NCBI GenBank assembly: GCA_965205865.1
Contig: CBDBHR010000027.1
Location: 170,923-234,922 of the forward strand
Length of the DNA: 64,000 nucleotides
Direction: 5' to 3'
Source of the DNA: a bacterium
GTDB taxonomy: Bacteria; SAR324; NAC60-12
Shown piece after piece: positions 1 through 64,000 of this stretch. The notes below the pieces were generated by a model that saw nothing but the letters and a program-made list of their open reading frames with translations, was not told where the DNA came from and searched no databases. The position numbers and the translations under genes were made by a program. The first letter of the stretch is position 1. Each line of letters begins with the position of its first letter.

Positions 1-42
1 AACAGAATAAAATTCTTTTTGATCGGCGATCGAATACCCTAC

Positions 43-654
43 TCAAATCACAATTTGAAAAAAACCACCAAATTCTTGATTTTTCATGGGTTCCAGCTCA
101 ATGATCTGCAATGGTACTTGTTCCGGCCGAAATCCTACGTTTTTATTTCGCGGATGATTCTTAAAATAAATCTGGCTTGTCAGGCGAGTTTTATCATTGA
201 TCCAAACTTTATAATGAATATGAGGTGGACGGCCGTAGTAATCGCCGGGGATCACTGTTTTGAAAAAATATATACCGTCCGTTTGCACTGTTGTTCTTCC
301 CCAATACTGAAAATTCGGATCCCGCTGGCCCAACTTGGAGTCACCAGGATGGTTGTATTTGCCCTCCGGATCGGCCTGCCAGATTTCAACAATTGCGCCT
401 TTTTGTGGATTACCTGTTTCGTCTACTAACGTTCCCCGTAAATTCAAAACATACCCTTTTGCTTTCCCGGTCTGACCAAAGACATGTATCAAATCAAAAT
501 CTTCATCATTTTGTCGCCGAATCGGATAATAAGGACCTTCCGCGTCCCAGGGAGTTTTGGGGTATTGGTTAGCTGCTGGGGTTTCCTTAGTTTGCAATAA
601 AAACCCCATCAACGGGAATACCAGGATGGATTGGATCAAAGTTCGTCGTTTCAT
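43..654 (-). CDS. Intradiol ring-cleavage dioxygenase (protocatechuate 3,4-dioxygenase-like) with Tat-like signal peptide
   Basis: Motifs EGPYY, EIWQADPEGKY, GRPPHIHYKV (Tyr/His iron ligands); N-terminal MKRRTLIQS twin-arginine plus hydrophobic stretch; start could be 684. Confidence 0.8.
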   Translation of the reverse strand: MKRRTLIQSILVFPLMGFLLQTKETPAANQYPKTPWDAEGPYYPIRRQNDEDFDLIHVFGQTGKAKGYVLNLRGTLVDETGNPQKGAIVEIWQADPEGKYNHPGDSKLGQRDPNFQYWGRTTVQTDGIYFFKTVIPGDYYGRPPHIHYKVWINDKTRLTSQIYFKNHPRNKNVGFRPEQVPLQIIELEPMKNQEFGGFFQIVI

Positions 655-883
655 TTGAATCTCTTTTGTTTTCTGTGAACCCATTGTTTAATTACAGAGA
701 ACTATCGTTGAATTAAATAATTCGCTCATTGCTTCCATAGACAGGCAGCCACGATTTTGTCTTTTTGGTAAGGTTGTGCTTGCTGGTCTTCCCACAAATT
801 GTCCATATTGGCCTTGTTGAGAACTTTCCTTACAAAAAAGTTCCACGCGTTTTCTGATCATGACGAAACCGGAGACATTCCTT

Positions 884-1117
884 AACCAGAGTTCGAGATA
901 AGAATTTAATAAATTCAATATGTTATGGAATCTTCATATCTTAGAGAAACCTTGTCATTCCTGCGAGATCCCTGCGTACGCAGGGAAGGAATCCGGAGGT
1001 ATGCAGCCATACTGAAATCCGGATCCCCGCTCCCCGCTTTCGCGGGGACAAGTTTCGCGAGGATGACATATACACTAGGATACTCATATTATTGAAGATT
1101 TATGTCGAACTCAGGTT
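884..1117. mobile_element. MITE-like element with 18-bp imperfect terminal inverted repeats and a 4-bp CCTT flanking duplication
   Basis: AACCAGAGTTCGAGATAA (884-901) versus TTATGTCGAACTCAGGTT (1100-1117), 16/18 complementary; CCTT at 880-883 and 1118-1121. Confidence 0.55.
953..1068. repeat. REP/RPE-like palindromic repeat (TGTCATTCC...GGATGACA family) with nested hairpins
   Basis: Same ends as the 4144-4213 copy; extra internal hairpins TCCCTGCGTACGCAGGGA and TCCCCGCTTTCGCGGGGA. Confidence 0.7.
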
Positions 1118-1354
1118 CCTTAAGAATCAAAGAATCATACCCAACTCTCGGAACAGTGGCAAGTTCTCTACAGTCAGGAAAGAATCCGCAAAATTTTAAT
1201 TTGACTTTTTCTTCATTACCTGCTTACCTATTAATGTACGTTTAATCCAATATATAAATTCAAGGACAGCAATATTGAAAAGTTGACGGACACGGAACGA
1301 ATGTATGTCCAATTATTTTGTCTCGAACTCAGTTTGATCTGAAAATAAGGAGAA

Positions 1355-1816
1355 ATGAGAAGAATTGCGCAAAAAGGGCTCTTGCTTCTGGTAATCCTGA
1401 CCCTGATACATCCGAGTGGAATGCTTTCAGGAAAAGCATTCGAGGTCAAGGGGCGAATGGTCACCAAGCAAGATGAAGCTGCGATTCGGAAAGTCATTCG
1501 ACAACAAATCGAGGCTTTCCAGCAGGATGATGAAGAAGCTGCCTTCGCGCTCGCTTCTCCCGGGATTCGAGCAAAATTTCGAACGGCAAAAATATTCATG
1601 AAAATGGTACGGGAAGGATACCCGCCGGTTTACCGTCCCCGGACAATGGATTTTTTGAGTTTAGAAATCATGCAAGGCAGTCCCGTGCAAATATTGCGGA
1701 TCAGCGGATCAGATGGTGGGGTTTATAAAGCATTTTATCCCATGGAATTGCAACCGGATCTAACCTGGAAGACAAATGGATGTTTTCTGCTCCGTACTAA
1801 AGAGACCGACATTTGA
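1355..1816 (+). CDS. DUF4864-like exported protein
   Basis: Signal peptide; IRQQIEAFQQDDEEAAFALASPGIR...FMKMVREGYPPVYRP; AGGAG RBS. Confidence 0.7.
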   Translation: MRRIAQKGLLLLVILTLIHPSGMLSGKAFEVKGRMVTKQDEAAIRKVIRQQIEAFQQDDEEAAFALASPGIRAKFRTAKIFMKMVREGYPPVYRPRTMDFLSLEIMQGSPVQILRISGSDGGVYKAFYPMELQPDLTWKTNGCFLLRTKETDI

Positions 1817-1894
1817 AAACGTGAGAAGAAATCAGGAAAAAGAATCTTTCATTTTTCACGGTTTCCTGCTCCATGACTATGGAACCGCCTAAAG

Positions 1895-3388
1895 CTACTC
1901 TGGCCTCATTGTTGGAAATAGAATGACGTCTCGGATGTTGGTTTGGTTGGTCAACAGCATCACCATGCGGTCAATTCCCATACCGATCCCTCCCATGGGA
2001 GGCATTCCGTATTCCATTGCTCGAATATAGTCGTCATCAAATGGATGAGTATCCGCTTCTCCGCCTCGTCCACGTTTCGCCTGTTCTTCCAGCAATTCCC
2101 GCTGACGGATCGGGTCATTGAGTTCTGAGTAAGCATTGGCCACTTCCCATCCATTGATGAAGGCTTCGAATCGTTCCACCAGAGTCGGGTCTTTTCGATG
2201 CATTTTACATAACGGGCTGCTTTCCACAGGGTAATTGAGAACAAAAGTGGGTTGAATGAGTAAATGCTCACAAGTTTCTTCAAAGATGCGTTCCAGAGCC
2301 CGACCACGAGTAAAACCGCCTTCCAAAATCCATTCTTTATCCCGAAATAGATTTTGCAATTGCGAGTCTTTGAGCCGAGAAAAAGGAATACCGCCAATTT
2401 TTTCCACAGCTTCCACCATTGTTACACGTGTCCAGGGTGCCTTGACATCGATAATGGTGCCTTGAAATTCAATTCGAGTGGTACCAAAAAGTGCCAGTGC
2501 GCATTTTTCCCAGATTCGTTCATTGTGTTGCATCATATTCGTGTAGTCCGCATACGCCTGATAAAATTCCAAGGCGAGAAATTCCGGGTTATGCGTCCGG
2601 TCAATTCCTTCGTTGCGAAAATTTTTGCCAAATTCAAAGACACGATCAAAGCCGCCGGCAACCAATCGTTTGAGATAAAGTTCGTCAGAAATCCTCAGAA
2701 AAAAATCGATACCCAAAGATTTATGGTAGGTTTGAAAAGGCGTGGCATTTGCTCCTCCGTAAATCTCTTGCAGGATGGGTGTTTCCACTTCCAGAAAATG
2801 CGAATCAATCAAATACTGCCGAATCGTTTGAAGGATCAGAGTCCGACTCTGAAAAACAGTGGCCACCTCTTCATTGAGTACCAAATCTACATATCGTTGG
2901 CGATAACGAAACTCTTTGTTCGAAACTTCATCAAAGCGACGTTTTTCACCCTCGATTTCCTTCTCTTTGATAACAGGAAGTGGGCGTAGAGATTTTGCCA
3001 GTAATTGGAAAGTCTGAACTCTCAAAGTCAACTCACCGGTTTGGGTATGCATAAGGAAACCCGTCAATCCAATATAATCCCCAATGTCACATAAACGGAC
3101 TACTTGATATACCCCATCGCCCACTTCGTCTTTTCTTACATATATTTGCAGGCGTTCGTGTTGTCCTTGAATATGCGCGAAAAGGGTTTTTCCTTTTCCC
3201 CGAATGGCCATCAATCTTCCTGCAATGCGAATTTGCCGCTGTTTTTCCAGTAGCAAGGTTGCCTGTTCTTTCACTTGAGGAATCGTATGGGACCATTCGA
3301 AAGAATAAGGATACGGATCCACTCCCAAATTTTTGATTTTATTCAATTTTTCATGTCTGATTTGTACTTGGGTATGGATTTCAGTCAT
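1895..3388 (-). CDS. lysS: Lysine--tRNA ligase (class II)
   Basis: OB-fold N-terminus; [47 protein letters not shown] at 3388 preferred over the ORF-track start. Confidence 0.97.
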
Positions 3389-4143
3389 AAATCGCTTTCT
3401 CGAAAAACAGGTTAAATACCAATGCGCAATTGAAATGTACTTGCTATGATTGGGTCTGATAGTATTTACATGGACCGCTCCATAGAGACAATCCAAAATT
3501 GTTAATTGGGGGAAAATTTGGCACGAAATCTACAGATGGGTGTTTGGAATGAAATCATAATCTCGTTTTCGTGCGTTTTCAGGCTCACCGTTTCAAAAAG
3601 AATCGTACAGAATCTTAAACGCAATCAACCTTCGGGGGCGCAATTGAACTAAAGAGACAAATGAAGTGCGCTACTTCGAATTGTATCATTCTCATTCCCC
3701 GGTAAAACAGACAGAAACTAGTGATTTCCCGGAGTGGGGGGTTGCAGTTTCCCGCTCACTCCACAGGCCACGGACAACCAGGACCATCTATGGCATTTTA
3801 GCATACGCTCCTATTATCAGCGTCAAAATGAAAAAGATCAGGTATTTCGTGATTTCAAGCTGATTTTACCTTATACTACAGCCAACGAAATCAAAGGTAT
3901 TTTGCATCACCCTCTCAAAGTCAAATAGTGTCAAAAAATCTCTGTATGCAACTATGGGATCAGTTTCTCAGTCTGGTCGTTTGGAAGGAACCGGTATATA
4001 TTGGACAACAAGCTTTAATTCAGCTACCTCGTCTTTCTCCGAGCTTGTACGAATTGCGCTTGTCTCGTGATTGCAAAGAGGTATCTGATTTTTTGGGACC
4101 CTTCAAAAATAGAAAAAAGTAATTTTCAGTTTGCCGCCTTTGT

Positions 4144-4213
4144 TGTCATTCCTGCGCAGGCAGGAATCCAGTGGTAGTCACGAAGATGGATTCCCGCCTT
4201 CGCGAGGATGACA
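4144..4213. repeat. REP/RPE-like palindromic doublet (dRS3-like)
   Basis: TGTCATTCCTGCGCAGGCAGGAATCCA ... TGGATTCCCGCCTTCGCGAGGATGACA, two inverted units. Confidence 0.75.
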
Positions 4214-4453
4214 GAGGAACTGTAAACTGGAAAATGAAAGGTGCCGATTTTTTAATAAAATTGACGGTTGTTGATGAATGGCTGGAGCTTCGCAGCAACA
4301 ATCCCAAGACAGTTCGGTTGCAGCGATTGAAAAATTCAACTGGAGGACAACTGATTGAAATTACTAATTGAAACAAGTGGCAGGTATGCGAAAAAGGTCT
4401 TGTCTCCCTTACAATCAAATCTATTCAATAACTGATCCGCGTTTGGAGGTTCA

Positions 4454-5548
4454 ATGACCGAAGGGATGCTTATCTTGAGCAACGGCCAATTCTTCAAAGG
4501 TCGTATGCGTGGGGCGGTCGGTCCAGCAGAGGGGGAAGTGATATTTCATACCGGTATGACCGGATATCAGGAAATTCTGACCGATCCTTCTTATGCCGGA
4601 CAAATCGTGACAATGACATATCCCCATATTGGCAATTACGGAGTCAATCCAGTGGATATGGAATCAAGGAAAATTTTTGCCAGAGGATTGATTGTCAAAG
4701 AATTGAGTGAAGTGACCAGCAATTGGCGGGCAGATCAAAGTTTGGAAGAATGGCTCACATCCTTCAACATTCCTGTCCTCGAACGAATCGATACACGAGC
4801 TCTGGTGAAAACTATCCGGGAAAAAGGTGCCTGCCCGGGGATAATTACTTCAGTGAAAGGGCAATCCGACAATCTGGCGCACTTCCGGCAAGTTGCAATG
4901 ATGCTGCCGGTTATGGAGGGCCAGAACCTTGTAAAAACCGTTTCCACCCTGGAACAATATACTTGGAAAAGCAAGGAGGGACCGCCCCTTTATCGGGTAG
5001 TTGCCTACGATGCGGGGATCAAGTTCAACATTTTGCGCTCAATGGCTCGCTTGGGCATCGAAGTGACCGTTGTACCTTATGCCACACCTATGGAAAAGGC
5101 CCTGGAGTTTGAACCCGATGGCATCTTTCTTTCCAACGGCCCTGGCGACCCGGCTGCCGTTCACGAAAGCATTGCTACCGTGAAACAACTATTGGGACGG
5201 GTTCCTATTTTTGGGATCTGTCTGGGACATCAAATCCTTTCCCTCGCCTTGGGTTGTCGAACCTATAAACTGAAATTCGGACACCATGGCGCCAATCATC
5301 CCGTCATCGACTATGCGACGGAAAAAGTAGAGATCACTAGCCAAAATCATGGCTTTGCCGTGGAGGAATCCTCCCTGCCTGCCAATGTCCGAGTGACCCA
5401 TCGCAATCTGAATGACCAAACCGTGGAAGGGATTGAATCCCTCGAACATCCGGCTTATGCAGTTCAATATCACCCGGAAGCTGCACCAGGACCGCATGAT
5501 GCCGCCTATTTGTTTAACCGTTTTGTTGAGATGATGAACGCCTGCTGA
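4454..5548 (+). CDS. carA: Carbamoyl-phosphate synthase small subunit
   Basis: [36 protein letters not shown]. Confidence 0.97.
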
Positions 5549-5585
5549 CGCCGATTCGATTAATCGCAAACAGAAGGAAAAACGA

Positions 5586-6353
5586 ATGTGGTTGAAAAAG
5601 AAAGACAAGATCATTTTTGAGACCAAATCCATGGGAATGCAAATCCAGGTTATCGACAGAATGGAACGTCGCGAATTAAAATTCGGGAATCACGTCGTTC
5701 AAAGCGCTTTCTCCAAGACGAATCCGGATTTTTTATTGCTCTCATACACCCAATACATGACACTGGGGTTAGTCTTATGCGCATCACCCGAAATGTTCCT
5801 CCATATTGGTCTGGGAGCAGGAAATATTCCACGTTTCATTCACAAACACTACCCTTGGGTTTATCAGGAAGTCATTGAACTCAACCCCGAAGTGATTTCA
5901 GTTGCATATCGCTATTTCAACTTACCACAGAATGAGCGTATCCGCGTACTCCTAGGTGACGGTTTTGGCATAATGGCATCTTGCAAAAAGAAATATGATT
6001 TAATTTTTTTGGATGCCTTCCAAGCTGACGGGACACCTTCCCATTTGAATACGATAGAATTTTTCAGGCGCCTATCTCGCAATCTCAAACCAGGCGGCTG
6101 GGTGGTGGGTAACCTTTGGACTTCACAAGAAAAGTTCTCTGATAAAATCAAAAAATGGCAGGAAGTATTTGAAGTCGTGTGGGAGGCTCCTGTTCCCATT
6201 ATGGGAAATGTGATTTTATTTGGCGCAAACCAGAAACATCCCTTTGATCAAGCCATGTTGCAAAAGAAAGCACAGGTAATTCAACAGCAAATTCCACTGA
6301 AATTCTTCGATTTTTTAAAAAATTTGGTGCCCGTTCAACCTTCTGAGGCTTAA
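5586..6353 (+). CDS. Spermidine-synthase-like SAM-dependent methyltransferase
   Basis: HIGLGAG motif I, IELNPEV, YDLIFLDAF. Confidence 0.75.
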   Translation: MWLKKKDKIIFETKSMGMQIQVIDRMERRELKFGNHVVQSAFSKTNPDFLLLSYTQYMTLGLVLCASPEMFLHIGLGAGNIPRFIHKHYPWVYQEVIELNPEVISVAYRYFNLPQNERIRVLLGDGFGIMASCKKKYDLIFLDAFQADGTPSHLNTIEFFRRLSRNLKPGGWVVGNLWTSQEKFSDKIKKWQEVFEVVWEAPVPIMGNVILFGANQKHPFDQAMLQKKAQVIQQQIPLKFFDFLKNLVPVQPSEA

Positions 6354-6370
6354 AATGAATTAATGAACTT

Positions 6371-7888
6371 TCATTCGGTAAGTGTCGAATCCGCTTCGAT
6401 CACAGGTGGCATGATTTTAATCGAATTGCTGTAAATTGGGCTCACGCAGTCGGGAAGATTAAAAGAAAAACGGACTCCTGCTTTTTGAGGCAGATTTTCC
6501 GCAGTAATCCGTCCTCCATGGGCTTCAATAATTTTTTTGCAGATGGTAAGCCCCAACCCCGTTCCCTCCGCTTTACCCTCCGTATGAAAAGGACGAAAAA
6601 GATTACTGAGAATGGAGTCGGGTATGGGAAACCCGTTGTCTGTCACCGCGATGGTAATACCTGACTGTTCATCCGGGATAAATTCTACTAAAATCCTGCC
6701 CTTTTCTTCCTCGAGCTTCTCCCAGGCATTTTTGACCAAATTGACAATGACGCGGATGATTTTATTGTCGTCGATCTTTAAGTTCAATTCCGCATCTCCA
6801 GGGTATTTATACTGGATGGGAAGATCTGTGATAAATCCCAAATTCACCTCTAGTTGAGCCACACAATCACGGAGGCGGTGCTGGCCAATCCGCAACTCCG
6901 TTTTTCCTTTAGCAAATTCCAAGATATCGCTGGTCAGCCCACTGACAGTCGTCGAAGCAATTTTTATTCGGCGTATAAACATCAAGCAACGAGTCAGGTC
7001 CATGGCATTGACGGATTTTTTCTCCAAAGTTTTCAAGAGTAGTCCGACAAAAGAAGTAACCGCCCCGTTGGCATTGCCTATGTCGTGTCCGAATTCGGCC
7101 AGTGCATGACCCAGTTCCACCAATCGTCTTTCCTGCTCCTTGGCCCTTTCCAATGCTTCTATGGTTTTTTCTTTTTCAGTTTCAGATTGTTTGAGGGCCT
7201 CCACTTTGTCAGCCAACTGCTCCTGAATTGAAAAAAAACGGCTCCAAAGATCTTCCAGAATTTCTATCCTCCGTTCCAGGGGGCTCTGTTTCAAACGAAT
7301 ACGGGGCAAATTGATGTCGGTAGTCTCCTGTTCACGCCGATATTTGGTGAATTGCTGACACAATCGGTCGATGGGGTTGACCAGCACCCGAGCTTTGTTC
7401 CAGATCACCAAACCCAGGATCAGAAATGTTGCTGCCAAACTGAAAAGCGTTTGAAACAATAGAAGACCGAAGGGATGCTCCAGAAGAATCAGCGGACGGG
7501 TGGCAACAATAATTCCTTTGACCTGGTGTTTACCCACTGGAATGGCTAGTGAAAATTGGAAATTTTCAAGCTGATCGAAGAATATATTATTGGGTTCAGG
7601 TTCCATGTTACCGGTTTTGTACTGCTTGATACTCCAATCACGGTAAAGTAACTGAAACTCTCCAAATTGCCCGCCATCAAGTAATTCCTGGATAATCCGG
7701 CTTTTTTCCGGTTCATTCTTTTCCAGCAAATCACTGATCGTCCGGGACAACTCATTGAGCTGATTTAATGTCTCAACAGGTATGACACGCTTTGTTGAAG
7801 GGCGCTCGAATAGCAAAAAAGAGAGACCAAATACGCCCAAAAAACACAAGCCCGCCATCAATATAAAAGATGATTTTTTCAACACCAT
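6371..7888 (-). CDS. Membrane sensor histidine kinase
   Basis: Two TM segments, coiled coil, H-box (FGHDIGN), N-box (NLVKNA), DNG and GTGLGL boxes. Confidence 0.9.
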   Translation of the reverse strand: MVLKKSSFILMAGLCFLGVFGLSFLLFERPSTKRVIPVETLNQLNELSRTISDLLEKNEPEKSRIIQELLDGGQFGEFQLLYRDWSIKQYKTGNMEPEPNNIFFDQLENFQFSLAIPVGKHQVKGIIVATRPLILLEHPFGLLLFQTLFSLAATFLILGLVIWNKARVLVNPIDRLCQQFTKYRREQETTDINLPRIRLKQSPLERRIEILEDLWSRFFSIQEQLADKVEALKQSETEKEKTIEALERAKEQERRLVELGHALAEFGHDIGNANGAVTSFVGLLLKTLEKKSVNAMDLTRCLMFIRRIKIASTTVSGLTSDILEFAKGKTELRIGQHRLRDCVAQLEVNLGFITDLPIQYKYPGDAELNLKIDDNKIIRVIVNLVKNAWEKLEEEKGRILVEFIPDEQSGITIAVTDNGFPIPDSILSNLFRPFHTEGKAEGTGLGLTICKKIIEAHGGRITAENLPQKAGVRFSFNLPDCVSPIYSNSIKIMPPVIEADSTLTE

Positions 7889-7972
7889 TTTCGACCTCCA
7901 TGACGAAAATTTCGTTGTCTCCCCATGCTTCTATCTTGAATGTTGAAATTATTCAAGTTTTCCTGAAAAAAA

Positions 7973-7991
7973 ATATGAATATTGTTCATAT
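7973..7991. promoter_or_regulatory. Candidate palindromic operator upstream of ahcY
   Basis: ATATGAA-n5-TTCATAT perfect inverted repeat in the AT-rich divergent intergenic region. Confidence 0.35.
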
Positions 7992-8108
7992 CGGCATATG
8001 CGCATTTAGTGATTTATTCTTGAATTTTCTTTGATTTTCTGATTTATTGTTGGAAACAAAACATATTTTTATAAACTATGAAAAATTAAAAGAAAGAAAA
8101 AGGAAATC

Positions 8109-9407
8109 ATGGGAGATTACAAAGTTGCAGATATCTCTTTAGCGGATTGGGGACGGAAGGAAATCACAATAGCAGAAAATGAGATGCCGGGGTTGATGGA
8201 ATTGCGCAGGGAATATGGAGAATCACAACCCCTGGCAGGAGCGTACATCACGGGATCATTGCATATGACGATTCAAACTGCCGTTTTGATTGAGACACTG
8301 CTAGCGTTGGGTGCAAAGGTACGCTGGTCATCCTGTAATATATTTTCGACACAAGACCATGCTGCCGCTGCTATGGCGGCGCGGGGCGTTCCTGTTTTTG
8401 CTTGGAAAGGAGAAACGGAGGAGGAGTATTGGTGGTGCATCGACCGGACATTGCAATGGTCGGATGGCAAAGGACCCAACATGCTCTTGGATGATGGTGG
8501 AGATTTGACCGGAGTGGTCCATCATAAATTTCCCGAACTGATCCCGGTTATCCGTGGTCTGTCTGAAGAAACCACCACTGGTGTTCATCGCCTCTACCAA
8601 ATGGCGCAGCGGAATGAATTGAAAATGCCGGCGTTCAACGTCAATGATTCGGTAACAAAAAGCAAATTCGACAATTTATATGGCTGCCGAGAATCCCTGG
8701 TCGATGGGATCCGGCGGGCAACAGACGTGATGATTTCCGGAAAAGTTGCAGTCGTTGCTGGTTACGGAGACGTGGGCAAAGGTTGTGCCCAATCCTTGAG
8801 AGGATCGGGAGCAAGAGTATTGGTGACTGAAATCGATCCGATCTGCGCTTTACAAGCTGCTATGGAAGGATTTGAAGTAGTACGCATGGCCGAAGCCGCG
8901 GCTAGAGGAGATATATTTGTCACGGCAACCGGTTGTGCCCAGGTGATCCGTAAAGAACATTTAAATGCGATGAAACATCAAGCCATTGTCTGCAATATTG
9001 GACATTTCGACGTTGAAATTGCTGTCGATTCTTTAAAGGAAGATTCAAATCTGATTCAAAAGGAAAATATCAAACCCCAGGTGGATCAATATATCTGGCC
9101 TGACGGCAAACGAATCACGCTATTGGCGGAAGGACGACTCGTCAATCTGGGATGCGCGACCGGACATCCCAGCTTTGTCATGTCTGCTAGTTTTACCAAT
9201 CAGGTGATGGCCCAAATTGAGCTTTGGAAAAACCATGAAAACTATGACAATCAAGTTTATGTGCTTCCTAAAATCCTGGACGAAAAGGTAGCCCGCCTGC
9301 ATTTGGCGAAGCTTGGAGCAAAGCTGGAAACCTTGACGGGTGAACAAGCATCATACTTGAAAGTTCCCAAGGAAGGGCCATACAAACCAGATTATTACAG
9401 ATATTGA
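8109..9407 (+). CDS. ahcY: Adenosylhomocysteinase
   Basis: [50 protein letters not shown]. Confidence 0.98.
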
Positions 9408-10018
9408 CAGGACGATTGAAAAGTTGGTATAAGAAAATGCTTTCAAAGGAATCGATGAAACTTACCATTCGGCAGACCATGTTGCGGCGCCGCGTTCGAT
9501 TTCCTGCCCGTGAATGGAAACAATGCTCTCAACAGATTCAAACTCATCTCTGGCAATGGCCGGTTTTTAAAAACGCCCGGATTGTTCACATTTATGTTAA
9601 TATACCCCAAGAAGTAGAAACAAGGTCCATTATCCGCCATTGTTGGCAATCCGGAAAAACCGTCATCGTACCTTATCTTGTCCCCCAGTCTCCCGTCCTC
9701 GGGCATTCGGTTTTGTCCAGTTTTGACCAGCTCACCTCCGGAACATTTGACTTGCGGGAACCTCTCCCGGAGTCTCGAGTATCAGTTGATTTGGGAATTA
9801 TCGATCTGGTCATCGTACCAGGGGTGGCCTTTGATAGAAAGGGAGGCAGGTTGGGTCATGGAGGAGGATATTACGACCTTTTTTTAAGTAGAATCGACGC
9901 AATCATGTTGGGGATCTGTTTCTCCTTCCAGATCGTAAGCGAACTCCCTCAAGCCTGTCATGATATTCCGATGCACGCGATATTGACCGAGGAAGGATTT
10001 GCTGTTCATCGAGCCTAG
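9404..10018 (+). CDS. ygfA: 5-formyltetrahydrofolate cyclo-ligase
   Basis: [21 protein letters not shown] signature; start uncertain. Confidence 0.9.
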
Positions 10019-11046
10019 AAGGCGGCCAGTTTGTTTTCTAATTCTTGGAGCAAATTGAGATTATCTTCCACTTCTTTGGCAATCATGTCGTTCAGTTCCA
10101 AATCGATACACTGCTGGGCTTGTTTGATGGCACTGCGGATGGTTCCAGCCTCAGAATCACCATGACAAACAATTACGGTACCTCGGATTCCCAACAACGG
10201 TGCGCCACCGAATTTTTTGTAATCCACGCGCTCCTTCAACGCCTGTAAAGAACGCCTCATTCCAGGATAGCTTAATTTTGCTAAAAAGGATTGGGAGACC
10301 TCTTCCCGAAGGATTGCTTGGATGAAATCCGCTGCTCCTTCTGCCACCTTGAGGGTCACGTTTCCCACAAAGCCATCGCATACTATGACATCCGCTTTCC
10401 CTTGAAACATGTCTTTGCCTTCTATATTGCCTCTAAAATTGAGCGTACTTTTCTTGAGCAACGAATATGCCTCTTTGACTAAGGCGTTCCCCTTTCCTTC
10501 TTCCTCACCATTGTTTAAAAGGGCGATTTGAGGGAACTTGTGATCAAAAAGGAATCGAGCATACGCATCTCCCATCAGGGCAAATTGGAGCAGATACACT
10601 GGTTTACAATCTGTATTTGCCCCCATGTCCAGTATGATGAATGGATCTTTAATAGAAGGCATAACTACCGCAAAGGCTGGACGGGTAATATGTTTGATCG
10701 CTTTTAAAACGAATTTGGCCGTTGCCATGGTAACCCCGGAATGACCAGCAGAAACAACGGCATCCACCTCTTTGTTCTTATGCAGATCCAGAGCGACACG
10801 GATTGAAGAATCTTTTTTCTGTCGAAGCACAAGTGCTGGAGATTCCTCCATCTCCACCGTTTCCGAACAATTCACAATTTGAAGTTTGCGATGATCGTAA
10901 TGGTGTTTTTTCAGTTCAGCTTCCAGTTCCGGTTGTTTGCCAACCAAGATTACTTCAATGCCATATTCATTGAGTGCAGCAACGGCTCCTGCAATTGGAA
11001 CGGCAGCTGTGTAGTCACTTCCCATTGCATCTATCGCAATTGCCAT
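10015..11046 (-). CDS. plsX: Phosphate acyltransferase
   Basis: IAIDAMGSD, LDMGANTD, CDGFVGNV, GGAPLLG; yceD-rpmF-plsX order. Confidence 0.96.
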   Translation of the reverse strand: MAIAIDAMGSDYTAAVPIAGAVAALNEYGIEVILVGKQPELEAELKKHHYDHRKLQIVNCSETVEMEESPALVLRQKKDSSIRVALDLHKNKEVDAVVSAGHSGVTMATAKFVLKAIKHITRPAFAVVMPSIKDPFIILDMGANTDCKPVYLLQFALMGDAYARFLFDHKFPQIALLNNGEEEGKGNALVKEAYSLLKKSTLNFRGNIEGKDMFQGKADVIVCDGFVGNVTLKVAEGAADFIQAILREEVSQSFLAKLSYPGMRRSLQALKERVDYKKFGGAPLLGIRGTVIVCHGDSEAGTIRSAIKQAQQCIDLELNDMIAKEVEDNLNLLQELENKLAAF

Positions 11047-11090
11047 GACTCTCCTTAATCGCCTTCGTGAATTGAGTAGCTCTGCAAAAA

Positions 11091-11273
11091 CTAGTTGCTT
11101 TCAGTTTCTAAAACAGCGATTCCTTTATAATATCCGCAATGTGGACAAACTCGATGAGGAAGGATCAATGCGCGACAATTGGTGCAGACACTCAATCCGG
11201 GTTCACGCAGTTTGATATGCGCCCTTCTTGAATTTCGTTTCCATCGCGACGTTCTGCGCTTGGGTACGGCCAT
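11091..11273 (-). CDS. rpmF: 50S ribosomal protein L32
   Basis: MAVPKRRTS...CxxC...PHRVCPHCGYY. Confidence 0.97.
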   Translation of the reverse strand: MAVPKRRTSRWKRNSRRAHIKLREPGLSVCTNCRALILPHRVCPHCGYYKGIAVLETESN

Positions 11274-11354
11274 GATTTACTCCAAAGGTGATGAATTATG
11301 TTAAGAATCCAGTTCTGAAATTGGCTCCATGCCGATAGGACCAACGTTTATCGG

Positions 11355-11879
11355 TCACTGGATTAAACAGGAAAAAGGATGATGAGCATTGTCCGGTGGG
11401 TGACAAACGCATGTCTGAGTATTGAGATTGTTGCCACATTGGGGACAGATACCCCGACAATCCTCCGAACAGACCCTTTTCATCGGAAGTCCCAATAAGA
11501 TCTGCTCTTCCACAATTTTTTGTAAATCCAAGCATTCGCCTTGATAAATCCCCACATCCAGTTCTTCGCCGGATAACATGACGTCCCCCGACAGCTCCTT
11601 GTCTGATTCGGCTGGGGACAGCGTCAACTCCAGGGTTTCATTTTGAAAATATCGATAGGATTCCAAACATCGATCACAATTGAATATCATCTCTCCTTCG
11701 ACTACCCCCTTGACAAAAAAGAATCTGTCTTGGCGCGAAATTTGGAGCCGAAATAGTGCTCCATGGGGCTGATTCCCAATTGCAGTGAGAATATCTTCCA
11801 TGTTCTCATAAGGAATCTTTCCTTGATATTTGAGAGATTTCCCTTCACCAATATCCCGAATGCGTACCTGTAAATCCAT
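11355..11879 (-). CDS. yceD: DUF177/YceD 23S rRNA accumulation protein
   Basis: CDRCL, PMKRVCSEDCRGICPQCG; upstream of rpmF. Confidence 0.9.
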   Translation of the reverse strand: MDLQVRIRDIGEGKSLKYQGKIPYENMEDILTAIGNQPHGALFRLQISRQDRFFFVKGVVEGEMIFNCDRCLESYRYFQNETLELTLSPAESDKELSGDVMLSGEELDVGIYQGECLDLQKIVEEQILLGLPMKRVCSEDCRGICPQCGNNLNTQTCVCHPPDNAHHPFSCLIQ

Positions 11880-11947
11880 TGGTCTCGTTCACCGGCTCTT
11901 TTCGTGGCAATTTAAGAATATCTCTAATGACGGAAACAACAGCTCCG

Positions 11948-12259
11948 TCAATAACCCAATTCCGCCCGTCTTTCGTCGGCAGTGGGCAAGGGATCTTTCT
12001 TTTCTGTAATTACAGGGTATTTCTCACACATTTCCGCATTGAGTTCCGTCCATTCTTCCCAATTTTGAGGAACATCCACATCCGCAAAAATTGCTTCTAC
12101 GGGACATTCTTCTACGCATGCGTTGCAGTCGATGCAAGTCTCCGGATTGATATAGAGCATTGTTGGCCCTTCGTGGAAGGCTTCTACCGGACATACTTCA
12201 ACACAGTCCGTGTATTTACAATTGTTACAGTTATCAACTACCGTGTAGGTCATGCTCAA
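11948..12259 (-). CDS. fdxA: 7Fe ferredoxin (FdxA-type)
   Basis: CNNCKYTDCVEVCPV and CIDCNACVEECPV cluster motifs. Confidence 0.9.
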   Translation of the reverse strand: MSMTYTVVDNCNNCKYTDCVEVCPVEAFHEGPTMLYINPETCIDCNACVEECPVEAIFADVDVPQNWEEWTELNAEMCEKYPVITEKKDPLPTADERRAELGY

Positions 12260-12454
12260 CTCCCAACAGATATGAAGAATTTTTCAGATGATAAGAATGT
12301 TCGTTGATGAGCGATCAATGGGATACGCCAAACCGAACGATTTGCAGGTTTCAATCGAGGTAATTTAGGGCAACTTCAATAAAGATGCAATGCTTATTTA
12401 GATGGATGTGAACCGGGAATAAAGAAGATAACAAAGTAATTCACTGTTCGAACT

Positions 12455-12529
12455 TGGCTGGGGTGGCAGGGATCGAACCTGCGTATGACGGGATCAAAAC
12501 CCGCTGCCTTACCGCTTGGCGACACCCCA
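12455..12529 (-). tRNA. tRNA-Gln(TTG)
   Basis: Reverse complement TGGGGTGTCGCCAAGCGGTAAGGCAGCGGGTTTTGATCCCGTCATACGCAGGTTCGATCCCTGCCACCCCAGCCA: cloverleaf, TTG anticodon, GGTTCGA T-loop, CCA end. Confidence 0.95.
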
Positions 12530-12852
12530 AAATGAGAAGACAGATTAGTGAAATTCCGAGTTTTTGTCAAGATTTACAGTGCTCTCGGCAATGCTAATTC
12601 TGAAATCTCGACAATCTTGGTTTAAAATTTAAAATTATTTATCATGAATTCATACAAGAAATCACATTCACATTGAATTTGAAGGACTCCATCCAGTTTT
12701 TACCCACATTGGAGTTCCTTTTCCCTGAAAATTGATTCTTGCCGATAGATCCAAAATGTTCTCCCTCATAGAGCTTTGCTTGTGAAATAACAGCTTATAT
12801 GAGATAAATTGCTGATGGAATACAAGATTGAAGAAAGACTCGCAACAAAACA

Positions 12853-13626
12853 GTGCTTTTTTTTATGACAGGTCGATCAACTCTCATTCAGAACGGGATG
12901 TTTTTCATGTGGAAATTCTCTCTTTTGCTCACGATTTCGGTGATTCTGCTCCCCGCGGCAACTCATTCTTTTTTTGATAGATTCGTACAAGATGATTTGC
13001 AAAAGAAAATACTTCCCATGCTGGATGATCCTTTGCTGGAAAATCGATTTTTTGCCACTCAGTCACTGTTGAATTTTCCGGAATGGTCTCTTCCCCTCAT
13101 TCGCAGAGCTATTCAGGATCCACAGTTTCAAACCATCCATTGGCGCCTGGCTTATTTGTTGAGTGTTCTAGGTGCGCAAGCAGACATTCCTTTGCTGTTA
13201 AAAGGAATGCCTGCAGAGCATTTTTCCTTACAAAGCAAAATCTGGAAAGGGGCTGCGGAACGTCTTTTTTGGAGACACCGACGGAGTATGAGTCGGCGTT
13301 ACATCATTTCCCGTCTTCGGTTTTTGCCAGAGCAGCGCAGTGAAGAGATTGTGAAAGGCAAATTGCTCTATAAGATCGTCAATCCCGACAGTGAAGGACG
13401 CTTGGTGCATGTACATTTTGATTTATGGCATGCCCGCTTGGAAGAAGCATCCTTCCCCTCTTTTTATTGGATCGAGGCAGGTCGTGATCTTGAAGCGGAA
13501 ATCCCCCTCACTATTAGCACGTCGCCCGGGTCGAGTTCCCTGCGAATTGACTTGAAAGTGGAAGAAGTCGGTACCAATCAGGGCTTCGTCCATCACAAAA
13601 TACGGATCCCTCTCCCTCGTCAATAA
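12853..13626 (+). CDS. Hypothetical exported protein, HEAT-like helical N-terminal part
   Basis: Long ORF with a signal-peptide-like MWKFSLLLTISVILLPAA; true start probably near 12898-12907. Confidence 0.55.
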   Translation: MLFFMTGRSTLIQNGMFFMWKFSLLLTISVILLPAATHSFFDRFVQDDLQKKILPMLDDPLLENRFFATQSLLNFPEWSLPLIRRAIQDPQFQTIHWRLAYLLSVLGAQADIPLLLKGMPAEHFSLQSKIWKGAAERLFWRHRRSMSRRYIISRLRFLPEQRSEEIVKGKLLYKIVNPDSEGRLVHVHFDLWHARLEEASFPSFYWIEAGRDLEAEIPLTISTSPGSSSLRIDLKVEEVGTNQGFVHHKIRIPLPRQ

Positions 13627-13835
13627 ATGAAGGACTATCCGTTCTCCGATTTTTTCCAAGTACGAAAACAATAAATTAATTCTAAGGTGCTGCCAGATTG
13701 TCGGAACATACGTAATCGTGACTTTTGTAGAAAAAAGTGAGAAATAAAAAAGAGAGCAAGAAGGTCAGGCCATTCAGACTTTGAGGGAATCAAACACTGG
13801 CAGTACATTTTCCGCACATCGTACGCATCTCAATA

Positions 13836-14882
13836 TCACTTCGTTTGCGTTTGTCTTTCCAATTCTCTGATGGGAAGAAAGGGAAGAAAATTCCTGCCTA
13901 ATTGGGGATCCGCAATCACTTTGTTTACATGAGGCAGGATCTCCTCCATGGTTTCGATCCGAATCCTTTCTTTTGTAATTTCTTTCGCTTCTTTATACTC
14001 TTCATAAATAGAATTGAACCGTTGTGCTTTTCCGGCGGCGATGAGGACCGTTTTTTCTGCGTAGGCCTGTGAATCATTGAGTAGTTGAGCGGCTTCCCCG
14101 CGAGCTTTAGGTATCAGATTGTTCCGGTATCCATGGGCTTCATTAATCATTTTTTCCCGGTCTTCTTTAGCGCTGGCAACATCTTTGAATGCTTCTTTTA
14201 CAGGATCAGGCGGATGCACATCCTGCAATTTGACATTCTCGATTTTTATACCAGCAATATAGGTGTTCAAAACTCTTTGTAACAATTGAGCAGTTTCTAA
14301 CTCAATGGCACCCTTTCCCGTAGTAATGGCATCGTCAACCGTCGTTCTGCCAATCACTTCACGCATGGCCGCTTCCGAAGCAGCGCGCACGGTATCCAGA
14401 GGATCCGTGACATTGAAGAGATATTCAGGCAATGAAACAATCCGGAACTGAACAATGAAGGAGACGTCAATAATGTTTTCATCACCTGTTAACATCAATG
14501 CTTCTTTGGTAACTCGCCGGTATCGCGCCGGTGGTCCTTGTTCAATCGTCCGGAAACCAATTTCAATACGACGAACTTCCTTGACGTTTTCTATTAAGAC
14601 AGATTCAAAAGGGACGGGAAAGGCTATATGAGGTCCGGGTTCCTCGATTCGGTTGAATTCACCAAATCGTTTTACCACTGCCTGTTCCGGAGGTTCTACA
14701 ATGAAAAATCCCGTCATGATCCAGACGATCAATGCTCCAATGACAATCAAGCCAAGAAAGCCACGCCCTTGAAAACGATTTTTGAATCGGTCTTGAAGAT
14801 TGTTCAAAATCTCATCCACGTTTGGTTGTGCCGGTTTTTTGCCCCACGGCGATTTATCGGGCGGTTTATTCCATGAATCCAT
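13836..14882 (-). CDS. hflK: FtsH protease modulator HflK (SPFH domain)
   Basis: N-terminal W-N/PWG motif, single TM, MLTGDENI, VKEAFKDV, IPKARGEA. Confidence 0.93.
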   Translation of the reverse strand: MDSWNKPPDKSPWGKKPAQPNVDEILNNLQDRFKNRFQGRGFLGLIVIGALIVWIMTGFFIVEPPEQAVVKRFGEFNRIEEPGPHIAFPVPFESVLIENVKEVRRIEIGFRTIEQGPPARYRRVTKEALMLTGDENIIDVSFIVQFRIVSLPEYLFNVTDPLDTVRAASEAAMREVIGRTTVDDAITTGKGAIELETAQLLQRVLNTYIAGIKIENVKLQDVHPPDPVKEAFKDVASAKEDREKMINEAHGYRNNLIPKARGEAAQLLNDSQAYAEKTVLIAAGKAQRFNSIYEEYKEAKEITKERIRIETMEEILPHVNKVIADPQLGRNFLPFLPIRELERQTQTK

Positions 14883-15273
14883 ATTTTCCGACTAATTAAA
14901 GTTGCTCTCTATCGATCTCACCCTTCCCCTGCAGGAGTTGGGTGTCAGCTTTAGCAATTTCTCCACTGCTGGCGAGTAAATCAGAGGAAGGGAAACGATT
15001 AGTCTTCTTTTCCGCCTTATTCATTTCTGTATACCAATTGACTTCTCGTCCGGAAGCGATTACTCGTTTCATAATTAAGAGAATTACATATTGGAGAAAT
15101 TTACGCAAGTTTTTTGTTCGTGAAGGAAAGTTTTTGAGATTGCCGTTTTTATTCTTGCAGTGGTAACGTATGCCTTATGCTCTGTTTTACTGCATACGGA
15201 AACCACAACAAAAGAAATGAAAAAATTTCGTCGTACCGTTCAATGAATCCTCTTACCGCCATCAGGGAAATCA

Positions 15274-16179
15274 ATGACAGCGAAAATTATATCCGGAATC
15301 CGCTTGCGTGAAGTAATTCTGGAAGAAATTACCGGAGAAGTCCGGCTGATACGGGAAAAACATGGCGTGGTTCCGGGTTTGGTCACTATTTTAGTGGGAA
15401 ATGACCCTGCTTCAGTCTCTTATGTCTCCTCGAAAATAAAAACGGCTCACCATGTGGGCTTTCATGAAATTCAGGATAGTCGACCGGAGATCATCACTGA
15501 AGCAGACTTGTTGGCATTGATTGATCATTACAATCACGATGAGCTTATTCACGGAATTTTGGTACAACTCCCCTTACCGAAACAGATCAATGAATCCAAT
15601 ATTATCAATGCAATCGATCCGGACAAGGATGTCGACGGCTTGCATCCCATTAATACAGGTCGACTCGTCATCGGAGGTGATATGGTTCGCTTTCCTTCCT
15701 GCACGCCTGCTGGGATTCTGGAGATGATCATCCGCTCAGGCGTGCAAACCCAAGGGGCCGAAGTGGTGGTGGTGGGACGATCCAATTTGGTGGGAAAGCC
15801 CATTGCCAACATGTTGCTGCAAAAAGCAAAAGGCGCTAATGCCACCGTCACCGTCGTACACACAGCCACAAAAAATATGGCAGTGCATTGTAGACGGGCT
15901 GATATTCTGATCGTGGCCGCCGGTGTCCCGAACCTGGTACAATCCGACTGGATCAAACCCGGTGCCTGTGTCATAGATGTGGGCACGAACAGAGTGGGGC
16001 TGAAAATAAGCAAAAAAACCGGAAATTCAGTCGCGATTTTAAAAGGAGACGTGGACTTCGAAACTGCAAAAGAGGTGGCAGGTCATATCACTCCCGTGCC
16101 TGGTGGAGTTGGACCTATGACCATCACGATGCTCATGAGGAATACATTGAACTCCTTAAAGTTCAAATTGGGCATCTGA
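15274..16179 (+). CDS. folD: Bifunctional methylenetetrahydrofolate dehydrogenase/cyclohydrolase
   Basis: VQLPLP, KDVDGLHP, GRSNLVGKP, TPVPGGVGPMT. Confidence 0.97.
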   Translation: MTAKIISGIRLREVILEEITGEVRLIREKHGVVPGLVTILVGNDPASVSYVSSKIKTAHHVGFHEIQDSRPEIITEADLLALIDHYNHDELIHGILVQLPLPKQINESNIINAIDPDKDVDGLHPINTGRLVIGGDMVRFPSCTPAGILEMIIRSGVQTQGAEVVVVGRSNLVGKPIANMLLQKAKGANATVTVVHTATKNMAVHCRRADILIVAAGVPNLVQSDWIKPGACVIDVGTNRVGLKISKKTGNSVAILKGDVDFETAKEVAGHITPVPGGVGPMTITMLMRNTLNSLKFKLGI

Positions 16180-16206
16180 ATCAGTTGTCTGAAAGCAGGA
16201 CGATTT

Positions 16207-17214
16207 CTATCCGTTTTGTGATCTGGTTTTGGCTGGAGAGTCCCTGTGGTCAAAAATCCAGCGCAAAACGCCGCCAAGGCTGAATCGGGAGGTTTGTTCT
16301 TTGAGGTAGGTCGTCGTTCCCGTGATTTCTCCCGCAACCAGTATACCACTTTCAACGGCAGGGCCGATTCCCTCTCCTAAATCGACCGAAGCCAGTCCCG
16401 CTGAATCGCCGACGAGAAAACAGCGATCTTTTTTTACGCTCCCTTCATAGGCAAACAAATAATAAGGATGCCCCTTGTCCTTGATTTGTCCAGCCGTATC
16501 CGGGTCTAATAAATTTCCTTTTACCAAATCCTTTAGAAAAGAGCGATAATGGTCATGAATGTTCGTTGCGGATTCTTTAAAATAGCGGCTCATACCTCCT
16601 AGTCCAATATTCACAAACCCATTACCCTTTGGCACATACCAGGCGTATCCTTTCAATCCCCGGGGAAAGAAATATAGGTGACAGATGTCTTGACGGGCAG
16701 GATATTCAAATTCATATTCCAGCGTGGCGATTTGGAGTTCTTTATTGTGGACATCAGGAAAAAAACTTTTCCTTACCGGGCACATAGTCCCTCCGGCACC
16801 CACTAAATTATTACAGGAATACTGACCGTCAATGATGTATTGTCCACCTATTTTTCCGATTTTTTTCACGTGATGTCGCTCGACAGGAGTTCCGGAACGT
16901 TTTAACAGCCACTGATCAAATTCAATACGCCGGATGGAAAAATTGGACCAACGTGTGGGAAACCAGGAAAGAGAAAAAGGAAGAAAAGGGAGATGTATTC
17001 TGGTATCCAATTCCGAAATGGGGTGAGGATAGTCCTCCGTGGTGAATTTCAGATCCTCCATCACCTTGGCCGTAATCCAGCCTGCGCACAGTTTTAGGCG
17101 GGGAAACGTCTGTTTATCCAGAATCAGGACATCACTCCCGGTATTCTTGAGTTTCCAGGCACAACTACTTCCGGCAGGGCCCCCGCCTACAATAATGGTT
17201 TCATGAAATTTCAT
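16207..17214 (-). CDS. FAD-dependent oxidoreductase, geranylgeranyl reductase family
   Basis: GGGPAGS, FPRLKLCAG, GYAWYVPKG, GDSAGL...GEGI. Confidence 0.85.
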   Translation of the reverse strand: MKFHETIIVGGGPAGSSCAWKLKNTGSDVLILDKQTFPRLKLCAGWITAKVMEDLKFTTEDYPHPISELDTRIHLPFLPFSLSWFPTRWSNFSIRRIEFDQWLLKRSGTPVERHHVKKIGKIGGQYIIDGQYSCNNLVGAGGTMCPVRKSFFPDVHNKELQIATLEYEFEYPARQDICHLYFFPRGLKGYAWYVPKGNGFVNIGLGGMSRYFKESATNIHDHYRSFLKDLVKGNLLDPDTAGQIKDKGHPYYLFAYEGSVKKDRCFLVGDSAGLASVDLGEGIGPAVESGILVAGEITGTTTYLKEQTSRFSLGGVLRWIFDHRDSPAKTRSQNG

Positions 17215-17229
17215 GGTCCCCTTTGCGCA

Positions 17230-18435
17230 TTAGCGAATGGTTTGGTAACCCCCTAAAACACCTTTGCGGGATAAGACCAATTGCCAGAGCGAAATATATC
17301 TCGAGCGAAACCCTCCGGCAACTGACATTAAATAATATTTCCACATCCGGTAAAACATGCTCCTGCTCATCCCTTTCAACTCTAAATAGTTGGGGATCTT
17401 GGCACTGCTTTGCCAATCATTGTCGAAATTCTCAAACCATGCCATCAAGGTAGTATGGTAATCCACTCCAAAATCATGCCAGTCCTCTAAGACCAGGACA
17501 TTGTCGATGGCGTTGCCCAAAGATTTGGGAGAAGGAAGAGTGCTGTTAGGAAAGATGTATTTGTTGATCCAGGGATCGACCTCGACGTCATATTGATCGG
17601 TGCCGATGGAATGCAATAAAAACAAACCGTGATCTTTCAACTGTTCTGCAACCAGACGCAGCCATGATTTGTAGTTTTTCACTCCTACATGCTCACACAT
17701 CCCGATGGAAACCACTTTATCAAATTTTTGGCTGGTAGGGTTATAAATATGTCGATCTCTGTAATCACAAAGATGAAATTCAGCCGCGTCTTTGCAGTAT
17801 TCGCGCGCAAACTTGATTTGCTCTTCAGAAATGTTGACCGATACAAGGTGACAACCATATTTTTCGGAGGCATATTTTGCAAATCCTCCCCAACCGCACC
17901 CCATCTCAAGCACTTGTTCTCCTTCCTGCAGTCCGAGTTTCCGGCATATCAAATCGTATTTTGCATATTGGGCTTCATCGAGGGTTTTGGCATCTTTCCA
18001 GTAGGCACAGGTATATGCCATGGTTTTTCCCAGCATCTCCCGGTACATTTCGTTGCTCAAATTATAATGAATTTCAGCAACTTTTTTTGATCGTGTCCGA
18101 GATTGACGATTGAGCAAAAAAGCCTCCGTCCATGTCCGCAGGTAGCGTAAAGGATGGTCCAACAAGTTGCGTTTGTGCAGCAGAGTAATGCGATAGAAAA
18201 ACTCGTCCAACTGTTCGCAGTCCCACCACTCTTCCATATAGCATTCACCCAGACCAATGGAACCCTGAGTAAACAAACGATTATACAAACGCTCATCCTT
18301 CACTTGAAGGTCCCAAGGATTGCTTCCGTTGATCTGAATACCAGCCTTATTAGCAATCTCATGGATCAGTTCTCTTGCTCTTTTCTTCCTTCCTATTTGA
18401 GTAGTTAGTCCTTCTACTAAAACCTTTGCATCCAT
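17230..18435 (-). CDS. cfa: Cyclopropane-fatty-acyl-phospholipid synthase
   Basis: HYNLSN, YTCAYW, LEMGCGWG, SIGMCEHVG, KYIFP, YRMWKYYL. Confidence 0.93.
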   Translation of the reverse strand: MDAKVLVEGLTTQIGRKKRARELIHEIANKAGIQINGSNPWDLQVKDERLYNRLFTQGSIGLGECYMEEWWDCEQLDEFFYRITLLHKRNLLDHPLRYLRTWTEAFLLNRQSRTRSKKVAEIHYNLSNEMYREMLGKTMAYTCAYWKDAKTLDEAQYAKYDLICRKLGLQEGEQVLEMGCGWGGFAKYASEKYGCHLVSVNISEEQIKFAREYCKDAAEFHLCDYRDRHIYNPTSQKFDKVVSIGMCEHVGVKNYKSWLRLVAEQLKDHGLFLLHSIGTDQYDVEVDPWINKYIFPNSTLPSPKSLGNAIDNVLVLEDWHDFGVDYHTTLMAWFENFDNDWQSSAKIPNYLELKGMSRSMFYRMWKYYLMSVAGGFRSRYISLWQLVLSRKGVLGGYQTIR

Positions 18436-18459
18436 AACATCACTCCAAACATTTTTTTA

Positions 18460-19392
18460 TCAATTGCATAACTCCATCAATTCACGAAGATCCGCTACCC
18501 TTCCCGGGCTTCGGGATGATTTTTGACAATTTCCAGAATTTTCTGAGAGAATTTGACCAATCATCTTATCTTTTTCCTCCCAGAGGGTCAGAACCCATGG
18601 TTTGAGTCTGCCATGCGGGATAGGCAACTCACGCACATGGATGATGATCACAGAAACCTTACCACACAACATGTCCCATAAACGGGGAGAGGGGCGGTTT
18701 GGATAGACAATCGTGATATCCAGAATTGCAGTGAGATATTCCCTCAAGTTTGACAAAACAATAGCCGCAGTGCCAAATCGTGGCTTTAGCAGATATCGAT
18801 AAGAAAAGGATTGTTCTTTCTGCTTTGCTTCGCTGAAGCGAGTGCCTTCCGGAAAATTGAGGATGGAAAAGGGAGCTTTTTTCAACTTCCGACAAACTTT
18901 GCGAGTGGTTTTCAAATCCCTACCGCGCAATTCCGGGTGCCGTTTTAAACTATCCGGAGAATAGCGTTTCATCATGGGAAAATCCAGAGCCCACAGAGAA
19001 GTGCCAATGAAAGGTAACCAAATCAATTCCTGTTTGATAAAAAACTTAAGAGGTGGAATCCGATGGATCAAGCTGCATTGTAATCCGAGAATGTCAATCC
19101 AACTAAGATGATTGGAGATCACCAAATAAGACCCATGTGGATTGAGCTTCTCCATCCCTTGGATTTTCCAATCAATTTTTTGAGTGAGCCTGAATACGAG
19201 GCGGTTTCCATCCGTCCATGCCGTTAAGAGCTTTTCCAGAGTGTGAGTCAAATGGTTTTGCAATTTTGCATGAGGAATTGCAATTTTGAATAGAGTGACC
19301 GTGGAAATCGGAATGAACCAAATTATGGTATTACAGCAAATTAAAAAAATGGTAACACAACCCAATATCCATGGTGGTAAGAAATGCAGCAT
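18460..19392 (-). CDS. PlsC/YihG-family acyltransferase
   Basis: NHLSWID (HX4D), KFFIKQEL, FPEGTRF. Confidence 0.88.
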   Translation of the reverse strand: MLHFLPPWILGCVTIFLICCNTIIWFIPISTVTLFKIAIPHAKLQNHLTHTLEKLLTAWTDGNRLVFRLTQKIDWKIQGMEKLNPHGSYLVISNHLSWIDILGLQCSLIHRIPPLKFFIKQELIWLPFIGTSLWALDFPMMKRYSPDSLKRHPELRGRDLKTTRKVCRKLKKAPFSILNFPEGTRFSEAKQKEQSFSYRYLLKPRFGTAAIVLSNLREYLTAILDITIVYPNRPSPRLWDMLCGKVSVIIIHVRELPIPHGRLKPWVLTLWEEKDKMIGQILSENSGNCQKSSRSPGRVADLRELMELCN

Positions 19393-19578
19393 CGCACGAT
19401 TGTAGTTGGGACTTGAAGCAAAAATGTGTGTAAAAAAATATCGAAATCAGTTATTCGACTTGAATTTAATTTCCGGATTTTCCTTTAATTTTTATGCCGA
19501 GGAATTATTTTCTCCCACACAATAAAGGAAAATCAGTGCTGATCAAAATTATTCAGTTCGGCTAACCTCTCCAGTCCA

Positions 19579-19845
19579 TCAGTCTAGTTTACTACACCAT
19601 CCCTGTAGGGTTTCAGTGACCTTAAAATATTCCAGTTGTTTGGTGATTTCCTTGGATACGGAGGATTGCGCAGTTTCTCCAATGTGGGTCCAACCATAAC
19701 TGACTCCCCATACGCCGACCAGCATGAGCACAACCCAAGGCAATAAGGGCAGTCCCTGCCTGGCAAATCGGTAGAAGCCAAATATAGCTAGCAGACCTCC
19801 CGTCGTCAATAGAACCAGTGAAATCAGATCAACGTTTTCCAGCAT
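19579..19845 (-). CDS. Small membrane protein with two TM helices
   Basis: Two hydrophobic segments; co-oriented with neighbours. Confidence 0.55.
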   Translation of the reverse strand: MLENVDLISLVLLTTGGLLAIFGFYRFARQGLPLLPWVVLMLVGVWGVSYGWTHIGETAQSSVSKEITKQLEYFKVTETLQGWCSKLD

Positions 19846-19922
19846 ACCTTGCCCTTTCTTTGTAGAGGTTGATGTGATTTAAAGATGAATTCGGTACCAT
19901 CTTTTGTCAATTCAATGTTCTG

Positions 19923-22145
19923 TCAGTTGACTGTTCTATTCCCGGGTCCATCTTGCCCGGAAATCAAATTCAGTGGATGATCGCCGCCCAGTATCGCTTC
20001 GAGTTTGCGTGCGCAGGTTCCCAGGGATTGTTCTACAAGTAAAAAACTGGCAAATCCTTGTCCTTGGGCTGGGTCGGTCGTGAAAAGGAGACCTTGACTT
20101 ATTTTTTGAGGAGACGACGTCGTAAAAAGAGGAAAACGATCTTCCAGGTTCCTGGCAAAATCCGGAATATTGGCAAATCCTGCTGCTTGAATCTCCTTCG
20201 CAGTGAGGATTAACCATACGCCCACCCGACGTTGCTTCAGGTGTTTTGACAGTTCGAGAGACAATCGTCCCATGGAAAATCTGGGATTGATTTCCACGAT
20301 CGGTTTGCAACGCAAGAATGGCTTTCCCTTTCTTGCGTCCCGATAAACCAGCAAGTCCACTCCCACTGGTCCCGCATACCCTGCCTGCGCAATTGAGGGA
20401 CTGATGTGTTCAGCAATAGAACGAAGAAAGGAAGGAAGGGATTTGGGCTGATGACGATGGGGTTTATGATGCAGAAATTTGAGGAGTTGGATCTCCATCC
20501 CCACATCAAAACGACCTACCACCGATCCCCGGTACCTTCCCCTTTTGTCTGTAAAAAAGCGGGTAATCCCCGCAATGGAAAACTGTTCTTCAGATTGCAA
20601 ATCAATGTGAAAAGAAAGATCCAGCGCCTTATCCAACCATGGCTCCAGAACCACGCATTTTTGTTGTTCCAGAATTTTGTCGATTCGTCGTTTTTCCCGG
20701 GTGAGGCTATCTCGATTGAACAGCTGAATCATGTTCCGTCCCGAAGCGCCCCAAGCTCCTTTGAGAACCAAATGTTCAAATCCTTGATCTCTGAAAGCAT
20801 CGCTTTGTATTTGAAGGTCTTCAAAGCTGCTGGAAACCTTTCCAACTATCGCAGGATCACACCTCCAATGAGAGTCGGGTGGATCGAATTTCAATAAATC
20901 CGCCAATTGTGCCACACTCCAGGCTTTGGAAAAAATAGTCTTTAATCTCCCATTCCATACGGGAACGCATGGCGGGGGGGCTCCAGGGAGCAAATTGTGA
21001 AACAGGGGTTTGAGCAGATGCATACTTTCCGGACTCCATCCCCAAGGGCTTAGTTTAGCAATTTTTCTCTGATAGATCCCTGTTTTTTCAAGGAATGGCT
21101 TACCAGAATTGGAATACTCGACAAATTCAGGAAGCGTCAATCCGCTTCTTTTGAGTTTTGTCAGAAAAGCGGAGGTGGGCCTTTTCTCGACCAGGACAAC
21201 ATCTCCCTGTTTGCAAAAAAAAAGAGGAATTGCCGTAAAATCTTTTTGCAACTGACGGGCAGACTTGGTCAACGTCCTCCCAGGTTTACCCCGGGCGATC
21301 TCGGCTTCACAGGCAGGATTGAAAAAAAAGACGTTGGGAACCCTCCCTTTTGAATGAGAATACAGAGCCAATTCAGAAATGAAATTCTCGGAGAATCCCA
21401 CCTTTCTGCGGATCCGGACATCAAAACCAATACCTTTGGCCCGAGCCGGAGTCAGAGGAAAACGCAGGGCGTCTTTGTAAGAATTCCATTCGCTTTGTTC
21501 CGTTTCCTTCCACTGGTTGAACCATTGCAAGCCATGCCGTACGTGATTAATTTCGTCTCGAAGAACCTGCTCTAAAATATCCGCGGTTTCCATATCACCA
21601 ATTTGCCGGAAGATCCTCGCATAATATTGCGCGTAATCCAGGTTTGCTTGTTCAAATGTCAAACTCATGCCCACTACAAAGTCCTTGGGACTCTGCATGG
21701 GAGAAAGACACTTCCAGAAAAAATCATTGACCGGAATTTCACCAAATTCGACCTGAAAGCTACTCATACGAGCTTCATAAAGCTGCAAGTGCCGCTGTTC
21801 TTCCAGAAGAGTGTTGAGCAAACCCAATCTGAATCTTTCAGGGGCTTCCGGGAATTTGAGAAGCGCCAGTGCGATCAATTCCAAGGCCAAAAGCTCATGA
21901 TTCGCAAAGAAATGCAACACAATCCCCCGCTGTCTGATATCCTCCAATTTCCTGACATTGGGAAAAGGAATGCGTTTGTCCCGATGCCCTTTTTTCAAGG
22001 AAAGATCGGCTGGACGATCAGGAAAGGGGGGAAGGGGACTGCTTTGGTATCCAAGCGGACTATCTTCAAAGTGACCCGGACAAAATAGCTTTTCCGAGAG
22101 AGTCTTGCCTAAAAGGATCCTTTCGGCAAATTCCTGAATTTTCAT
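19923..22145 (-). CDS. Ferritin-like (DUF455) diiron domain fused to an ATP-grasp-like domain
   Basis: N-terminal HFFANHELLALE, EEQRH, FEQANLD, DEINHV (ExxH pairs); C-terminal KGAWGASGR, LEPWL, GPVGVD, VEINPR. Confidence 0.7.
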   Translation of the reverse strand: MKIQEFAERILLGKTLSEKLFCPGHFEDSPLGYQSSPLPPFPDRPADLSLKKGHRDKRIPFPNVRKLEDIRQRGIVLHFFANHELLALELIALALLKFPEAPERFRLGLLNTLLEEQRHLQLYEARMSSFQVEFGEIPVNDFFWKCLSPMQSPKDFVVGMSLTFEQANLDYAQYYARIFRQIGDMETADILEQVLRDEINHVRHGLQWFNQWKETEQSEWNSYKDALRFPLTPARAKGIGFDVRIRRKVGFSENFISELALYSHSKGRVPNVFFFNPACEAEIARGKPGRTLTKSARQLQKDFTAIPLFFCKQGDVVLVEKRPTSAFLTKLKRSGLTLPEFVEYSNSGKPFLEKTGIYQRKIAKLSPWGWSPESMHLLKPLFHNLLPGAPPPCVPVWNGRLKTIFSKAWSVAQLADLLKFDPPDSHWRCDPAIVGKVSSSFEDLQIQSDAFRDQGFEHLVLKGAWGASGRNMIQLFNRDSLTREKRRIDKILEQQKCVVLEPWLDKALDLSFHIDLQSEEQFSIAGITRFFTDKRGRYRGSVVGRFDVGMEIQLLKFLHHKPHRHQPKSLPSFLRSIAEHISPSIAQAGYAGPVGVDLLVYRDARKGKPFLRCKPIVEINPRFSMGRLSLELSKHLKQRRVGVWLILTAKEIQAAGFANIPDFARNLEDRFPLFTTSSPQKISQGLLFTTDPAQGQGFASFLLVEQSLGTCARKLEAILGGDHPLNLISGQDGPGNRTVN

Positions 22146-22170
22146 GATTTGATTCAGTGGTGCCCGGACT

Positions 22171-23673
22171 TCAAGTCTTCCAATTGTTGACGAAATCTAT
22201 CAATAACCGCACTCCCACTCCGGTTGCTCCGGAATTTGGCAAATAATCGATCCCTTTCACGTTCCATGCGGTTCCCGCAATGTCCAAATGGACCCAAGGC
22301 GTCTTTTCCACGAAGTTTTTCAAAAACAATCCAGCCGTGATGACACCTGCTGCCGGTCCGCCGATATTTTGTAAATCTCCATATTTCCCCTTGATCGCTT
22401 CTTCATATTCGGAGAAATTGGGCAACGGCCAGATCCGGTCTCCACTGGATTTTCCTGCGGCAACCACTTTCTGGCAAAGCGCTTCATCATTGCTGATAGC
22501 GCCTGAAGCATAAGATCCCAATGCCACAACACAGGCGCCGGTTAAAGTTGCCAAATCAATCATAGCGCTTGGTTTGAATTTTCGGGCCGCGTAGGTTAGC
22601 GCATCCCCCAAAATCAATCGCCCTTCCGCATCCGTATTGAGTATCTCCACCTGATTCCCCGCATAGGACTTGACGATGTCTCCGGGACGTTGGGCCTGAC
22701 CACCAGGTAGATTTTCAGAGGTCGGCACCACCCCGATGACATTGAAATTGGGCTGCAAACTGCCAACTGCCTTCATCGCGCCCAATACCGCAGCTGCGCC
22801 ACACATGTCAAACTTCATCTCATCCATATTTTTGCCGGGTTTGAGAGAAATTCCCCCTGAGTCGAAAGTGATACCCTTGCCTACAAAGGCGATCGTATCG
22901 CGAGCGTTTTTCCGCTGGTACTCCAGAATGATCAGTTTCGCCGGCTCGCTGGAACCTTTGCTCACGCCGAGCAGCATACGCATACCAAGCTTGGCCATGT
23001 CCTCTTCTTCAAGCACGGTGATCGCTAAATTGTGTTCCTGAGCCACCTCCTGCGCCTGTTTAACCATGGCGGTCGGGGTGAGATCGTTAGGAGGGATGTT
23101 GCCCAACGTCCTGGCAAAATTCGTGGCCTCTGCGCGGATTTGACCCGCTTGCACCGCTTTTTTACCGGAATTTTTCAGCGGATCGTAAATCGTGACGTTC
23201 GCGGCTTTTACTTGTTTCTCCTGCTGATCCTGGCTTTTATATGCTTTGAATTCATAACACCCCAAAGCAAGCCCTTCTGCAAAAGCCGTACCTGCAAAAA
23301 ATTTGAGCGTCTTTTTCAAAAAAGATGGAAGCTGAAGACTGAGTTTGCTCAGTTTCAATTCCAGTAATTTTTTACCGACTTTTCCTCCGGCACGTCTCAA
23401 CCTTTCCTGATCGATTTCTGCCTTTGGTCCCAATCCAACCAGCAATATGCGGGGAATACTGGCGGAACTGGATATCAATAATTGCGTTTCTCCTATTTTC
23501 CCGGAAAAATCACCCAAATCGAGCAATTGCTGGATCGTACTACGAGTTGGCCCCGGCAATTGATTCAGCTCGCGTATGATATCCGCACTTTTTTCTTTGG
23601 GAAAAAAAACTATCAAACACTCGGTGCTGGCTTTATTTATCGACTGAGCCCTGTATTCAAATGTAATTTCCAT
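22171..23673 (-). CDS. pepA: Leucyl aminopeptidase (M17)
   Basis: GKGITFDSGG, MKFDM, NTDAEGRL, ATLTGA, HLDIAG. Confidence 0.96.
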   Translation of the reverse strand: MEITFEYRAQSINKASTECLIVFFPKEKSADIIRELNQLPGPTRSTIQQLLDLGDFSGKIGETQLLISSSASIPRILLVGLGPKAEIDQERLRRAGGKVGKKLLELKLSKLSLQLPSFLKKTLKFFAGTAFAEGLALGCYEFKAYKSQDQQEKQVKAANVTIYDPLKNSGKKAVQAGQIRAEATNFARTLGNIPPNDLTPTAMVKQAQEVAQEHNLAITVLEEEDMAKLGMRMLLGVSKGSSEPAKLIILEYQRKNARDTIAFVGKGITFDSGGISLKPGKNMDEMKFDMCGAAAVLGAMKAVGSLQPNFNVIGVVPTSENLPGGQAQRPGDIVKSYAGNQVEILNTDAEGRLILGDALTYAARKFKPSAMIDLATLTGACVVALGSYASGAISNDEALCQKVVAAGKSSGDRIWPLPNFSEYEEAIKGKYGDLQNIGGPAAGVITAGLFLKNFVEKTPWVHLDIAGTAWNVKGIDYLPNSGATGVGVRLLIDFVNNWKT

Positions 23674-23835
23674 AGAGTCCTTTTATTATACTGATTTGAA
23701 GCTGGATCTCTGCAATGACGAGTTTTTAATCATCTCAAAGTAAAAACGATATACTGGATTGCTTTCCACAGACAAGGCGAAAATCTTGATTCTCCCCTTT
23801 CCGCTGGACCTTTTCCAGGCGCCAGACAGGACTTG

Positions 23836-24537
23836 TTAATCTGCCACTTCAAGAGCGAGTTCAATCATGGGTGTCAAGACGCTTTGACGCGCTTCGGATG
23901 TTTCTTCTTCCTGGGTGATCAAGTTGTCACTGACAGTCAGAATGGTCAGGGCGTTTACCTTGAATTTGGCTGCCAGAGTATAAAGAGCCGCCGTTTCCAT
24001 TTCAATTGCCAGAACCCCATATGCGGCCCAGGTTTTCCAGTGTTCCGGATCGTCATGATAAAACCAGTCGCTGCTCAGGATATTGCCCACTTTGACATCG
24101 ATTCCTTTTTGTGAGGCAATGGCAACTGCTTTTTTTAAGAGATGAAAACTGGCAGTAGGCGCAAAGTTCCCTCCGGGAAAACGAAGGTTGTTCATGTTGG
24201 AGTCCGTCGAAGCAGTCATGGCCAGCAATAAATCTCTCAATTGAATATCCGCATGGATCGCTCCACAGGTGCCGACCCGAATTAAATTCGACACCCCATA
24301 GGAAGCAATGAGTTCATGGACATAGATGGAATGGGAAGGCAGCCCCATGCCAGTTCCTTGTACGGAAACTTTTTTCCCTTTATAGCTGCCGGTGAAACCA
24401 TACATTCCCCGCACTTTATTGTAACACACGGCATTTTCCAGCATCGTCTCTGCCACATGCCTGGCTCTCAAAGGATCTCCTGGCAGCAAGACGGTTCGGG
24501 CAATATCTCCGGGTTTTGCGCCAATGTGAATACTCAT
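23836..24537 (-). CDS. deoD: Purine nucleoside phosphorylase
   Basis: [27 protein letters not shown]. Confidence 0.95.
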
Positions 24538-24710
24538 CTTCCGAACTTTCTGATTTCTCAAAATAATCATTGATACAAACTATATCCAAGTTTCTCTTCG
24601 AAGCGTTGCCTAATCATCACAAGTGCGATAAATTGAGAAAAAATATAAAGGAGACTTTGGGGAATGGCAAGTGGATTGTCGACTGCGCATTTATTGAGGA
24701 TGAGGCTTTT

Positions 24711-25625
24711 ATGAAAATCATGGTAACCGGTTCTTCCGGGCTGGTTGGATCACGGTTGGTATCTTTTCTTTCTGAAAATGCGCACTCGGTTTTTTGTCTG
24801 GTTCGCACTTCCGAAAACAAGAACTCCAACGGTATTTACTGGAACCCTGCTCAAGGAAAACTGCAAGCGAATCTCTTGGAAGGCCTTGACGCAGTTGTCC
24901 ATTTAGCGGGCGAAAATATCTCCAGCGGACGTTGGTCAACTGCTAAAAAGGCTCGTATTTTAAACAGCCGGATACAGAGCACTCAACTTCTATGTAAAAC
25001 TCTGGCCACTTTGAAACAACCGCCCCATACGCTGATTTCAGCCTCTGCAATGGGTTATTATGGTCATCGAGAGGAGGAAGTCCTCGAGGAAAACAGTCTT
25101 GCCGGCAGCGGTTTTCTCGCTGAAGTTACAAAACAATGGGAAACTGCAACCACGGCAGGTCGGCAGGCTGGTATTCGTGTGGTCTTATTGCGCTTTGGTA
25201 TGATTCTCAGCACGGATGGCGGCGCTCTGAAAAAAATGCTGACGCCGTTTCGATGGGGGTTGGGAGGACGAATCGGAGAAGGTGGGCAGTATATCAGTTG
25301 GGTTATGCTGGAAGACGTGATGTCTGTGATTACCCATGCTTTGCAAACAAAACGACTTCAAGGGCCGCTCAACGTTTGCGCGCCGTACCCTGTCACCAAC
25401 CTGGAATTCACGAAATCCCTGGGCCGGGTGCTTGCCCGTCCGACAATTTTTCCCATCCCTTCTTCCCTGTTACGACTGGCTCTGGGGGAGATGGCAAACG
25501 AGCTTCTGCTTGCTAGTATCCGTATGCAGCCAAAACGCCTGCTTGAAAGTGGTTATCACTTCCAATATCCGCGCCTCGAGGCTGCCTTGAATAAGTTGTT
25601 AAATGATTCTGAACCCATGGATTGA
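24711..25625 (+). CDS. TIGR01777-family NAD-dependent epimerase/oxidoreductase (YfcH-like)
   Basis: VTGSSGLVG, HLAGENI, SASAMGYYG, GLGGRIGEGGQYISW. Confidence 0.88.
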   Translation: MKIMVTGSSGLVGSRLVSFLSENAHSVFCLVRTSENKNSNGIYWNPAQGKLQANLLEGLDAVVHLAGENISSGRWSTAKKARILNSRIQSTQLLCKTLATLKQPPHTLISASAMGYYGHREEEVLEENSLAGSGFLAEVTKQWETATTAGRQAGIRVVLLRFGMILSTDGGALKKMLTPFRWGLGGRIGEGGQYISWVMLEDVMSVITHALQTKRLQGPLNVCAPYPVTNLEFTKSLGRVLARPTIFPIPSSLLRLALGEMANELLLASIRMQPKRLLESGYHFQYPRLEAALNKLLNDSEPMD

Positions 25626-25634
25626 GGATTCACA

Positions 25635-26816
25635 ATGGACGGGACCATTCGAGTTGTGCCGGGCTTTTCCTGGTTTGGAAAAAATATAGGAATCAAGGAC
25701 GACACCCTGGATTTTGGGGGAATCTTGTCCTCGAAACCTTGTCAGGCAGCAGGCGTATTCACCCGCAATTCCATGCCGGGAGCTCCCATTCTTGTGGGGA
25801 AAGAAAATCTTGTTGATGGCCTCCTGCAGGCAATCATCGTCAATTCTAAAAATGCCAATGTGGCCACAGGCGCGCGAGGTATCCGGGACTCCAGGACCCT
25901 GTGCCAATGGGTGGCGGAGATTTTTGATATCGCCCCACAATTGGTTCTTCCCTCTTCGACCGGAGTGATTGGCCAATATCTGGTCATGGAAACATTCAAG
26001 AACGCCTGTCATACCTTGCCTTCGGATTTCGGGCAAACCCCGCAACACGTTGAAGACTTTGCCCGCAGCATCATGACCACCGATACCCGGCCTAAATGGG
26101 CAAGCGCCACCATCAATGGCGCGACCCTGCTCGGAGTGGCCAAAGGGGCTGGTATGATTGAACCGAATATGGCTACCATGTTGTGTTATTTTATGACGGA
26201 CGCCGGTATCGAGGCATCTCTCCTGCAGCCAATGCTGCAAAATGTCGTCAACCACTCTTTCAATCGCATTTCCGTGGATTCGGATATGTCCACCAGTGAC
26301 ACGGTCGTGATTTTGTCGAATGGACGGGCCGGCAATGTCGATGCGGAACAATTTGAATCAGTTTTGGCGGACTTGGCCATTTTCCTGGCAAAAGAACTGG
26401 TACGCGATGGGGAAGGAGTGAGCAAATTGATCGAATTGACGGTTTCCGGCGCCGCCACTGCTGAGCAGGCGCTGTTGACGGCAAAGTCCGTGATCAATTC
26501 GCCTTTGGTCAAAACCGCAATTTATGGCGCAGACCCGAATTGGGGACGTTTCGTAATGGCAATTGGAAAAGTCTTCCAATATTCGGTGTTGTTGGAAGAT
26601 TTGAAAATCTTCTTTGGAACCGGCACTCAACGGCTCAGTATCGATGCGCAAATAATCAACGAAGATGCCGTTCCTTTGCCCGAAATTTCGGAAATCCTCA
26701 AACAAGAAGAAATCCACATCGAAGTCGTCCTGGGCCATGGGCCTCATTCAGAAAGAGTGTGGGGTTGTGACCTGACGGAAGGATATATAGAAGAAAATGC
26801 CTGCTACACGACTTGA
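25635..26816 (+). CDS. argJ: Ornithine acetyltransferase/N-acetylglutamate synthase
   Basis: SSTGVIG, IMTTDT, KGAGMIEPNMATML, DGEG, DPNWGR. Confidence 0.95.
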   Translation: MDGTIRVVPGFSWFGKNIGIKDDTLDFGGILSSKPCQAAGVFTRNSMPGAPILVGKENLVDGLLQAIIVNSKNANVATGARGIRDSRTLCQWVAEIFDIAPQLVLPSSTGVIGQYLVMETFKNACHTLPSDFGQTPQHVEDFARSIMTTDTRPKWASATINGATLLGVAKGAGMIEPNMATMLCYFMTDAGIEASLLQPMLQNVVNHSFNRISVDSDMSTSDTVVILSNGRAGNVDAEQFESVLADLAIFLAKELVRDGEGVSKLIELTVSGAATAEQALLTAKSVINSPLVKTAIYGADPNWGRFVMAIGKVFQYSVLLEDLKIFFGTGTQRLSIDAQIINEDAVPLPEISEILKQEEIHIEVVLGHGPHSERVWGCDLTEGYIEENACYTT

Positions 26817-27007
26817 ACTACCCTTTCAGCCGCTAAACTGGCGATCGGGAAAGTTTGCCATCTCGATTGCCTTGCTGCCGCTAAAGTTATTCCGGTGTAT
26901 TTCATTTTGAGATTCAATGCTACAATGCCTGTCAAAACTCCTGTCATGCTCTATTGACAGATCCGGTCTGCATTTCCGGCAGATTCCCTCATCCAATAAA
27001 GGTCTCT

Positions 27008-27568
27008 ATGCGTGCCCTAATCCTTGCCAGCCTCTTAGTCTGTTGTTTCTCGCTTTCCTGGCCCTTGTGCGGACAGGCCGATCAGAATGATCCGGAACTG
27101 GTTTTCCTTTTTGAGCGATTGCATGCCATTCCAGGAAGATTTGAAACCCGCAGAATCGAATCGAGAATTTGGGAAATCTGGATCGAGCATGAACACGGGG
27201 AGGTGAACAAACTGATGCGTCAAGGCATACGGGCCATGCGCATCCGTCATTATCGAAATGCATTGTTTTTTTTCGACAAAATCGTCAGATTGTTTCCCGA
27301 ATTTGCGGAAGGCTGGAACAAGCGTGCCACCGTGCATTATCTCCTGCAAAACTATGAAGCTTCGCTTGCTGATATTGAACGCACTCTGGCATTGGAACCT
27401 CGACACTTTGGCGCGATTTCCGGATTGGGACTGGTCTATATGGCTCAAGAAAAATATGTGGATGCCTTGCAAGCATATGAAGACGTCCTCAAAGTCCATC
27501 CCACTGAAGAAGGCGCAAAAATCAATAGTGCCAGGTTGCGGGTGTTTCTCGAGAAACAGATACTTTGA
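27008..27568 (+). CDS. Exported tetratricopeptide-repeat protein
   Basis: AEGWNKRA, LEPRHFGAISGLG TPR units; signal peptide. Confidence 0.8.
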   Translation: MRALILASLLVCCFSLSWPLCGQADQNDPELVFLFERLHAIPGRFETRRIESRIWEIWIEHEHGEVNKLMRQGIRAMRIRHYRNALFFFDKIVRLFPEFAEGWNKRATVHYLLQNYEASLADIERTLALEPRHFGAISGLGLVYMAQEKYVDALQAYEDVLKVHPTEEGAKINSARLRVFLEKQIL

Positions 27569-27600
27569 ATTTTATCAAAAGGAACGGTAATAAATCATGA

Positions 27601-28053
27601 ATGACATTAAGAGAAAATGCGATAAAGGGAATTCAACAGGAACGTTGCGGACTCTCTCCCGGGAACAGCGGCTCCAATGGGCCGCGCCTTCCCACACCAC
27701 GGGAACGACCCGGTGATTGCCGCTGGAGCATTGTTGAGGATTCTCCCTTCAACCGCAGAATAACAGCGGATACTCCCATGGAAATCACCGGTCCGGCACG
27801 CGGACACGATTTGTTGAAAACCGCCGCCGATCCATCAGGAACTCATTCTCTGGGAACTTGGAACAATTGTGGAAACGGTCGCACCCCTTGGGGTACTTAT
27901 CTGACTTGTGAAGAGAATTTCAATTGTTATTTTTCAAGCAGTGATCCCGACCTCGCACTGTCACCGTCAATGAAGCGTTACGGCATCGGCATTGAAGACC
28001 GGGGCTACGCCTGGGCTACCACTGATGAACGATTTGAAGAAGAGAGAACTTAA
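27601..28053 (+). pseudogene. PhoX (DUF839) alkaline phosphatase fragment
   Basis: SPFNRRITA, GTWNNCGNGRTPWGTYLTCEENF are PhoX motifs, but only about 110 aa of a normally about 600-aa protein remain. Confidence 0.75.
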
Positions 28054-28292
28054 AGGTCTTTTCGATGTTTGTCGCAGGTAAGGGATTCATGCGTTTTCTT
28101 TGTCGGGCTTTGTCTTTGCCGTTTTTTAAGTAGAAAATCTTCTGAGATTGTCGTCCATAAAAATTGTTGTGACACATTCGAAGTTGACTTTTAAAGGGCA
28201 AGGAATTAACTTACGTTCATTTAAAAAGTTCCGATCTTCATAAGAGTTAATTTGTTGGGACTGATTTTTTCAATTTTAGTTGGAGAAACAAT

Positions 28293-29972
28293 ATGAGCCA
28301 CGACCTTGTTGTCAGGGGCGGCACCGTCGTTGACGGTACGGGAACAGAACCTTTTCTTGCCGATGTTGCGATCGAGGGTGACCAGATTGTCGAAATCGGC
28401 AAAGTCGGCGGGAAAGGCAAACGGGAAATTGAAGCCGGCGGTCTTACCGTATCACCGGGTTTCATTGATTTGCACACGCATCTCGACGCGCAGATCGGCT
28501 GGGACCCTCAAGTCACCTCGGTGAGCTGGCATGGCGTCACCACTGCCCTGCTCGGCAACTGTGGGGTTACCTTTGCTCCGTGCAAAGCCTCCGACCGCGA
28601 ATTCCTGGCTGAAATGATGGAAGCCGTTGAAGACATTCCAAAAAATGCAATTCTACACGGGCTGCCCTGGACCTGGGAGTCCTATGGCGGCTATTTGGAA
28701 GCGCTTGAAGCGCTGAAACCTTCGATCAACATCTGCGGGTTGGTGGGCCACTGCGCAATACGCTTTTACGTGATGGGTGAGCGCTCAGTTGAAGAACCTG
28801 CGACGGAAGAGGAGATTCGCCGGATTGCCGAATTGGCAGGACAATCCGTACAAGAAGGCGCGGTCGGTTTTTCCACCAATCGCTATCCCCCGCATCGTTT
28901 GCCAGACGGCCGTTCTATCCCGGGTACTTTTGCCGGGCGTGATGAACTGCGTGCCGTTGCAAAAGAAGTGGGCGCTCACGGGGGTATCATGCAAACCGTA
29001 TCCAACTTCGGCGATTTTGAAGCTGAAATGGATCTCATAGCCGATGAAGCTCGTATGGCGCGGGGGGTATTGTTCAGTTCCGCGCTCGAGTTGGGTTATG
29101 AACGCCTCAACGAACGTGTGATGGCGTTGCGGGCCCAGGGTCTCAATATCACATCCATCACGCCACCCCGTAGTGGAGGCTTCGTTACCGGTCTCTCGAC
29201 GAAAAATTTCTTTCGCACACCCGCGTGGAACAAGCTTAGAGAACTCGATTTTGAGGAACGTTTGCAAGCAATTCGTGATCCCGAAAACCGCCAGTGTTTG
29301 CTGGAGGAGGCAAAAGCGCAGGAAGCGGAAGGGAACGAAGTGTTTTCGGCATCCATATTACAGCATGGCTTCTATATGGGCAATGCCGCTCGGCCGTGCT
29401 ACACCGGTGACCGCTCGCAAAGCTTGTTCGCATTGGCGGAAGCTGCTGGCGAACACCCTGTGGAAACGTGGCTGCGTATCAGCGATGAAACGAACGGGAA
29501 AGCGCTGTTTCACATACGCCTCTTTAACAAAGACCTGGACATGCTTCCCGAATTGATTACCAGTGATTGGGCAATGCCGGGTCTTGGTGATGCGGGCGCT
29601 CATGTCAGCCAGATGATCGACGCCGGTTGGGCTACGTTTGTTCTCTCACACTGGCATCGAGATGTTGGCCTTTACACGATCAAGGAAGCAATTCGACGGA
29701 TCAGCGCCATTCCGGCCAATGTCTTGGGTCTCGACGACCGCGGCACTTTAGCGGTTGGAAAGCGTGCCGACATCAACGTCATTGATATCGACCGGGTTGA
29801 AGAACGCATGCCGGAAATTGTCTACGACTTCCCCTTTGGGGCGCCACGTTTCATCCAACACGCAGTTGGATACAAAGCGACCGTATGCAATGGTCGGGTC
29901 GTGCTGCTTGACGATGAATTGACAGGCGAACGCGCGGGGCGCGTATTGCGCAACAATGGAGGTCAGCTATAA
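28293..29972 (+). CDS. N-acyl-D-amino-acid deacylase family amidohydrolase
   Basis: VVDGTG, PGFIDLHTHLD, GNCG, DAGAH, DRGTLAVGKRAD. Confidence 0.85.
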   Translation: MSHDLVVRGGTVVDGTGTEPFLADVAIEGDQIVEIGKVGGKGKREIEAGGLTVSPGFIDLHTHLDAQIGWDPQVTSVSWHGVTTALLGNCGVTFAPCKASDREFLAEMMEAVEDIPKNAILHGLPWTWESYGGYLEALEALKPSINICGLVGHCAIRFYVMGERSVEEPATEEEIRRIAELAGQSVQEGAVGFSTNRYPPHRLPDGRSIPGTFAGRDELRAVAKEVGAHGGIMQTVSNFGDFEAEMDLIADEARMARGVLFSSALELGYERLNERVMALRAQGLNITSITPPRSGGFVTGLSTKNFFRTPAWNKLRELDFEERLQAIRDPENRQCLLEEAKAQEAEGNEVFSASILQHGFYMGNAARPCYTGDRSQSLFALAEAAGEHPVETWLRISDETNGKALFHIRLFNKDLDMLPELITSDWAMPGLGDAGAHVSQMIDAGWATFVLSHWHRDVGLYTIKEAIRRISAIPANVLGLDDRGTLAVGKRADINVIDIDRVEERMPEIVYDFPFGAPRFIQHAVGYKATVCNGRVVLLDDELTGERAGRVLRNNGGQL

Positions 29973-30223
29973 AAAATCTTTAGCGGTACATCTTCGGCAT
30001 GAGCCAAAAAATGAGGAGTTCTAATCGCTCTTGCCCTCATTGCTCTCGTTCTTTTTCAAAGAGTTGACATGCTTCTTGAAGTGCCTCGAGGTGGGGAGTC
30101 GATGAAAGGGAATCAATATATTATTGAACTTTCGAGAGCATAAAATCCTTTCCGGACTTTATGCCGCGCAAAATCCGTGCTTGAATCGAAGAGGTCTCTA
30201 AAGAAAGCGGAACTACCTCGACA

Positions 30224-31027
30224 TCAGGAAAATAGCAGGGCTGAGCCGCAGGTCAGGCAGACCATGATGAATAGCACCCACTTTATGACCTTCTGACTCA
30301 CATTCAGCGCGAACCTCACGCTGGAGAGCGCGCCCAACGTCATACCGATAGCTAAAACTATGGCTGGAACCCAATCCACGTGATTTGTGCTAATGAACAC
30401 CAACAACGCCGCAACGCTAAACAATGCCGTGCACACTACTTTCAAGGCGTTGGCGCGTACCAGATCGTAGCGAAGTCCCGCCGCCAGTGCCGCAATCAGA
30501 ATGAACCCCACTCCAGCCTGGGCGAATCCTCCGTACAACCCGGCGCCAAACAGCATCAGAAACCCGATCGGACGCTCTTTAAGGCTGTAAGCATGGACCC
30601 CTTCCGGCGGCGCCATCACATCCGGGAACACGAGCATGGACAACGCTATCGCAATCATAGTGCCCAGCAGAAATGGTTTGAGGGTGTCGGGTGGCAGCCA
30701 AATTGAAACCAAAGCGCCCAGCACTGCGCCCAAAACCGTAGGTAAAAGCATCGGCAGGATTGCTCTCTTGTCCAGCTTCCCGGATTTGTTGAAACCTCTT
30801 ACGCCCGTAAGAGACTGCTGTAAGATTCCAACTCTGTTCGTTCCGTTTGCGTAGTCGGCCGGCATCCCGAGCAGCATCAGTGCCGGCACCGTAATCATCG
30901 ACCCACCGCCGGCGATGGTGTTGATGAAACCTCCAAGAATTCCGGCAAAAACCAGTACCGCCGCCTTCCACCAAGTCAGGTCGATCTCCGCAGCAGTCAA
31001 CCACTCTGGCAACAAATCCATTCTCAC
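30224..31027 (-). CDS. TauE/SafE (TSUP) family membrane transporter
   Basis: GFINTIAGGGS, ANGTNR, YGGFAQAGVG; multiple TMs. Confidence 0.88.
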   Translation of the reverse strand: MRMDLLPEWLTAAEIDLTWWKAAVLVFAGILGGFINTIAGGGSMITVPALMLLGMPADYANGTNRVGILQQSLTGVRGFNKSGKLDKRAILPMLLPTVLGAVLGALVSIWLPPDTLKPFLLGTMIAIALSMLVFPDVMAPPEGVHAYSLKERPIGFLMLFGAGLYGGFAQAGVGFILIAALAAGLRYDLVRANALKVVCTALFSVAALLVFISTNHVDWVPAIVLAIGMTLGALSSVRFALNVSQKVIKWVLFIMVCLTCGSALLFS

Positions 31028-31085
31028 TCCTGAACGCTACTTAGGAACAAACCTTAAATAACCTGTAATTCTTCCAATGGTGTGA

Positions 31086-31166
31086 GCAAAATTGGGGGAC
31101 ATGTACACCGCTGCAAATCCCAACTCTACTGTTTTATGCCTGCTGTTACGTGTCCCCTAATTTTGC
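31086..31166. repeat. Intergenic inverted-repeat element (AATTRGGGGACA-type)
   Basis: GCAAAATTGGGGGACA ... TGTCCCCTAATTTTGC, 15/16 complementary, about 50-nt loop. Confidence 0.55.
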
Positions 31167-31311
31167 GTATCCATACTTCTAACTTATTTAAATTTCATTC
31201 CTTAAGAAAATCAAAAATTTGCTGAAGAAAGTAACATCGGTAAATTGCGGTGTAAAGGAAATTTCAGGGGTCGGTTTGGCGCATTTCCTTACTGAATCTC
31301 AGGGAAGTTTT

Positions 31312-34300
31312 TCATAAACTGTTTCCATAACCCCCACCACCCGGAGTCATGATGCGGATGCGGTCTCCGGCATGAGCCCGGATTTCATTCTTGCCTCCCA
31401 GATTGAGCACCTGGCCATTTTTCCGAATGAACAGATTCTGTCCCCGCTGTCCCGGCGCGCCTCCCTCCAGTCCATAAGGGGCGAAAGTACGGCGTTCCGA
31501 GAGAATGGCAACGTTCAGCGGTTCCAGAAATTCTATCTCCCGGATCATACCATCTCCACCCTTGAAATTTCCTGAGCCACCCGTTCCTTTGCGGATGCTG
31601 AATTCCCGTAAAACCACGGGATAGCGCCGTTCCAGAATTTCAGGATCGGTGATGCGAGTATTGGTCATGTGGGTATGGACCGCGGACTGTCCATGCCAGG
31701 AAGGTCCGGCACCGGCGCCTCCGCCGATGGTTTCGTAGTAACCGAAGTGGTCGTTGCCAAAGGTCAAATTGTTGGTACAACCCTGAGAGGCTGCGGCAGC
31801 CTTGAAGGCCTTCAACACAACGTCCGTGATGCGTTGGGAAGTCAGCACATTGCCTCCCACCACGGCGGCATGTTCCGAAGGAGCCAACAACGAACCTTCT
31901 TCGATGATCACCCTGATTGGATTCAAACATCCCTGATTGAGCGGGATATCCTCTTGGATGAGACAACGCAGGGAATAGATGAGGGCCGATTGCGTCACTG
32001 CTCGTGGCGCGTTCAAATTGCCCCACAGTTCCGGACCGGTACCCCTGAAATCAAAAATGGCGCTGCCGTCTCGCCGGTCGATCGTCAATTGCAGCGCAAT
32101 GGGGCTGCCGTCATCCAGAAAATCCTCTGCGCAAACCGTATCCACCTCCGCCAGTCCCCGGGAAAGCGACAATTGTTGAAACATGTTTCGCACCGCCTGC
32201 TCCGCATTGCTTTGGATATGATGCATGTAGGCTTGCGTAACCGGCAAAGAATAATGGTCGATCATTTCCAAGAGAAGGTCCACGCCAGTTTGATTGGCCG
32301 CTACCTGTGCTTTCAGGTCTGAAATATTGTCTGAGATCCGGCGGGTCCCGCTGATGGCGGCTTGATCAGGAGCGCGCCGGATCATGCCGGGGGCAAAAAG
32401 CAATTGACGGATTCCTGCTTCATTGAATGATCCCTTGCTTACCAGTTTGAAACTCTTGATGCAGGCCCCTTCCTCTTCCAGGAGTCGTGAAAAAGGCGGC
32501 ATGGATCCTGGAGAAATGCCTCCGATTTCCGCATGATGGCCCCGGCTGGCCAGAAAAAAGATTGGCTTTTTGTTTTGCCAGAGAGGAGTGATCACGGTTA
32601 TATCGGGAAGATGACTGCCTCCCGCGGTGGGATGGTTCGTCACCAGCGCGTCGCCTGCTTTCAAATTGTTCCCCTGCAATCGAATCTGCTGGCGGACGGC
32701 TTCGCTCATCGCCCCGAGGTGTACCGGCACATGAGGCGCATTGGCCACCAGCCCCCCTGTCTCATCGAAAATGGCGCAGGAAAAATCGAGACGCTCCTTG
32801 ATATTGACCGAGATCGAAGTGCGCTCCAGAATTCGCCCCATTTGTTCGGCAATGGACATGAAAAGGTTACTGAAAATAGACAGTTGAATGGGATCGACTC
32901 GAGTGCTGCTTATCAAGCGGCTGGTTTTTCCGCGGCGGCCGACTTGCGCGCCGCCATATCGTAAGTCGCGATCCGCTTTACCGTCTTTGGCGCTCACCTT
33001 GATAGATACGTCTCCATACTTGGTTATTTCTGCCTGGCATCCGGGTTCGATGAGAATGGTAGAGGTTTCTTGCATGAGGATTGCCGGTCCCGCCAGGGAT
33101 TGCCCGGCCTGCAGACTTCCCAAACGGTAAATCGGCGTTTCCAGCCAAGCCTCCGCAAAATAGCAGCGCGTGGTGGCGTCGATTCGAGGGAGGACGTTGC
33201 GGGACTCGATGGGGAATTTTTTCAACTGCGGAGATTTGGCAACAGCTCGCACGCGCAGGTCGTCGATCAGAATCGCGCGATCGAGCAGATCAAATCCGAA
33301 TTCTCTCAGATACGATTGGCGAAAAACCCCTTCGAAATCATTGTCTTCCGGTTGTTCGGTCATGCGGGCCGTGTCGGTTCCCTGGTAGCGGAGATTGAGA
33401 TAGCGCCGCAAACGGATTTGTTCACGAGGATATCCCTGGTCTTGAAGCTCTTTTACGGCGGCTTGCGCCAAAGCTCGTAACCGTGGCATTTCCACTTCTT
33501 GAAATGAGTCGTTTTGGTAAATGGAAGCTGACGGTTCTTGCTTTTCCAGCACCACGTCGGCCAGCCCCATTCCATAAGCTGAAAGAATTCCGGCAAAACG
33601 GTGGATGAAAATTTTGGAGATGCCCAATTCCCTGGCAATCGCGCATGCGTGCTGTCCACCCGCGCCTCCAAAACAGGCCAGCGCGTGTTCCTTGCTGTCA
33701 TAGCCTCGCATGACGGAAATTTCCCGGATCGGACGAACCATCACCTCGTTGGCGACTTCCAGAAATCCCAAGGCGACTTCCTCCACTGACATCGGGTCCA
33801 GTCCCTTGATTGCGTATTGAGCGTTTATTTCCTCCGTCAACGATTCGAAAGCTTGCCGGGAAGCTTCGTAATCGAGGGGTTGGTTTTCACTTTCGCCAAA
33901 AATCTGGGGGAAATAGTCGGCATGCAGACGACCGAGGAACAAATTGGCGTCGGTGATGGTCAAATGCCCGTGTTTACGGTAACAAAGTGGTCCCGGATGA
34001 GCCCCTGCGGATTCAGGGCCCACTTCAAACATGCCATTGCGAAAAAACAAACGAGATCCTCCTCCTGCCGCCACTGTCTTGATTTGCATTTGAGGCGCCT
34101 GGATGCGTACTCCTGCCGTTTCCGTTTCGTGGACGAGTTCGTACTCTCCTCCGAAGCGGGAAACATCGGTGGAAGTGCCACCCATGTCAAACCCGATGAC
34201 AGCCTCTCCGGTCCCTTGATTCCCCGTTGTCATTGCGTATCCCACCACTCCGCCCGCTGGTCCGGACAAGATGGCATTGCTGCCTTTGAAGTGATCGGCT

Positions 34301-35163
34301 CCGACCAACCCGCCGTCCGATTGCATGAACAACAGCGGGGTATCGCTCAGCTGGTCACTGAAACCCGAACGGAAACTATTCAAATACTGGTGGATATGCG
34401 GGGTCAGGTAGGCATCCACGCTGGTGGTGTCACCACGGGCTACCATTTTGACCATCGGCATCACTCGATGAGAAAGGGAAATCTGCGTAAACCCGATTTC
34501 TTCGGCAAGGCGGCCCACTTGTTTTTCGTGCTCATGGTAAGTGTAACCATGGATAAAGACAACCGCCACACTGCGAATACCGGCAACATGCGCATCCTGG
34601 AGTTGACGTCGCGTCTTTGCCAAATCCGGTTTTTGCAGGACCAGCAATTGTTCTCCGGAAATTCCTCTTACGACCTGCGCATCTCCCACCTCTTCTTCTT
34701 TTTGCAACAGCCGCACTCGTTCGTCCACCTCGATCACGGATTCGTACAGCAGTTCCGGTTTTTTAATTTCCAGGTCAAAGATCCGCGGGCGGTTTTGATT
34801 GCCGATCCGTAAAAGATCGGCAAATCCCCGGGTGGTCACCAGAACCGTTCGCGCGCCTTTGCGTTCCAGCAAAGCGTTGGTAGCCACCGTGGTGCCCATA
34901 CGTATCCATTCGATAAGGTCCGCGCGCACCCCCGTCTGCCGGAAATACTCATTCGGCAGTGCAGCGCCGGTCACTTCTTGCAGAATACGGCGGATGCCTT
35001 CCCGTGGCGCATCCGGGTAGTTTTGAGGGTCTTCCGAAAGGAGCTTCACAACCCGAAACCCCGGCTCTCCGGGGATCTCAGCATACACGTCGGTAAACGT
35101 CCCTCCCCGGTCAATGGAAAAACGAAATTTTGAGGATTCAAAACCAGTCAAGAATGATCCCAA
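31312..35163 (-). CDS. Single-chain ATP-dependent 5-oxoprolinase (hydantoinase A+B fusion)
   Basis: [50 protein letters not shown]. Confidence 0.93.
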
Positions 35164-35239
35164 TGTCTTGTAAAGGTTAAAATCGGCCTGTGGATAAAAT
35201 GGCCAACCTTTTTATTTTTTACGGGGTCGGTTTTTCGGA

Positions 35240-35617
35240 TCAAGCGGTGACATAGGTGTGGGTGATCACTTCCCAAACATGACCATCATCGCAGTCGAAA
35301 TAAAAGCCCCGTCCTTGATGCAGGTGGTTGATTTTCCCATCCGCGCGTCGCATGGGACTGCTACCGAAAGAGCGCTTCTCTTCCTTTAACCTTTGGAGAA
35401 TATCATCGAATTCCTCGTCTGATGCGAGAAAGGCATAATGATGAGATTCGAAGTTTTCCCTGTCAGTGAAGTCGAGTGTCAGGAAATCATTGATTCGCAC
35501 CGGGGCAAAGCCCTTCCAGAGACCCTCGTACGTCAGGCCCAGCGTGCGCGCGATGAAGGCGGCCGACTTCTCCTTATCGTAGGCGGGGACTATCGTATGA
35601 TCGAGTTGCAGAGCCAT
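35240..35617 (-). CDS. VOC/glyoxalase family protein
   Basis: LDHTIV, HHYAF, GRGFYF..DGHVWE. Confidence 0.85.
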   Translation of the reverse strand: MALQLDHTIVPAYDKEKSAAFIARTLGLTYEGLWKGFAPVRINDFLTLDFTDRENFESHHYAFLASDEEFDDILQRLKEEKRSFGSSPMRRADGKINHLHQGRGFYFDCDDGHVWEVITHTYVTA

Positions 35618-35752
35618 CTTTGATTTTCTCCTGAATGCTTCAAGTAAACGAGAACGTCTTCTGACGTGTTATACAAGGTAATTTTGCAGACGCGGCGCAA
35701 ACCATCTGCTTGAGGTGCTTGAGTGGCAGTATAAAAAATGATCCCCACTTTA

Positions 35753-36133
35753 TTATTTTACAAGGGCCGATGGAATATCAGGACTTTTAGGATTGACTGT
35801 CACTTTTTGTAAACCGGGATTGATGATTAAATCCATATCTTCCATAGGAATTGCCCCCAATAATACGGAATCCCCCATAACAAAGGCGCCCGTGAAGCAG
35901 TTACGGTTTTCAAAATGAATCTGAATGGGCCCCACGTAAGGAACCGCAATCACTCTGCCATCTGCCGTTGTTACCTGACGTTTTTCCAACTCCTTCAGTT
36001 GTAGTTGAAGAGCAACCCGTTCTGAAATACAAATGGTAACGGCACCCGTATCGACAAGGGCCTCGACTTTCACCGGATTCAAGGCGCTCTCTCTCGGATT
36101 TATCAATTCAATATCCGTATAAATCAATCCCAT
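35753..36133 (-). CDS. Clan AA (retropepsin-like) aspartic protease
   Basis: ALVDTGA catalytic motif and LLGAIPMEDMDL. Confidence 0.85.
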   Translation of the reverse strand: MGLIYTDIELINPRESALNPVKVEALVDTGAVTICISERVALQLQLKELEKRQVTTADGRVIAVPYVGPIQIHFENRNCFTGAFVMGDSVLLGAIPMEDMDLIINPGLQKVTVNPKSPDIPSALVK

Positions 36134-36530
36134 CGGTCTTCTCTTGAAATACCCCTTGTCGGTCTGAAACTCGTGTTACCATCACCCTTTCAGGTACTCA
36201 ATTGCATCTGCCTGTCAATCCCTTTGATTTTGTAGCAAAATGCTGCCACTTGAACCAGTCGGTGTGGCATTTCCCAGCATTACTTTTTTGTGTTTTATTG
36301 GAAAATGCAGGCCCATGTCAAGGGATTTTTCAAGAAATATAAAAATTTTGTGGCAATAGATATGGTTGTATTTTCGTGATTCCAAGTACTGATAATTGTG
36401 ATACAAAACTTGACATGTCCTCGACTCAATGGAAGCTTAATTTCAAAGTAGATTGCCATGGCTGTGAATGCGCATATTTCTACCAAGGTAAATCGTACTC
36501 CATTGCGTAAATTTAAAGACATGCAACCCT

Positions 36531-37745
36531 ATGAAACCGAATTATTCTCCGCCTGACTTAGTGCCCTTGGCCAATCTTTTACCTGCCGAACCCTTGTTGT
36601 TGATGGGTGCCGGTCCGGTTCCTCTCCCCCATGCCGTTGCCCAGGCGAACAGCGTCGTCATCAATCATCTTGGTGAAACCATGGACGAGGTGGTGCAAGG
36701 GGTCAAATCGATGGCGCAGTATGCCTTCCAAACCAAATCGGACAAAATCATCGGGGTTGCGGGTCCTTCTTCAGCATCTATGGAAATGGCCATTACCAAC
36801 TTGTTGTGGCCTGGAAGAAAAGCCCTGGTGCTGGCCATCGGCACCTTCAGCAGACGTTTTGGGGAGATGGCGATCGGCGTGGGAGCCGAGGTCACTGTTT
36901 TGGAAGCTCTGAGCGCCCATCCGGTGACGGCTGAAATGCTCGGCTCGGCTCTCGAAAAAGACCACTATGACGTGGTGACCCTGGTGCAGGGAGAGACTTC
37001 TTCGGGGGTATTGAACAAAGAGATGTCTGAAATCACTCGTCTCGCCAAGCAGCATGGGGCATTGGTAATTGTCGACGCGGTCTGCACGCTCACCACAATG
37101 CCCATGCCCATGGATCAATGGCAAGTCGACGCGCTGATCACCGGAGGACAAAAAGGACTGTCTTCGATCCCCGGCGTTTCCATTCTGGCCTTTTCGACGG
37201 AAGCCTGGGAGGTGATTGAAAAACGCGCCGCGCCTGTACCGCACTGGTGTCTCAATGCCAAGCTGGCTCAGCAGTTTTGGGGAAATCAGCAGTACCATTA
37301 CACGGCGCCCGTTCCTGGGATACTGGCTCTTCATGAGGCATTGCGATTGATCTGTCTTGAAACGCTGGAAAAACGCTTTGAGCGTCACCGCATGAGTTCC
37401 AACGCCTTACAAGCCGGAATCGAAGCCATGGGCCTGCGTTTGTTCATTCCCCGTGAATACCGCTTGAATGCTGTTGTATCGATCGCGCTGCCTGCGGAAA
37501 TTGATAGCGTCAGCTTGCGCAAATACATGTCGGACGTCTTTCACGTGGAAATTTCCGGTGCCTTCGGTCTCGATATCGTACGCATCGGGCAGATGGGAGA
37601 ACAGTGCCGCTCGCATAATCTGTTCAAAGTCTTATACGCCCTGGGGATGAGTTTCAAACACGAAGGATTGGATTTGAATGTCAGTGCGGGTATGGCTACT
37701 CTGGAAGAAAACCTGGTACAGGATGCCGAACATTTTGTGGACTGA
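36531..37745 (+). CDS. Class V PLP aminotransferase (alanine-glyoxylate/serine-pyruvate type)
   Basis: LMGAGPV, VQGETSSG, VDAV, TGGQKGL (PLP lysine). Confidence 0.9.
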   Translation: MKPNYSPPDLVPLANLLPAEPLLLMGAGPVPLPHAVAQANSVVINHLGETMDEVVQGVKSMAQYAFQTKSDKIIGVAGPSSASMEMAITNLLWPGRKALVLAIGTFSRRFGEMAIGVGAEVTVLEALSAHPVTAEMLGSALEKDHYDVVTLVQGETSSGVLNKEMSEITRLAKQHGALVIVDAVCTLTTMPMPMDQWQVDALITGGQKGLSSIPGVSILAFSTEAWEVIEKRAAPVPHWCLNAKLAQQFWGNQQYHYTAPVPGILALHEALRLICLETLEKRFERHRMSSNALQAGIEAMGLRLFIPREYRLNAVVSIALPAEIDSVSLRKYMSDVFHVEISGAFGLDIVRIGQMGEQCRSHNLFKVLYALGMSFKHEGLDLNVSAGMATLEENLVQDAEHFVD

Positions 37746-37807
37746 GGAGATCGTCTCTTCAACTAACGGAATGGCCTGCAAGTACCATCTCTCAAAGATT
37801 TGCGACA

Positions 37808-39205
37808 ATGGAAAACGTGGGCGCCGTACAACTTTTCTTTGACAAGGGGACCCTCCTGCTCACCGATTTGCCCGGGGCTCTCCTCCCCCTGCTTCCGGGA
37901 ATCGAATGGGACAAACGAACTCAAAGCCACCGCGCGCCGGCCTATTGCTACCGTAATATCGTGCAGGTTCTGATGAATCAAAATACGGTCTACGAGGACC
38001 ACGCCCGTCAATTCCAATCCCAAGTCTTTTCCCTGCAAAAAACGATTGAGCCACGCCCCTATCAACAAGCAGCCATGCAAGCCTGGCTGGATCAGGGATC
38101 TTACGGCATTGTGGCACTCCCGACAGGATCCGGTAAAACAATGCTGGCAGTCTTGATCATCGAAAAAACGCAACGCCCCACCATGATTCATGTACCCACC
38201 ATCGATTTGATGCACCAGTGGCATTCGGTGCTCCGCCAGTACTTTGCGGGAGAGATCGGCTTGTTGGGTGGCGGTTATCATGAAATCCAAGCCTTGACGA
38301 TCGCTACCTACGATTCGGCCTTACTGCAAGTACCCCACAAAGGCAATCGATTCGGGCTGGTGATTTTTGATGAATGCCATCATCTGCCGGGAGAACAGTA
38401 TCAATACGCGGCGATCAGTTCCATCGCTCCCTTTCGTCTGGGTTTGACCGCCACTCCGGAAGGCGATGATGCGCGTACTTCATTGTTGTATAAGCTCTCC
38501 GGTCCCCTGGCTTACCAGGCGCACATCCACGAATTGAAGGGAAAAACCCTGGCCCCCTATATCGTGCTCACCCTGAAGGTGGAAATGAACGAAAAGGAAT
38601 GGAAAGATTATGTAATCGCCCGCACGTGTTACACTGATTTTTTAAAGATTGAAAAAATCAACTTCGGCCATCCAAGCGGGTGGAATTATTTCCTCTGGAA
38701 AGCAAGTCGCACTCCACATGGACGCCAGGCCTTCAAAGCCTACCTCACCCAAAAACGTCTGAGCCAGGCTTCTGAAGCAAAAATCGAAAAAATCTGGGAA
38801 TTGATTCAGCAGCACCAGGGAGATCGCATCATTGTTTTCACGCAAGACAACGAAATGGCCTATCGCATCGGCAAACTTTTTTTTCTTCCCGTCCTCACCC
38901 ACCTCACTAAATTGAAAGAACGGGAAAACTTCCTGCAAGCCTTTCGCCAGGGAGACTATTCGATACTGGTGACCTCTAAAGTGCTCAATGAAGGGGTGGA
39001 TGTCCCGGATGCCAACGTGGCCATTGTGGTTTCCGGAAGCGGCAGCGTGCGGGAGCATGTCCAGCGTCTCGGGCGCATCCTGCGCGGACGGCCGGGAAAA
39101 CAAGCATACCTTTATGAACTGGTCTCCAAGAGTACGAGTGAACACTTCGTCAATGAAAGACGACGCCGTCATCTGGCCTACCAACAATCCAAAATCTCTC
39201 CCTGA
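37808..39205 (+). CDS. SF2 helicase, XPB/Rad25-like
   Basis: LPTGSGKT, DECHH, GLTAT, NEGVDVP, QRLGRILR. Confidence 0.85.
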   Translation: MENVGAVQLFFDKGTLLLTDLPGALLPLLPGIEWDKRTQSHRAPAYCYRNIVQVLMNQNTVYEDHARQFQSQVFSLQKTIEPRPYQQAAMQAWLDQGSYGIVALPTGSGKTMLAVLIIEKTQRPTMIHVPTIDLMHQWHSVLRQYFAGEIGLLGGGYHEIQALTIATYDSALLQVPHKGNRFGLVIFDECHHLPGEQYQYAAISSIAPFRLGLTATPEGDDARTSLLYKLSGPLAYQAHIHELKGKTLAPYIVLTLKVEMNEKEWKDYVIARTCYTDFLKIEKINFGHPSGWNYFLWKASRTPHGRQAFKAYLTQKRLSQASEAKIEKIWELIQQHQGDRIIVFTQDNEMAYRIGKLFFLPVLTHLTKLKERENFLQAFRQGDYSILVTSKVLNEGVDVPDANVAIVVSGSGSVREHVQRLGRILRGRPGKQAYLYELVSKSTSEHFVNERRRRHLAYQQSKISP

Positions 39206-39253
39206 TGGCCTATGCCGGGAAACATGGCAACGTCAGTCCCCGCAATATGGTAG

Positions 39254-39302
39254 GTAGGGGTTTCGGCCTCTGAAAACAGTAGGTTGGGGTTAAGGCCCCA
39301 AC
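39254..39302. repeat. Two GTAG-type REP-like hairpins
   Basis: GTAGGGGTTTCGGCCTCTGAAAAC and GTAGGTTGGGGTTAAGGCCCCAAC between convergent genes. Confidence 0.4.
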
Positions 39303-39340
39303 TTGGAAGAAACAACAAACCTGTTCATTCGTAATAAGAG

Positions 39341-39715
39341 TTAACCCAGTTTATTGGAAATCTCCTGCAGGAGTTTGCCGATATTGTCGAAGCCTCCCTG
39401 GGTTACTTTCTCCAGGGATTGGATCGCCAGTGTATTGGCGTCCACCTTGCTTTCCAAATCTTCGAACTTGTTTTCCACATTCCCGAGTTTACTTTCAACG
39501 TTCCCGAGTTTACTTTCCAGACCGTCGAATTTACGCTCCAATCTCTGCAAGCCTTCCCGGCTCTCTCTGCGGAAATGAGAGATTTCCTCAAACATTCCAA
39601 CATCTCTCACCGTTTCCCGTTCTTCGATTTCATTGAATTTGTCAATCAGAAGATTGATCTGAGTTTTGGTGTCTTCAAGCGAGTCGAGCGACTCCACTTT
39701 CTGCAATACGATCAT
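39341..39715 (-). CDS. Small heptad-repeat coiled-coil protein
   Basis: KFDGLES-KLGNVES-KLGNVEN-KFEDLES repeats (21-bp DNA tandem near 39480-39520); GGGGAG RBS. Confidence 0.65.
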   Translation of the reverse strand: MIVLQKVESLDSLEDTKTQINLLIDKFNEIEERETVRDVGMFEEISHFRRESREGLQRLERKFDGLESKLGNVESKLGNVENKFEDLESKVDANTLAIQSLEKVTQGGFDNIGKLLQEISNKLG

Positions 39716-39854
39716 GGTCTCCCCTTTTTGATTTTCGTCGGATTTTGTAGTATCGTATGATTTCCTGAATTATCCTTTATACCTCAGCAGAGAAGGGAAA
39801 TCAATGCTTTCCCGGAACCGACCGTGTGCACCATGCGCCAAGCGTTTCGCATAA

Positions 39855-40853
39855 ATGGAGGAGCAAAAGATCGCTATGAAGTACGCCAAATTCGAGATCC
39901 GAAACCGGTTTCACCAGGACACCACTCTACCTCGCTTCAAGGGTTCCATGCTCCGTGGCGCTATGGGTCATGCCCTCAAGGCCACTATCTGCGCGGTACG
40001 GGTGAAAGTGTGCGAACCCTGCATCCTGCGCCCGACCTGCCTCTATGCCCGGATCTTCGAGGTGAAGCCGGATTACCAAAAACAAACCAAACAGGTCAAC
40101 TTTCCACATCCTTACGTCCTGGAATGTTTGGAGGAGCAAACCTTTTTTCAAAAAGACGAGCCCTTTGATTTTTCCCTGATTCTCTTTGGCGACATGACGC
40201 AGTATCTGCCTTATTTCGTATATGCCTTCGAGCAGATGGGCGAAGGAGGAATCGGCAAAAAGGTCAATGGTCAACGTGTCACTTTTTCCGTGATCGACGT
40301 GTCCTGTAATGGAGAAAGGATCTACGAGGAAAACCGGCGCACTCTGCCCGAGGTCATTCCTTTTGTACAACTCGCGCTTCCTGAGTCTCCGGAACAGGAA
40401 ATCACCGGAATGCGGGTACATTTTGAAACCCCGCTGAGGGTCAAGAACAGGGGACAGTATGCCAGAACCCTGGATTTCGTGACCCTGCTGCGCACCCTGC
40501 TGCGCCGTGTCCAACATCTATGGCAGGAATTTGACGGTATGCCCCTCGATCTCAACGAAAAAGCCCTGCTGCAAATTGCGGAAACCGTGAAAACTCAAAA
40601 TCAACATCTTCACTGGGAAGAACAAACCCGTTTTTCCAACAGACAGCAAAACCGGCAAAACCTGGGTGGACTGAAAGGCAATATTGAATTCAAGGGGAAC
40701 CTGACCCCTTTCATACCCCTGCTCGACCTGGCCCGCCTGCTCCATATCGGCAAAGCCACCAGCTTCGGCCTGGGAAAACTGGACTATGACATCATCGCAA
40801 AAACGAACGGTTCGCTGGAGATTCCCGTGAAACAGGTCACGGCGTTCTACTAG
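39855..40853 (+). CDS. cas6: CRISPR pre-crRNA processing endoribonuclease Cas6
   Basis: FKGSMLRGAMG, Cys cluster CAVRVKVCEPCILRPTC, PHPYV, C-terminal G-loop HIGKATSFGLG. Confidence 0.92.
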   Translation: MEEQKIAMKYAKFEIRNRFHQDTTLPRFKGSMLRGAMGHALKATICAVRVKVCEPCILRPTCLYARIFEVKPDYQKQTKQVNFPHPYVLECLEEQTFFQKDEPFDFSLILFGDMTQYLPYFVYAFEQMGEGGIGKKVNGQRVTFSVIDVSCNGERIYEENRRTLPEVIPFVQLALPESPEQEITGMRVHFETPLRVKNRGQYARTLDFVTLLRTLLRRVQHLWQEFDGMPLDLNEKALLQIAETVKTQNQHLHWEEQTRFSNRQQNRQNLGGLKGNIEFKGNLTPFIPLLDLARLLHIGKATSFGLGKLDYDIIAKTNGSLEIPVKQVTAFY

Positions 40854-40895
40854 AATTTATAATTTGTGGCAATATGATATGAGAAAAAGGTAACC

Positions 40896-41954
40896 ATGAC
40901 AGTCTCTGTAGCACGATATTATCAGCGGGAGAAAATCTCTCTCGATTGCACTATTTTAACTCCTATGTTCTTGGGAAATGCCGACCAACATGCTGCGCTT
41001 TCTGCTGCCCCTATCAAAGCGGCTTTGCGCTACTGGTGGCGCGTCAGCGGGGTGCATAATGCAAAAAATTCGGAGGAATTGTTTAAAAAGGAAAGTTGTC
41101 TTTTTGGCAGTGCCGATGAAAAATTTGGCAGAAGTAAAATCTCGGTTTCAGTGGAAGGCATAGTTCAGGCGAGTGATAATCAATTCCGCTCACCTCACAA
41201 AATACAACATCCCGAAGTTCAACTAGGAAAAATCAGTTCATTACTATATCTGGCAAACATGGGAATATTGCATCCATACCTCAAACCAAAATTCAATTAT
41301 TTTCCAACCCTGCAAACATTCAAAATCCACTTATCGTTTCCTGAAAATCTGAACGACCAGTTTCTTCCAACTTTATTTTTATTCCAACATCTGGGAAGTC
41401 TCGGAGCACGGTCGAGAAATGCTTGGGGAAGTGTCGGTATTTCTTCTGGATACACCTCTAAAGAAATTCCAGACAATATTCCCATACAACCTTGGGAAGT
41501 CCTTTTTGAACAGGATTATCCTCATGGAATAGGCAAAGACGAGAAAGGGGTTTTGTTGTGGGAATCGAAAAACACATTCTCAAAGTGGGAAGAAGCTATG
41601 CATATCTTGGCAGAATCTTATGTAGAACTGAGAACCAATGATCCTTTCAAATTCCCTCAAGCATCACTTCCACACAAAGATCCACAACCTCGGCACTTGC
41701 TCGGATACCCTGTTGGAAAAACTCATCGAGTAAAAGATTGGCCAAATTCCGCGCGAAGCGCATCAGAACTGCGCTTTTCACTCAAACCAAGAGAGAATCG
41801 GTTAAAAATAGTTATTTTTCATGTCCCCCATTTGTTTGACAGATCTATGATTAAAACACGACCTCTCAGCCTAAAAGAAGAACAAATTAAAATCTGGAAA
41901 CAAGTTCACAACTATTTTGACCAATCTGACCAATTCCAACGAGCGACTCTTTAA
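40896..41954 (+). CDS. cmr1: Type III-B RAMP Cmr1
   Basis: LTPMFLG, IKAALRYWWR, LFGS, GSLGARSRNAWG. Confidence 0.9.
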   Translation: MTVSVARYYQREKISLDCTILTPMFLGNADQHAALSAAPIKAALRYWWRVSGVHNAKNSEELFKKESCLFGSADEKFGRSKISVSVEGIVQASDNQFRSPHKIQHPEVQLGKISSLLYLANMGILHPYLKPKFNYFPTLQTFKIHLSFPENLNDQFLPTLFLFQHLGSLGARSRNAWGSVGISSGYTSKEIPDNIPIQPWEVLFEQDYPHGIGKDEKGVLLWESKNTFSKWEEAMHILAESYVELRTNDPFKFPQASLPHKDPQPRHLLGYPVGKTHRVKDWPNSARSASELRFSLKPRENRLKIVIFHVPHLFDRSMIKTRPLSLKEEQIKIWKQVHNYFDQSDQFQRATL

Positions 41955-41963
41955 AGGAAAATT

Positions 41964-44885
41964 ATGCCATTAACCAAACCAACTGCGGCCTATTGGGACG
42001 AAAAGCTTTCGGTGTATCTTCATGATCCTTTTACCAAGTCTTTCCGCATTCAAGGGCATGAACAGGTAGCTAACGAAATTTTGAATGTCATGGGGCTTTC
42101 TCTTCCTGACAAAGATGTCTACAAGGCGGCAGATCAAATTGCATCAGGGATGGATCGCGCCCAAGTTCCAGGATTTGACCGTGATCCTCAGAAAAATGGA
42201 GCAATCGATTTTACCACGACTGCTCGTCTTACACATCCGACTGGAAAAAATGGTAGTCTTCCCGTCCGACTTCCGGAAAAATTACAAAACGTGACACCGG
42301 CCGCTGTGGCACAACTCAACCAGGAAGTGATGCATTTTCTCAATTCGGCCAACTCTATTGGAAGTCAAGCCGATCAAGGAAGTCTTTCTGATCAGTTCAA
42401 GGAAGACCCTGAAAAATTCGCGTATGTACGTTTTACGTATGTACATCTGTTGCTGCGACATGAATTGACGAGACACAACATCAGTCAGATTGGACCACTA
42501 TGGGCGCGCCTTCCCGCCGATACCCGCATTCCGGATCATAGCATCTGGCAGCACAATGGTCTGGTTTCCGCTCTCCATTCCAGCATGCGGGAAAGCCGGG
42601 ATCACAAAGCAGCATTGATGGTGTATTCTCTGACACCAGTGCAGGGGTTTATTGCCAGGGCCCGAAAACTACGGGATTACTGGACGGGATCTGTTATCTT
42701 ATCCTGGCTGGCATTTTGCGGGATTCGCGCGGTGATGGAATACTTGGGAGCCGATCATATCCTCTATCCTTCCCTCATTGATCAGCCCCTGGTGGAAAAT
42801 TATTGCGACCATCAATTTGATCAATGGGAAAAATTGGAACACAACAAACATGCCAATAAATCCATCGCATCCTTTCCCAACAAATTTGTCTGTCTGGTCC
42901 CCAAAGGCAAAGAACAGGATTGCGCAGAAACAATCCGCGAATCTATAAATGGCGCATGGCGGGGTCTCACTGAAGAAACACTGAAATTTCTCAAGCAAGT
43001 TACCCAACAGGATCATTGTAATCTTCAGAAATTGTTCGACAGACAAAGCAAATCATTTTGGGAACATCAATGGGCGTCAACTCCTCTGCTGAGCAAAAAG
43101 GAAGCAGATTTGTGCGAGGAGTTGTTGGGAAAAGAAAGAACTCAAAAGGATCTGGAATTCATGAAGAAAAATGTGCAATTTTCAAAAGATCGTTATGGAT
43201 CATACGATGAGGGTTTTTCTGCACTTTACGGGTTGTCACACAAACTGGCCCAATCCGGCTTGGCATCCATCAAGAGTTGCAAATTCGATGAAAGAACCTG
43301 TGAGCCCGGCATCAAGTGCCAACAATGTGGAGAATTTGAAATTGTAACGGTGCAACCGGGTGAAAACCCATCTTCGAAAGAAACGGTGCAACCGGATGAA
43401 AATCCATCTTTGAAAAAAGATATATTTTGGTGTCAATTACGAAAAAACTGGCAAAAACGGTACAACGCTACCGATTTCAAGGTTACTGAACGATTGTGTT
43501 CGATTTGCTTGACCAAACGTATTGCCTACCAGGTTTGTGAAGAAAACCAACCCAACTCCTTATCTTCTCTGATGCAGCTGAAATATATTTTAACGAGAGA
43601 AAAATCCTTCGCCTCTTCAACGGACGTCGCGCTGTCTGATATGTTTGATTTTGCTGAAACGCAAAATATCATAGACAAAGAACAGCGCAAAAAACTGGCT
43701 CAATATATCCATCAACGTGAAGGGGGAACTCAGGAGGAAAAAGTTAATGAAGAGAGACTGCTCGAAAAAGAACGGTATAAATTATTTGCCGATTTGAAAG
43801 AGAAAAATAGACCGTATACGGAGGCTGACAACTACTACGCTATTCTCTTGATGGATGGAGATCACATGGGCAAACTGGTCAATGGCGAAACCGTTGCTTC
43901 CACATGGATGAGCGTTTTGCATCCTGATTTAGCGAAGCGGCTTGATTCTCCGGAATTCGATACGGATTTCAAAGAATATTGGGAAAGCCAGAAATTGCTT
44001 TCGCAAAGACGGTTGGCTCCTGCCCTTCACGCCTCCATTTCGGAATCCTTGGGTGATTTCTCGATTTATGGAGTCCCAGCGATCATCAAACGCCACCGAG
44101 GGCACTTGATCTACGCCGGTGGTGATGACGTTTGCGCAGTGATGCCGGTTTCCTCCGTCCTGGCAGCGGCTGAAGAAATTGCGAAATTATACTGCGCAGG
44201 ATTCGTAGGTTACAAAAACGCATCTCGGGAGCAAACAGGAAATCATGAAATTTTTAATGGCAGCATTCCATTGAATGTTCAAAATTCCGAATTCCAGAAA
44301 CTATCAGTCCATTTGGGTAAAGGATTTAGCATCTCAGCGGGCATACATATCTGTCATCATAAAAAACCTCTGACCACTGCCTTGCAGCGAGCGCATCAAC
44401 TCTTGGATGATGAAGCGAAAAGGAAGACGGAACGAAACGCAGTCGCAATTGAATTGGACAAGCGCAGCGGAGGAAGTCGGGTGTATTCCAGCAAGTGGGA
44501 AGGATCCGATTCAACCCTGGAAGATTTCAAGTCCATCGGGAAAGCACTTGGGAAAGATTCGCGGGATCTGAGTTCTTCCCTGGCATACCGTCTGGAAACT
44601 TTCAAAGAGGGTTTGATCAGCATTTCCGAAAGTGAGAATTCCTCGAAACGGATGGCCAATTTTATTGCTGCCCAAATGGACCGGTCCGAGGTGACTTTTG
44701 AAGCCGAACCCACTCTCTCTAAAATGGAAAAAGAATCAGAAAAAAGAAAAGAACAGCATAAGCTGGCTCAGAGCATTGTCCGTGTGATTCGGAAATCCAA
44801 GGACGCCCTGGCGCTTGAATCTCTGATTGTCGCCAAATTCCTTGGAGAACGGGTATGGAGAAAAGAACAAGATGATAAAAAATAG
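41964..44885 (+). CDS. cas10: Cas10/Cmr2 cyclic-oligonucleotide synthase
   Basis: N-terminal LHDP...ADQIAS HD-like region, PADTRIPDHSIWQH, Zn finger CQQC/CSIC, MDGDHMG, intact YAGGDD palm. Confidence 0.96.
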   Translation: MPLTKPTAAYWDEKLSVYLHDPFTKSFRIQGHEQVANEILNVMGLSLPDKDVYKAADQIASGMDRAQVPGFDRDPQKNGAIDFTTTARLTHPTGKNGSLPVRLPEKLQNVTPAAVAQLNQEVMHFLNSANSIGSQADQGSLSDQFKEDPEKFAYVRFTYVHLLLRHELTRHNISQIGPLWARLPADTRIPDHSIWQHNGLVSALHSSMRESRDHKAALMVYSLTPVQGFIARARKLRDYWTGSVILSWLAFCGIRAVMEYLGADHILYPSLIDQPLVENYCDHQFDQWEKLEHNKHANKSIASFPNKFVCLVPKGKEQDCAETIRESINGAWRGLTEETLKFLKQVTQQDHCNLQKLFDRQSKSFWEHQWASTPLLSKKEADLCEELLGKERTQKDLEFMKKNVQFSKDRYGSYDEGFSALYGLSHKLAQSGLASIKSCKFDERTCEPGIKCQQCGEFEIVTVQPGENPSSKETVQPDENPSLKKDIFWCQLRKNWQKRYNATDFKVTERLCSICLTKRIAYQVCEENQPNSLSSLMQLKYILTREKSFASSTDVALSDMFDFAETQNIIDKEQRKKLAQYIHQREGGTQEEKVNEERLLEKERYKLFADLKEKNRPYTEADNYYAILLMDGDHMGKLVNGETVASTWMSVLHPDLAKRLDSPEFDTDFKEYWESQKLLSQRRLAPALHASISESLGDFSIYGVPAIIKRHRGHLIYAGGDDVCAVMPVSSVLAAAEEIAKLYCAGFVGYKNASREQTGNHEIFNGSIPLNVQNSEFQKLSVHLGKGFSISAGIHICHHKKPLTTALQRAHQLLDDEAKRKTERNAVAIELDKRSGGSRVYSSKWEGSDSTLEDFKSIGKALGKDSRDLSSSLAYRLETFKEGLISISESENSSKRMANFIAAQMDRSEVTFEAEPTLSKMEKESEKRKEQHKLAQSIVRVIRKSKDALALESLIVAKFLGERVWRKEQDDKK
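43346..43417 (+). repeat. In-frame 36-bp tandem duplication inside cas10
   Basis: TVQPGENPSSKE / TVQPDENPSLKK. Confidence 0.85.
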
Positions 44886-44904
44886 CACGATATAAAGGAG
44901 AACG

Positions 44905-46008
44905 ATGAGCATACAGTCTATTGACCTGACGCCGGTGGATACCCTTTTCTTCCGGGGTGCGGAGCCGATGGTGACAGGAGAGAATCATCATGTCACCATT
45001 TTGTTTCCGCCTATGCCTTCCACCATCCTGGGAGCCTTGCGCACAGGGATGCTGGTTCAAATTCAAAATCCAAAGATCTCTTTTCAAGACTTTACAACAG
45101 GGAAGACAATTGACGGGATCGTGGGAGAGCTTTTGGGATCACCGGATCAACCAGGATTTTCCCTGACAGGTCTCCTGTTTTCCGTCCGGCAACATGGCAA
45201 CGAGTTACTCTTTTTTCCGGCTCCTGCTCATTGGTTCGTGTGCAAACAGGAGTTGGACCGGATAAAGGAAAGAACCACAGCACCCGTTCAAATCCAAATC
45301 ATTCCAAGCCGACCTTTGCCTGCGAGGGCAAAAGAGTTCGGGCTTTGTTCGTCCTTAACGAAGGAATGGCATTGGGCTACAGCCAGGGATGGTCAGGAAC
45401 TGGTTTCTTTAGAGGGGTATTGGGTCTCTGAAACTCTGTTGAAATCGCCAGACACCGGGAAAGCACTTTCTAAATTGGACCAATTGAAAGATCTAACTTC
45501 TACGGAAAAGATAATTCTTCCGTCACAGGCATTCTATGTTTCCGAAACGAGAACCGGCATTGCGCGTAAAAGGGATAAAACGGTAAAGGATGGACATTTA
45601 TATTCAACCACCCACATCCGTTTGTATCCGGAAGTGAGTTTGAAAGTATTTGTCGACAAATCTCTGGAGAAGGCTTTGTCTCCTTCAGGAATCCTGCAAC
45701 TTGGAGGAGAACAGCGAGTGGTTCATTACCACCTGGAGCATTCCCCCCAATTGCTGAACGAATCAACCATGGGAAAAACCTGGCTGGCCTTATCTCCTGT
45801 CACATCCAAAACAGTGGCACGGCTGAATCCTGATGGGATCGCTTCCGGCAAACTGCAACGCATTGGAGGCTGGGAGATGAAAAAGGGAAACGATACAGAT
45901 AAGACACGAGGATTTCACCGTCCTATGGAAGGCTGGTATCCCGCGGGAACAGTCCTGTTTTTTAAAGAACCTCAAAAAGTCGCTGACAGTTTTTTTGTCA
46001 TCGATTGA
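44905..46008 (+). CDS. cmr3: Type III-B Cmr3 (Cas5 group)
   Basis: PVDTLFFRG, FPPMPSTILGALRT, RTGIA, LGGEQR, PAGTV. Confidence 0.93.
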   Translation: MSIQSIDLTPVDTLFFRGAEPMVTGENHHVTILFPPMPSTILGALRTGMLVQIQNPKISFQDFTTGKTIDGIVGELLGSPDQPGFSLTGLLFSVRQHGNELLFFPAPAHWFVCKQELDRIKERTTAPVQIQIIPSRPLPARAKEFGLCSSLTKEWHWATARDGQELVSLEGYWVSETLLKSPDTGKALSKLDQLKDLTSTEKIILPSQAFYVSETRTGIARKRDKTVKDGHLYSTTHIRLYPEVSLKVFVDKSLEKALSPSGILQLGGEQRVVHYHLEHSPQLLNESTMGKTWLALSPVTSKTVARLNPDGIASGKLQRIGGWEMKKGNDTDKTRGFHRPMEGWYPAGTVLFFKEPQKVADSFFVID

Positions 46009-46046
46009 TAGCACCGAATCTATTTTGTTTAAAAGGAGAACAAACT

Positions 46047-47018
46047 ATGTTTTTAGCTGATCATTCTGCAATTCTGACATTTTACACAATCACACCCATG
46101 CATGCCGGCTCCGGTAGTGCAACCGGCGCGGTTGACCTGCCCATCCAAAGAGAACGGCATACCGGAAGACCCATTGTACAGTCCTCCGGAGTCAAGGGAG
46201 CTTTGCGCGACGCAGTTGAACAAAAGATTTGTTATGACTGGAAACAGGCGAACCATAAAACCAAGCAGGATTGCATCAACAAAACCAAAGAAATCTGTGC
46301 GATTTTTGGTGCTGAGAACGAATCAAATGAAAATGGGGATCGAATTGACCAAGCTGGAGCTTTGTCTGTTTCAGATGCGAAAATCCTCCTGTTCCCAGTA
46401 CGTTCTTCCCATGCTCCATTTTTGTATGTGACGTGCCCTTCTATTCTCAGACAGTTGAATAGTGACCTGAAAATCGTTGGTATGCACACACTGAGTGAGC
46501 TTGTAACAAATGATCAAAAGCAGGGTTTCGGACTGGGAAAAAACTTGGTCAACAGAGCTTGCGATACAGGGGGAATGATCCTGGAAGATATGAGGGTTGG
46601 AGTCGAGGAGCACCCTAAAGCTGAAAAGCTCAAAGAGGGCTTATGTCGCTTTGCAGTTCCTTATGGTGAAGATGTTCTGGAAAAGACAGTGCTGCTTCGC
46701 GACGAAGATTTCAATTACATTATTGAGAGCACCTGTCCCGTACAAACCCGCATCAAACTAGGTCCAGGTGGCACGACTTCAGAATCAGGAGGAAATCTCT
46801 GGTACCAGGAATTGTTGCCCAACGACACGCTTATGTATGCGGTCGTTTTTCTTTCAGCAGAAAAGACACTTCAGGAAAATGCTAGAACTGCAGATCATTT
46901 ATATGATTGGCTGACAAAGAAGGGAAATTTACCGGAACATATTCAAATGGGTGGAGACGCCTCTCTAGGTAGAGGTTTTTGTGAATTGAAATGGATTGAA
47001 AAGGAGAACAGATTATGA
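46047..47018 (+). CDS. cmr4: Type III-B Cmr4 (Cas7 backbone RNase)
   Basis: HAGSG..VDLPIQRERHTG (catalytic Asp present), SGVKGALR, QMGGDASLGRG; AAGGAG RBS before ATG 46047. Confidence 0.95.
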   Translation: MFLADHSAILTFYTITPMHAGSGSATGAVDLPIQRERHTGRPIVQSSGVKGALRDAVEQKICYDWKQANHKTKQDCINKTKEICAIFGAENESNENGDRIDQAGALSVSDAKILLFPVRSSHAPFLYVTCPSILRQLNSDLKIVGMHTLSELVTNDQKQGFGLGKNLVNRACDTGGMILEDMRVGVEEHPKAEKLKEGLCRFAVPYGEDVLEKTVLLRDEDFNYIIESTCPVQTRIKLGPGGTTSESGGNLWYQELLPNDTLMYAVVFLSAEKTLQENARTADHLYDWLTKKGNLPEHIQMGGDASLGRGFCELKWIEKENRL

Positions 47019-47389
47019 ACTTGTCACAAAAACGTTCCAAATTTGCTTTAGACAAGTTGGATAAGTTAAGCGCGCATGGATCATTAAAAGAAGCAGGATT
47101 TGATAGTTACACTGCTGGTCTACCTTCAATGGTATTGAGCAATGGGTTAGCTCAAACCTTTGCATTTATCCTGAGCAAGGTGTCAGAAAAGCCAAAAGGA
47201 AAGGAGGTGCTTAATTGGACAAAGGAATGGCTGGAGGAACAAGGGAAAATTAAAGAAACAGCAGATCACAAAGATTTCATGAAGGAAATTTCCTCAATGC
47301 CTCAAAGCCAGTATCTTGCCAGCCAAAAGGAATGTTTATTACTTTGGGAATGGATCAAACGATATTCAAATTCAAACCTTTTTAATTAA
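47015..47389 (+). CDS. cmr5: Type III-B small subunit Cmr5 (Cas11)
   Basis: LPSMVLSNGLAQTFAF, WIKRY; located between cmr4 and cmr6. Confidence 0.92.
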   Translation: MNLSQKRSKFALDKLDKLSAHGSLKEAGFDSYTAGLPSMVLSNGLAQTFAFILSKVSEKPKGKEVLNWTKEWLEEQGKIKETADHKDFMKEISSMPQSQYLASQKECLLLWEWIKRYSNSNLFN

Positions 47390-47397
47390 GGGGTTGT

Positions 47398-48813
47398 ATG
47401 ACAGAAGTTACCGGAAAAACGCTTCAAGAGAATCCTTATCTTTGGCGAGCTGTTTCTAAAGAAGTTAATGAAGTTTTACATAAGGTATTAAATGGTTCAG
47501 AGCCTGCTTTCAATTTAGGACTTTATGCCAGAAAATGGTCTGTTTTTGCTTTTAATGTGTTGAAAGATAAAGATCGTTGGCGTTGCCCTTCCAACAGCGA
47601 AAATATTTGGTGGGAAAAAAAATACAGAAATGAGCAAAAACCTCAAGAAATCAAGCAGGCAGAGGAGAGAGGAAATAACTTAAATTCCATACAGAAATGC
47701 TTTAATAAACAACAATACCCTGATGCAATTCAATCTGCCGAGAAAGCCTTAATTCAAATTCATATACGATTTTCAGGTATCATTCAAACATATAAACAAC
47801 AAGGATACAAAACCTATCTTCTCTCACTTTCAATGCGGTCCCCTTTGGTGCATGGTTTGGGAGAAACCCACCCGATGGAAAAATTTCTTACCTTTGACCG
47901 GAATACAGGCATTCCTAATATTCCTTCCACTTCAGTAAAGGGAGTCTTGAAAACCCGTTTAATGATTCAGGAATTGAATAACTGGAGCTTGAAGACAACT
48001 GATGAATGCTTGGCGGCCAAGAAAGAAGGATTCTTAATAAAAAACAAAGAACACGAATATCTGGTCAATGAAAATTACCCACTTTTCAAAGAACTCTTTG
48101 GTGGTGCAGAAGAGCAAGGGAAAGCAGAGAGCCAGGCACAACGGGGAAAAATTATTTTTTTAGACGCATTTCCTGCCACCTTTCCCCGCTTGAAAAAGGA
48201 GATCATGACACCACACTATGGTAATTATTATTCTGGAAAAGGAAAAATCGGCCCCACTGAATCCCAGCAACCGGTTCCTAATGCTTATCTCAGCGTTGAT
48301 CCGCAGCATGGTCAGCAAAAATGGAACTTTGTGTTCTTGATCCATCCCGATCTATCTCAAAAACATCCGGAATATATCGAAAAATTCATGCGGGTTTTTG
48401 AAAACAAAGATGTGTCGGATATTGGCTTTGGTTCCAAAACGGCTATTGGATTCGGACAATTTGCTCCCATTTCTCTGCAAAAATGGAAAGAAGAAGAGGA
48501 AAAACAGAAGGAAAAAGAACAGATGGAAGCAAAACGAAAAAAAGAGGAAGCCCGGTTGGCAGCAGAGGCAAAGGCTCAAGAAGAAAAACGGGCACTAATG
48601 TCCCCTGTGGAAAAATTGATTGAAGCATTGAAAACCATCCCCCAATATAAAGACCGTTTCCATGAATTGGAAAAATTTGAAGGAGGTGACAAAATCAAAC
48701 TGGCTCGATTCTTCAAAGAAAAATTCATGGAAAACCAGGAATGGGACGTCAAACCTAGAAGGGAAAAGCAGTTTGACAAAGTACAGAAAATTCGAGGGAT
48801 TTTAGGGGAATAG
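47398..48813 (+). CDS. cmr6: Type III-B Cmr6 with charged C-terminal helical extension
   Basis: HGLG, GIPNIPSTSVKG, GKIIFLDAFP, IMTPHY, GFGSKTAIGFG. Confidence 0.92.
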   Translation: MTEVTGKTLQENPYLWRAVSKEVNEVLHKVLNGSEPAFNLGLYARKWSVFAFNVLKDKDRWRCPSNSENIWWEKKYRNEQKPQEIKQAEERGNNLNSIQKCFNKQQYPDAIQSAEKALIQIHIRFSGIIQTYKQQGYKTYLLSLSMRSPLVHGLGETHPMEKFLTFDRNTGIPNIPSTSVKGVLKTRLMIQELNNWSLKTTDECLAAKKEGFLIKNKEHEYLVNENYPLFKELFGGAEEQGKAESQAQRGKIIFLDAFPATFPRLKKEIMTPHYGNYYSGKGKIGPTESQQPVPNAYLSVDPQHGQQKWNFVFLIHPDLSQKHPEYIEKFMRVFENKDVSDIGFGSKTAIGFGQFAPISLQKWKEEEEKQKEKEQMEAKRKKEEARLAAEAKAQEEKRALMSPVEKLIEALKTIPQYKDRFHELEKFEGGDKIKLARFFKEKFMENQEWDVKPRREKQFDKVQKIRGILGE

Positions 48814-50976
48814 ATGAACCTCCTCCTCACCACCTTGGGCATGTCTTGGGCGATAGTGCCGGAACTGCTGGGTTTCAGCAATCCGCAACAGCTTGATTTG
48901 TATGCGCATCACCCGGAAGCTGAAAAGATTGTTACCGACCGGGAAAATTATGACATCCAGTCGGTGGATGAGATTTGGATTGTGACGACCGGAGGATCAC
49001 AGGCGGCTCAAAGCATAGCGACGCTGCAATCCTGGCATCAGGCACTGGGCTTGATGCCTCCTCTCCGTATCTTCCAGGCAGAAAGCACGGATCATCTGAG
49101 CAGCCCGCAGGAATGCCGGTGGATGAAGGAGTTGATTCTGCGTGTGGTGCTACAGGCTCAAGCGCGGGTTGGTGAGGGGCAGGTCCTGCTTTCCCTGACA
49201 GGAGGTCGTAAGACTATGAGTGCCGACATGCAGCAAGCGGCCTTGTTTTTTGGATGCCATGCTCTACTGCACGTCATTGACCAGGAAACCATCCCGCAAG
49301 CCCTGCGCAGGCCGGAACCGTCATATTTTCTAACGCCTTTCCCGGAACAATGGGCCTCGATTTTTATGCCGGTCGTGGTAGGTGGTCAATATCCGAAAAG
49401 CATCGTCCTTAGTTACCAGTATCCTGTTGCAGGGATCCATGAGCGATTTCCGCTGCCGGAATGTCCTGAAAACGGCCTTGTCTCGGTCCCGCCTCAAACC
49501 GAATTGGGGGAACACGTCAATCAAATGCAGAAAGAATCGCAATATGTCTTTGTCAACCATTCCCGCCAGCTTCGACAGGAATCCCCGGCATCCAACTTCC
49601 TGGCCTTATATCATCTTCCCCCGCAGCAGATTCAAGCCCTGAAAGAACAAAAATTTGGAGTGTCCCCGGAGAAAAAACGGGATGAACGGGAGTGGCTTCA
49701 TCAGCTTCCCAAAGCGGAGTTGCACTGTCACTTCGGAGGTGCTGCCAGTGCTGAAGACATGATCGCGATTGCTCGCGCCCATGAGATGCATTTAACGAAG
49801 TATCACAAGGCTTTGCAAGCCTGGCGTCAGGAATGGGAGCCTTTGGTGCGGCAAGGTAATGCCGGTGGAATTCGGGATCGCCTGGAAAAACAAATGAGGG
49901 TGAAAGAATCCAGCGTTCTCAAAGTAATCAGACAGTCAGTGAAAGGTGTGCCCGGATATGTTTGCGTCTCGGCGTTTATCCTGCTTTTCTCGGAGTCCCC
50001 GGAGTTGTTGGATGCCGTGATCTTTGGCCCTTTTCAGGAGGAAAAGAATTTTTTCAATATTGGCATTGATCGCTATGAAGCATTGGGAGATTTGCAAGGT
50101 TCGGCCCTCTTGCAAACCAGAGTAGCCATTCAAATGGCCTGTCGGCTCCTGCTGGAAAAAGCCTGTCAACATCGAGTACGCTATTTGGAAATTCGTTGCT
50201 CGCCTGTGAATTATACGCATGGTGGGTTGGAAGCAATCGAAGTGGTTGGGGCCATTCAGGAAGTTTGCCAGCAATATAAGGACAGATTGACAACCAGATT
50301 GTTGTTCATGGCCAGCCGCCATGGAAAGATGAGTACAGTCTACCAGCATATCGAACTGGCAGAGGAGATCTGGAAGCAGGAAAGCCACTCCTCGGATGAG
50401 TCTTTTTTAATTGGCTTTGATCTGGCGGGAAATGAGGAATTCCGCAAGGCTGCAGAAATGAGGAGCGCCTTCATGCCTTTGCTGCAACGCTGCGCAAGAT
50501 TGACCATTCATGCTGGTGAGACCGACGATGCCACCAGCGTTTGGGAAGCGGTGTATCTTCTAGGTGCGGACCGCATTGGACATGGACTCACTCTAAAAAA
50601 TAAGCCGGAGTTGCTTCAACGTTTCATAGACCGGAGGATTACCCTGGAGATGTGCCCTTCCAGTAATTTTCAGATTGTCGGATTCCGGGACAACTATGTG
50701 CCAGAATCCATCAGTACGGCAAAATATCCTTTGAAAGAATATCTGGAGAAAGGCTTGAAAGTCACCGTCAATACGGACAATCCTGGCATTTCTCGCACTG
50801 ATTTCACTAACGAACTTCACCGGGCGGCCCGGCTCACACCCGGAGGCTTGAGCGCCTGGGAAATTCTCCAATTGGTCCGCAATAGTTTCCGCGCGGCATT
50901 TGTTTCACATAGCATCTCCAAAAAACTCATTCTCAAAGCCGAAGAAGAGATTCTGGAAATTTTCAATAAAACCTGA
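48814..50976 (+). CDS. cad1: CARF-adenosine deaminase fusion effector (Cad1/CAAD-like)
   Basis: CARF: TLGMSWAIVPE, SLTGGRKTMS; ADA: LHCHFGG, GFDLAGNE, HAGE, RIGHG, EMCPSSN, NTDNP; directly after cmr6. Confidence 0.9.
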   Translation: MNLLLTTLGMSWAIVPELLGFSNPQQLDLYAHHPEAEKIVTDRENYDIQSVDEIWIVTTGGSQAAQSIATLQSWHQALGLMPPLRIFQAESTDHLSSPQECRWMKELILRVVLQAQARVGEGQVLLSLTGGRKTMSADMQQAALFFGCHALLHVIDQETIPQALRRPEPSYFLTPFPEQWASIFMPVVVGGQYPKSIVLSYQYPVAGIHERFPLPECPENGLVSVPPQTELGEHVNQMQKESQYVFVNHSRQLRQESPASNFLALYHLPPQQIQALKEQKFGVSPEKKRDEREWLHQLPKAELHCHFGGAASAEDMIAIARAHEMHLTKYHKALQAWRQEWEPLVRQGNAGGIRDRLEKQMRVKESSVLKVIRQSVKGVPGYVCVSAFILLFSESPELLDAVIFGPFQEEKNFFNIGIDRYEALGDLQGSALLQTRVAIQMACRLLLEKACQHRVRYLEIRCSPVNYTHGGLEAIEVVGAIQEVCQQYKDRLTTRLLFMASRHGKMSTVYQHIELAEEIWKQESHSSDESFLIGFDLAGNEEFRKAAEMRSAFMPLLQRCARLTIHAGETDDATSVWEAVYLLGADRIGHGLTLKNKPELLQRFIDRRITLEMCPSSNFQIVGFRDNYVPESISTAKYPLKEYLEKGLKVTVNTDNPGISRTDFTNELHRAARLTPGGLSAWEILQLVRNSFRAAFVSHSISKKLILKAEEEILEIFNKT

Positions 50977-50995
50977 TGATCTCCACTGGAGTCAA

Positions 50996-52315
50996 ATGAT
51001 GCAAAAAATCCTTTTTGTCAGCGTGGGAGGTTCATACCAACCTATCGTCAAAGCCATTGAGTCCCTTAAGCCAGAGCGAACTGTTTTTTTCTGTTCCACC
51101 GGAAGCCATTCCCAGGTTATCGGGAAAGGTAAACCTTGTGAGCAACGGAAAGGTTCCGAGATAGTAAAAAAGCTTCCCAATATCCCGACACAACTGCAAA
51201 TGGGAGAGCAATTCAATCCGGACCAGGATGTTCTGGAGGTCCGGAACCCCGACGATTTCCAAGAGTGCTACGAGGCGCTTAATGAAAAGATTCACCAATT
51301 GCGGCGGATGCCTGGCGACTACCAATTCATGGCTGATTACACAGGGGGCACCAAAACCATGTCGATGGCACTGGCGATGCTTAGCATGGATCAAGGCATT
51401 CCACTCTACATCACCACCCGTTCTACCCGAGATAACATAATAAAAGTTGAACATGGTGAATTTACTGAAAGAGTGCCTGTTTCTGCAATCATCGCCCAGC
51501 GAAAATGCGAGCAAACACTTCCTTTATTATTGGAAAACTACAATTACGCTGCTGCTGTAAACGAGCTGCAAGGTCTGCTGCGAGGAATGGAACTAATTCC
51601 GGAACTCAAACAGAAATTGCATAAACGCAGGGATTGCTTTGCGGCATTTGAATGCTGGGACCGTTTCCAACACATTGAGGCCCTGCACCTGTTAGAACCT
51701 TATATGCGCTCTTCAGAGATCCAATCTTATGGAATATTCCTCAGGCAGGTCATCCACAGCCGCAGGCAAATCGACATGCCCTTTGAAGCAAAAGGAGGAA
51801 CCAAAGGACATGGGTATGAGTTGATCCTCGATTTGCTGCTCAACGAGGAACGCTGCAAAGCACAGAAACGTTTCGACGATGGAATTGCCCGGATTTACCG
51901 GGCCGTGGAATTGCTGGCGCAGATGAGATTGGCATATAAATATGGAGTCAAAACCGGGGAGGTGGATCTGCAATGCATTCCGGACAAGTTGCATGAAAAA
52001 TACAACCAATATCGTTCTCCCACAACCGATAAGATCGAACTGGGTTTGGACAAAAGCTATAAATTGCTGGAAGATTTACAAGACCCTTTAGGGCAGCACT
52101 ACCAGAAAAATCTTCAAAAGGTTCGTAACGCATTGACCGGTAGAAATCATTCCTTTCTCGCCCACGGCTTCACCCCGATTTCCGGAGAGGACTACGAAGC
52201 TACAAATAAAGTACTGACAGGGTTCATCCGGGAGGCGCTGCGTTTGTTGATTCCATCAAAATACATATTTGAATTTCCTGAACAATTTCCACGAACTCTC
52301 GATTTTCATCCGTAA
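50996..52315 (+). CDS. CARF-HEPN effector (TIGR02710/Csx1-Csm6-like RNase)
   Basis: SVGGS, DYTGGTKTMS CARF motifs; C-terminal RNHSFLAHG (RX4-6H) HEPN motif; GGAG RBS before ATG 50996. Confidence 0.85.
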   Translation: MMQKILFVSVGGSYQPIVKAIESLKPERTVFFCSTGSHSQVIGKGKPCEQRKGSEIVKKLPNIPTQLQMGEQFNPDQDVLEVRNPDDFQECYEALNEKIHQLRRMPGDYQFMADYTGGTKTMSMALAMLSMDQGIPLYITTRSTRDNIIKVEHGEFTERVPVSAIIAQRKCEQTLPLLLENYNYAAAVNELQGLLRGMELIPELKQKLHKRRDCFAAFECWDRFQHIEALHLLEPYMRSSEIQSYGIFLRQVIHSRRQIDMPFEAKGGTKGHGYELILDLLLNEERCKAQKRFDDGIARIYRAVELLAQMRLAYKYGVKTGEVDLQCIPDKLHEKYNQYRSPTTDKIELGLDKSYKLLEDLQDPLGQHYQKNLQKVRNALTGRNHSFLAHGFTPISGEDYEATNKVLTGFIREALRLLIPSKYIFEFPEQFPRTLDFHP

Positions 52316-52333
52316 TTGAGGAGTCTTTGTCTT

Positions 52334-53487
52334 ATGATCGTCTACGTCAAACACCAGGGAGCGATCATTTCCCGCAGGGGCACACCCTGCAGGTCCGCAA
52401 GGACCATGCGCTGTGCCAGACCATTTTTGTCCACCGTCTGCAACAATTGGTGATCCTGGGCAATGCCATGCTGACGCTTTCGGCCATCAATCTGCTCTGT
52501 CGGGAAAAAATCGACACGATCTTCCTCACCCTCAACGGCCGCTACAAGGGGCGTCTGGAAACCGAAGAGAGCAAGAACGTCTTTCTGACCAAGAAGCAGT
52601 TCGATTCCCTGACCGACCCGAGCTTCGGGCTCAAGTTCGCCCGGGCAATCGTGGCAGGCAAGCTCAGCAACATGGCCACTCTCTTAGGGCGCATCAAAAG
52701 ACGCAACAAACACCTGCGTTCCCAGGACTTTGACAAGCAGGTCAACGCCATCCGTCTCCTGCTCCCGAAGGTGGCCTGCGCTGACAGCCTGGAATCCCTG
52801 CGAGGTTTCGAAGGGCATGGCACCGCCACCTTTTACCAGGGCTTTCGCAACGGATTCAAGCAGGACTGGAATTTCCGCAAGCGCATCCGACGTCCGCCCA
52901 CCGATCCAGTCAATTCCATCCTGTCTTTCCTCTACACGCTGCTGTTCAACCGGGTGTATGCAGCAGTGCGGGTAGCAGGTCTCTATCCGGCGGTGGGCTA
53001 CCTGCACTCACTGGATTACGGACGCTATTCTCTGGTATTGGACTTGATGGAGGAATTTCGCTCCATTGTCGTGGAAACTTGCGTGCTGAGTCTCTTCAAT
53101 CTCAACATTTTGAAAAATGACAGCTTCTATTACGAGGAGTTGCCGGAAGCAGAACCGGAAGTGATGACACGCTCCAGGGTAACCAGAGACAGCATCGGCT
53201 ACATTTTCGAGAACACCGATGACGGCTATTTCGATGCCGCGGAGCAAAAGGTGGAGGAAACCATGCCTTTGGATCATGAACCGACCGAAAAGCGCCCCTG
53301 CCGCCTCCGGCCGGATGCCTTGAAAGCGGTTTTGGAATCCTTTGAAGACAAACTGGAAACAGAATTCTTATATGCTCCCACCAATGACAGATTGACCTAC
53401 GCCGAAGTTTTCGTGGCCCAGGCTCAGCAGTTCCGGCATTTCCTGGAAGGTACCCGCTCCACCTACCAACCTCTGCAAATGAAGTAA
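52334..53487 (+). pseudogene. cas1: Cas1 with a frameshift near codon 15-16
   Basis: ATG 52334 reads MIVYVKHQGAIISRRG, a Cas1-like N-terminus, then goes out of frame; the body (LRGFEG, RRPPTDPVNSILSFLY, GYLH, DLMEEFR) is in the -1 frame. Confidence 0.85.
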
Positions 53488-53489
53488 TC

Positions 53490-53774
53490 ATGGAACGCCA
53501 ACTAATCATTACCTATGACGTCAGCAACGACAAATTGAGAACTGGCGTCCACAAATTCTTACGACAATATGGCGTCAACTCGCAAAAATCCGTCTTTGAG
53601 ATGATTGTGGATGACGTGGAATATCGGAAAATCCTTGATTTCCTGGACGGTTGTCTGCCCCAGGATGAAAACGATTCGGCGCGCATCTATCACCTCTGCA
53701 AACCCTGCGCCCGTCATATTTCACGACTAGGCGATGGCCTGGATCTCAATGTGCTGGCTTTTGAAATCATTTGA
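53490..53774 (+). CDS. cas2: Cas2
   Basis: ITYDV, YG..SQKSVFE, DSARIYHLCKPC. Confidence 0.92.
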   Translation: MERQLIITYDVSNDKLRTGVHKFLRQYGVNSQKSVFEMIVDDVEYRKILDFLDGCLPQDENDSARIYHLCKPCARHISRLGDGLDLNVLAFEII

Positions 53775-53783
53775 AAATAGAAA

Positions 53784-54068
53784 ATGGAACACGTTTATTT
53801 GATCGCCTACGACATTGCTGATGATAGAAGATTGCACCGCATCGCCAAACTGATGGAGGGCTATGGCGTTCGGGTCCAGAAATCCATCTTCGAGTCCGCC
53901 CTTTCGGAAACCGAATTGAAAGAACTGAAATGGAGAACCTTGCAGTTGCTTGATCCGGTGGAAGACGGGGTCAAATTTTTCAAGCTCTGTGAACGTTGTC
54001 AACAAAAAACCGGCGTGATCGGCAAAGGTGGGCATACGGATTTGCTCAAACGTCTGCTGATTGTATAA
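53784..54068 (+). CDS. cas2: Cas2 (second, divergent paralog)
   Basis: IAYDIADDRRL, YGVRVQKSIFE, DGVKFFKLCERC. Confidence 0.93.
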   Translation: MEHVYLIAYDIADDRRLHRIAKLMEGYGVRVQKSIFESALSETELKELKWRTLQLLDPVEDGVKFFKLCERCQQKTGVIGKGGHTDLLKRLLIV

Positions 54069-54306
54069 TGCCTCGCGATCTTTTCCGCCAACCTCCGAGG
54101 AATTTTTGTAGGTTTTTCTATCCTATTGAAATGATTGACTGTTCATGATTCTATCTTTCCGAGGTTGGCGGACGTGAAAAAGTCAATGATTTCAATAAAT
54201 TAAAAACAGGAAAGGAGATAACCATGCTCAATCATGAAAAAAACCGGAAAGGTTGGCGTTTTGCCAGATTATTTTCCTTTAATAACAAATGGTTGCAGGG
54301 AGCGGC
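54069..54306 (+). promoter_or_regulatory. CRISPR leader
   Basis: AT-rich non-coding region between cas2 and the first repeat; inverted repeat TCCGCCAACCTC (54084-54095)/GAGGTTGGCGGA (54161-54172). Confidence 0.8.
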
Positions 54307-56915
54307 GAGTGAATTGACCTGATTTGAGAAGGGATTACGACTCGCAGATAAACTGCATGATGTTGCACCATTTCCGGCGCAAGAGTGAATTGACCTGATT
54401 TGAGAAGGGATTACGACATTTCTCAAACACCGCTTGATACCTCTTTTCCTTTTCTGGAGTGAATTGACCTGATTTGAGAAGGGATTACGACTTTTTTTAC
54501 GAAACGATTGTTTGCTTTTCCCTTTGAGTTTGAGTGAATTGACCTGATTTGAGAAGGGATTACGACAAACTCTTTTTGTGACTTATTCATTTTTCTCCTC
54601 TCCCAAGAGTGAATTGACCTGATTTGAGAAGGGATTACGACATAGGAAGATTCCTTGATGGATTCGTATCGGGCTGATGAGTGAATTGACCTGATTTGAG
54701 AAGGGATTACGACTTTTCTCTTTCCATCGTCTTTCTTAACTTTATTTGCGGCTGAGTGAATTGACCTGATTTGAGAAGGGATTACGACACCAATGCCTCG
54801 GAACCGTTTTTCAACCGAAGAGTCATAGAGTGAATTGACCTGATTTGAGAAGGGATTACGACGATAAGGTCAACGCTTTCATCCGTCTGATACTCCCGGA
54901 GTGAATTGACCTGATTTGAGAAGGGATTACGACTTCGGTTGCACATATTTGTCCTTTCTCTCTTTTCATTGAGAGTGAATTGACCTGATTTGAGAAGGGA
55001 TTACGACTTCGTTTAGTTTGCCTTTCCTCATAGATTTCTCTTTTCTGGAGTGAATTGACCTGATTTGAGAAGGGATTACGACATGTATCCTTTATGCCTC
55101 CGTATGAATCGGATGAGTTCCCGGAGTGAATTGACCTGATTTGAGAAGGGATTACGACAAGTTCCTTTCCCATGATGTCTGCAAAACATTTCTCGAGTGA
55201 ATTGACCTGATTTGAGAAGGGATTACGACATTCCTTAGGGACATCGGTATTCTCCAGGGTCGGTCGGGAGTGAATTGACCTGATTTGAGAAGGGATTACG
55301 ACCAGACGAGCGTTAATCTTTCAGTTGTGGAGAAACACAAGAGTGAATTGACCTGATTTGAGAAGGGATTACGACATTATTTCTAATTATTCTTCCCTTC
55401 GATTTGCGCACATGGAGTGAATTGACCTGATTTGAGAAGGGATTACGACTTGTTTATACAGTAGTCTATGAATATTGCGGCGGTTGGCATGAGTGAATTG
55501 ACCTGATTTGAGAAGGGATTACGACTTTAATTGTACCTTTCATCACTGCTCCGGTTAGACGAGTGAATTGACCTGATTTGAGAAGGGATTACGACTTGAA
55601 TTTATCATATTGTGTTTAGTCCAGTAGGTTGCTGTGAGTGAATTGACCTGATTTGAGAAGGGATTACGACCTTATTGCCCCTCGATGCCTCCCTGAATTC
55701 CTTCAAATGAGTGAATTGACCTGATTTGAGAAGGGATTACGACTCCTTCTTGTCCGGGTTGCAACGGCACTTCACCGGAGCCCAGAGTGAATTGACCTGA
55801 TTTGAGAAGGGATTACGACATTTTTCCTTCTCGATTCGGGTTATCTTATTGTTTAAACGAGTGAATTGACCTGATTTGAGAAGGGATTACGACAATGTTT
55901 TTCGGTTGAGTCTTGCTGTCCAGTGCAATTCGAGTGAATTGACCTGATTTGAGAAGGGATTACGACGTTTCGATTAGCTCCTCGATTTCATTAATTTCTA
56001 ATTCGAGTGAATTGACCTGATTTGAGAAGGGATTACGACTTGACCAGCAAGGACGCTATCCTTTACCAGAAATCAGGAGAGTGAATTGACCTGATTTGAG
56101 AAGGGATTACGACTTGAATTTTCATTCTTCCCTTTCTCATCGGGCCCCATTGAGTGAATTGACCTGATTTGAGAAGGGATTACGACTTCACCAAAAGTAA
56201 TTTCCATGTCTCTCTCCTTAATTAAGAGTGAATTGACCTGATTTGAGAAGGGATTACGACTTTACTTTACGCATTTCTGCAAAAGCTTCTCCTGCTTGAG
56301 TGAATTGACCTGATTTGAGAAGGGATTACGACGAGGAGTGAAGTCTTTGATGCTGCACTGATAGATGCGAGTGAATTGACCTGATTTGAGAAGGGATTAC
56401 GACAGGTGTCGAGTTGTGTTGAGTTAAGTTTAGAATGGCTTGAGTGAATTGACCTGATTTGAGAAGGGATTACGACATTGTTCTCCTTGGGTTAATTGTC
56501 TTTAATAACTAAAGAGTGAATTGACCTGATTTGAGAAGGGATTACGACTTCTGTTGGCCATACATGTGATCCGTCTGGCATGTTTCCAGAGTGAATTGAC
56601 CTGATTTGAGAAGGGATTACGACACCATATTTTTCCGTTTTCATCTTCATATGCAGTGCGCGAGTGAATTGACCTGATTTGAGAAGGGATTACGACTTGA
56701 ACTTCTTCAGAGGCTACGAGCTCATTCATCCGAGGAGTGAATTGACCTGATTTGAGAAGGGATTACGACTCATTTCCTCCATACGGGCATTGTAAGGCAC
56801 TTCGGGGAGTGAATTGACCTGATTTGAGAAGGGATTACGACTTGAATTGTTGGTTTGTAGCCAAAGAGAAATTAGCTACTGAGTGAATTGACCTGATTTG
56901 AGAAGGGATTACGAC
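54307..56915 (+). CRISPR. CRISPR array: 36 copies of the 35-bp repeat GAGTGAATTGACCTGATTTGAGAAGGGATTACGAC, 35 spacers of about 35-41 bp
   Basis: Counted by eye; the 3' ATTACGAC 8-nt tag and leader position give + orientation; truncated by the inversion junction. Confidence 0.98.
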
Positions 56916-56919
56916 ATTG

Positions 56920-57681
56920 TCAAATCAGGTCAATTCACTCCAGAAAAGAGAAATCTATGAGGAAAGGCAAACTAAACGAAGTCGTAATCCCTTCTCAAAT
57001 CAGGTCAATTCACTCTCAATGAAAAGAGAGAAAGGACAAATATGTGCAACCGAAGTCGTAATCCCTTCTCAAATCAGGTCAATTCACTCCGGGAGTATCA
57101 GACGGATGAAAGCGTTGACCTTATCGTCGTAATCCCTTCTCAAATCAGGTCAATTCACTCTATGACTCTTCGGTTGAAAAACGGTTCCGAGGCATTGGTG
57201 TCGTAATCCCTTCTCAAATCAGGTCAATTCACTCAGCCGCAAATAAAGTTAAGAAAGACGATGGAAAGAGAAAAGTCGTAATCCCTTCTCAAATCAGGTC
57301 AATTCACTCATCAGCCCGATACGAATCCATCAAGGAATCTTCCTATGTCGTAATCCCTTCTCAAATCAGGTCAATTCACTCTTGGGAGAGGAGAAAAATG
57401 AATAAGTCACAAAAAGAGTTTGTCGTAATCCCTTCTCAAATCAGGTCAATTCACTCAAACTCAAAGGGAAAAGCAAACAATCGTTTCGTAAAAAAAGTCG
57501 TAATCCCTTCTCAAATCAGGTCAATTCACTCCAGAAAAGGAAAAGAGGTATCAAGCGGTGTTTGAGAAATGTCGTAATCCCTTCTCAAATCAGGTCAATT
57601 CACTCTTGCGCCGGAAATGGTGCAACATCATGCAGTTTATCTGCGAGTCGTAATCCCTTCTCAAATCAGGTCAATTCACTC
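56920..57681 (-). CRISPR. Inverted copy of the array start: 10 full repeats, 1 partial repeat, spacers 1-10
   Basis: Spacers are reverse complements of spacers 1-10 of the forward array. Confidence 0.95.
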
Positions 57682-57919
57682 GCCGCTCCCTGCAACCATT
57701 TGTTATTAAAGGAAAATAATCTGGCAAAACGCCAACCTTTCCGGTTTTTTTCATGATTGAGCATGGTTATCTCCTTTCCTGTTTTTAATTTATTGAAATC
57801 ATTGACTTTTTCACGTCCGCCAACCTCGGAAAGATAGAATCATGAACAGTCAATCATTTCAATAGGATAGAAAAACCTACAAAAATTCCTCGGAGGTTGG
57901 CGGAAAAGATCGCGAGGCA

Positions 57920-58204
57920 TTATACAATCAGCAGACGTTTGAGCAAATCCGTATGCCCACCTTTGCCGATCACGCCGGTTTTTTGTTGACAACGTTCACA
58001 GAGCTTGAAAAATTTGACCCCGTCTTCCACCGGATCAAGCAACTGCAAGGTTCTCCATTTCAGTTCTTTCAATTCGGTTTCCGAAAGGGCGGACTCGAAG
58101 ATGGATTTCTGGACCCGAACGCCATAGCCCTCCATCAGTTTGGCGATGCGGTGCAATCTTCTATCATCAGCAATGTCGTAGGCGATCAAATAAACGTGTT
58201 CCAT
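57920..58204 (-). CDS. cas2: Cas2 (duplicate of 53784-54068)
   Basis: Identical translation. Confidence 0.85.
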   Translation of the reverse strand: MEHVYLIAYDIADDRRLHRIAKLMEGYGVRVQKSIFESALSETELKELKWRTLQLLDPVEDGVKFFKLCERCQQKTGVIGKGGHTDLLKRLLIV

Positions 58205-58213
58205 TTTCTATTT

Positions 58214-58498
58214 TCAAATGATTTCAAAAGCCAGCACATTGAGATCCAGGCCATCGCCTAGTCGTGAAATATGACGGGCGCAGGGTTTGCAGAGGTGATA
58301 GATGCGCGCCGAATCGTTTTCATCCTGGGGCAGACAACCGTCCAGGAAATCAAGGATTTTCCGATATTCCACGTCATCCACAATCATCTCAAAGACGGAT
58401 TTTTGCGAGTTGACGCCATATTGTCGTAAGAATTTGTGGACGCCAGTTCTCAATTTGTCGTTGCTGACGTCATAGGTAATGATTAGTTGGCGTTCCAT
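58214..58498 (-). CDS. cas2: Cas2 (duplicate of 53490-53774)
   Basis: Identical translation. Confidence 0.85.
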   Translation of the reverse strand: MERQLIITYDVSNDKLRTGVHKFLRQYGVNSQKSVFEMIVDDVEYRKILDFLDGCLPQDENDSARIYHLCKPCARHISRLGDGLDLNVLAFEII

Positions 58499-58500
58499 GA

Positions 58501-59654
58501 TTACTTCATTTGCAGAGGTTGGTAGGTGGAGCGGGTACCTTCCAGGAAATGCCGGAACTGCTGAGCCTGGGCCACGAAAACTTCGGCGTAGGTCAATCTG
58601 TCATTGGTGGGAGCATATAAGAATTCTGTTTCCAGTTTGTCTTCAAAGGATTCCAAAACCGCTTTCAAGGCATCCGGCCGGAGGCGGCAGGGGCGCTTTT
58701 CGGTCGGTTCATGATCCAAAGGCATGGTTTCCTCCACCTTTTGCTCCGCGGCATCGAAATAGCCGTCATCGGTGTTCTCGAAAATGTAGCCGATGCTGTC
58801 TCTGGTTACCCTGGAGCGTGTCATCACTTCCGGTTCTGCTTCCGGCAACTCCTCGTAATAGAAGCTGTCATTTTTCAAAATGTTGAGATTGAAGAGACTC
58901 AGCACGCAAGTTTCCACGACAATGGAGCGAAATTCCTCCATCAAGTCCAATACCAGAGAATAGCGTCCGTAATCCAGTGAGTGCAGGTAGCCCACCGCCG
59001 GATAGAGACCTGCTACCCGCACTGCTGCATACACCCGGTTGAACAGCAGCGTGTAGAGGAAAGACAGGATGGAATTGACTGGATCGGTGGGCGGACGTCG
59101 GATGCGCTTGCGGAAATTCCAGTCCTGCTTGAATCCGTTGCGAAAGCCCTGGTAAAAGGTGGCGGTGCCATGCCCTTCGAAACCTCGCAGGGATTCCAGG
59201 CTGTCAGCGCAGGCCACCTTCGGGAGCAGGAGACGGATGGCGTTGACCTGCTTGTCAAAGTCCTGGGAACGCAGGTGTTTGTTGCGTCTTTTGATGCGCC
59301 CTAAGAGAGTGGCCATGTTGCTGAGCTTGCCTGCCACGATTGCCCGGGCGAACTTGAGCCCGAAGCTCGGGTCGGTCAGGGAATCGAACTGCTTCTTGGT
59401 CAGAAAGACGTTCTTGCTCTCTTCGGTTTCCAGACGCCCCTTGTAGCGGCCGTTGAGGGTGAGGAAGATCGTGTCGATTTTTTCCCGACAGAGCAGATTG
59501 ATGGCCGAAAGCGTCAGCATGGCATTGCCCAGGATCACCAATTGTTGCAGACGGTGGACAAAAATGGTCTGGCACAGCGCATGGTCCTTGCGGACCTGCA
59601 GGGTGTGCCCCTGCGGGAAATGATCGCTCCCTGGTGTTTGACGTAGACGATCAT
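58501..59654 (-). pseudogene. cas1: Cas1 duplicate with the same N-terminal frameshift
   Basis: Identical translation and the same TTTCCCGCAGGGGCAC site as the forward copy. Confidence 0.8.
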
Positions 59655-59672
59655 AAGACAAAGACTCCTCAA

Positions 59673-60993
59673 TTACGGATGAAAATCGAGAGTTCGTGGA
59701 AATTGTTCAGGAAATTCAAATATGTATTTTGATGGAATCAACAAACGCAGCGCCTCCCGGATGAACCCTGTCAGTACTTTATTTGTAGCTTCGTAGTCCT
59801 CTCCGGAAATCGGGGTGAAGCCGTGGGCGAGAAAGGAATGATTTCTACCGGTCAATGCGTTACGAACCTTTTGAAGATTTTTCTGGTAGTGCTGCCCTAA
59901 AGGGTCTTGTAAATCTTCCAGCAATTTATAGCTTTTGTCCAAACCCAGTTCGATCTTATCGGTTGTGGGAGAACGATATTGGTTGTATTTTTCATGCAAC
60001 TTGTCCGGAATGCATTGCAGATCCACCTCCCCGGTTTTGACTCCATATTTATATGCCAATCTCATCTGCGCCAGCAATTCCACGGCCCGGTAAATCCGGG
60101 CAATTCCATCGTCGAAACGTTTCTGTGCTTTGCAGCGTTCCTCGTTGAGCAGCAAATCGAGGATCAACTCATACCCATGTCCTTTGGTTCCTCCTTTTGC
60201 TTCAAAGGGCATGTCGATTTGCCTGCGGCTGTGGATGACCTGCCTGAGGAATATTCCATAAGATTGGATCTCTGAAGAGCGCATATAAGGTTCTAACAGG
60301 TGCAGGGCCTCAATGTGTTGGAAACGGTCCCAGCATTCAAATGCCGCAAAGCAATCCCTGCGTTTATGCAATTTCTGTTTGAGTTCCGGAATTAGTTCCA
60401 TTCCTCGCAGCAGACCTTGCAGCTCGTTTACAGCAGCAGCGTAATTGTAGTTTTCCAATAATAAAGGAAGTGTTTGCTCGCATTTTCGCTGGGCGATGAT
60501 TGCAGAAACAGGCACTCTTTCAGTAAATTCACCATGTTCAACTTTTATTATGTTATCTCGGGTAGAACGGGTGGTGATGTAGAGTGGAATGCCTTGATCC
60601 ATGCTAAGCATCGCCAGTGCCATCGACATGGTTTTGGTGCCCCCTGTGTAATCAGCCATGAATTGGTAGTCGCCAGGCATCCGCCGCAATTGGTGAATCT
60701 TTTCATTAAGCGCCTCGTAGCACTCTTGGAAATCGTCGGGGTTCCGGACCTCCAGAACATCCTGGTCCGGATTGAATTGCTCTCCCCATTTGCAGTTGTG
60801 TCGGGATATTGGGAAGCTTTTTTACTATCTCGGAACCTTTCCGTTGCTCACAAGGTTTACCTTTCCCGATAACCTGGGAATGGCTTCCGGTGGAACAGAA
60901 AAAAACAGTTCGCTCTGGCTTAAGGGACTCAATGGCTTTGACGATAGGTTGGTATGAACCTCCCACGCTGACAAAAAGGATTTTTTGCATCAT
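59673..60993 (-). pseudogene. CARF-HEPN duplicate with an extra G that frameshifts it
   Basis: G4 instead of G3 at 60784-60787 splits the ORF into 60706-61089 and 59673-60689. Confidence 0.8.
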
Positions 60994-61012
60994 TTGACTC
61001 CAGTGGAGATCA

Positions 61013-63175
61013 TCAGGTTTTATTGAAAATTTCCAGAATCTCTTCTTCGGCTTTGAGAATGAGTTTTTTGGAGATGCTATGTGAAACAAATGCCGCGCGG
61101 AAACTATTGCGGACCAATTGGAGAATTTCCCAGGCGCTCAAGCCTCCGGGTGTGAGCCGGGCCGCCCGGTGAAGTTCGTTAGTGAAATCAGTGCGAGAAA
61201 TGCCAGGATTGTCCGTATTGACGGTGACTTTCAAGCCTTTCTCCAGATATTCTTTCAAAGGATATTTTGCCGTACTGATGGATTCTGGCACATAGTTGTC
61301 CCGGAATCCGACAATCTGAAAATTACTGGAAGGGCACATCTCCAGGGTAATCCTCCGGTCTATGAAACGTTGAAGCAACTCCGGCTTATTTTTTAGAGTG
61401 AGTCCATGTCCAATGCGGTCCGCACCTAGAAGATACACCGCTTCCCAAACGCTGGTGGCATCGTCGGTCTCACCAGCATGAATGGTCAATCTTGCGCAGC
61501 GTTGCAGCAAAGGCATGAAGGCGCTCCTCATTTCTGCAGCCTTGCGGAATTCCTCATTTCCCGCCAGATCAAAGCCAATTAAAAAAGACTCATCCGAGGA
61601 GTGGCTTTCCTGCTTCCAGATCTCCTCTGCCAGTTCGATATGCTGGTAGACTGTACTCATCTTTCCATGGCGGCTGGCCATGAACAACAATCTGGTTGTC
61701 AATCTGTCCTTATATTGCTGGCAAACTTCCTGAATGGCCCCAACCACTTCGATTGCTTCCAACCCACCATGCGTATAATTCACAGGCGAGCAACGAATTT
61801 CCAAATAGCGTACTCGATGTTGACAGGCTTTTTCCAGCAGGAGCCGACAGGCCATTTGAATGGCTACTCTGGTTTGCAAGAGGGCCGAACCTTGCAAATC
61901 TCCCAATGCTTCATAGCGATCAATGCCAATATTGAAAAAATTCTTTTCCTCCTGAAAAGGGCCAAAGATCACGGCATCCAACAACTCCGGGGACTCCGAG
62001 AAAAGCAGGATAAACGCCGAGACGCAAACATATCCGGGCACACCTTTCACTGACTGTCTGATTACTTTGAGAACGCTGGATTCTTTCACCCTCATTTGTT
62101 TTTCCAGGCGATCCCGAATTCCACCGGCATTACCTTGCCGCACCAAAGGCTCCCATTCCTGACGCCAGGCTTGCAAAGCCTTGTGATACTTCGTTAAATG
62201 CATCTCATGGGCGCGAGCAATCGCGATCATGTCTTCAGCACTGGCAGCACCTCCGAAGTGACAGTGCAACTCCGCTTTGGGAAGCTGATGAAGCCACTCC
62301 CGTTCATCCCGTTTTTTCTCCGGGGACACTCCAAATTTTTGTTCTTTCAGGGCTTGAATCTGCTGCGGGGGAAGATGATATAAGGCCAGGAAGTTGGATG
62401 CCGGGGATTCCTGTCGAAGCTGGCGGGAATGGTTGACAAAGACATATTGCGATTCTTTCTGCATTTGATTGACGTGTTCCCCCAATTCGGTTTGAGGCGG
62501 GACCGAGACAAGGCCGTTTTCAGGACATTCCGGCAGCGGAAATCGCTCATGGATCCCTGCAACAGGATACTGGTAACTAAGGACGATGCTTTTCGGATAT
62601 TGACCACCTACCACGACCGGCATAAAAATCGAGGCCCATTGTTCCGGGAAAGGCGTTAGAAAATATGACGGTTCCGGCCTGCGCAGGGCTTGCGGGATGG
62701 TTTCCTGGTCAATGACGTGCAGTAGAGCATGGCATCCAAAAAACAAGGCCGCTTGCTGCATGTCGGCACTCATAGTCTTACGACCTCCTGTCAGGGAAAG
62801 CAGGACCTGCCCCTCACCAACCCGAGCTTGAGCCTGTAGCACCACACGCAGAATCAACTCCTTCATCCACCGGCATTCCTGCGGGCTGCTCAGATGATCC
62901 GTGCTTTCTGCCTGGAAGATACGGAGAGGAGGCATCAAGCCCAGTGCCTGATGCCAGGATTGCAGCGTCGCTATGCTTTGAGCCGCCTGTGATCCTCCGG
63001 TCGTCACAATCCAAATCTCATCCACCGACTGGATGTCATAATTTTCCCGGTCGGTAACAATCTTTTCAGCTTCCGGGTGATGCGCATACAAATCAAGCTG
63101 TTGCGGATTGCTGAAACCCAGCAGTTCCGGCACTATCGCCCAAGACATGCCCAAGGTGGTGAGGAGGAGGTTCAT
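61013..63175 (-). CDS. cad1: CARF-adenosine deaminase (duplicate of 48814-50976)
   Basis: Identical 720-aa translation. Confidence 0.85.
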   Translation of the reverse strand: MNLLLTTLGMSWAIVPELLGFSNPQQLDLYAHHPEAEKIVTDRENYDIQSVDEIWIVTTGGSQAAQSIATLQSWHQALGLMPPLRIFQAESTDHLSSPQECRWMKELILRVVLQAQARVGEGQVLLSLTGGRKTMSADMQQAALFFGCHALLHVIDQETIPQALRRPEPSYFLTPFPEQWASIFMPVVVGGQYPKSIVLSYQYPVAGIHERFPLPECPENGLVSVPPQTELGEHVNQMQKESQYVFVNHSRQLRQESPASNFLALYHLPPQQIQALKEQKFGVSPEKKRDEREWLHQLPKAELHCHFGGAASAEDMIAIARAHEMHLTKYHKALQAWRQEWEPLVRQGNAGGIRDRLEKQMRVKESSVLKVIRQSVKGVPGYVCVSAFILLFSESPELLDAVIFGPFQEEKNFFNIGIDRYEALGDLQGSALLQTRVAIQMACRLLLEKACQHRVRYLEIRCSPVNYTHGGLEAIEVVGAIQEVCQQYKDRLTTRLLFMASRHGKMSTVYQHIELAEEIWKQESHSSDESFLIGFDLAGNEEFRKAAEMRSAFMPLLQRCARLTIHAGETDDATSVWEAVYLLGADRIGHGLTLKNKPELLQRFIDRRITLEMCPSSNFQIVGFRDNYVPESISTAKYPLKEYLEKGLKVTVNTDNPGISRTDFTNELHRAARLTPGGLSAWEILQLVRNSFRAAFVSHSISKKLILKAEEEILEIFNKT

Positions 63176-64000
63176 CTATTCCCCTAAAATCCCTCGAATT
63201 TTCTGTACTTTGTCAAACTGCTTTTCCCTTCTAGGTTTGACGTCCCATTCCTGGTTTTCCATGAATTTTTCTTTGAAGAATCGAGCCAGTTTGATTTTGT
63301 CACCTCCTTCAAATTTTTCCAATTCATGGAAACGGTCTTTATATTGGGGGATGGTTTTCAATGCTTCAATCAATTTTTCCACAGGGGACATTAGTGCCCG
63401 TTTTTCTTCTTGAGCCTTTGCCTCTGCTGCCAACCGGGCTTCCTCTTTTTTTCGTTTTGCTTCCATCTGTTCTTTTTCCTTCTGTTTTTCCTCTTCTTCT
63501 TTCCATTTTTGCAGAGAAATGGGAGCAAATTGTCCGAATCCAATAGCCGTTTTGGAACCAAAGCCAATATCCGACACATCTTTGTTTTCAAAAACCCGCA
63601 TGAATTTTTCGATATATTCCGGATGTTTTTGAGATAGATCGGGATGGATCAAGAACACAAAGTTCCATTTTTGCTGACCATGCTGCGGATCAACGCTGAG
63701 ATAAGCATTAGGAACCGGTTGCTGGGATTCAGTGGGGCCGATTTTTCCTTTTCCAGAATAATAATTACCATAGTGTGGTGTCATGATCTCCTTTTTCAAG
63801 CGGGGAAAGGTGGCAGGAAATGCGTCTAAAAAAATAATTTTTCCCCGTTGTGCCTGGCTCTCTGCTTTCCCTTGCTCTTCTGCACCACCAAAGAGTTCTT
63901 TGAAAAGTGGGTAATTTTCATTGACCAGATATTCGTGTTCTTTGTTTTTTATTAAGAATCCTTCTTTCTTGGCCGCCAAGCATTCATCAGTTGTCTTCAA
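63176..64000 (-). CDS. cmr6: Cmr6 duplicate, partial (cut by the window edge)
   Basis: Identical to the C-terminal part of 47398-48813. Confidence 0.85.
   Translation of the reverse strand: MKTTDECLAAKKEGFLIKNKEHEYLVNENYPLFKELFGGAEEQGKAESQAQRGKIIFLDAFPATFPRLKKEIMTPHYGNYYSGKGKIGPTESQQPVPNAYLSVDPQHGQQKWNFVFLIHPDLSQKHPEYIEKFMRVFENKDVSDIGFGSKTAIGFGQFAPISLQKWKEEEEKQKEKEQMEAKRKKEEARLAAEAKAQEEKRALMSPVEKLIEALKTIPQYKDRFHELEKFEGGDKIKLARFFKEKFMENQEWDVKPRREKQFDKVQKIRGILGE

Follow-up and report, generated by a model that had tools for sequence, protein, structure and literature searches.

[quoted passage not shown]

The closest described counterpart of the locus analyzed here is the type III-B system of Thermoanaerobaculum aquaticum, a thermophilic acidobacterium (PMC12669630, EMBO J 2025; PMC12993439, NAR 2026; PDB 9ebt and 9ubl), in which, according to excerpts of the two reports, the cmr operon precedes first a CARF-adenosine deaminase (TaqCad1, of the Cad1/CAAD family) and then a CARF-HEPN RNase (TaqCsx1), together with adaptation genes and without a Nudix partner. 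In the same excerpts a single cOA signal has two outputs, both effectors being co-activated by cA4, and shut-off is by the effectors themselves, since the CARF domain of TaqCad1 cleaves cA4 as a ring nuclease and so damps Csx1. BbaCad1 from a Bacteroidales type III-A locus (Baca et al., Cell 2024, PMC11645235; PDB 9c67 and 9c77) is likewise a CARF-ADA fusion, of 600 aa, which forms a hexamer and converts ATP to ITP upon cOA binding, with a preference for cA6. A third characterized member, the CAAD of Limisphaera ngatamarikiensis (LngCAAD; PDB 8z3k and 8z3p), has a Nudix hydrolase partner, as stated in the excerpts of PMC12993439. Among CARF-HEPN RNases, Csm6 of Thermus thermophilus (TtCsm6, TTHB152; PDB 5fsh, 8jh1, and 8jbb) combines CARF, helical, and HEPN domains in a type III-A/B host that lacks Cad1.

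Judged by its sequence, the locus presented here is a complete type III-B (Cmr) CRISPR-Cas system on the chromosome of a mesophile-like, SAR324-like MAG, and it lies in the second half of the window, by which we mean the whole 64,000-nt stretch of DNA analyzed. All twelve genes are on the plus strand and are separated by gaps of 0–42 nt or overlap by 4 nt. The first, cas6 (39855–40853, 332 aa), encodes the crRNA-processing endoribonuclease and matches PF10040 with 65.4 bits over residues 188–308; its score against TIGR01877 (27.5 bits) is under the curated cut-off, and its N-terminal ~180 residues have no family match. A Cmr2-type Cas10 with N-terminal and palm domains (cas10/cmr2, 41964–44885, 973 aa; PF12469 104.8 bits, PF22335 103.6 bits, TIGR02577 225.5 bits against a cut-off of 79.4) is flanked by cmr1 (40896–41954, 352 aa; TIGR01894 33.4 bits, cut-off 28.65; RAMPs family PF03787) and by cmr3 (44905–46008, 367 aa), which passes the Pfam cut-off of PF09700 (127 bits) and scores 88 bits against TIGR01888, under the NCBIfam cut-off of 100.4. 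The remaining subunits are encoded by cmr4 (46005–47018, 337 aa counted from a TTG; TIGR02580 196 bits), the backbone and target-RNA-cleaving subunit, cmr5 (47015–47389, 124 aa; PF09701 97 bits, TIGR01881), and cmr6 (47398–48813, 471 aa), whose match to TIGR01898 (104 bits) covers residues 143–355 and leaves an N-terminal extension of ~140 residues without family assignment.

Directly downstream of cmr6 follow cad1 (48814–50976, 720 aa), the gene for the Csm6-type RNase (50996–52315, 439 aa), cas1 (52327–53487, 386 aa; PF01867 260 bits, TIGR00287 233 bits), and two cas2 paralogues of 94 aa each with 29% mutual identity (53490–53774, PF09827 54 bits; 53784–54068, PF09827 76 bits). An initial annotation of this DNA had proposed a complete cas6-cmr1-6 operon with two CARF effectors at 39855..54068; all twelve genes lie where it placed them, with family matches throughout, but its end at 54068 is too early, since the leader and the array run on to 56915. 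Cas1 was detected at a single locus and Cas10 in a single copy in the whole assembly, and the CRISPR-Cas locus is most likely single-copy in the genome. Synteny with a complete genome of the same genus breaks at an XPB-type helicase (window position 39205) and picks up again inside another contig (C28), away from the contig end. Scans of 39200–54400 returned chance-level numbers of both promoter-like sites (19 vs. 18.2 expected) and terminator-like sites (15 vs. 18.1 expected). The RNase and Cas1 have a cyanobacterial look. A search of the assembly found no Photo_RC gene, while its control matched, and a cyanobacterial host is rejected on this ground.

Cas10 combines an HD nuclease motif (residues 20–21), a Cys-rich finger (CQQCG at 452, CSIC at 512), and a cyclase palm with DGD at 631 and GGDD at 719–722 (YAGGDD, 717–722), the last in agreement with the intact GGDD palm that had been claimed for it. 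The best PDB sequence match is 9l7c (E 2.5e-53), deposited as a GGDEF domain-containing protein, whose GGDD aligns with that of Cas10, and the Cmr2 chains 4w8y and 3w2v are also found; the cyclase motif required for cOA signaling is thus intact. In Cmr4, a GAVDLP motif starts at residue 41, and its Asp presumably occupies the place of the catalytic residue.

Downstream of the array-proximal cas2 gene, an AT-rich leader (54069–54306, plus strand), so called from its position only, precedes the CRISPR array (54307–56915, plus strand), which consists of 36 identical 35-nt repeats and 35 spacers of 35–41 nt. The repeat terminates in ATTACGAC and would yield an 8-nt crRNA tag on the plus strand, which we take to resemble known type III tags. 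The array is strand-biased: read on the crRNA strand, 31 of the 35 spacers contain more T than A, consistent with a selective preference for crRNAs that are antisense to mRNAs rich in purines. A comparison of open frames between the spacer strands does not discriminate between them (60 on each). Searched against the host's own genome, the spacers give one 18-nt chance match only, and we therefore see no self-targeting.

The initial annotation had described the first effector as a CARF domain fused to an adenosine deaminase with HxH, HAGE, GHG, and NTDNP motifs and had proposed an HMM and structure search of both effectors; each of these motifs is present, and family, PDB sequence, and Foldseek matches all place the protein in Cad1/CAAD. 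It has an N-terminal CARF (PF09623, 25 bits) and a C-terminal adenosine-deaminase barrel (PF00962, 165 bits) in one chain, both of which align to TaqCad1, and its motifs HCH (304–306), HAGE (566–569), GHG (589–591), and NTDNP (653–657), in which TDN replaces the canonical TDD, as well as the CARF motif GGRKT (130–134), are invariant across 25 long-form homologues. In a PDB sequence search TaqCad1 ranks first (9ebt/9ubl, E 5e-60), ahead of BbaCad1 (9c67) and LngCAAD (8z3k/8z3p), the last at E 7e-52, the weakest value of the range. Identity to the solved Cad1/CAAD proteins is 23–27% (~26% to TaqCad1 in the structural alignment). TaqCad1 is the sole match with its CARF aligned too (two aligned stretches in 9ebt, one in each of the others), whereas only the ADA domain of BbaCad1 aligns in sequence. 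The AF2 model (pLDDT 89) matches full-length folds of this family in all 16 of the best Foldseek matches considered (ranks 1–26), including BbaCad1 at E 3e-32. The residues aligned with TaqCad1 K106 (GGRKT), G264 (HCHFGG), and N549 (NTDN), whose roles are given in excerpts of PMC12669630, are conserved. Together with the described homologues, these matches predict a cOA-dependent deaminase of ATP to ITP that would assemble as a hexamer.

For the second effector, described initially as a CARF-HEPN RNase with an RX4-6H motif, the searches point to TIGR02710 and a TtCsm6-like fold. It passes the equivalog cut-off of TIGR02710 (185 bits against 83.9), covering positions 2–381 of 384, and matches PF09670 with 111 bits; a CARF domain (GGTKTM at 117) and a helical linker precede a C-terminal HEPN domain with the motif RNHSFLAH (383–390), an R-X6-H that aligns to RNSALLVHGF of TtCsm6 and whose R383, N384, and H390 do not vary among 20 sequences. 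Both the CARF motif DxTxGTKxMS and the HEPN motif RNxSxxxHGF align between the two proteins. A single-sequence search of the PDB gave no match at E <= 0.01, and TtCsm6 (5fsh, 8jh1, 8jbb) was reached by profile only, at E 3e-7. The AF2 model (pLDDT 87) likewise has TtCsm6 as its best Foldseek match over the full length (TM 0.58–0.65), followed by EiCsm6 and StCsm6'. Identity to the solved Csm6 proteins is 16–17%, and the nearest named relatives are cyanobacterial TIGR02710 proteins (~50% identity) rather than TtCsm6. The start is most likely the ATG at 50996, which has a GGAG 6 nt ahead of it and gives a length within the 433–445 aa of homologues; by the same evidence an overlapping TTG at 50900 is an unlikely start. 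By analogy with TtCsm6 and, from excerpts of PMC12993439, TaqCsx1, which is described as a CARF-HEPN enzyme, we predict an RNase that cOA switches on and that limits its own activity by cleaving cOA.

The right half of the locus occurs twice, the second time in inverted orientation, which the initial annotation of 39855..54068 does not mention. The segment 47989–55071 recurs on the minus strand at 56917–64000; this copy includes part of cmr6, cad1, a frameshifted csm6, the adaptation genes cas1 and cas2 (both paralogues), the leader, and those 11 spacers that lie nearest to it. The two copies differ at 2 of 7081 columns, by 1 substitution and by 1 single-base indel in a G run; the intact csm6 reads GGG at 51200–51202, where the alternative reading is GGGG (51200–51203), and the gene in the inverted copy is split into ORFs of 338 and 127 aa. 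Were the copy real, it would stem from a recent fold-back duplication; there would then be two convergent arrays with their 11 newest spacers in common, a further module of cad1, cas1, and cas2, and a csm6 in decay. The arms stand 1845 nt of unique array apart, instead of abutting as in a simple template-complement chimeric read, and the substitution is a difference beyond the indel; both speak for a duplication. The near identity of the copies, with one of the two differences a G-run size difference, speaks against it, as does the position of the copy, which reaches the end of its contig (C27) exactly, at window position 64000. Furthermore, the sole other inverted repeat longer than 3 kb among the 30 contigs of the assembly (C29:1–10046) also sits at a contig tip, and its 6 indels, each in a run of 2–4 identical bases and clustered in the first 1390 nt, form the pattern expected from a contig end extended by a few chimeric long reads. 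The inverted copy is probably an assembly artifact and a genuine duplication unlikely, and surveys of gene duplications or pseudogenes should leave out the inverted copies at the contig ends of this assembly.

If the correct reading were nevertheless that of the inverted copy, the RNase gene would be broken, and the split csm6 of that copy favors the idea that one effector is a non-functional remnant in a single-output locus. Against this, the ORFs of both effectors in the first copy are full length and keep every catalytic and ligand-binding motif, both proteins match their family profiles end to end, and the nearest homologues of the RNase have 438 aa and are 95% identical over 100% of the query. 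We regard a remnant as very improbable.

From the gene content, intact motifs, predicted folds, and strand-biased array observed here, and with all enzymatic steps, cOA identity, and ring-nuclease activity taken from homologues, we consider it highly likely, as an explanation of the whole, that this type III-B locus uses one cOA signal to drive Cad1 and a Csm6-like RNase, with shut-off by the effectors. Transcripts of the array would be cut into crRNAs by Cas6, and on a crRNA, Cmr1, Cas10, and Cmr3–6 would form a complex that binds phage RNA complementary to it; Cmr4 would then cut the target RNA, the HD domain of Cas10 could attack DNA, and its GGDD palm would convert ATP to cOA. This cOA, most probably cA4, would bind the CARF domains of both effectors, whereupon Cad1 would deaminate ATP to ITP and the HEPN RNase would degrade RNA, jointly arresting the infected cell. 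New spacers would be added by Cas1 and the two Cas2 proteins. That an alarm signal from Cas10 probably switches on both effectors, as the initial annotation had suggested, is consistent with the family, profile, and fold matches and agrees with the T. aquaticum biochemistry.

Because BbaCad1 prefers cA6, the ligands of the two effectors may differ, and with Cad1 tuned to cA6 and the RNase to cA4 the signaling would be layered, a viral cA4 ring nuclease silencing the RNase only. The excerpts of PMC12669630 report that TaqCad1 and LngCAAD prefer cA4 yet respond to cA6, those of PMC12993439 that TaqCsx1 answers cA4 only, and the fold of the RNase is nearest to cA4-activated TtCsm6, all of which would suit such a division. 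The CARF domain of our Cad1, however, aligns in sequence only to that of cA4-preferring TaqCad1, and not to BbaCad1 or LngCAAD, and ligand preference is not a property that the methods used read from the sequence of CARF proteins. We consider separate signals somewhat improbable and a single shared signal the better account.

The initial annotation had further noted that the locus lacks a stand-alone ring nuclease and a Nudix partner, and our searches of the 92%-complete assembly found neither. No Nudix hydrolase gene adjoins cad1, and the nearest Nudix (PF00293) match, at C27:138770, precedes cas6 by ~72 kb. When six Nudix proteins encoded next to cad1 were made into an HMM, it picked up 13 more in related loci but matched nothing in the assembly at E <= 0.01; in the related loci examined, a homologous Nudix gene adjoins cad1 in 19 of 38, and LngCAAD likewise has such a partner. 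Searches for the stand-alone ring nucleases Crn1, Crn2/DUF1874, and Csx3 found no separate gene: PF08960 had no match while its control matched, NF040581 gave sub-threshold matches to the CARF domain of csm6 itself only, and PF09620 had no match, but its control likewise matched nowhere. Shut-off would then depend on ring-nuclease activity of the effectors' own CARF domains, possibly also of the HEPN domain, and ITP would be cleared by an unlinked housekeeping Ham1/RdgB ITPase alone, for which a Ham1 gene is present at C28:492703. Ring-nuclease activity of Cad1 itself is uncertain, because position 11 of its CARF motif I, a Ser here, varies across the long-form clade.

By sequence comparison, our Cad1 falls in a large long-form clade without a characterized member. 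The best 120 database matches all have 683–797 aa, as against 600–635 aa in the characterized enzymes (625 aa in TaqCad1), and both the sequence and the AF2 model place ~65 extra helical residues between the HxH motif and the remainder of the ADA barrel that are missing in all three of those enzymes, so that regulation or assembly may differ. This insert, a confidently predicted segment, would lie on that side of the barrel which has the active site or lid, where it could alter substrate choice, hexamer assembly, or the route of the signal from CARF to catalytic site. If the clade were functionally distinct from the three characterized enzymes, which we think doubtful, Cad1 would serve in loci without Nudix and ring nuclease as both an effector and the sole off-switch for the co-resident Csm6.

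The combination of effectors, which the initial annotation had thought might be undescribed unless it proved common and already characterized, is both. The pair of T. aquaticum described in PMC12669630 and PMC12993439 is the same Cad1 and CARF-HEPN pair in a type III-B locus, and excerpts of PMC12993439 report additional CARF effectors linked to 76% of 121 CAAD systems; novelty of the pair fails on these grounds. In our own survey, at least 19 of 38 related loci have a second CARF effector in the vicinity of cad1, and the Cad1 and RNase pair appears on one contig in four other assemblies (contigs of 489513, 39311, 15842, and 9914 nt, paired by equal size). These co-occurrence counts are lower bounds, because ORFs of 408–445 aa that adjoin cad1 in loci L005, L006, L018, L020, and L045 and have no Pfam match may be unrecognized CARF effectors; those of L005 and L018 are 14–15% identical to the RNase and were left out of its profile. 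With the mechanism, structures, and co-occurrence statistics already in print, the locus opens no new question. With it, the hosts of the Cad1 and CARF-HEPN pair include a marine or sponge-associated lineage of the SAR324 type. Here the pair occurs with neither of its known helpers, a Nudix hydrolase or a stand-alone ring nuclease, in keeping with the published notion that termination of the signal falls to the CARF domains of the effectors themselves. The long-form clade of Cad1, which is abundant, is a reasonable target for biochemistry.

Twelve closely spaced plus-strand genes fill window positions 39855-54068, and Pfam and NCBIfam profiles give their order as cas6, cmr1, cas10/cmr2, cmr3, cmr4, cmr5, cmr6, a CARF-adenosine deaminase (Cad1, also termed CAAD), a CARF-HEPN protein (csm6), cas1, and two cas2. 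Cas10 combines HD (residues 20-21) and GGDD (719-722) motifs with a Cys-rich finger, and Cmr4 carries a GAVDLP motif. Family profiles and residues read from the sequence bear out the whole gene content and motif list of the initial annotation: this is a real and complete type III-B system with a Cad1 and Csm6-type effector pair, and it is probably functional. The tandem cas2 genes (53490-53774 and 53784-54068, both plus strand and 94 aa) are only 29% identical and, judged by sequence, are diverged paralogues and do not represent a recent duplication. Cmr6 has an N-terminal extension of ~140 residues (47398-47820), and Cas6 has no family match over its first ~180 residues (39855-40400).

An AT-rich leader of 238 nt directly follows the second cas2 and precedes a CRISPR array (54307-56915) of 36 identical 35-nt repeats and 35 spacers of 35-41 nt. 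T exceeds A in 31/35 spacers (54342-56880) and the purine fraction on the crRNA strand averages 0.39, as would be predicted for crRNAs complementary to purine-rich transcripts; this bias suggests that the array has been under functional selection. None of the 35 spacers was found to target the host genome, and no other Cas1 or Cas10 locus was found elsewhere in the assembly (92% complete). Far from the cas locus lies an orphan mini-array (contig C26:235726-235833) with a single spacer, in which the 35-nt repeat of the main array occurs twice and reversed.

The initial annotation proposed profile and structure searches of both effectors, and these place each in a known family. The 720-aa deaminase, with motifs HCH (304), HAGE (566), GHG (589), and NTDNP (653) and the CARF motif GGRKT (130), matches solved Cad1/CAAD proteins among PDB sequences: Thermoanaerobaculum aquaticum Cad1 (TaqCad1; 9ebt, 9ubl; E 5e-60), Bacteroidales Cad1 (9c67; E 9e-56), and Limisphaera CAAD (8z3k, 8z3p; E 7e-52). 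Of the three, TaqCad1 alone also aligns with its CARF domain. An AlphaFold2 model from 25 homologues has a mean pLDDT of 89, and the 16 best Foldseek matches among those listed (ranks 1-26) are all Cad1/CAAD chains (E 4e-35 to 8e-29). Counterparts of three residues tested in TaqCad1 (PMC12669630), K106 (for binding and cleaving cA4) and the active-site residues N549 and G264, are conserved in the window protein. Confidently predicted helices of ~65 extra residues (Cad1 ~319-415; window 49768-50058) separate the HxH motif from the remaining barrel. This segment is common to a large long-form clade to which, by sequence, this Cad1 belongs (the best 120 of 562 homologues at E <= 1e-10 are 683-797 aa) and is missing from the three characterised enzymes (600-635 aa).

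The second effector, with the HEPN motif RNHSFLAH at residues 383-390, most likely starts at the ATG at 50996, preferred because GGAG lies 6 nt upstream and the resulting 439 aa fit the 433-445 aa of its homologues; a start at the TTG at 50900 would overlap cad1 and is improbable. Searching PDB with the single sequence gave no match, and a 20-sequence profile retrieved Thermus thermophilus Csm6 (TtCsm6) at E 3e-7 across the CARF and HEPN motifs. The protein clears the TIGR02710 equivalog cut-off (185 bits vs 83.9), and its structure model (pLDDT 87) has TtCsm6 as its closest full-length structural match (TM 0.58-0.65), followed by Enterococcus and Streptococcus Csm6. These matches of family, profile, and fold identify it, at the level of family, as a predicted Csm6-type CARF-HEPN RNase.

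The segment at 47989-55071, comprising mid-cmr6, cad1, csm6, cas1, both cas2, the leader, and the first 11 spacers, recurs inverted at 56917-64000 (7.08 kb) and ends exactly where contig C27 does. The copies differ at 2/7081 aligned columns: a substitution at 49164 that leaves the protein unchanged, and a G-run at 51202 whose differing length shifts the csm6 frame in the second copy. The junction falls 4 nt past the 36th repeat and runs into base 21 of a reverse repeat. When the 30 contigs were all compared with themselves, a single further inverted repeat longer than 3 kb emerged, C29:1-10046 against C29:33186-43235, which begins at that contig's first base. Over 10,051 columns its arms are 99.87% identical, with 7 substitutions and with 6 single-base indels that are confined to the contig's first 1390 nt and each fall within a homopolymer of two to four bases. 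Two terminal fold-backs with homopolymer-type differences resemble what results when chimeric long reads extend a contig end, and we consider the second copy a probable assembly artefact. It is possibly a real fold-back duplication, as the unique loop of 1845 nt between the arms and the one substitution between the copies would favor, but the copy stops at the contig end and the C29 fold-back is likewise terminal with differences of the homopolymer type. Whether artefact or duplication, copy 1 can be trusted for csm6, since its gene matches homologues end to end.

We surveyed 80 related loci from GTDB species genomes and kept 38 with a near-full match to Cad1 (query start <= residue 5, query end >= residue 690), leaving out 42 partial or ADA-only matches. 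A Pfam scan of 160 ORFs lying no more than 2.6 kb from cad1, repeated for 16 of these with a relaxed threshold, revealed a second CARF effector in 17/38 loci: Card1-type in 11, Cas_APE2256 in 4 (one also with Card1), and Cas_NE0113, Csx1_CARF, and PF09670 (Csm6-HEPN; locus L023) in 1 each. With a profile of the window RNase, TIGR02710-type proteins turn up at most 10 kb from cad1 in 4/38 (L023, itself a profile member, L021, L034, and L009), bringing the combined count to at least 19/38; these counts are lower bounds, as contig ends truncate many of the loci. The co-occurrence survey envisaged in the initial annotation thus finds an additional CARF effector to be common and the exact pair to be a minority form of this theme, recurring in Methylococcaceae, Thermodesulfobacteriota, Planctomycetota, and Sumerlaeota MAGs. 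Four other assemblies appear to carry close homologues of Cad1 (80-90% identical) and the RNase (75-95%) on one contig, as the equal lengths of the contigs encoding them suggest.

An HMM built from six cad1-adjacent Nudix proteins detects a partner beside cad1 in 19/38 loci (6 of the 19 are seeds that match by construction) and has no match anywhere in the 92%-complete assembly, where the Nudix gene closest to the locus lies ~72 kb upstream of cas6. Crn2/DUF1874 was not found in the assembly and Crn1 gave no score above cut-off; in the Csx3 search the control itself had no match. A housekeeping Ham1/RdgB ITPase is present on contig C28, unlinked to the locus. These results agree with the earlier suggestion that shut-off would depend on either the CARF domains or genes outside the locus.

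The CRISPR locus looks mosaic, since the closest named Cad1 homologues are from SAR324 cluster bacterium and Deltaproteobacteria bacterium TL4 and the closest named RNase relatives are cyanobacterial (each ~50% identity). A cyanobacterial host is ruled out, as no photosystem reaction-centre genes were found in the assembly. Just upstream of the locus lies an XPB/Ssl2-type helicase with a damage-recognition domain (37808-39205; PF18458, PF04851, PF16203), at whose stop codon synteny with a complete same-genus genome (G001) ends. That genome has no Cad1, and its matching site (L096; G001:C1:3574500-3594499) holds unrelated genes, including AbiV-like HEPN (7775-9067) and Swt1-HEPN/DUF499 (12347-15718) proteins; the site is a candidate hot spot for defence islands. 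A same-family genome (G008) encodes a Cad1 50% identical to that of the window, there accompanied by Card1 and a type III-A system. Together, these comparisons mark the locus as an accessory island in a variable region. Elsewhere in the window, a 150-aa ORF (27601-28053) is possibly a gene fragment: its match to the PhoX alkaline phosphatase profile covers only positions 113-205 of 515.

Cad1 has been defined as a cOA-activated ATP-to-ITP deaminase (PMC11645235, Cell 2024). The T. aquaticum locus combines a type III-B complex with adaptation genes, Csx1, and Cad1. TaqCad1 turns ATP into ITP and also binds and cleaves cA4, a ring-nuclease activity by which it damps TaqCsx1, a cA4-dependent RNase (PMC12669630, EMBO J 2025). 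PMC12993439 (NAR 2026) reports additive growth suppression by CAAD and Csx1, activation of CAAD by cA4 and cA6 and of Csx1 by cA4 only, cleavage of cA4 by both, and linkage of 76% of 121 CAAD systems to further CARF effectors (Csm6, Card1, Csx1). By analogy, the arrangement and mechanism proposed for the window locus are those published for T. aquaticum; as both are already in print (PMC12669630, PMC12993439), an outcome that the initial annotation itself had named as grounds for refutation, the suggestion that the effector combination might be undescribed is not supported. The locus adds one case to a known, already characterised Cad1 and CARF-HEPN type.
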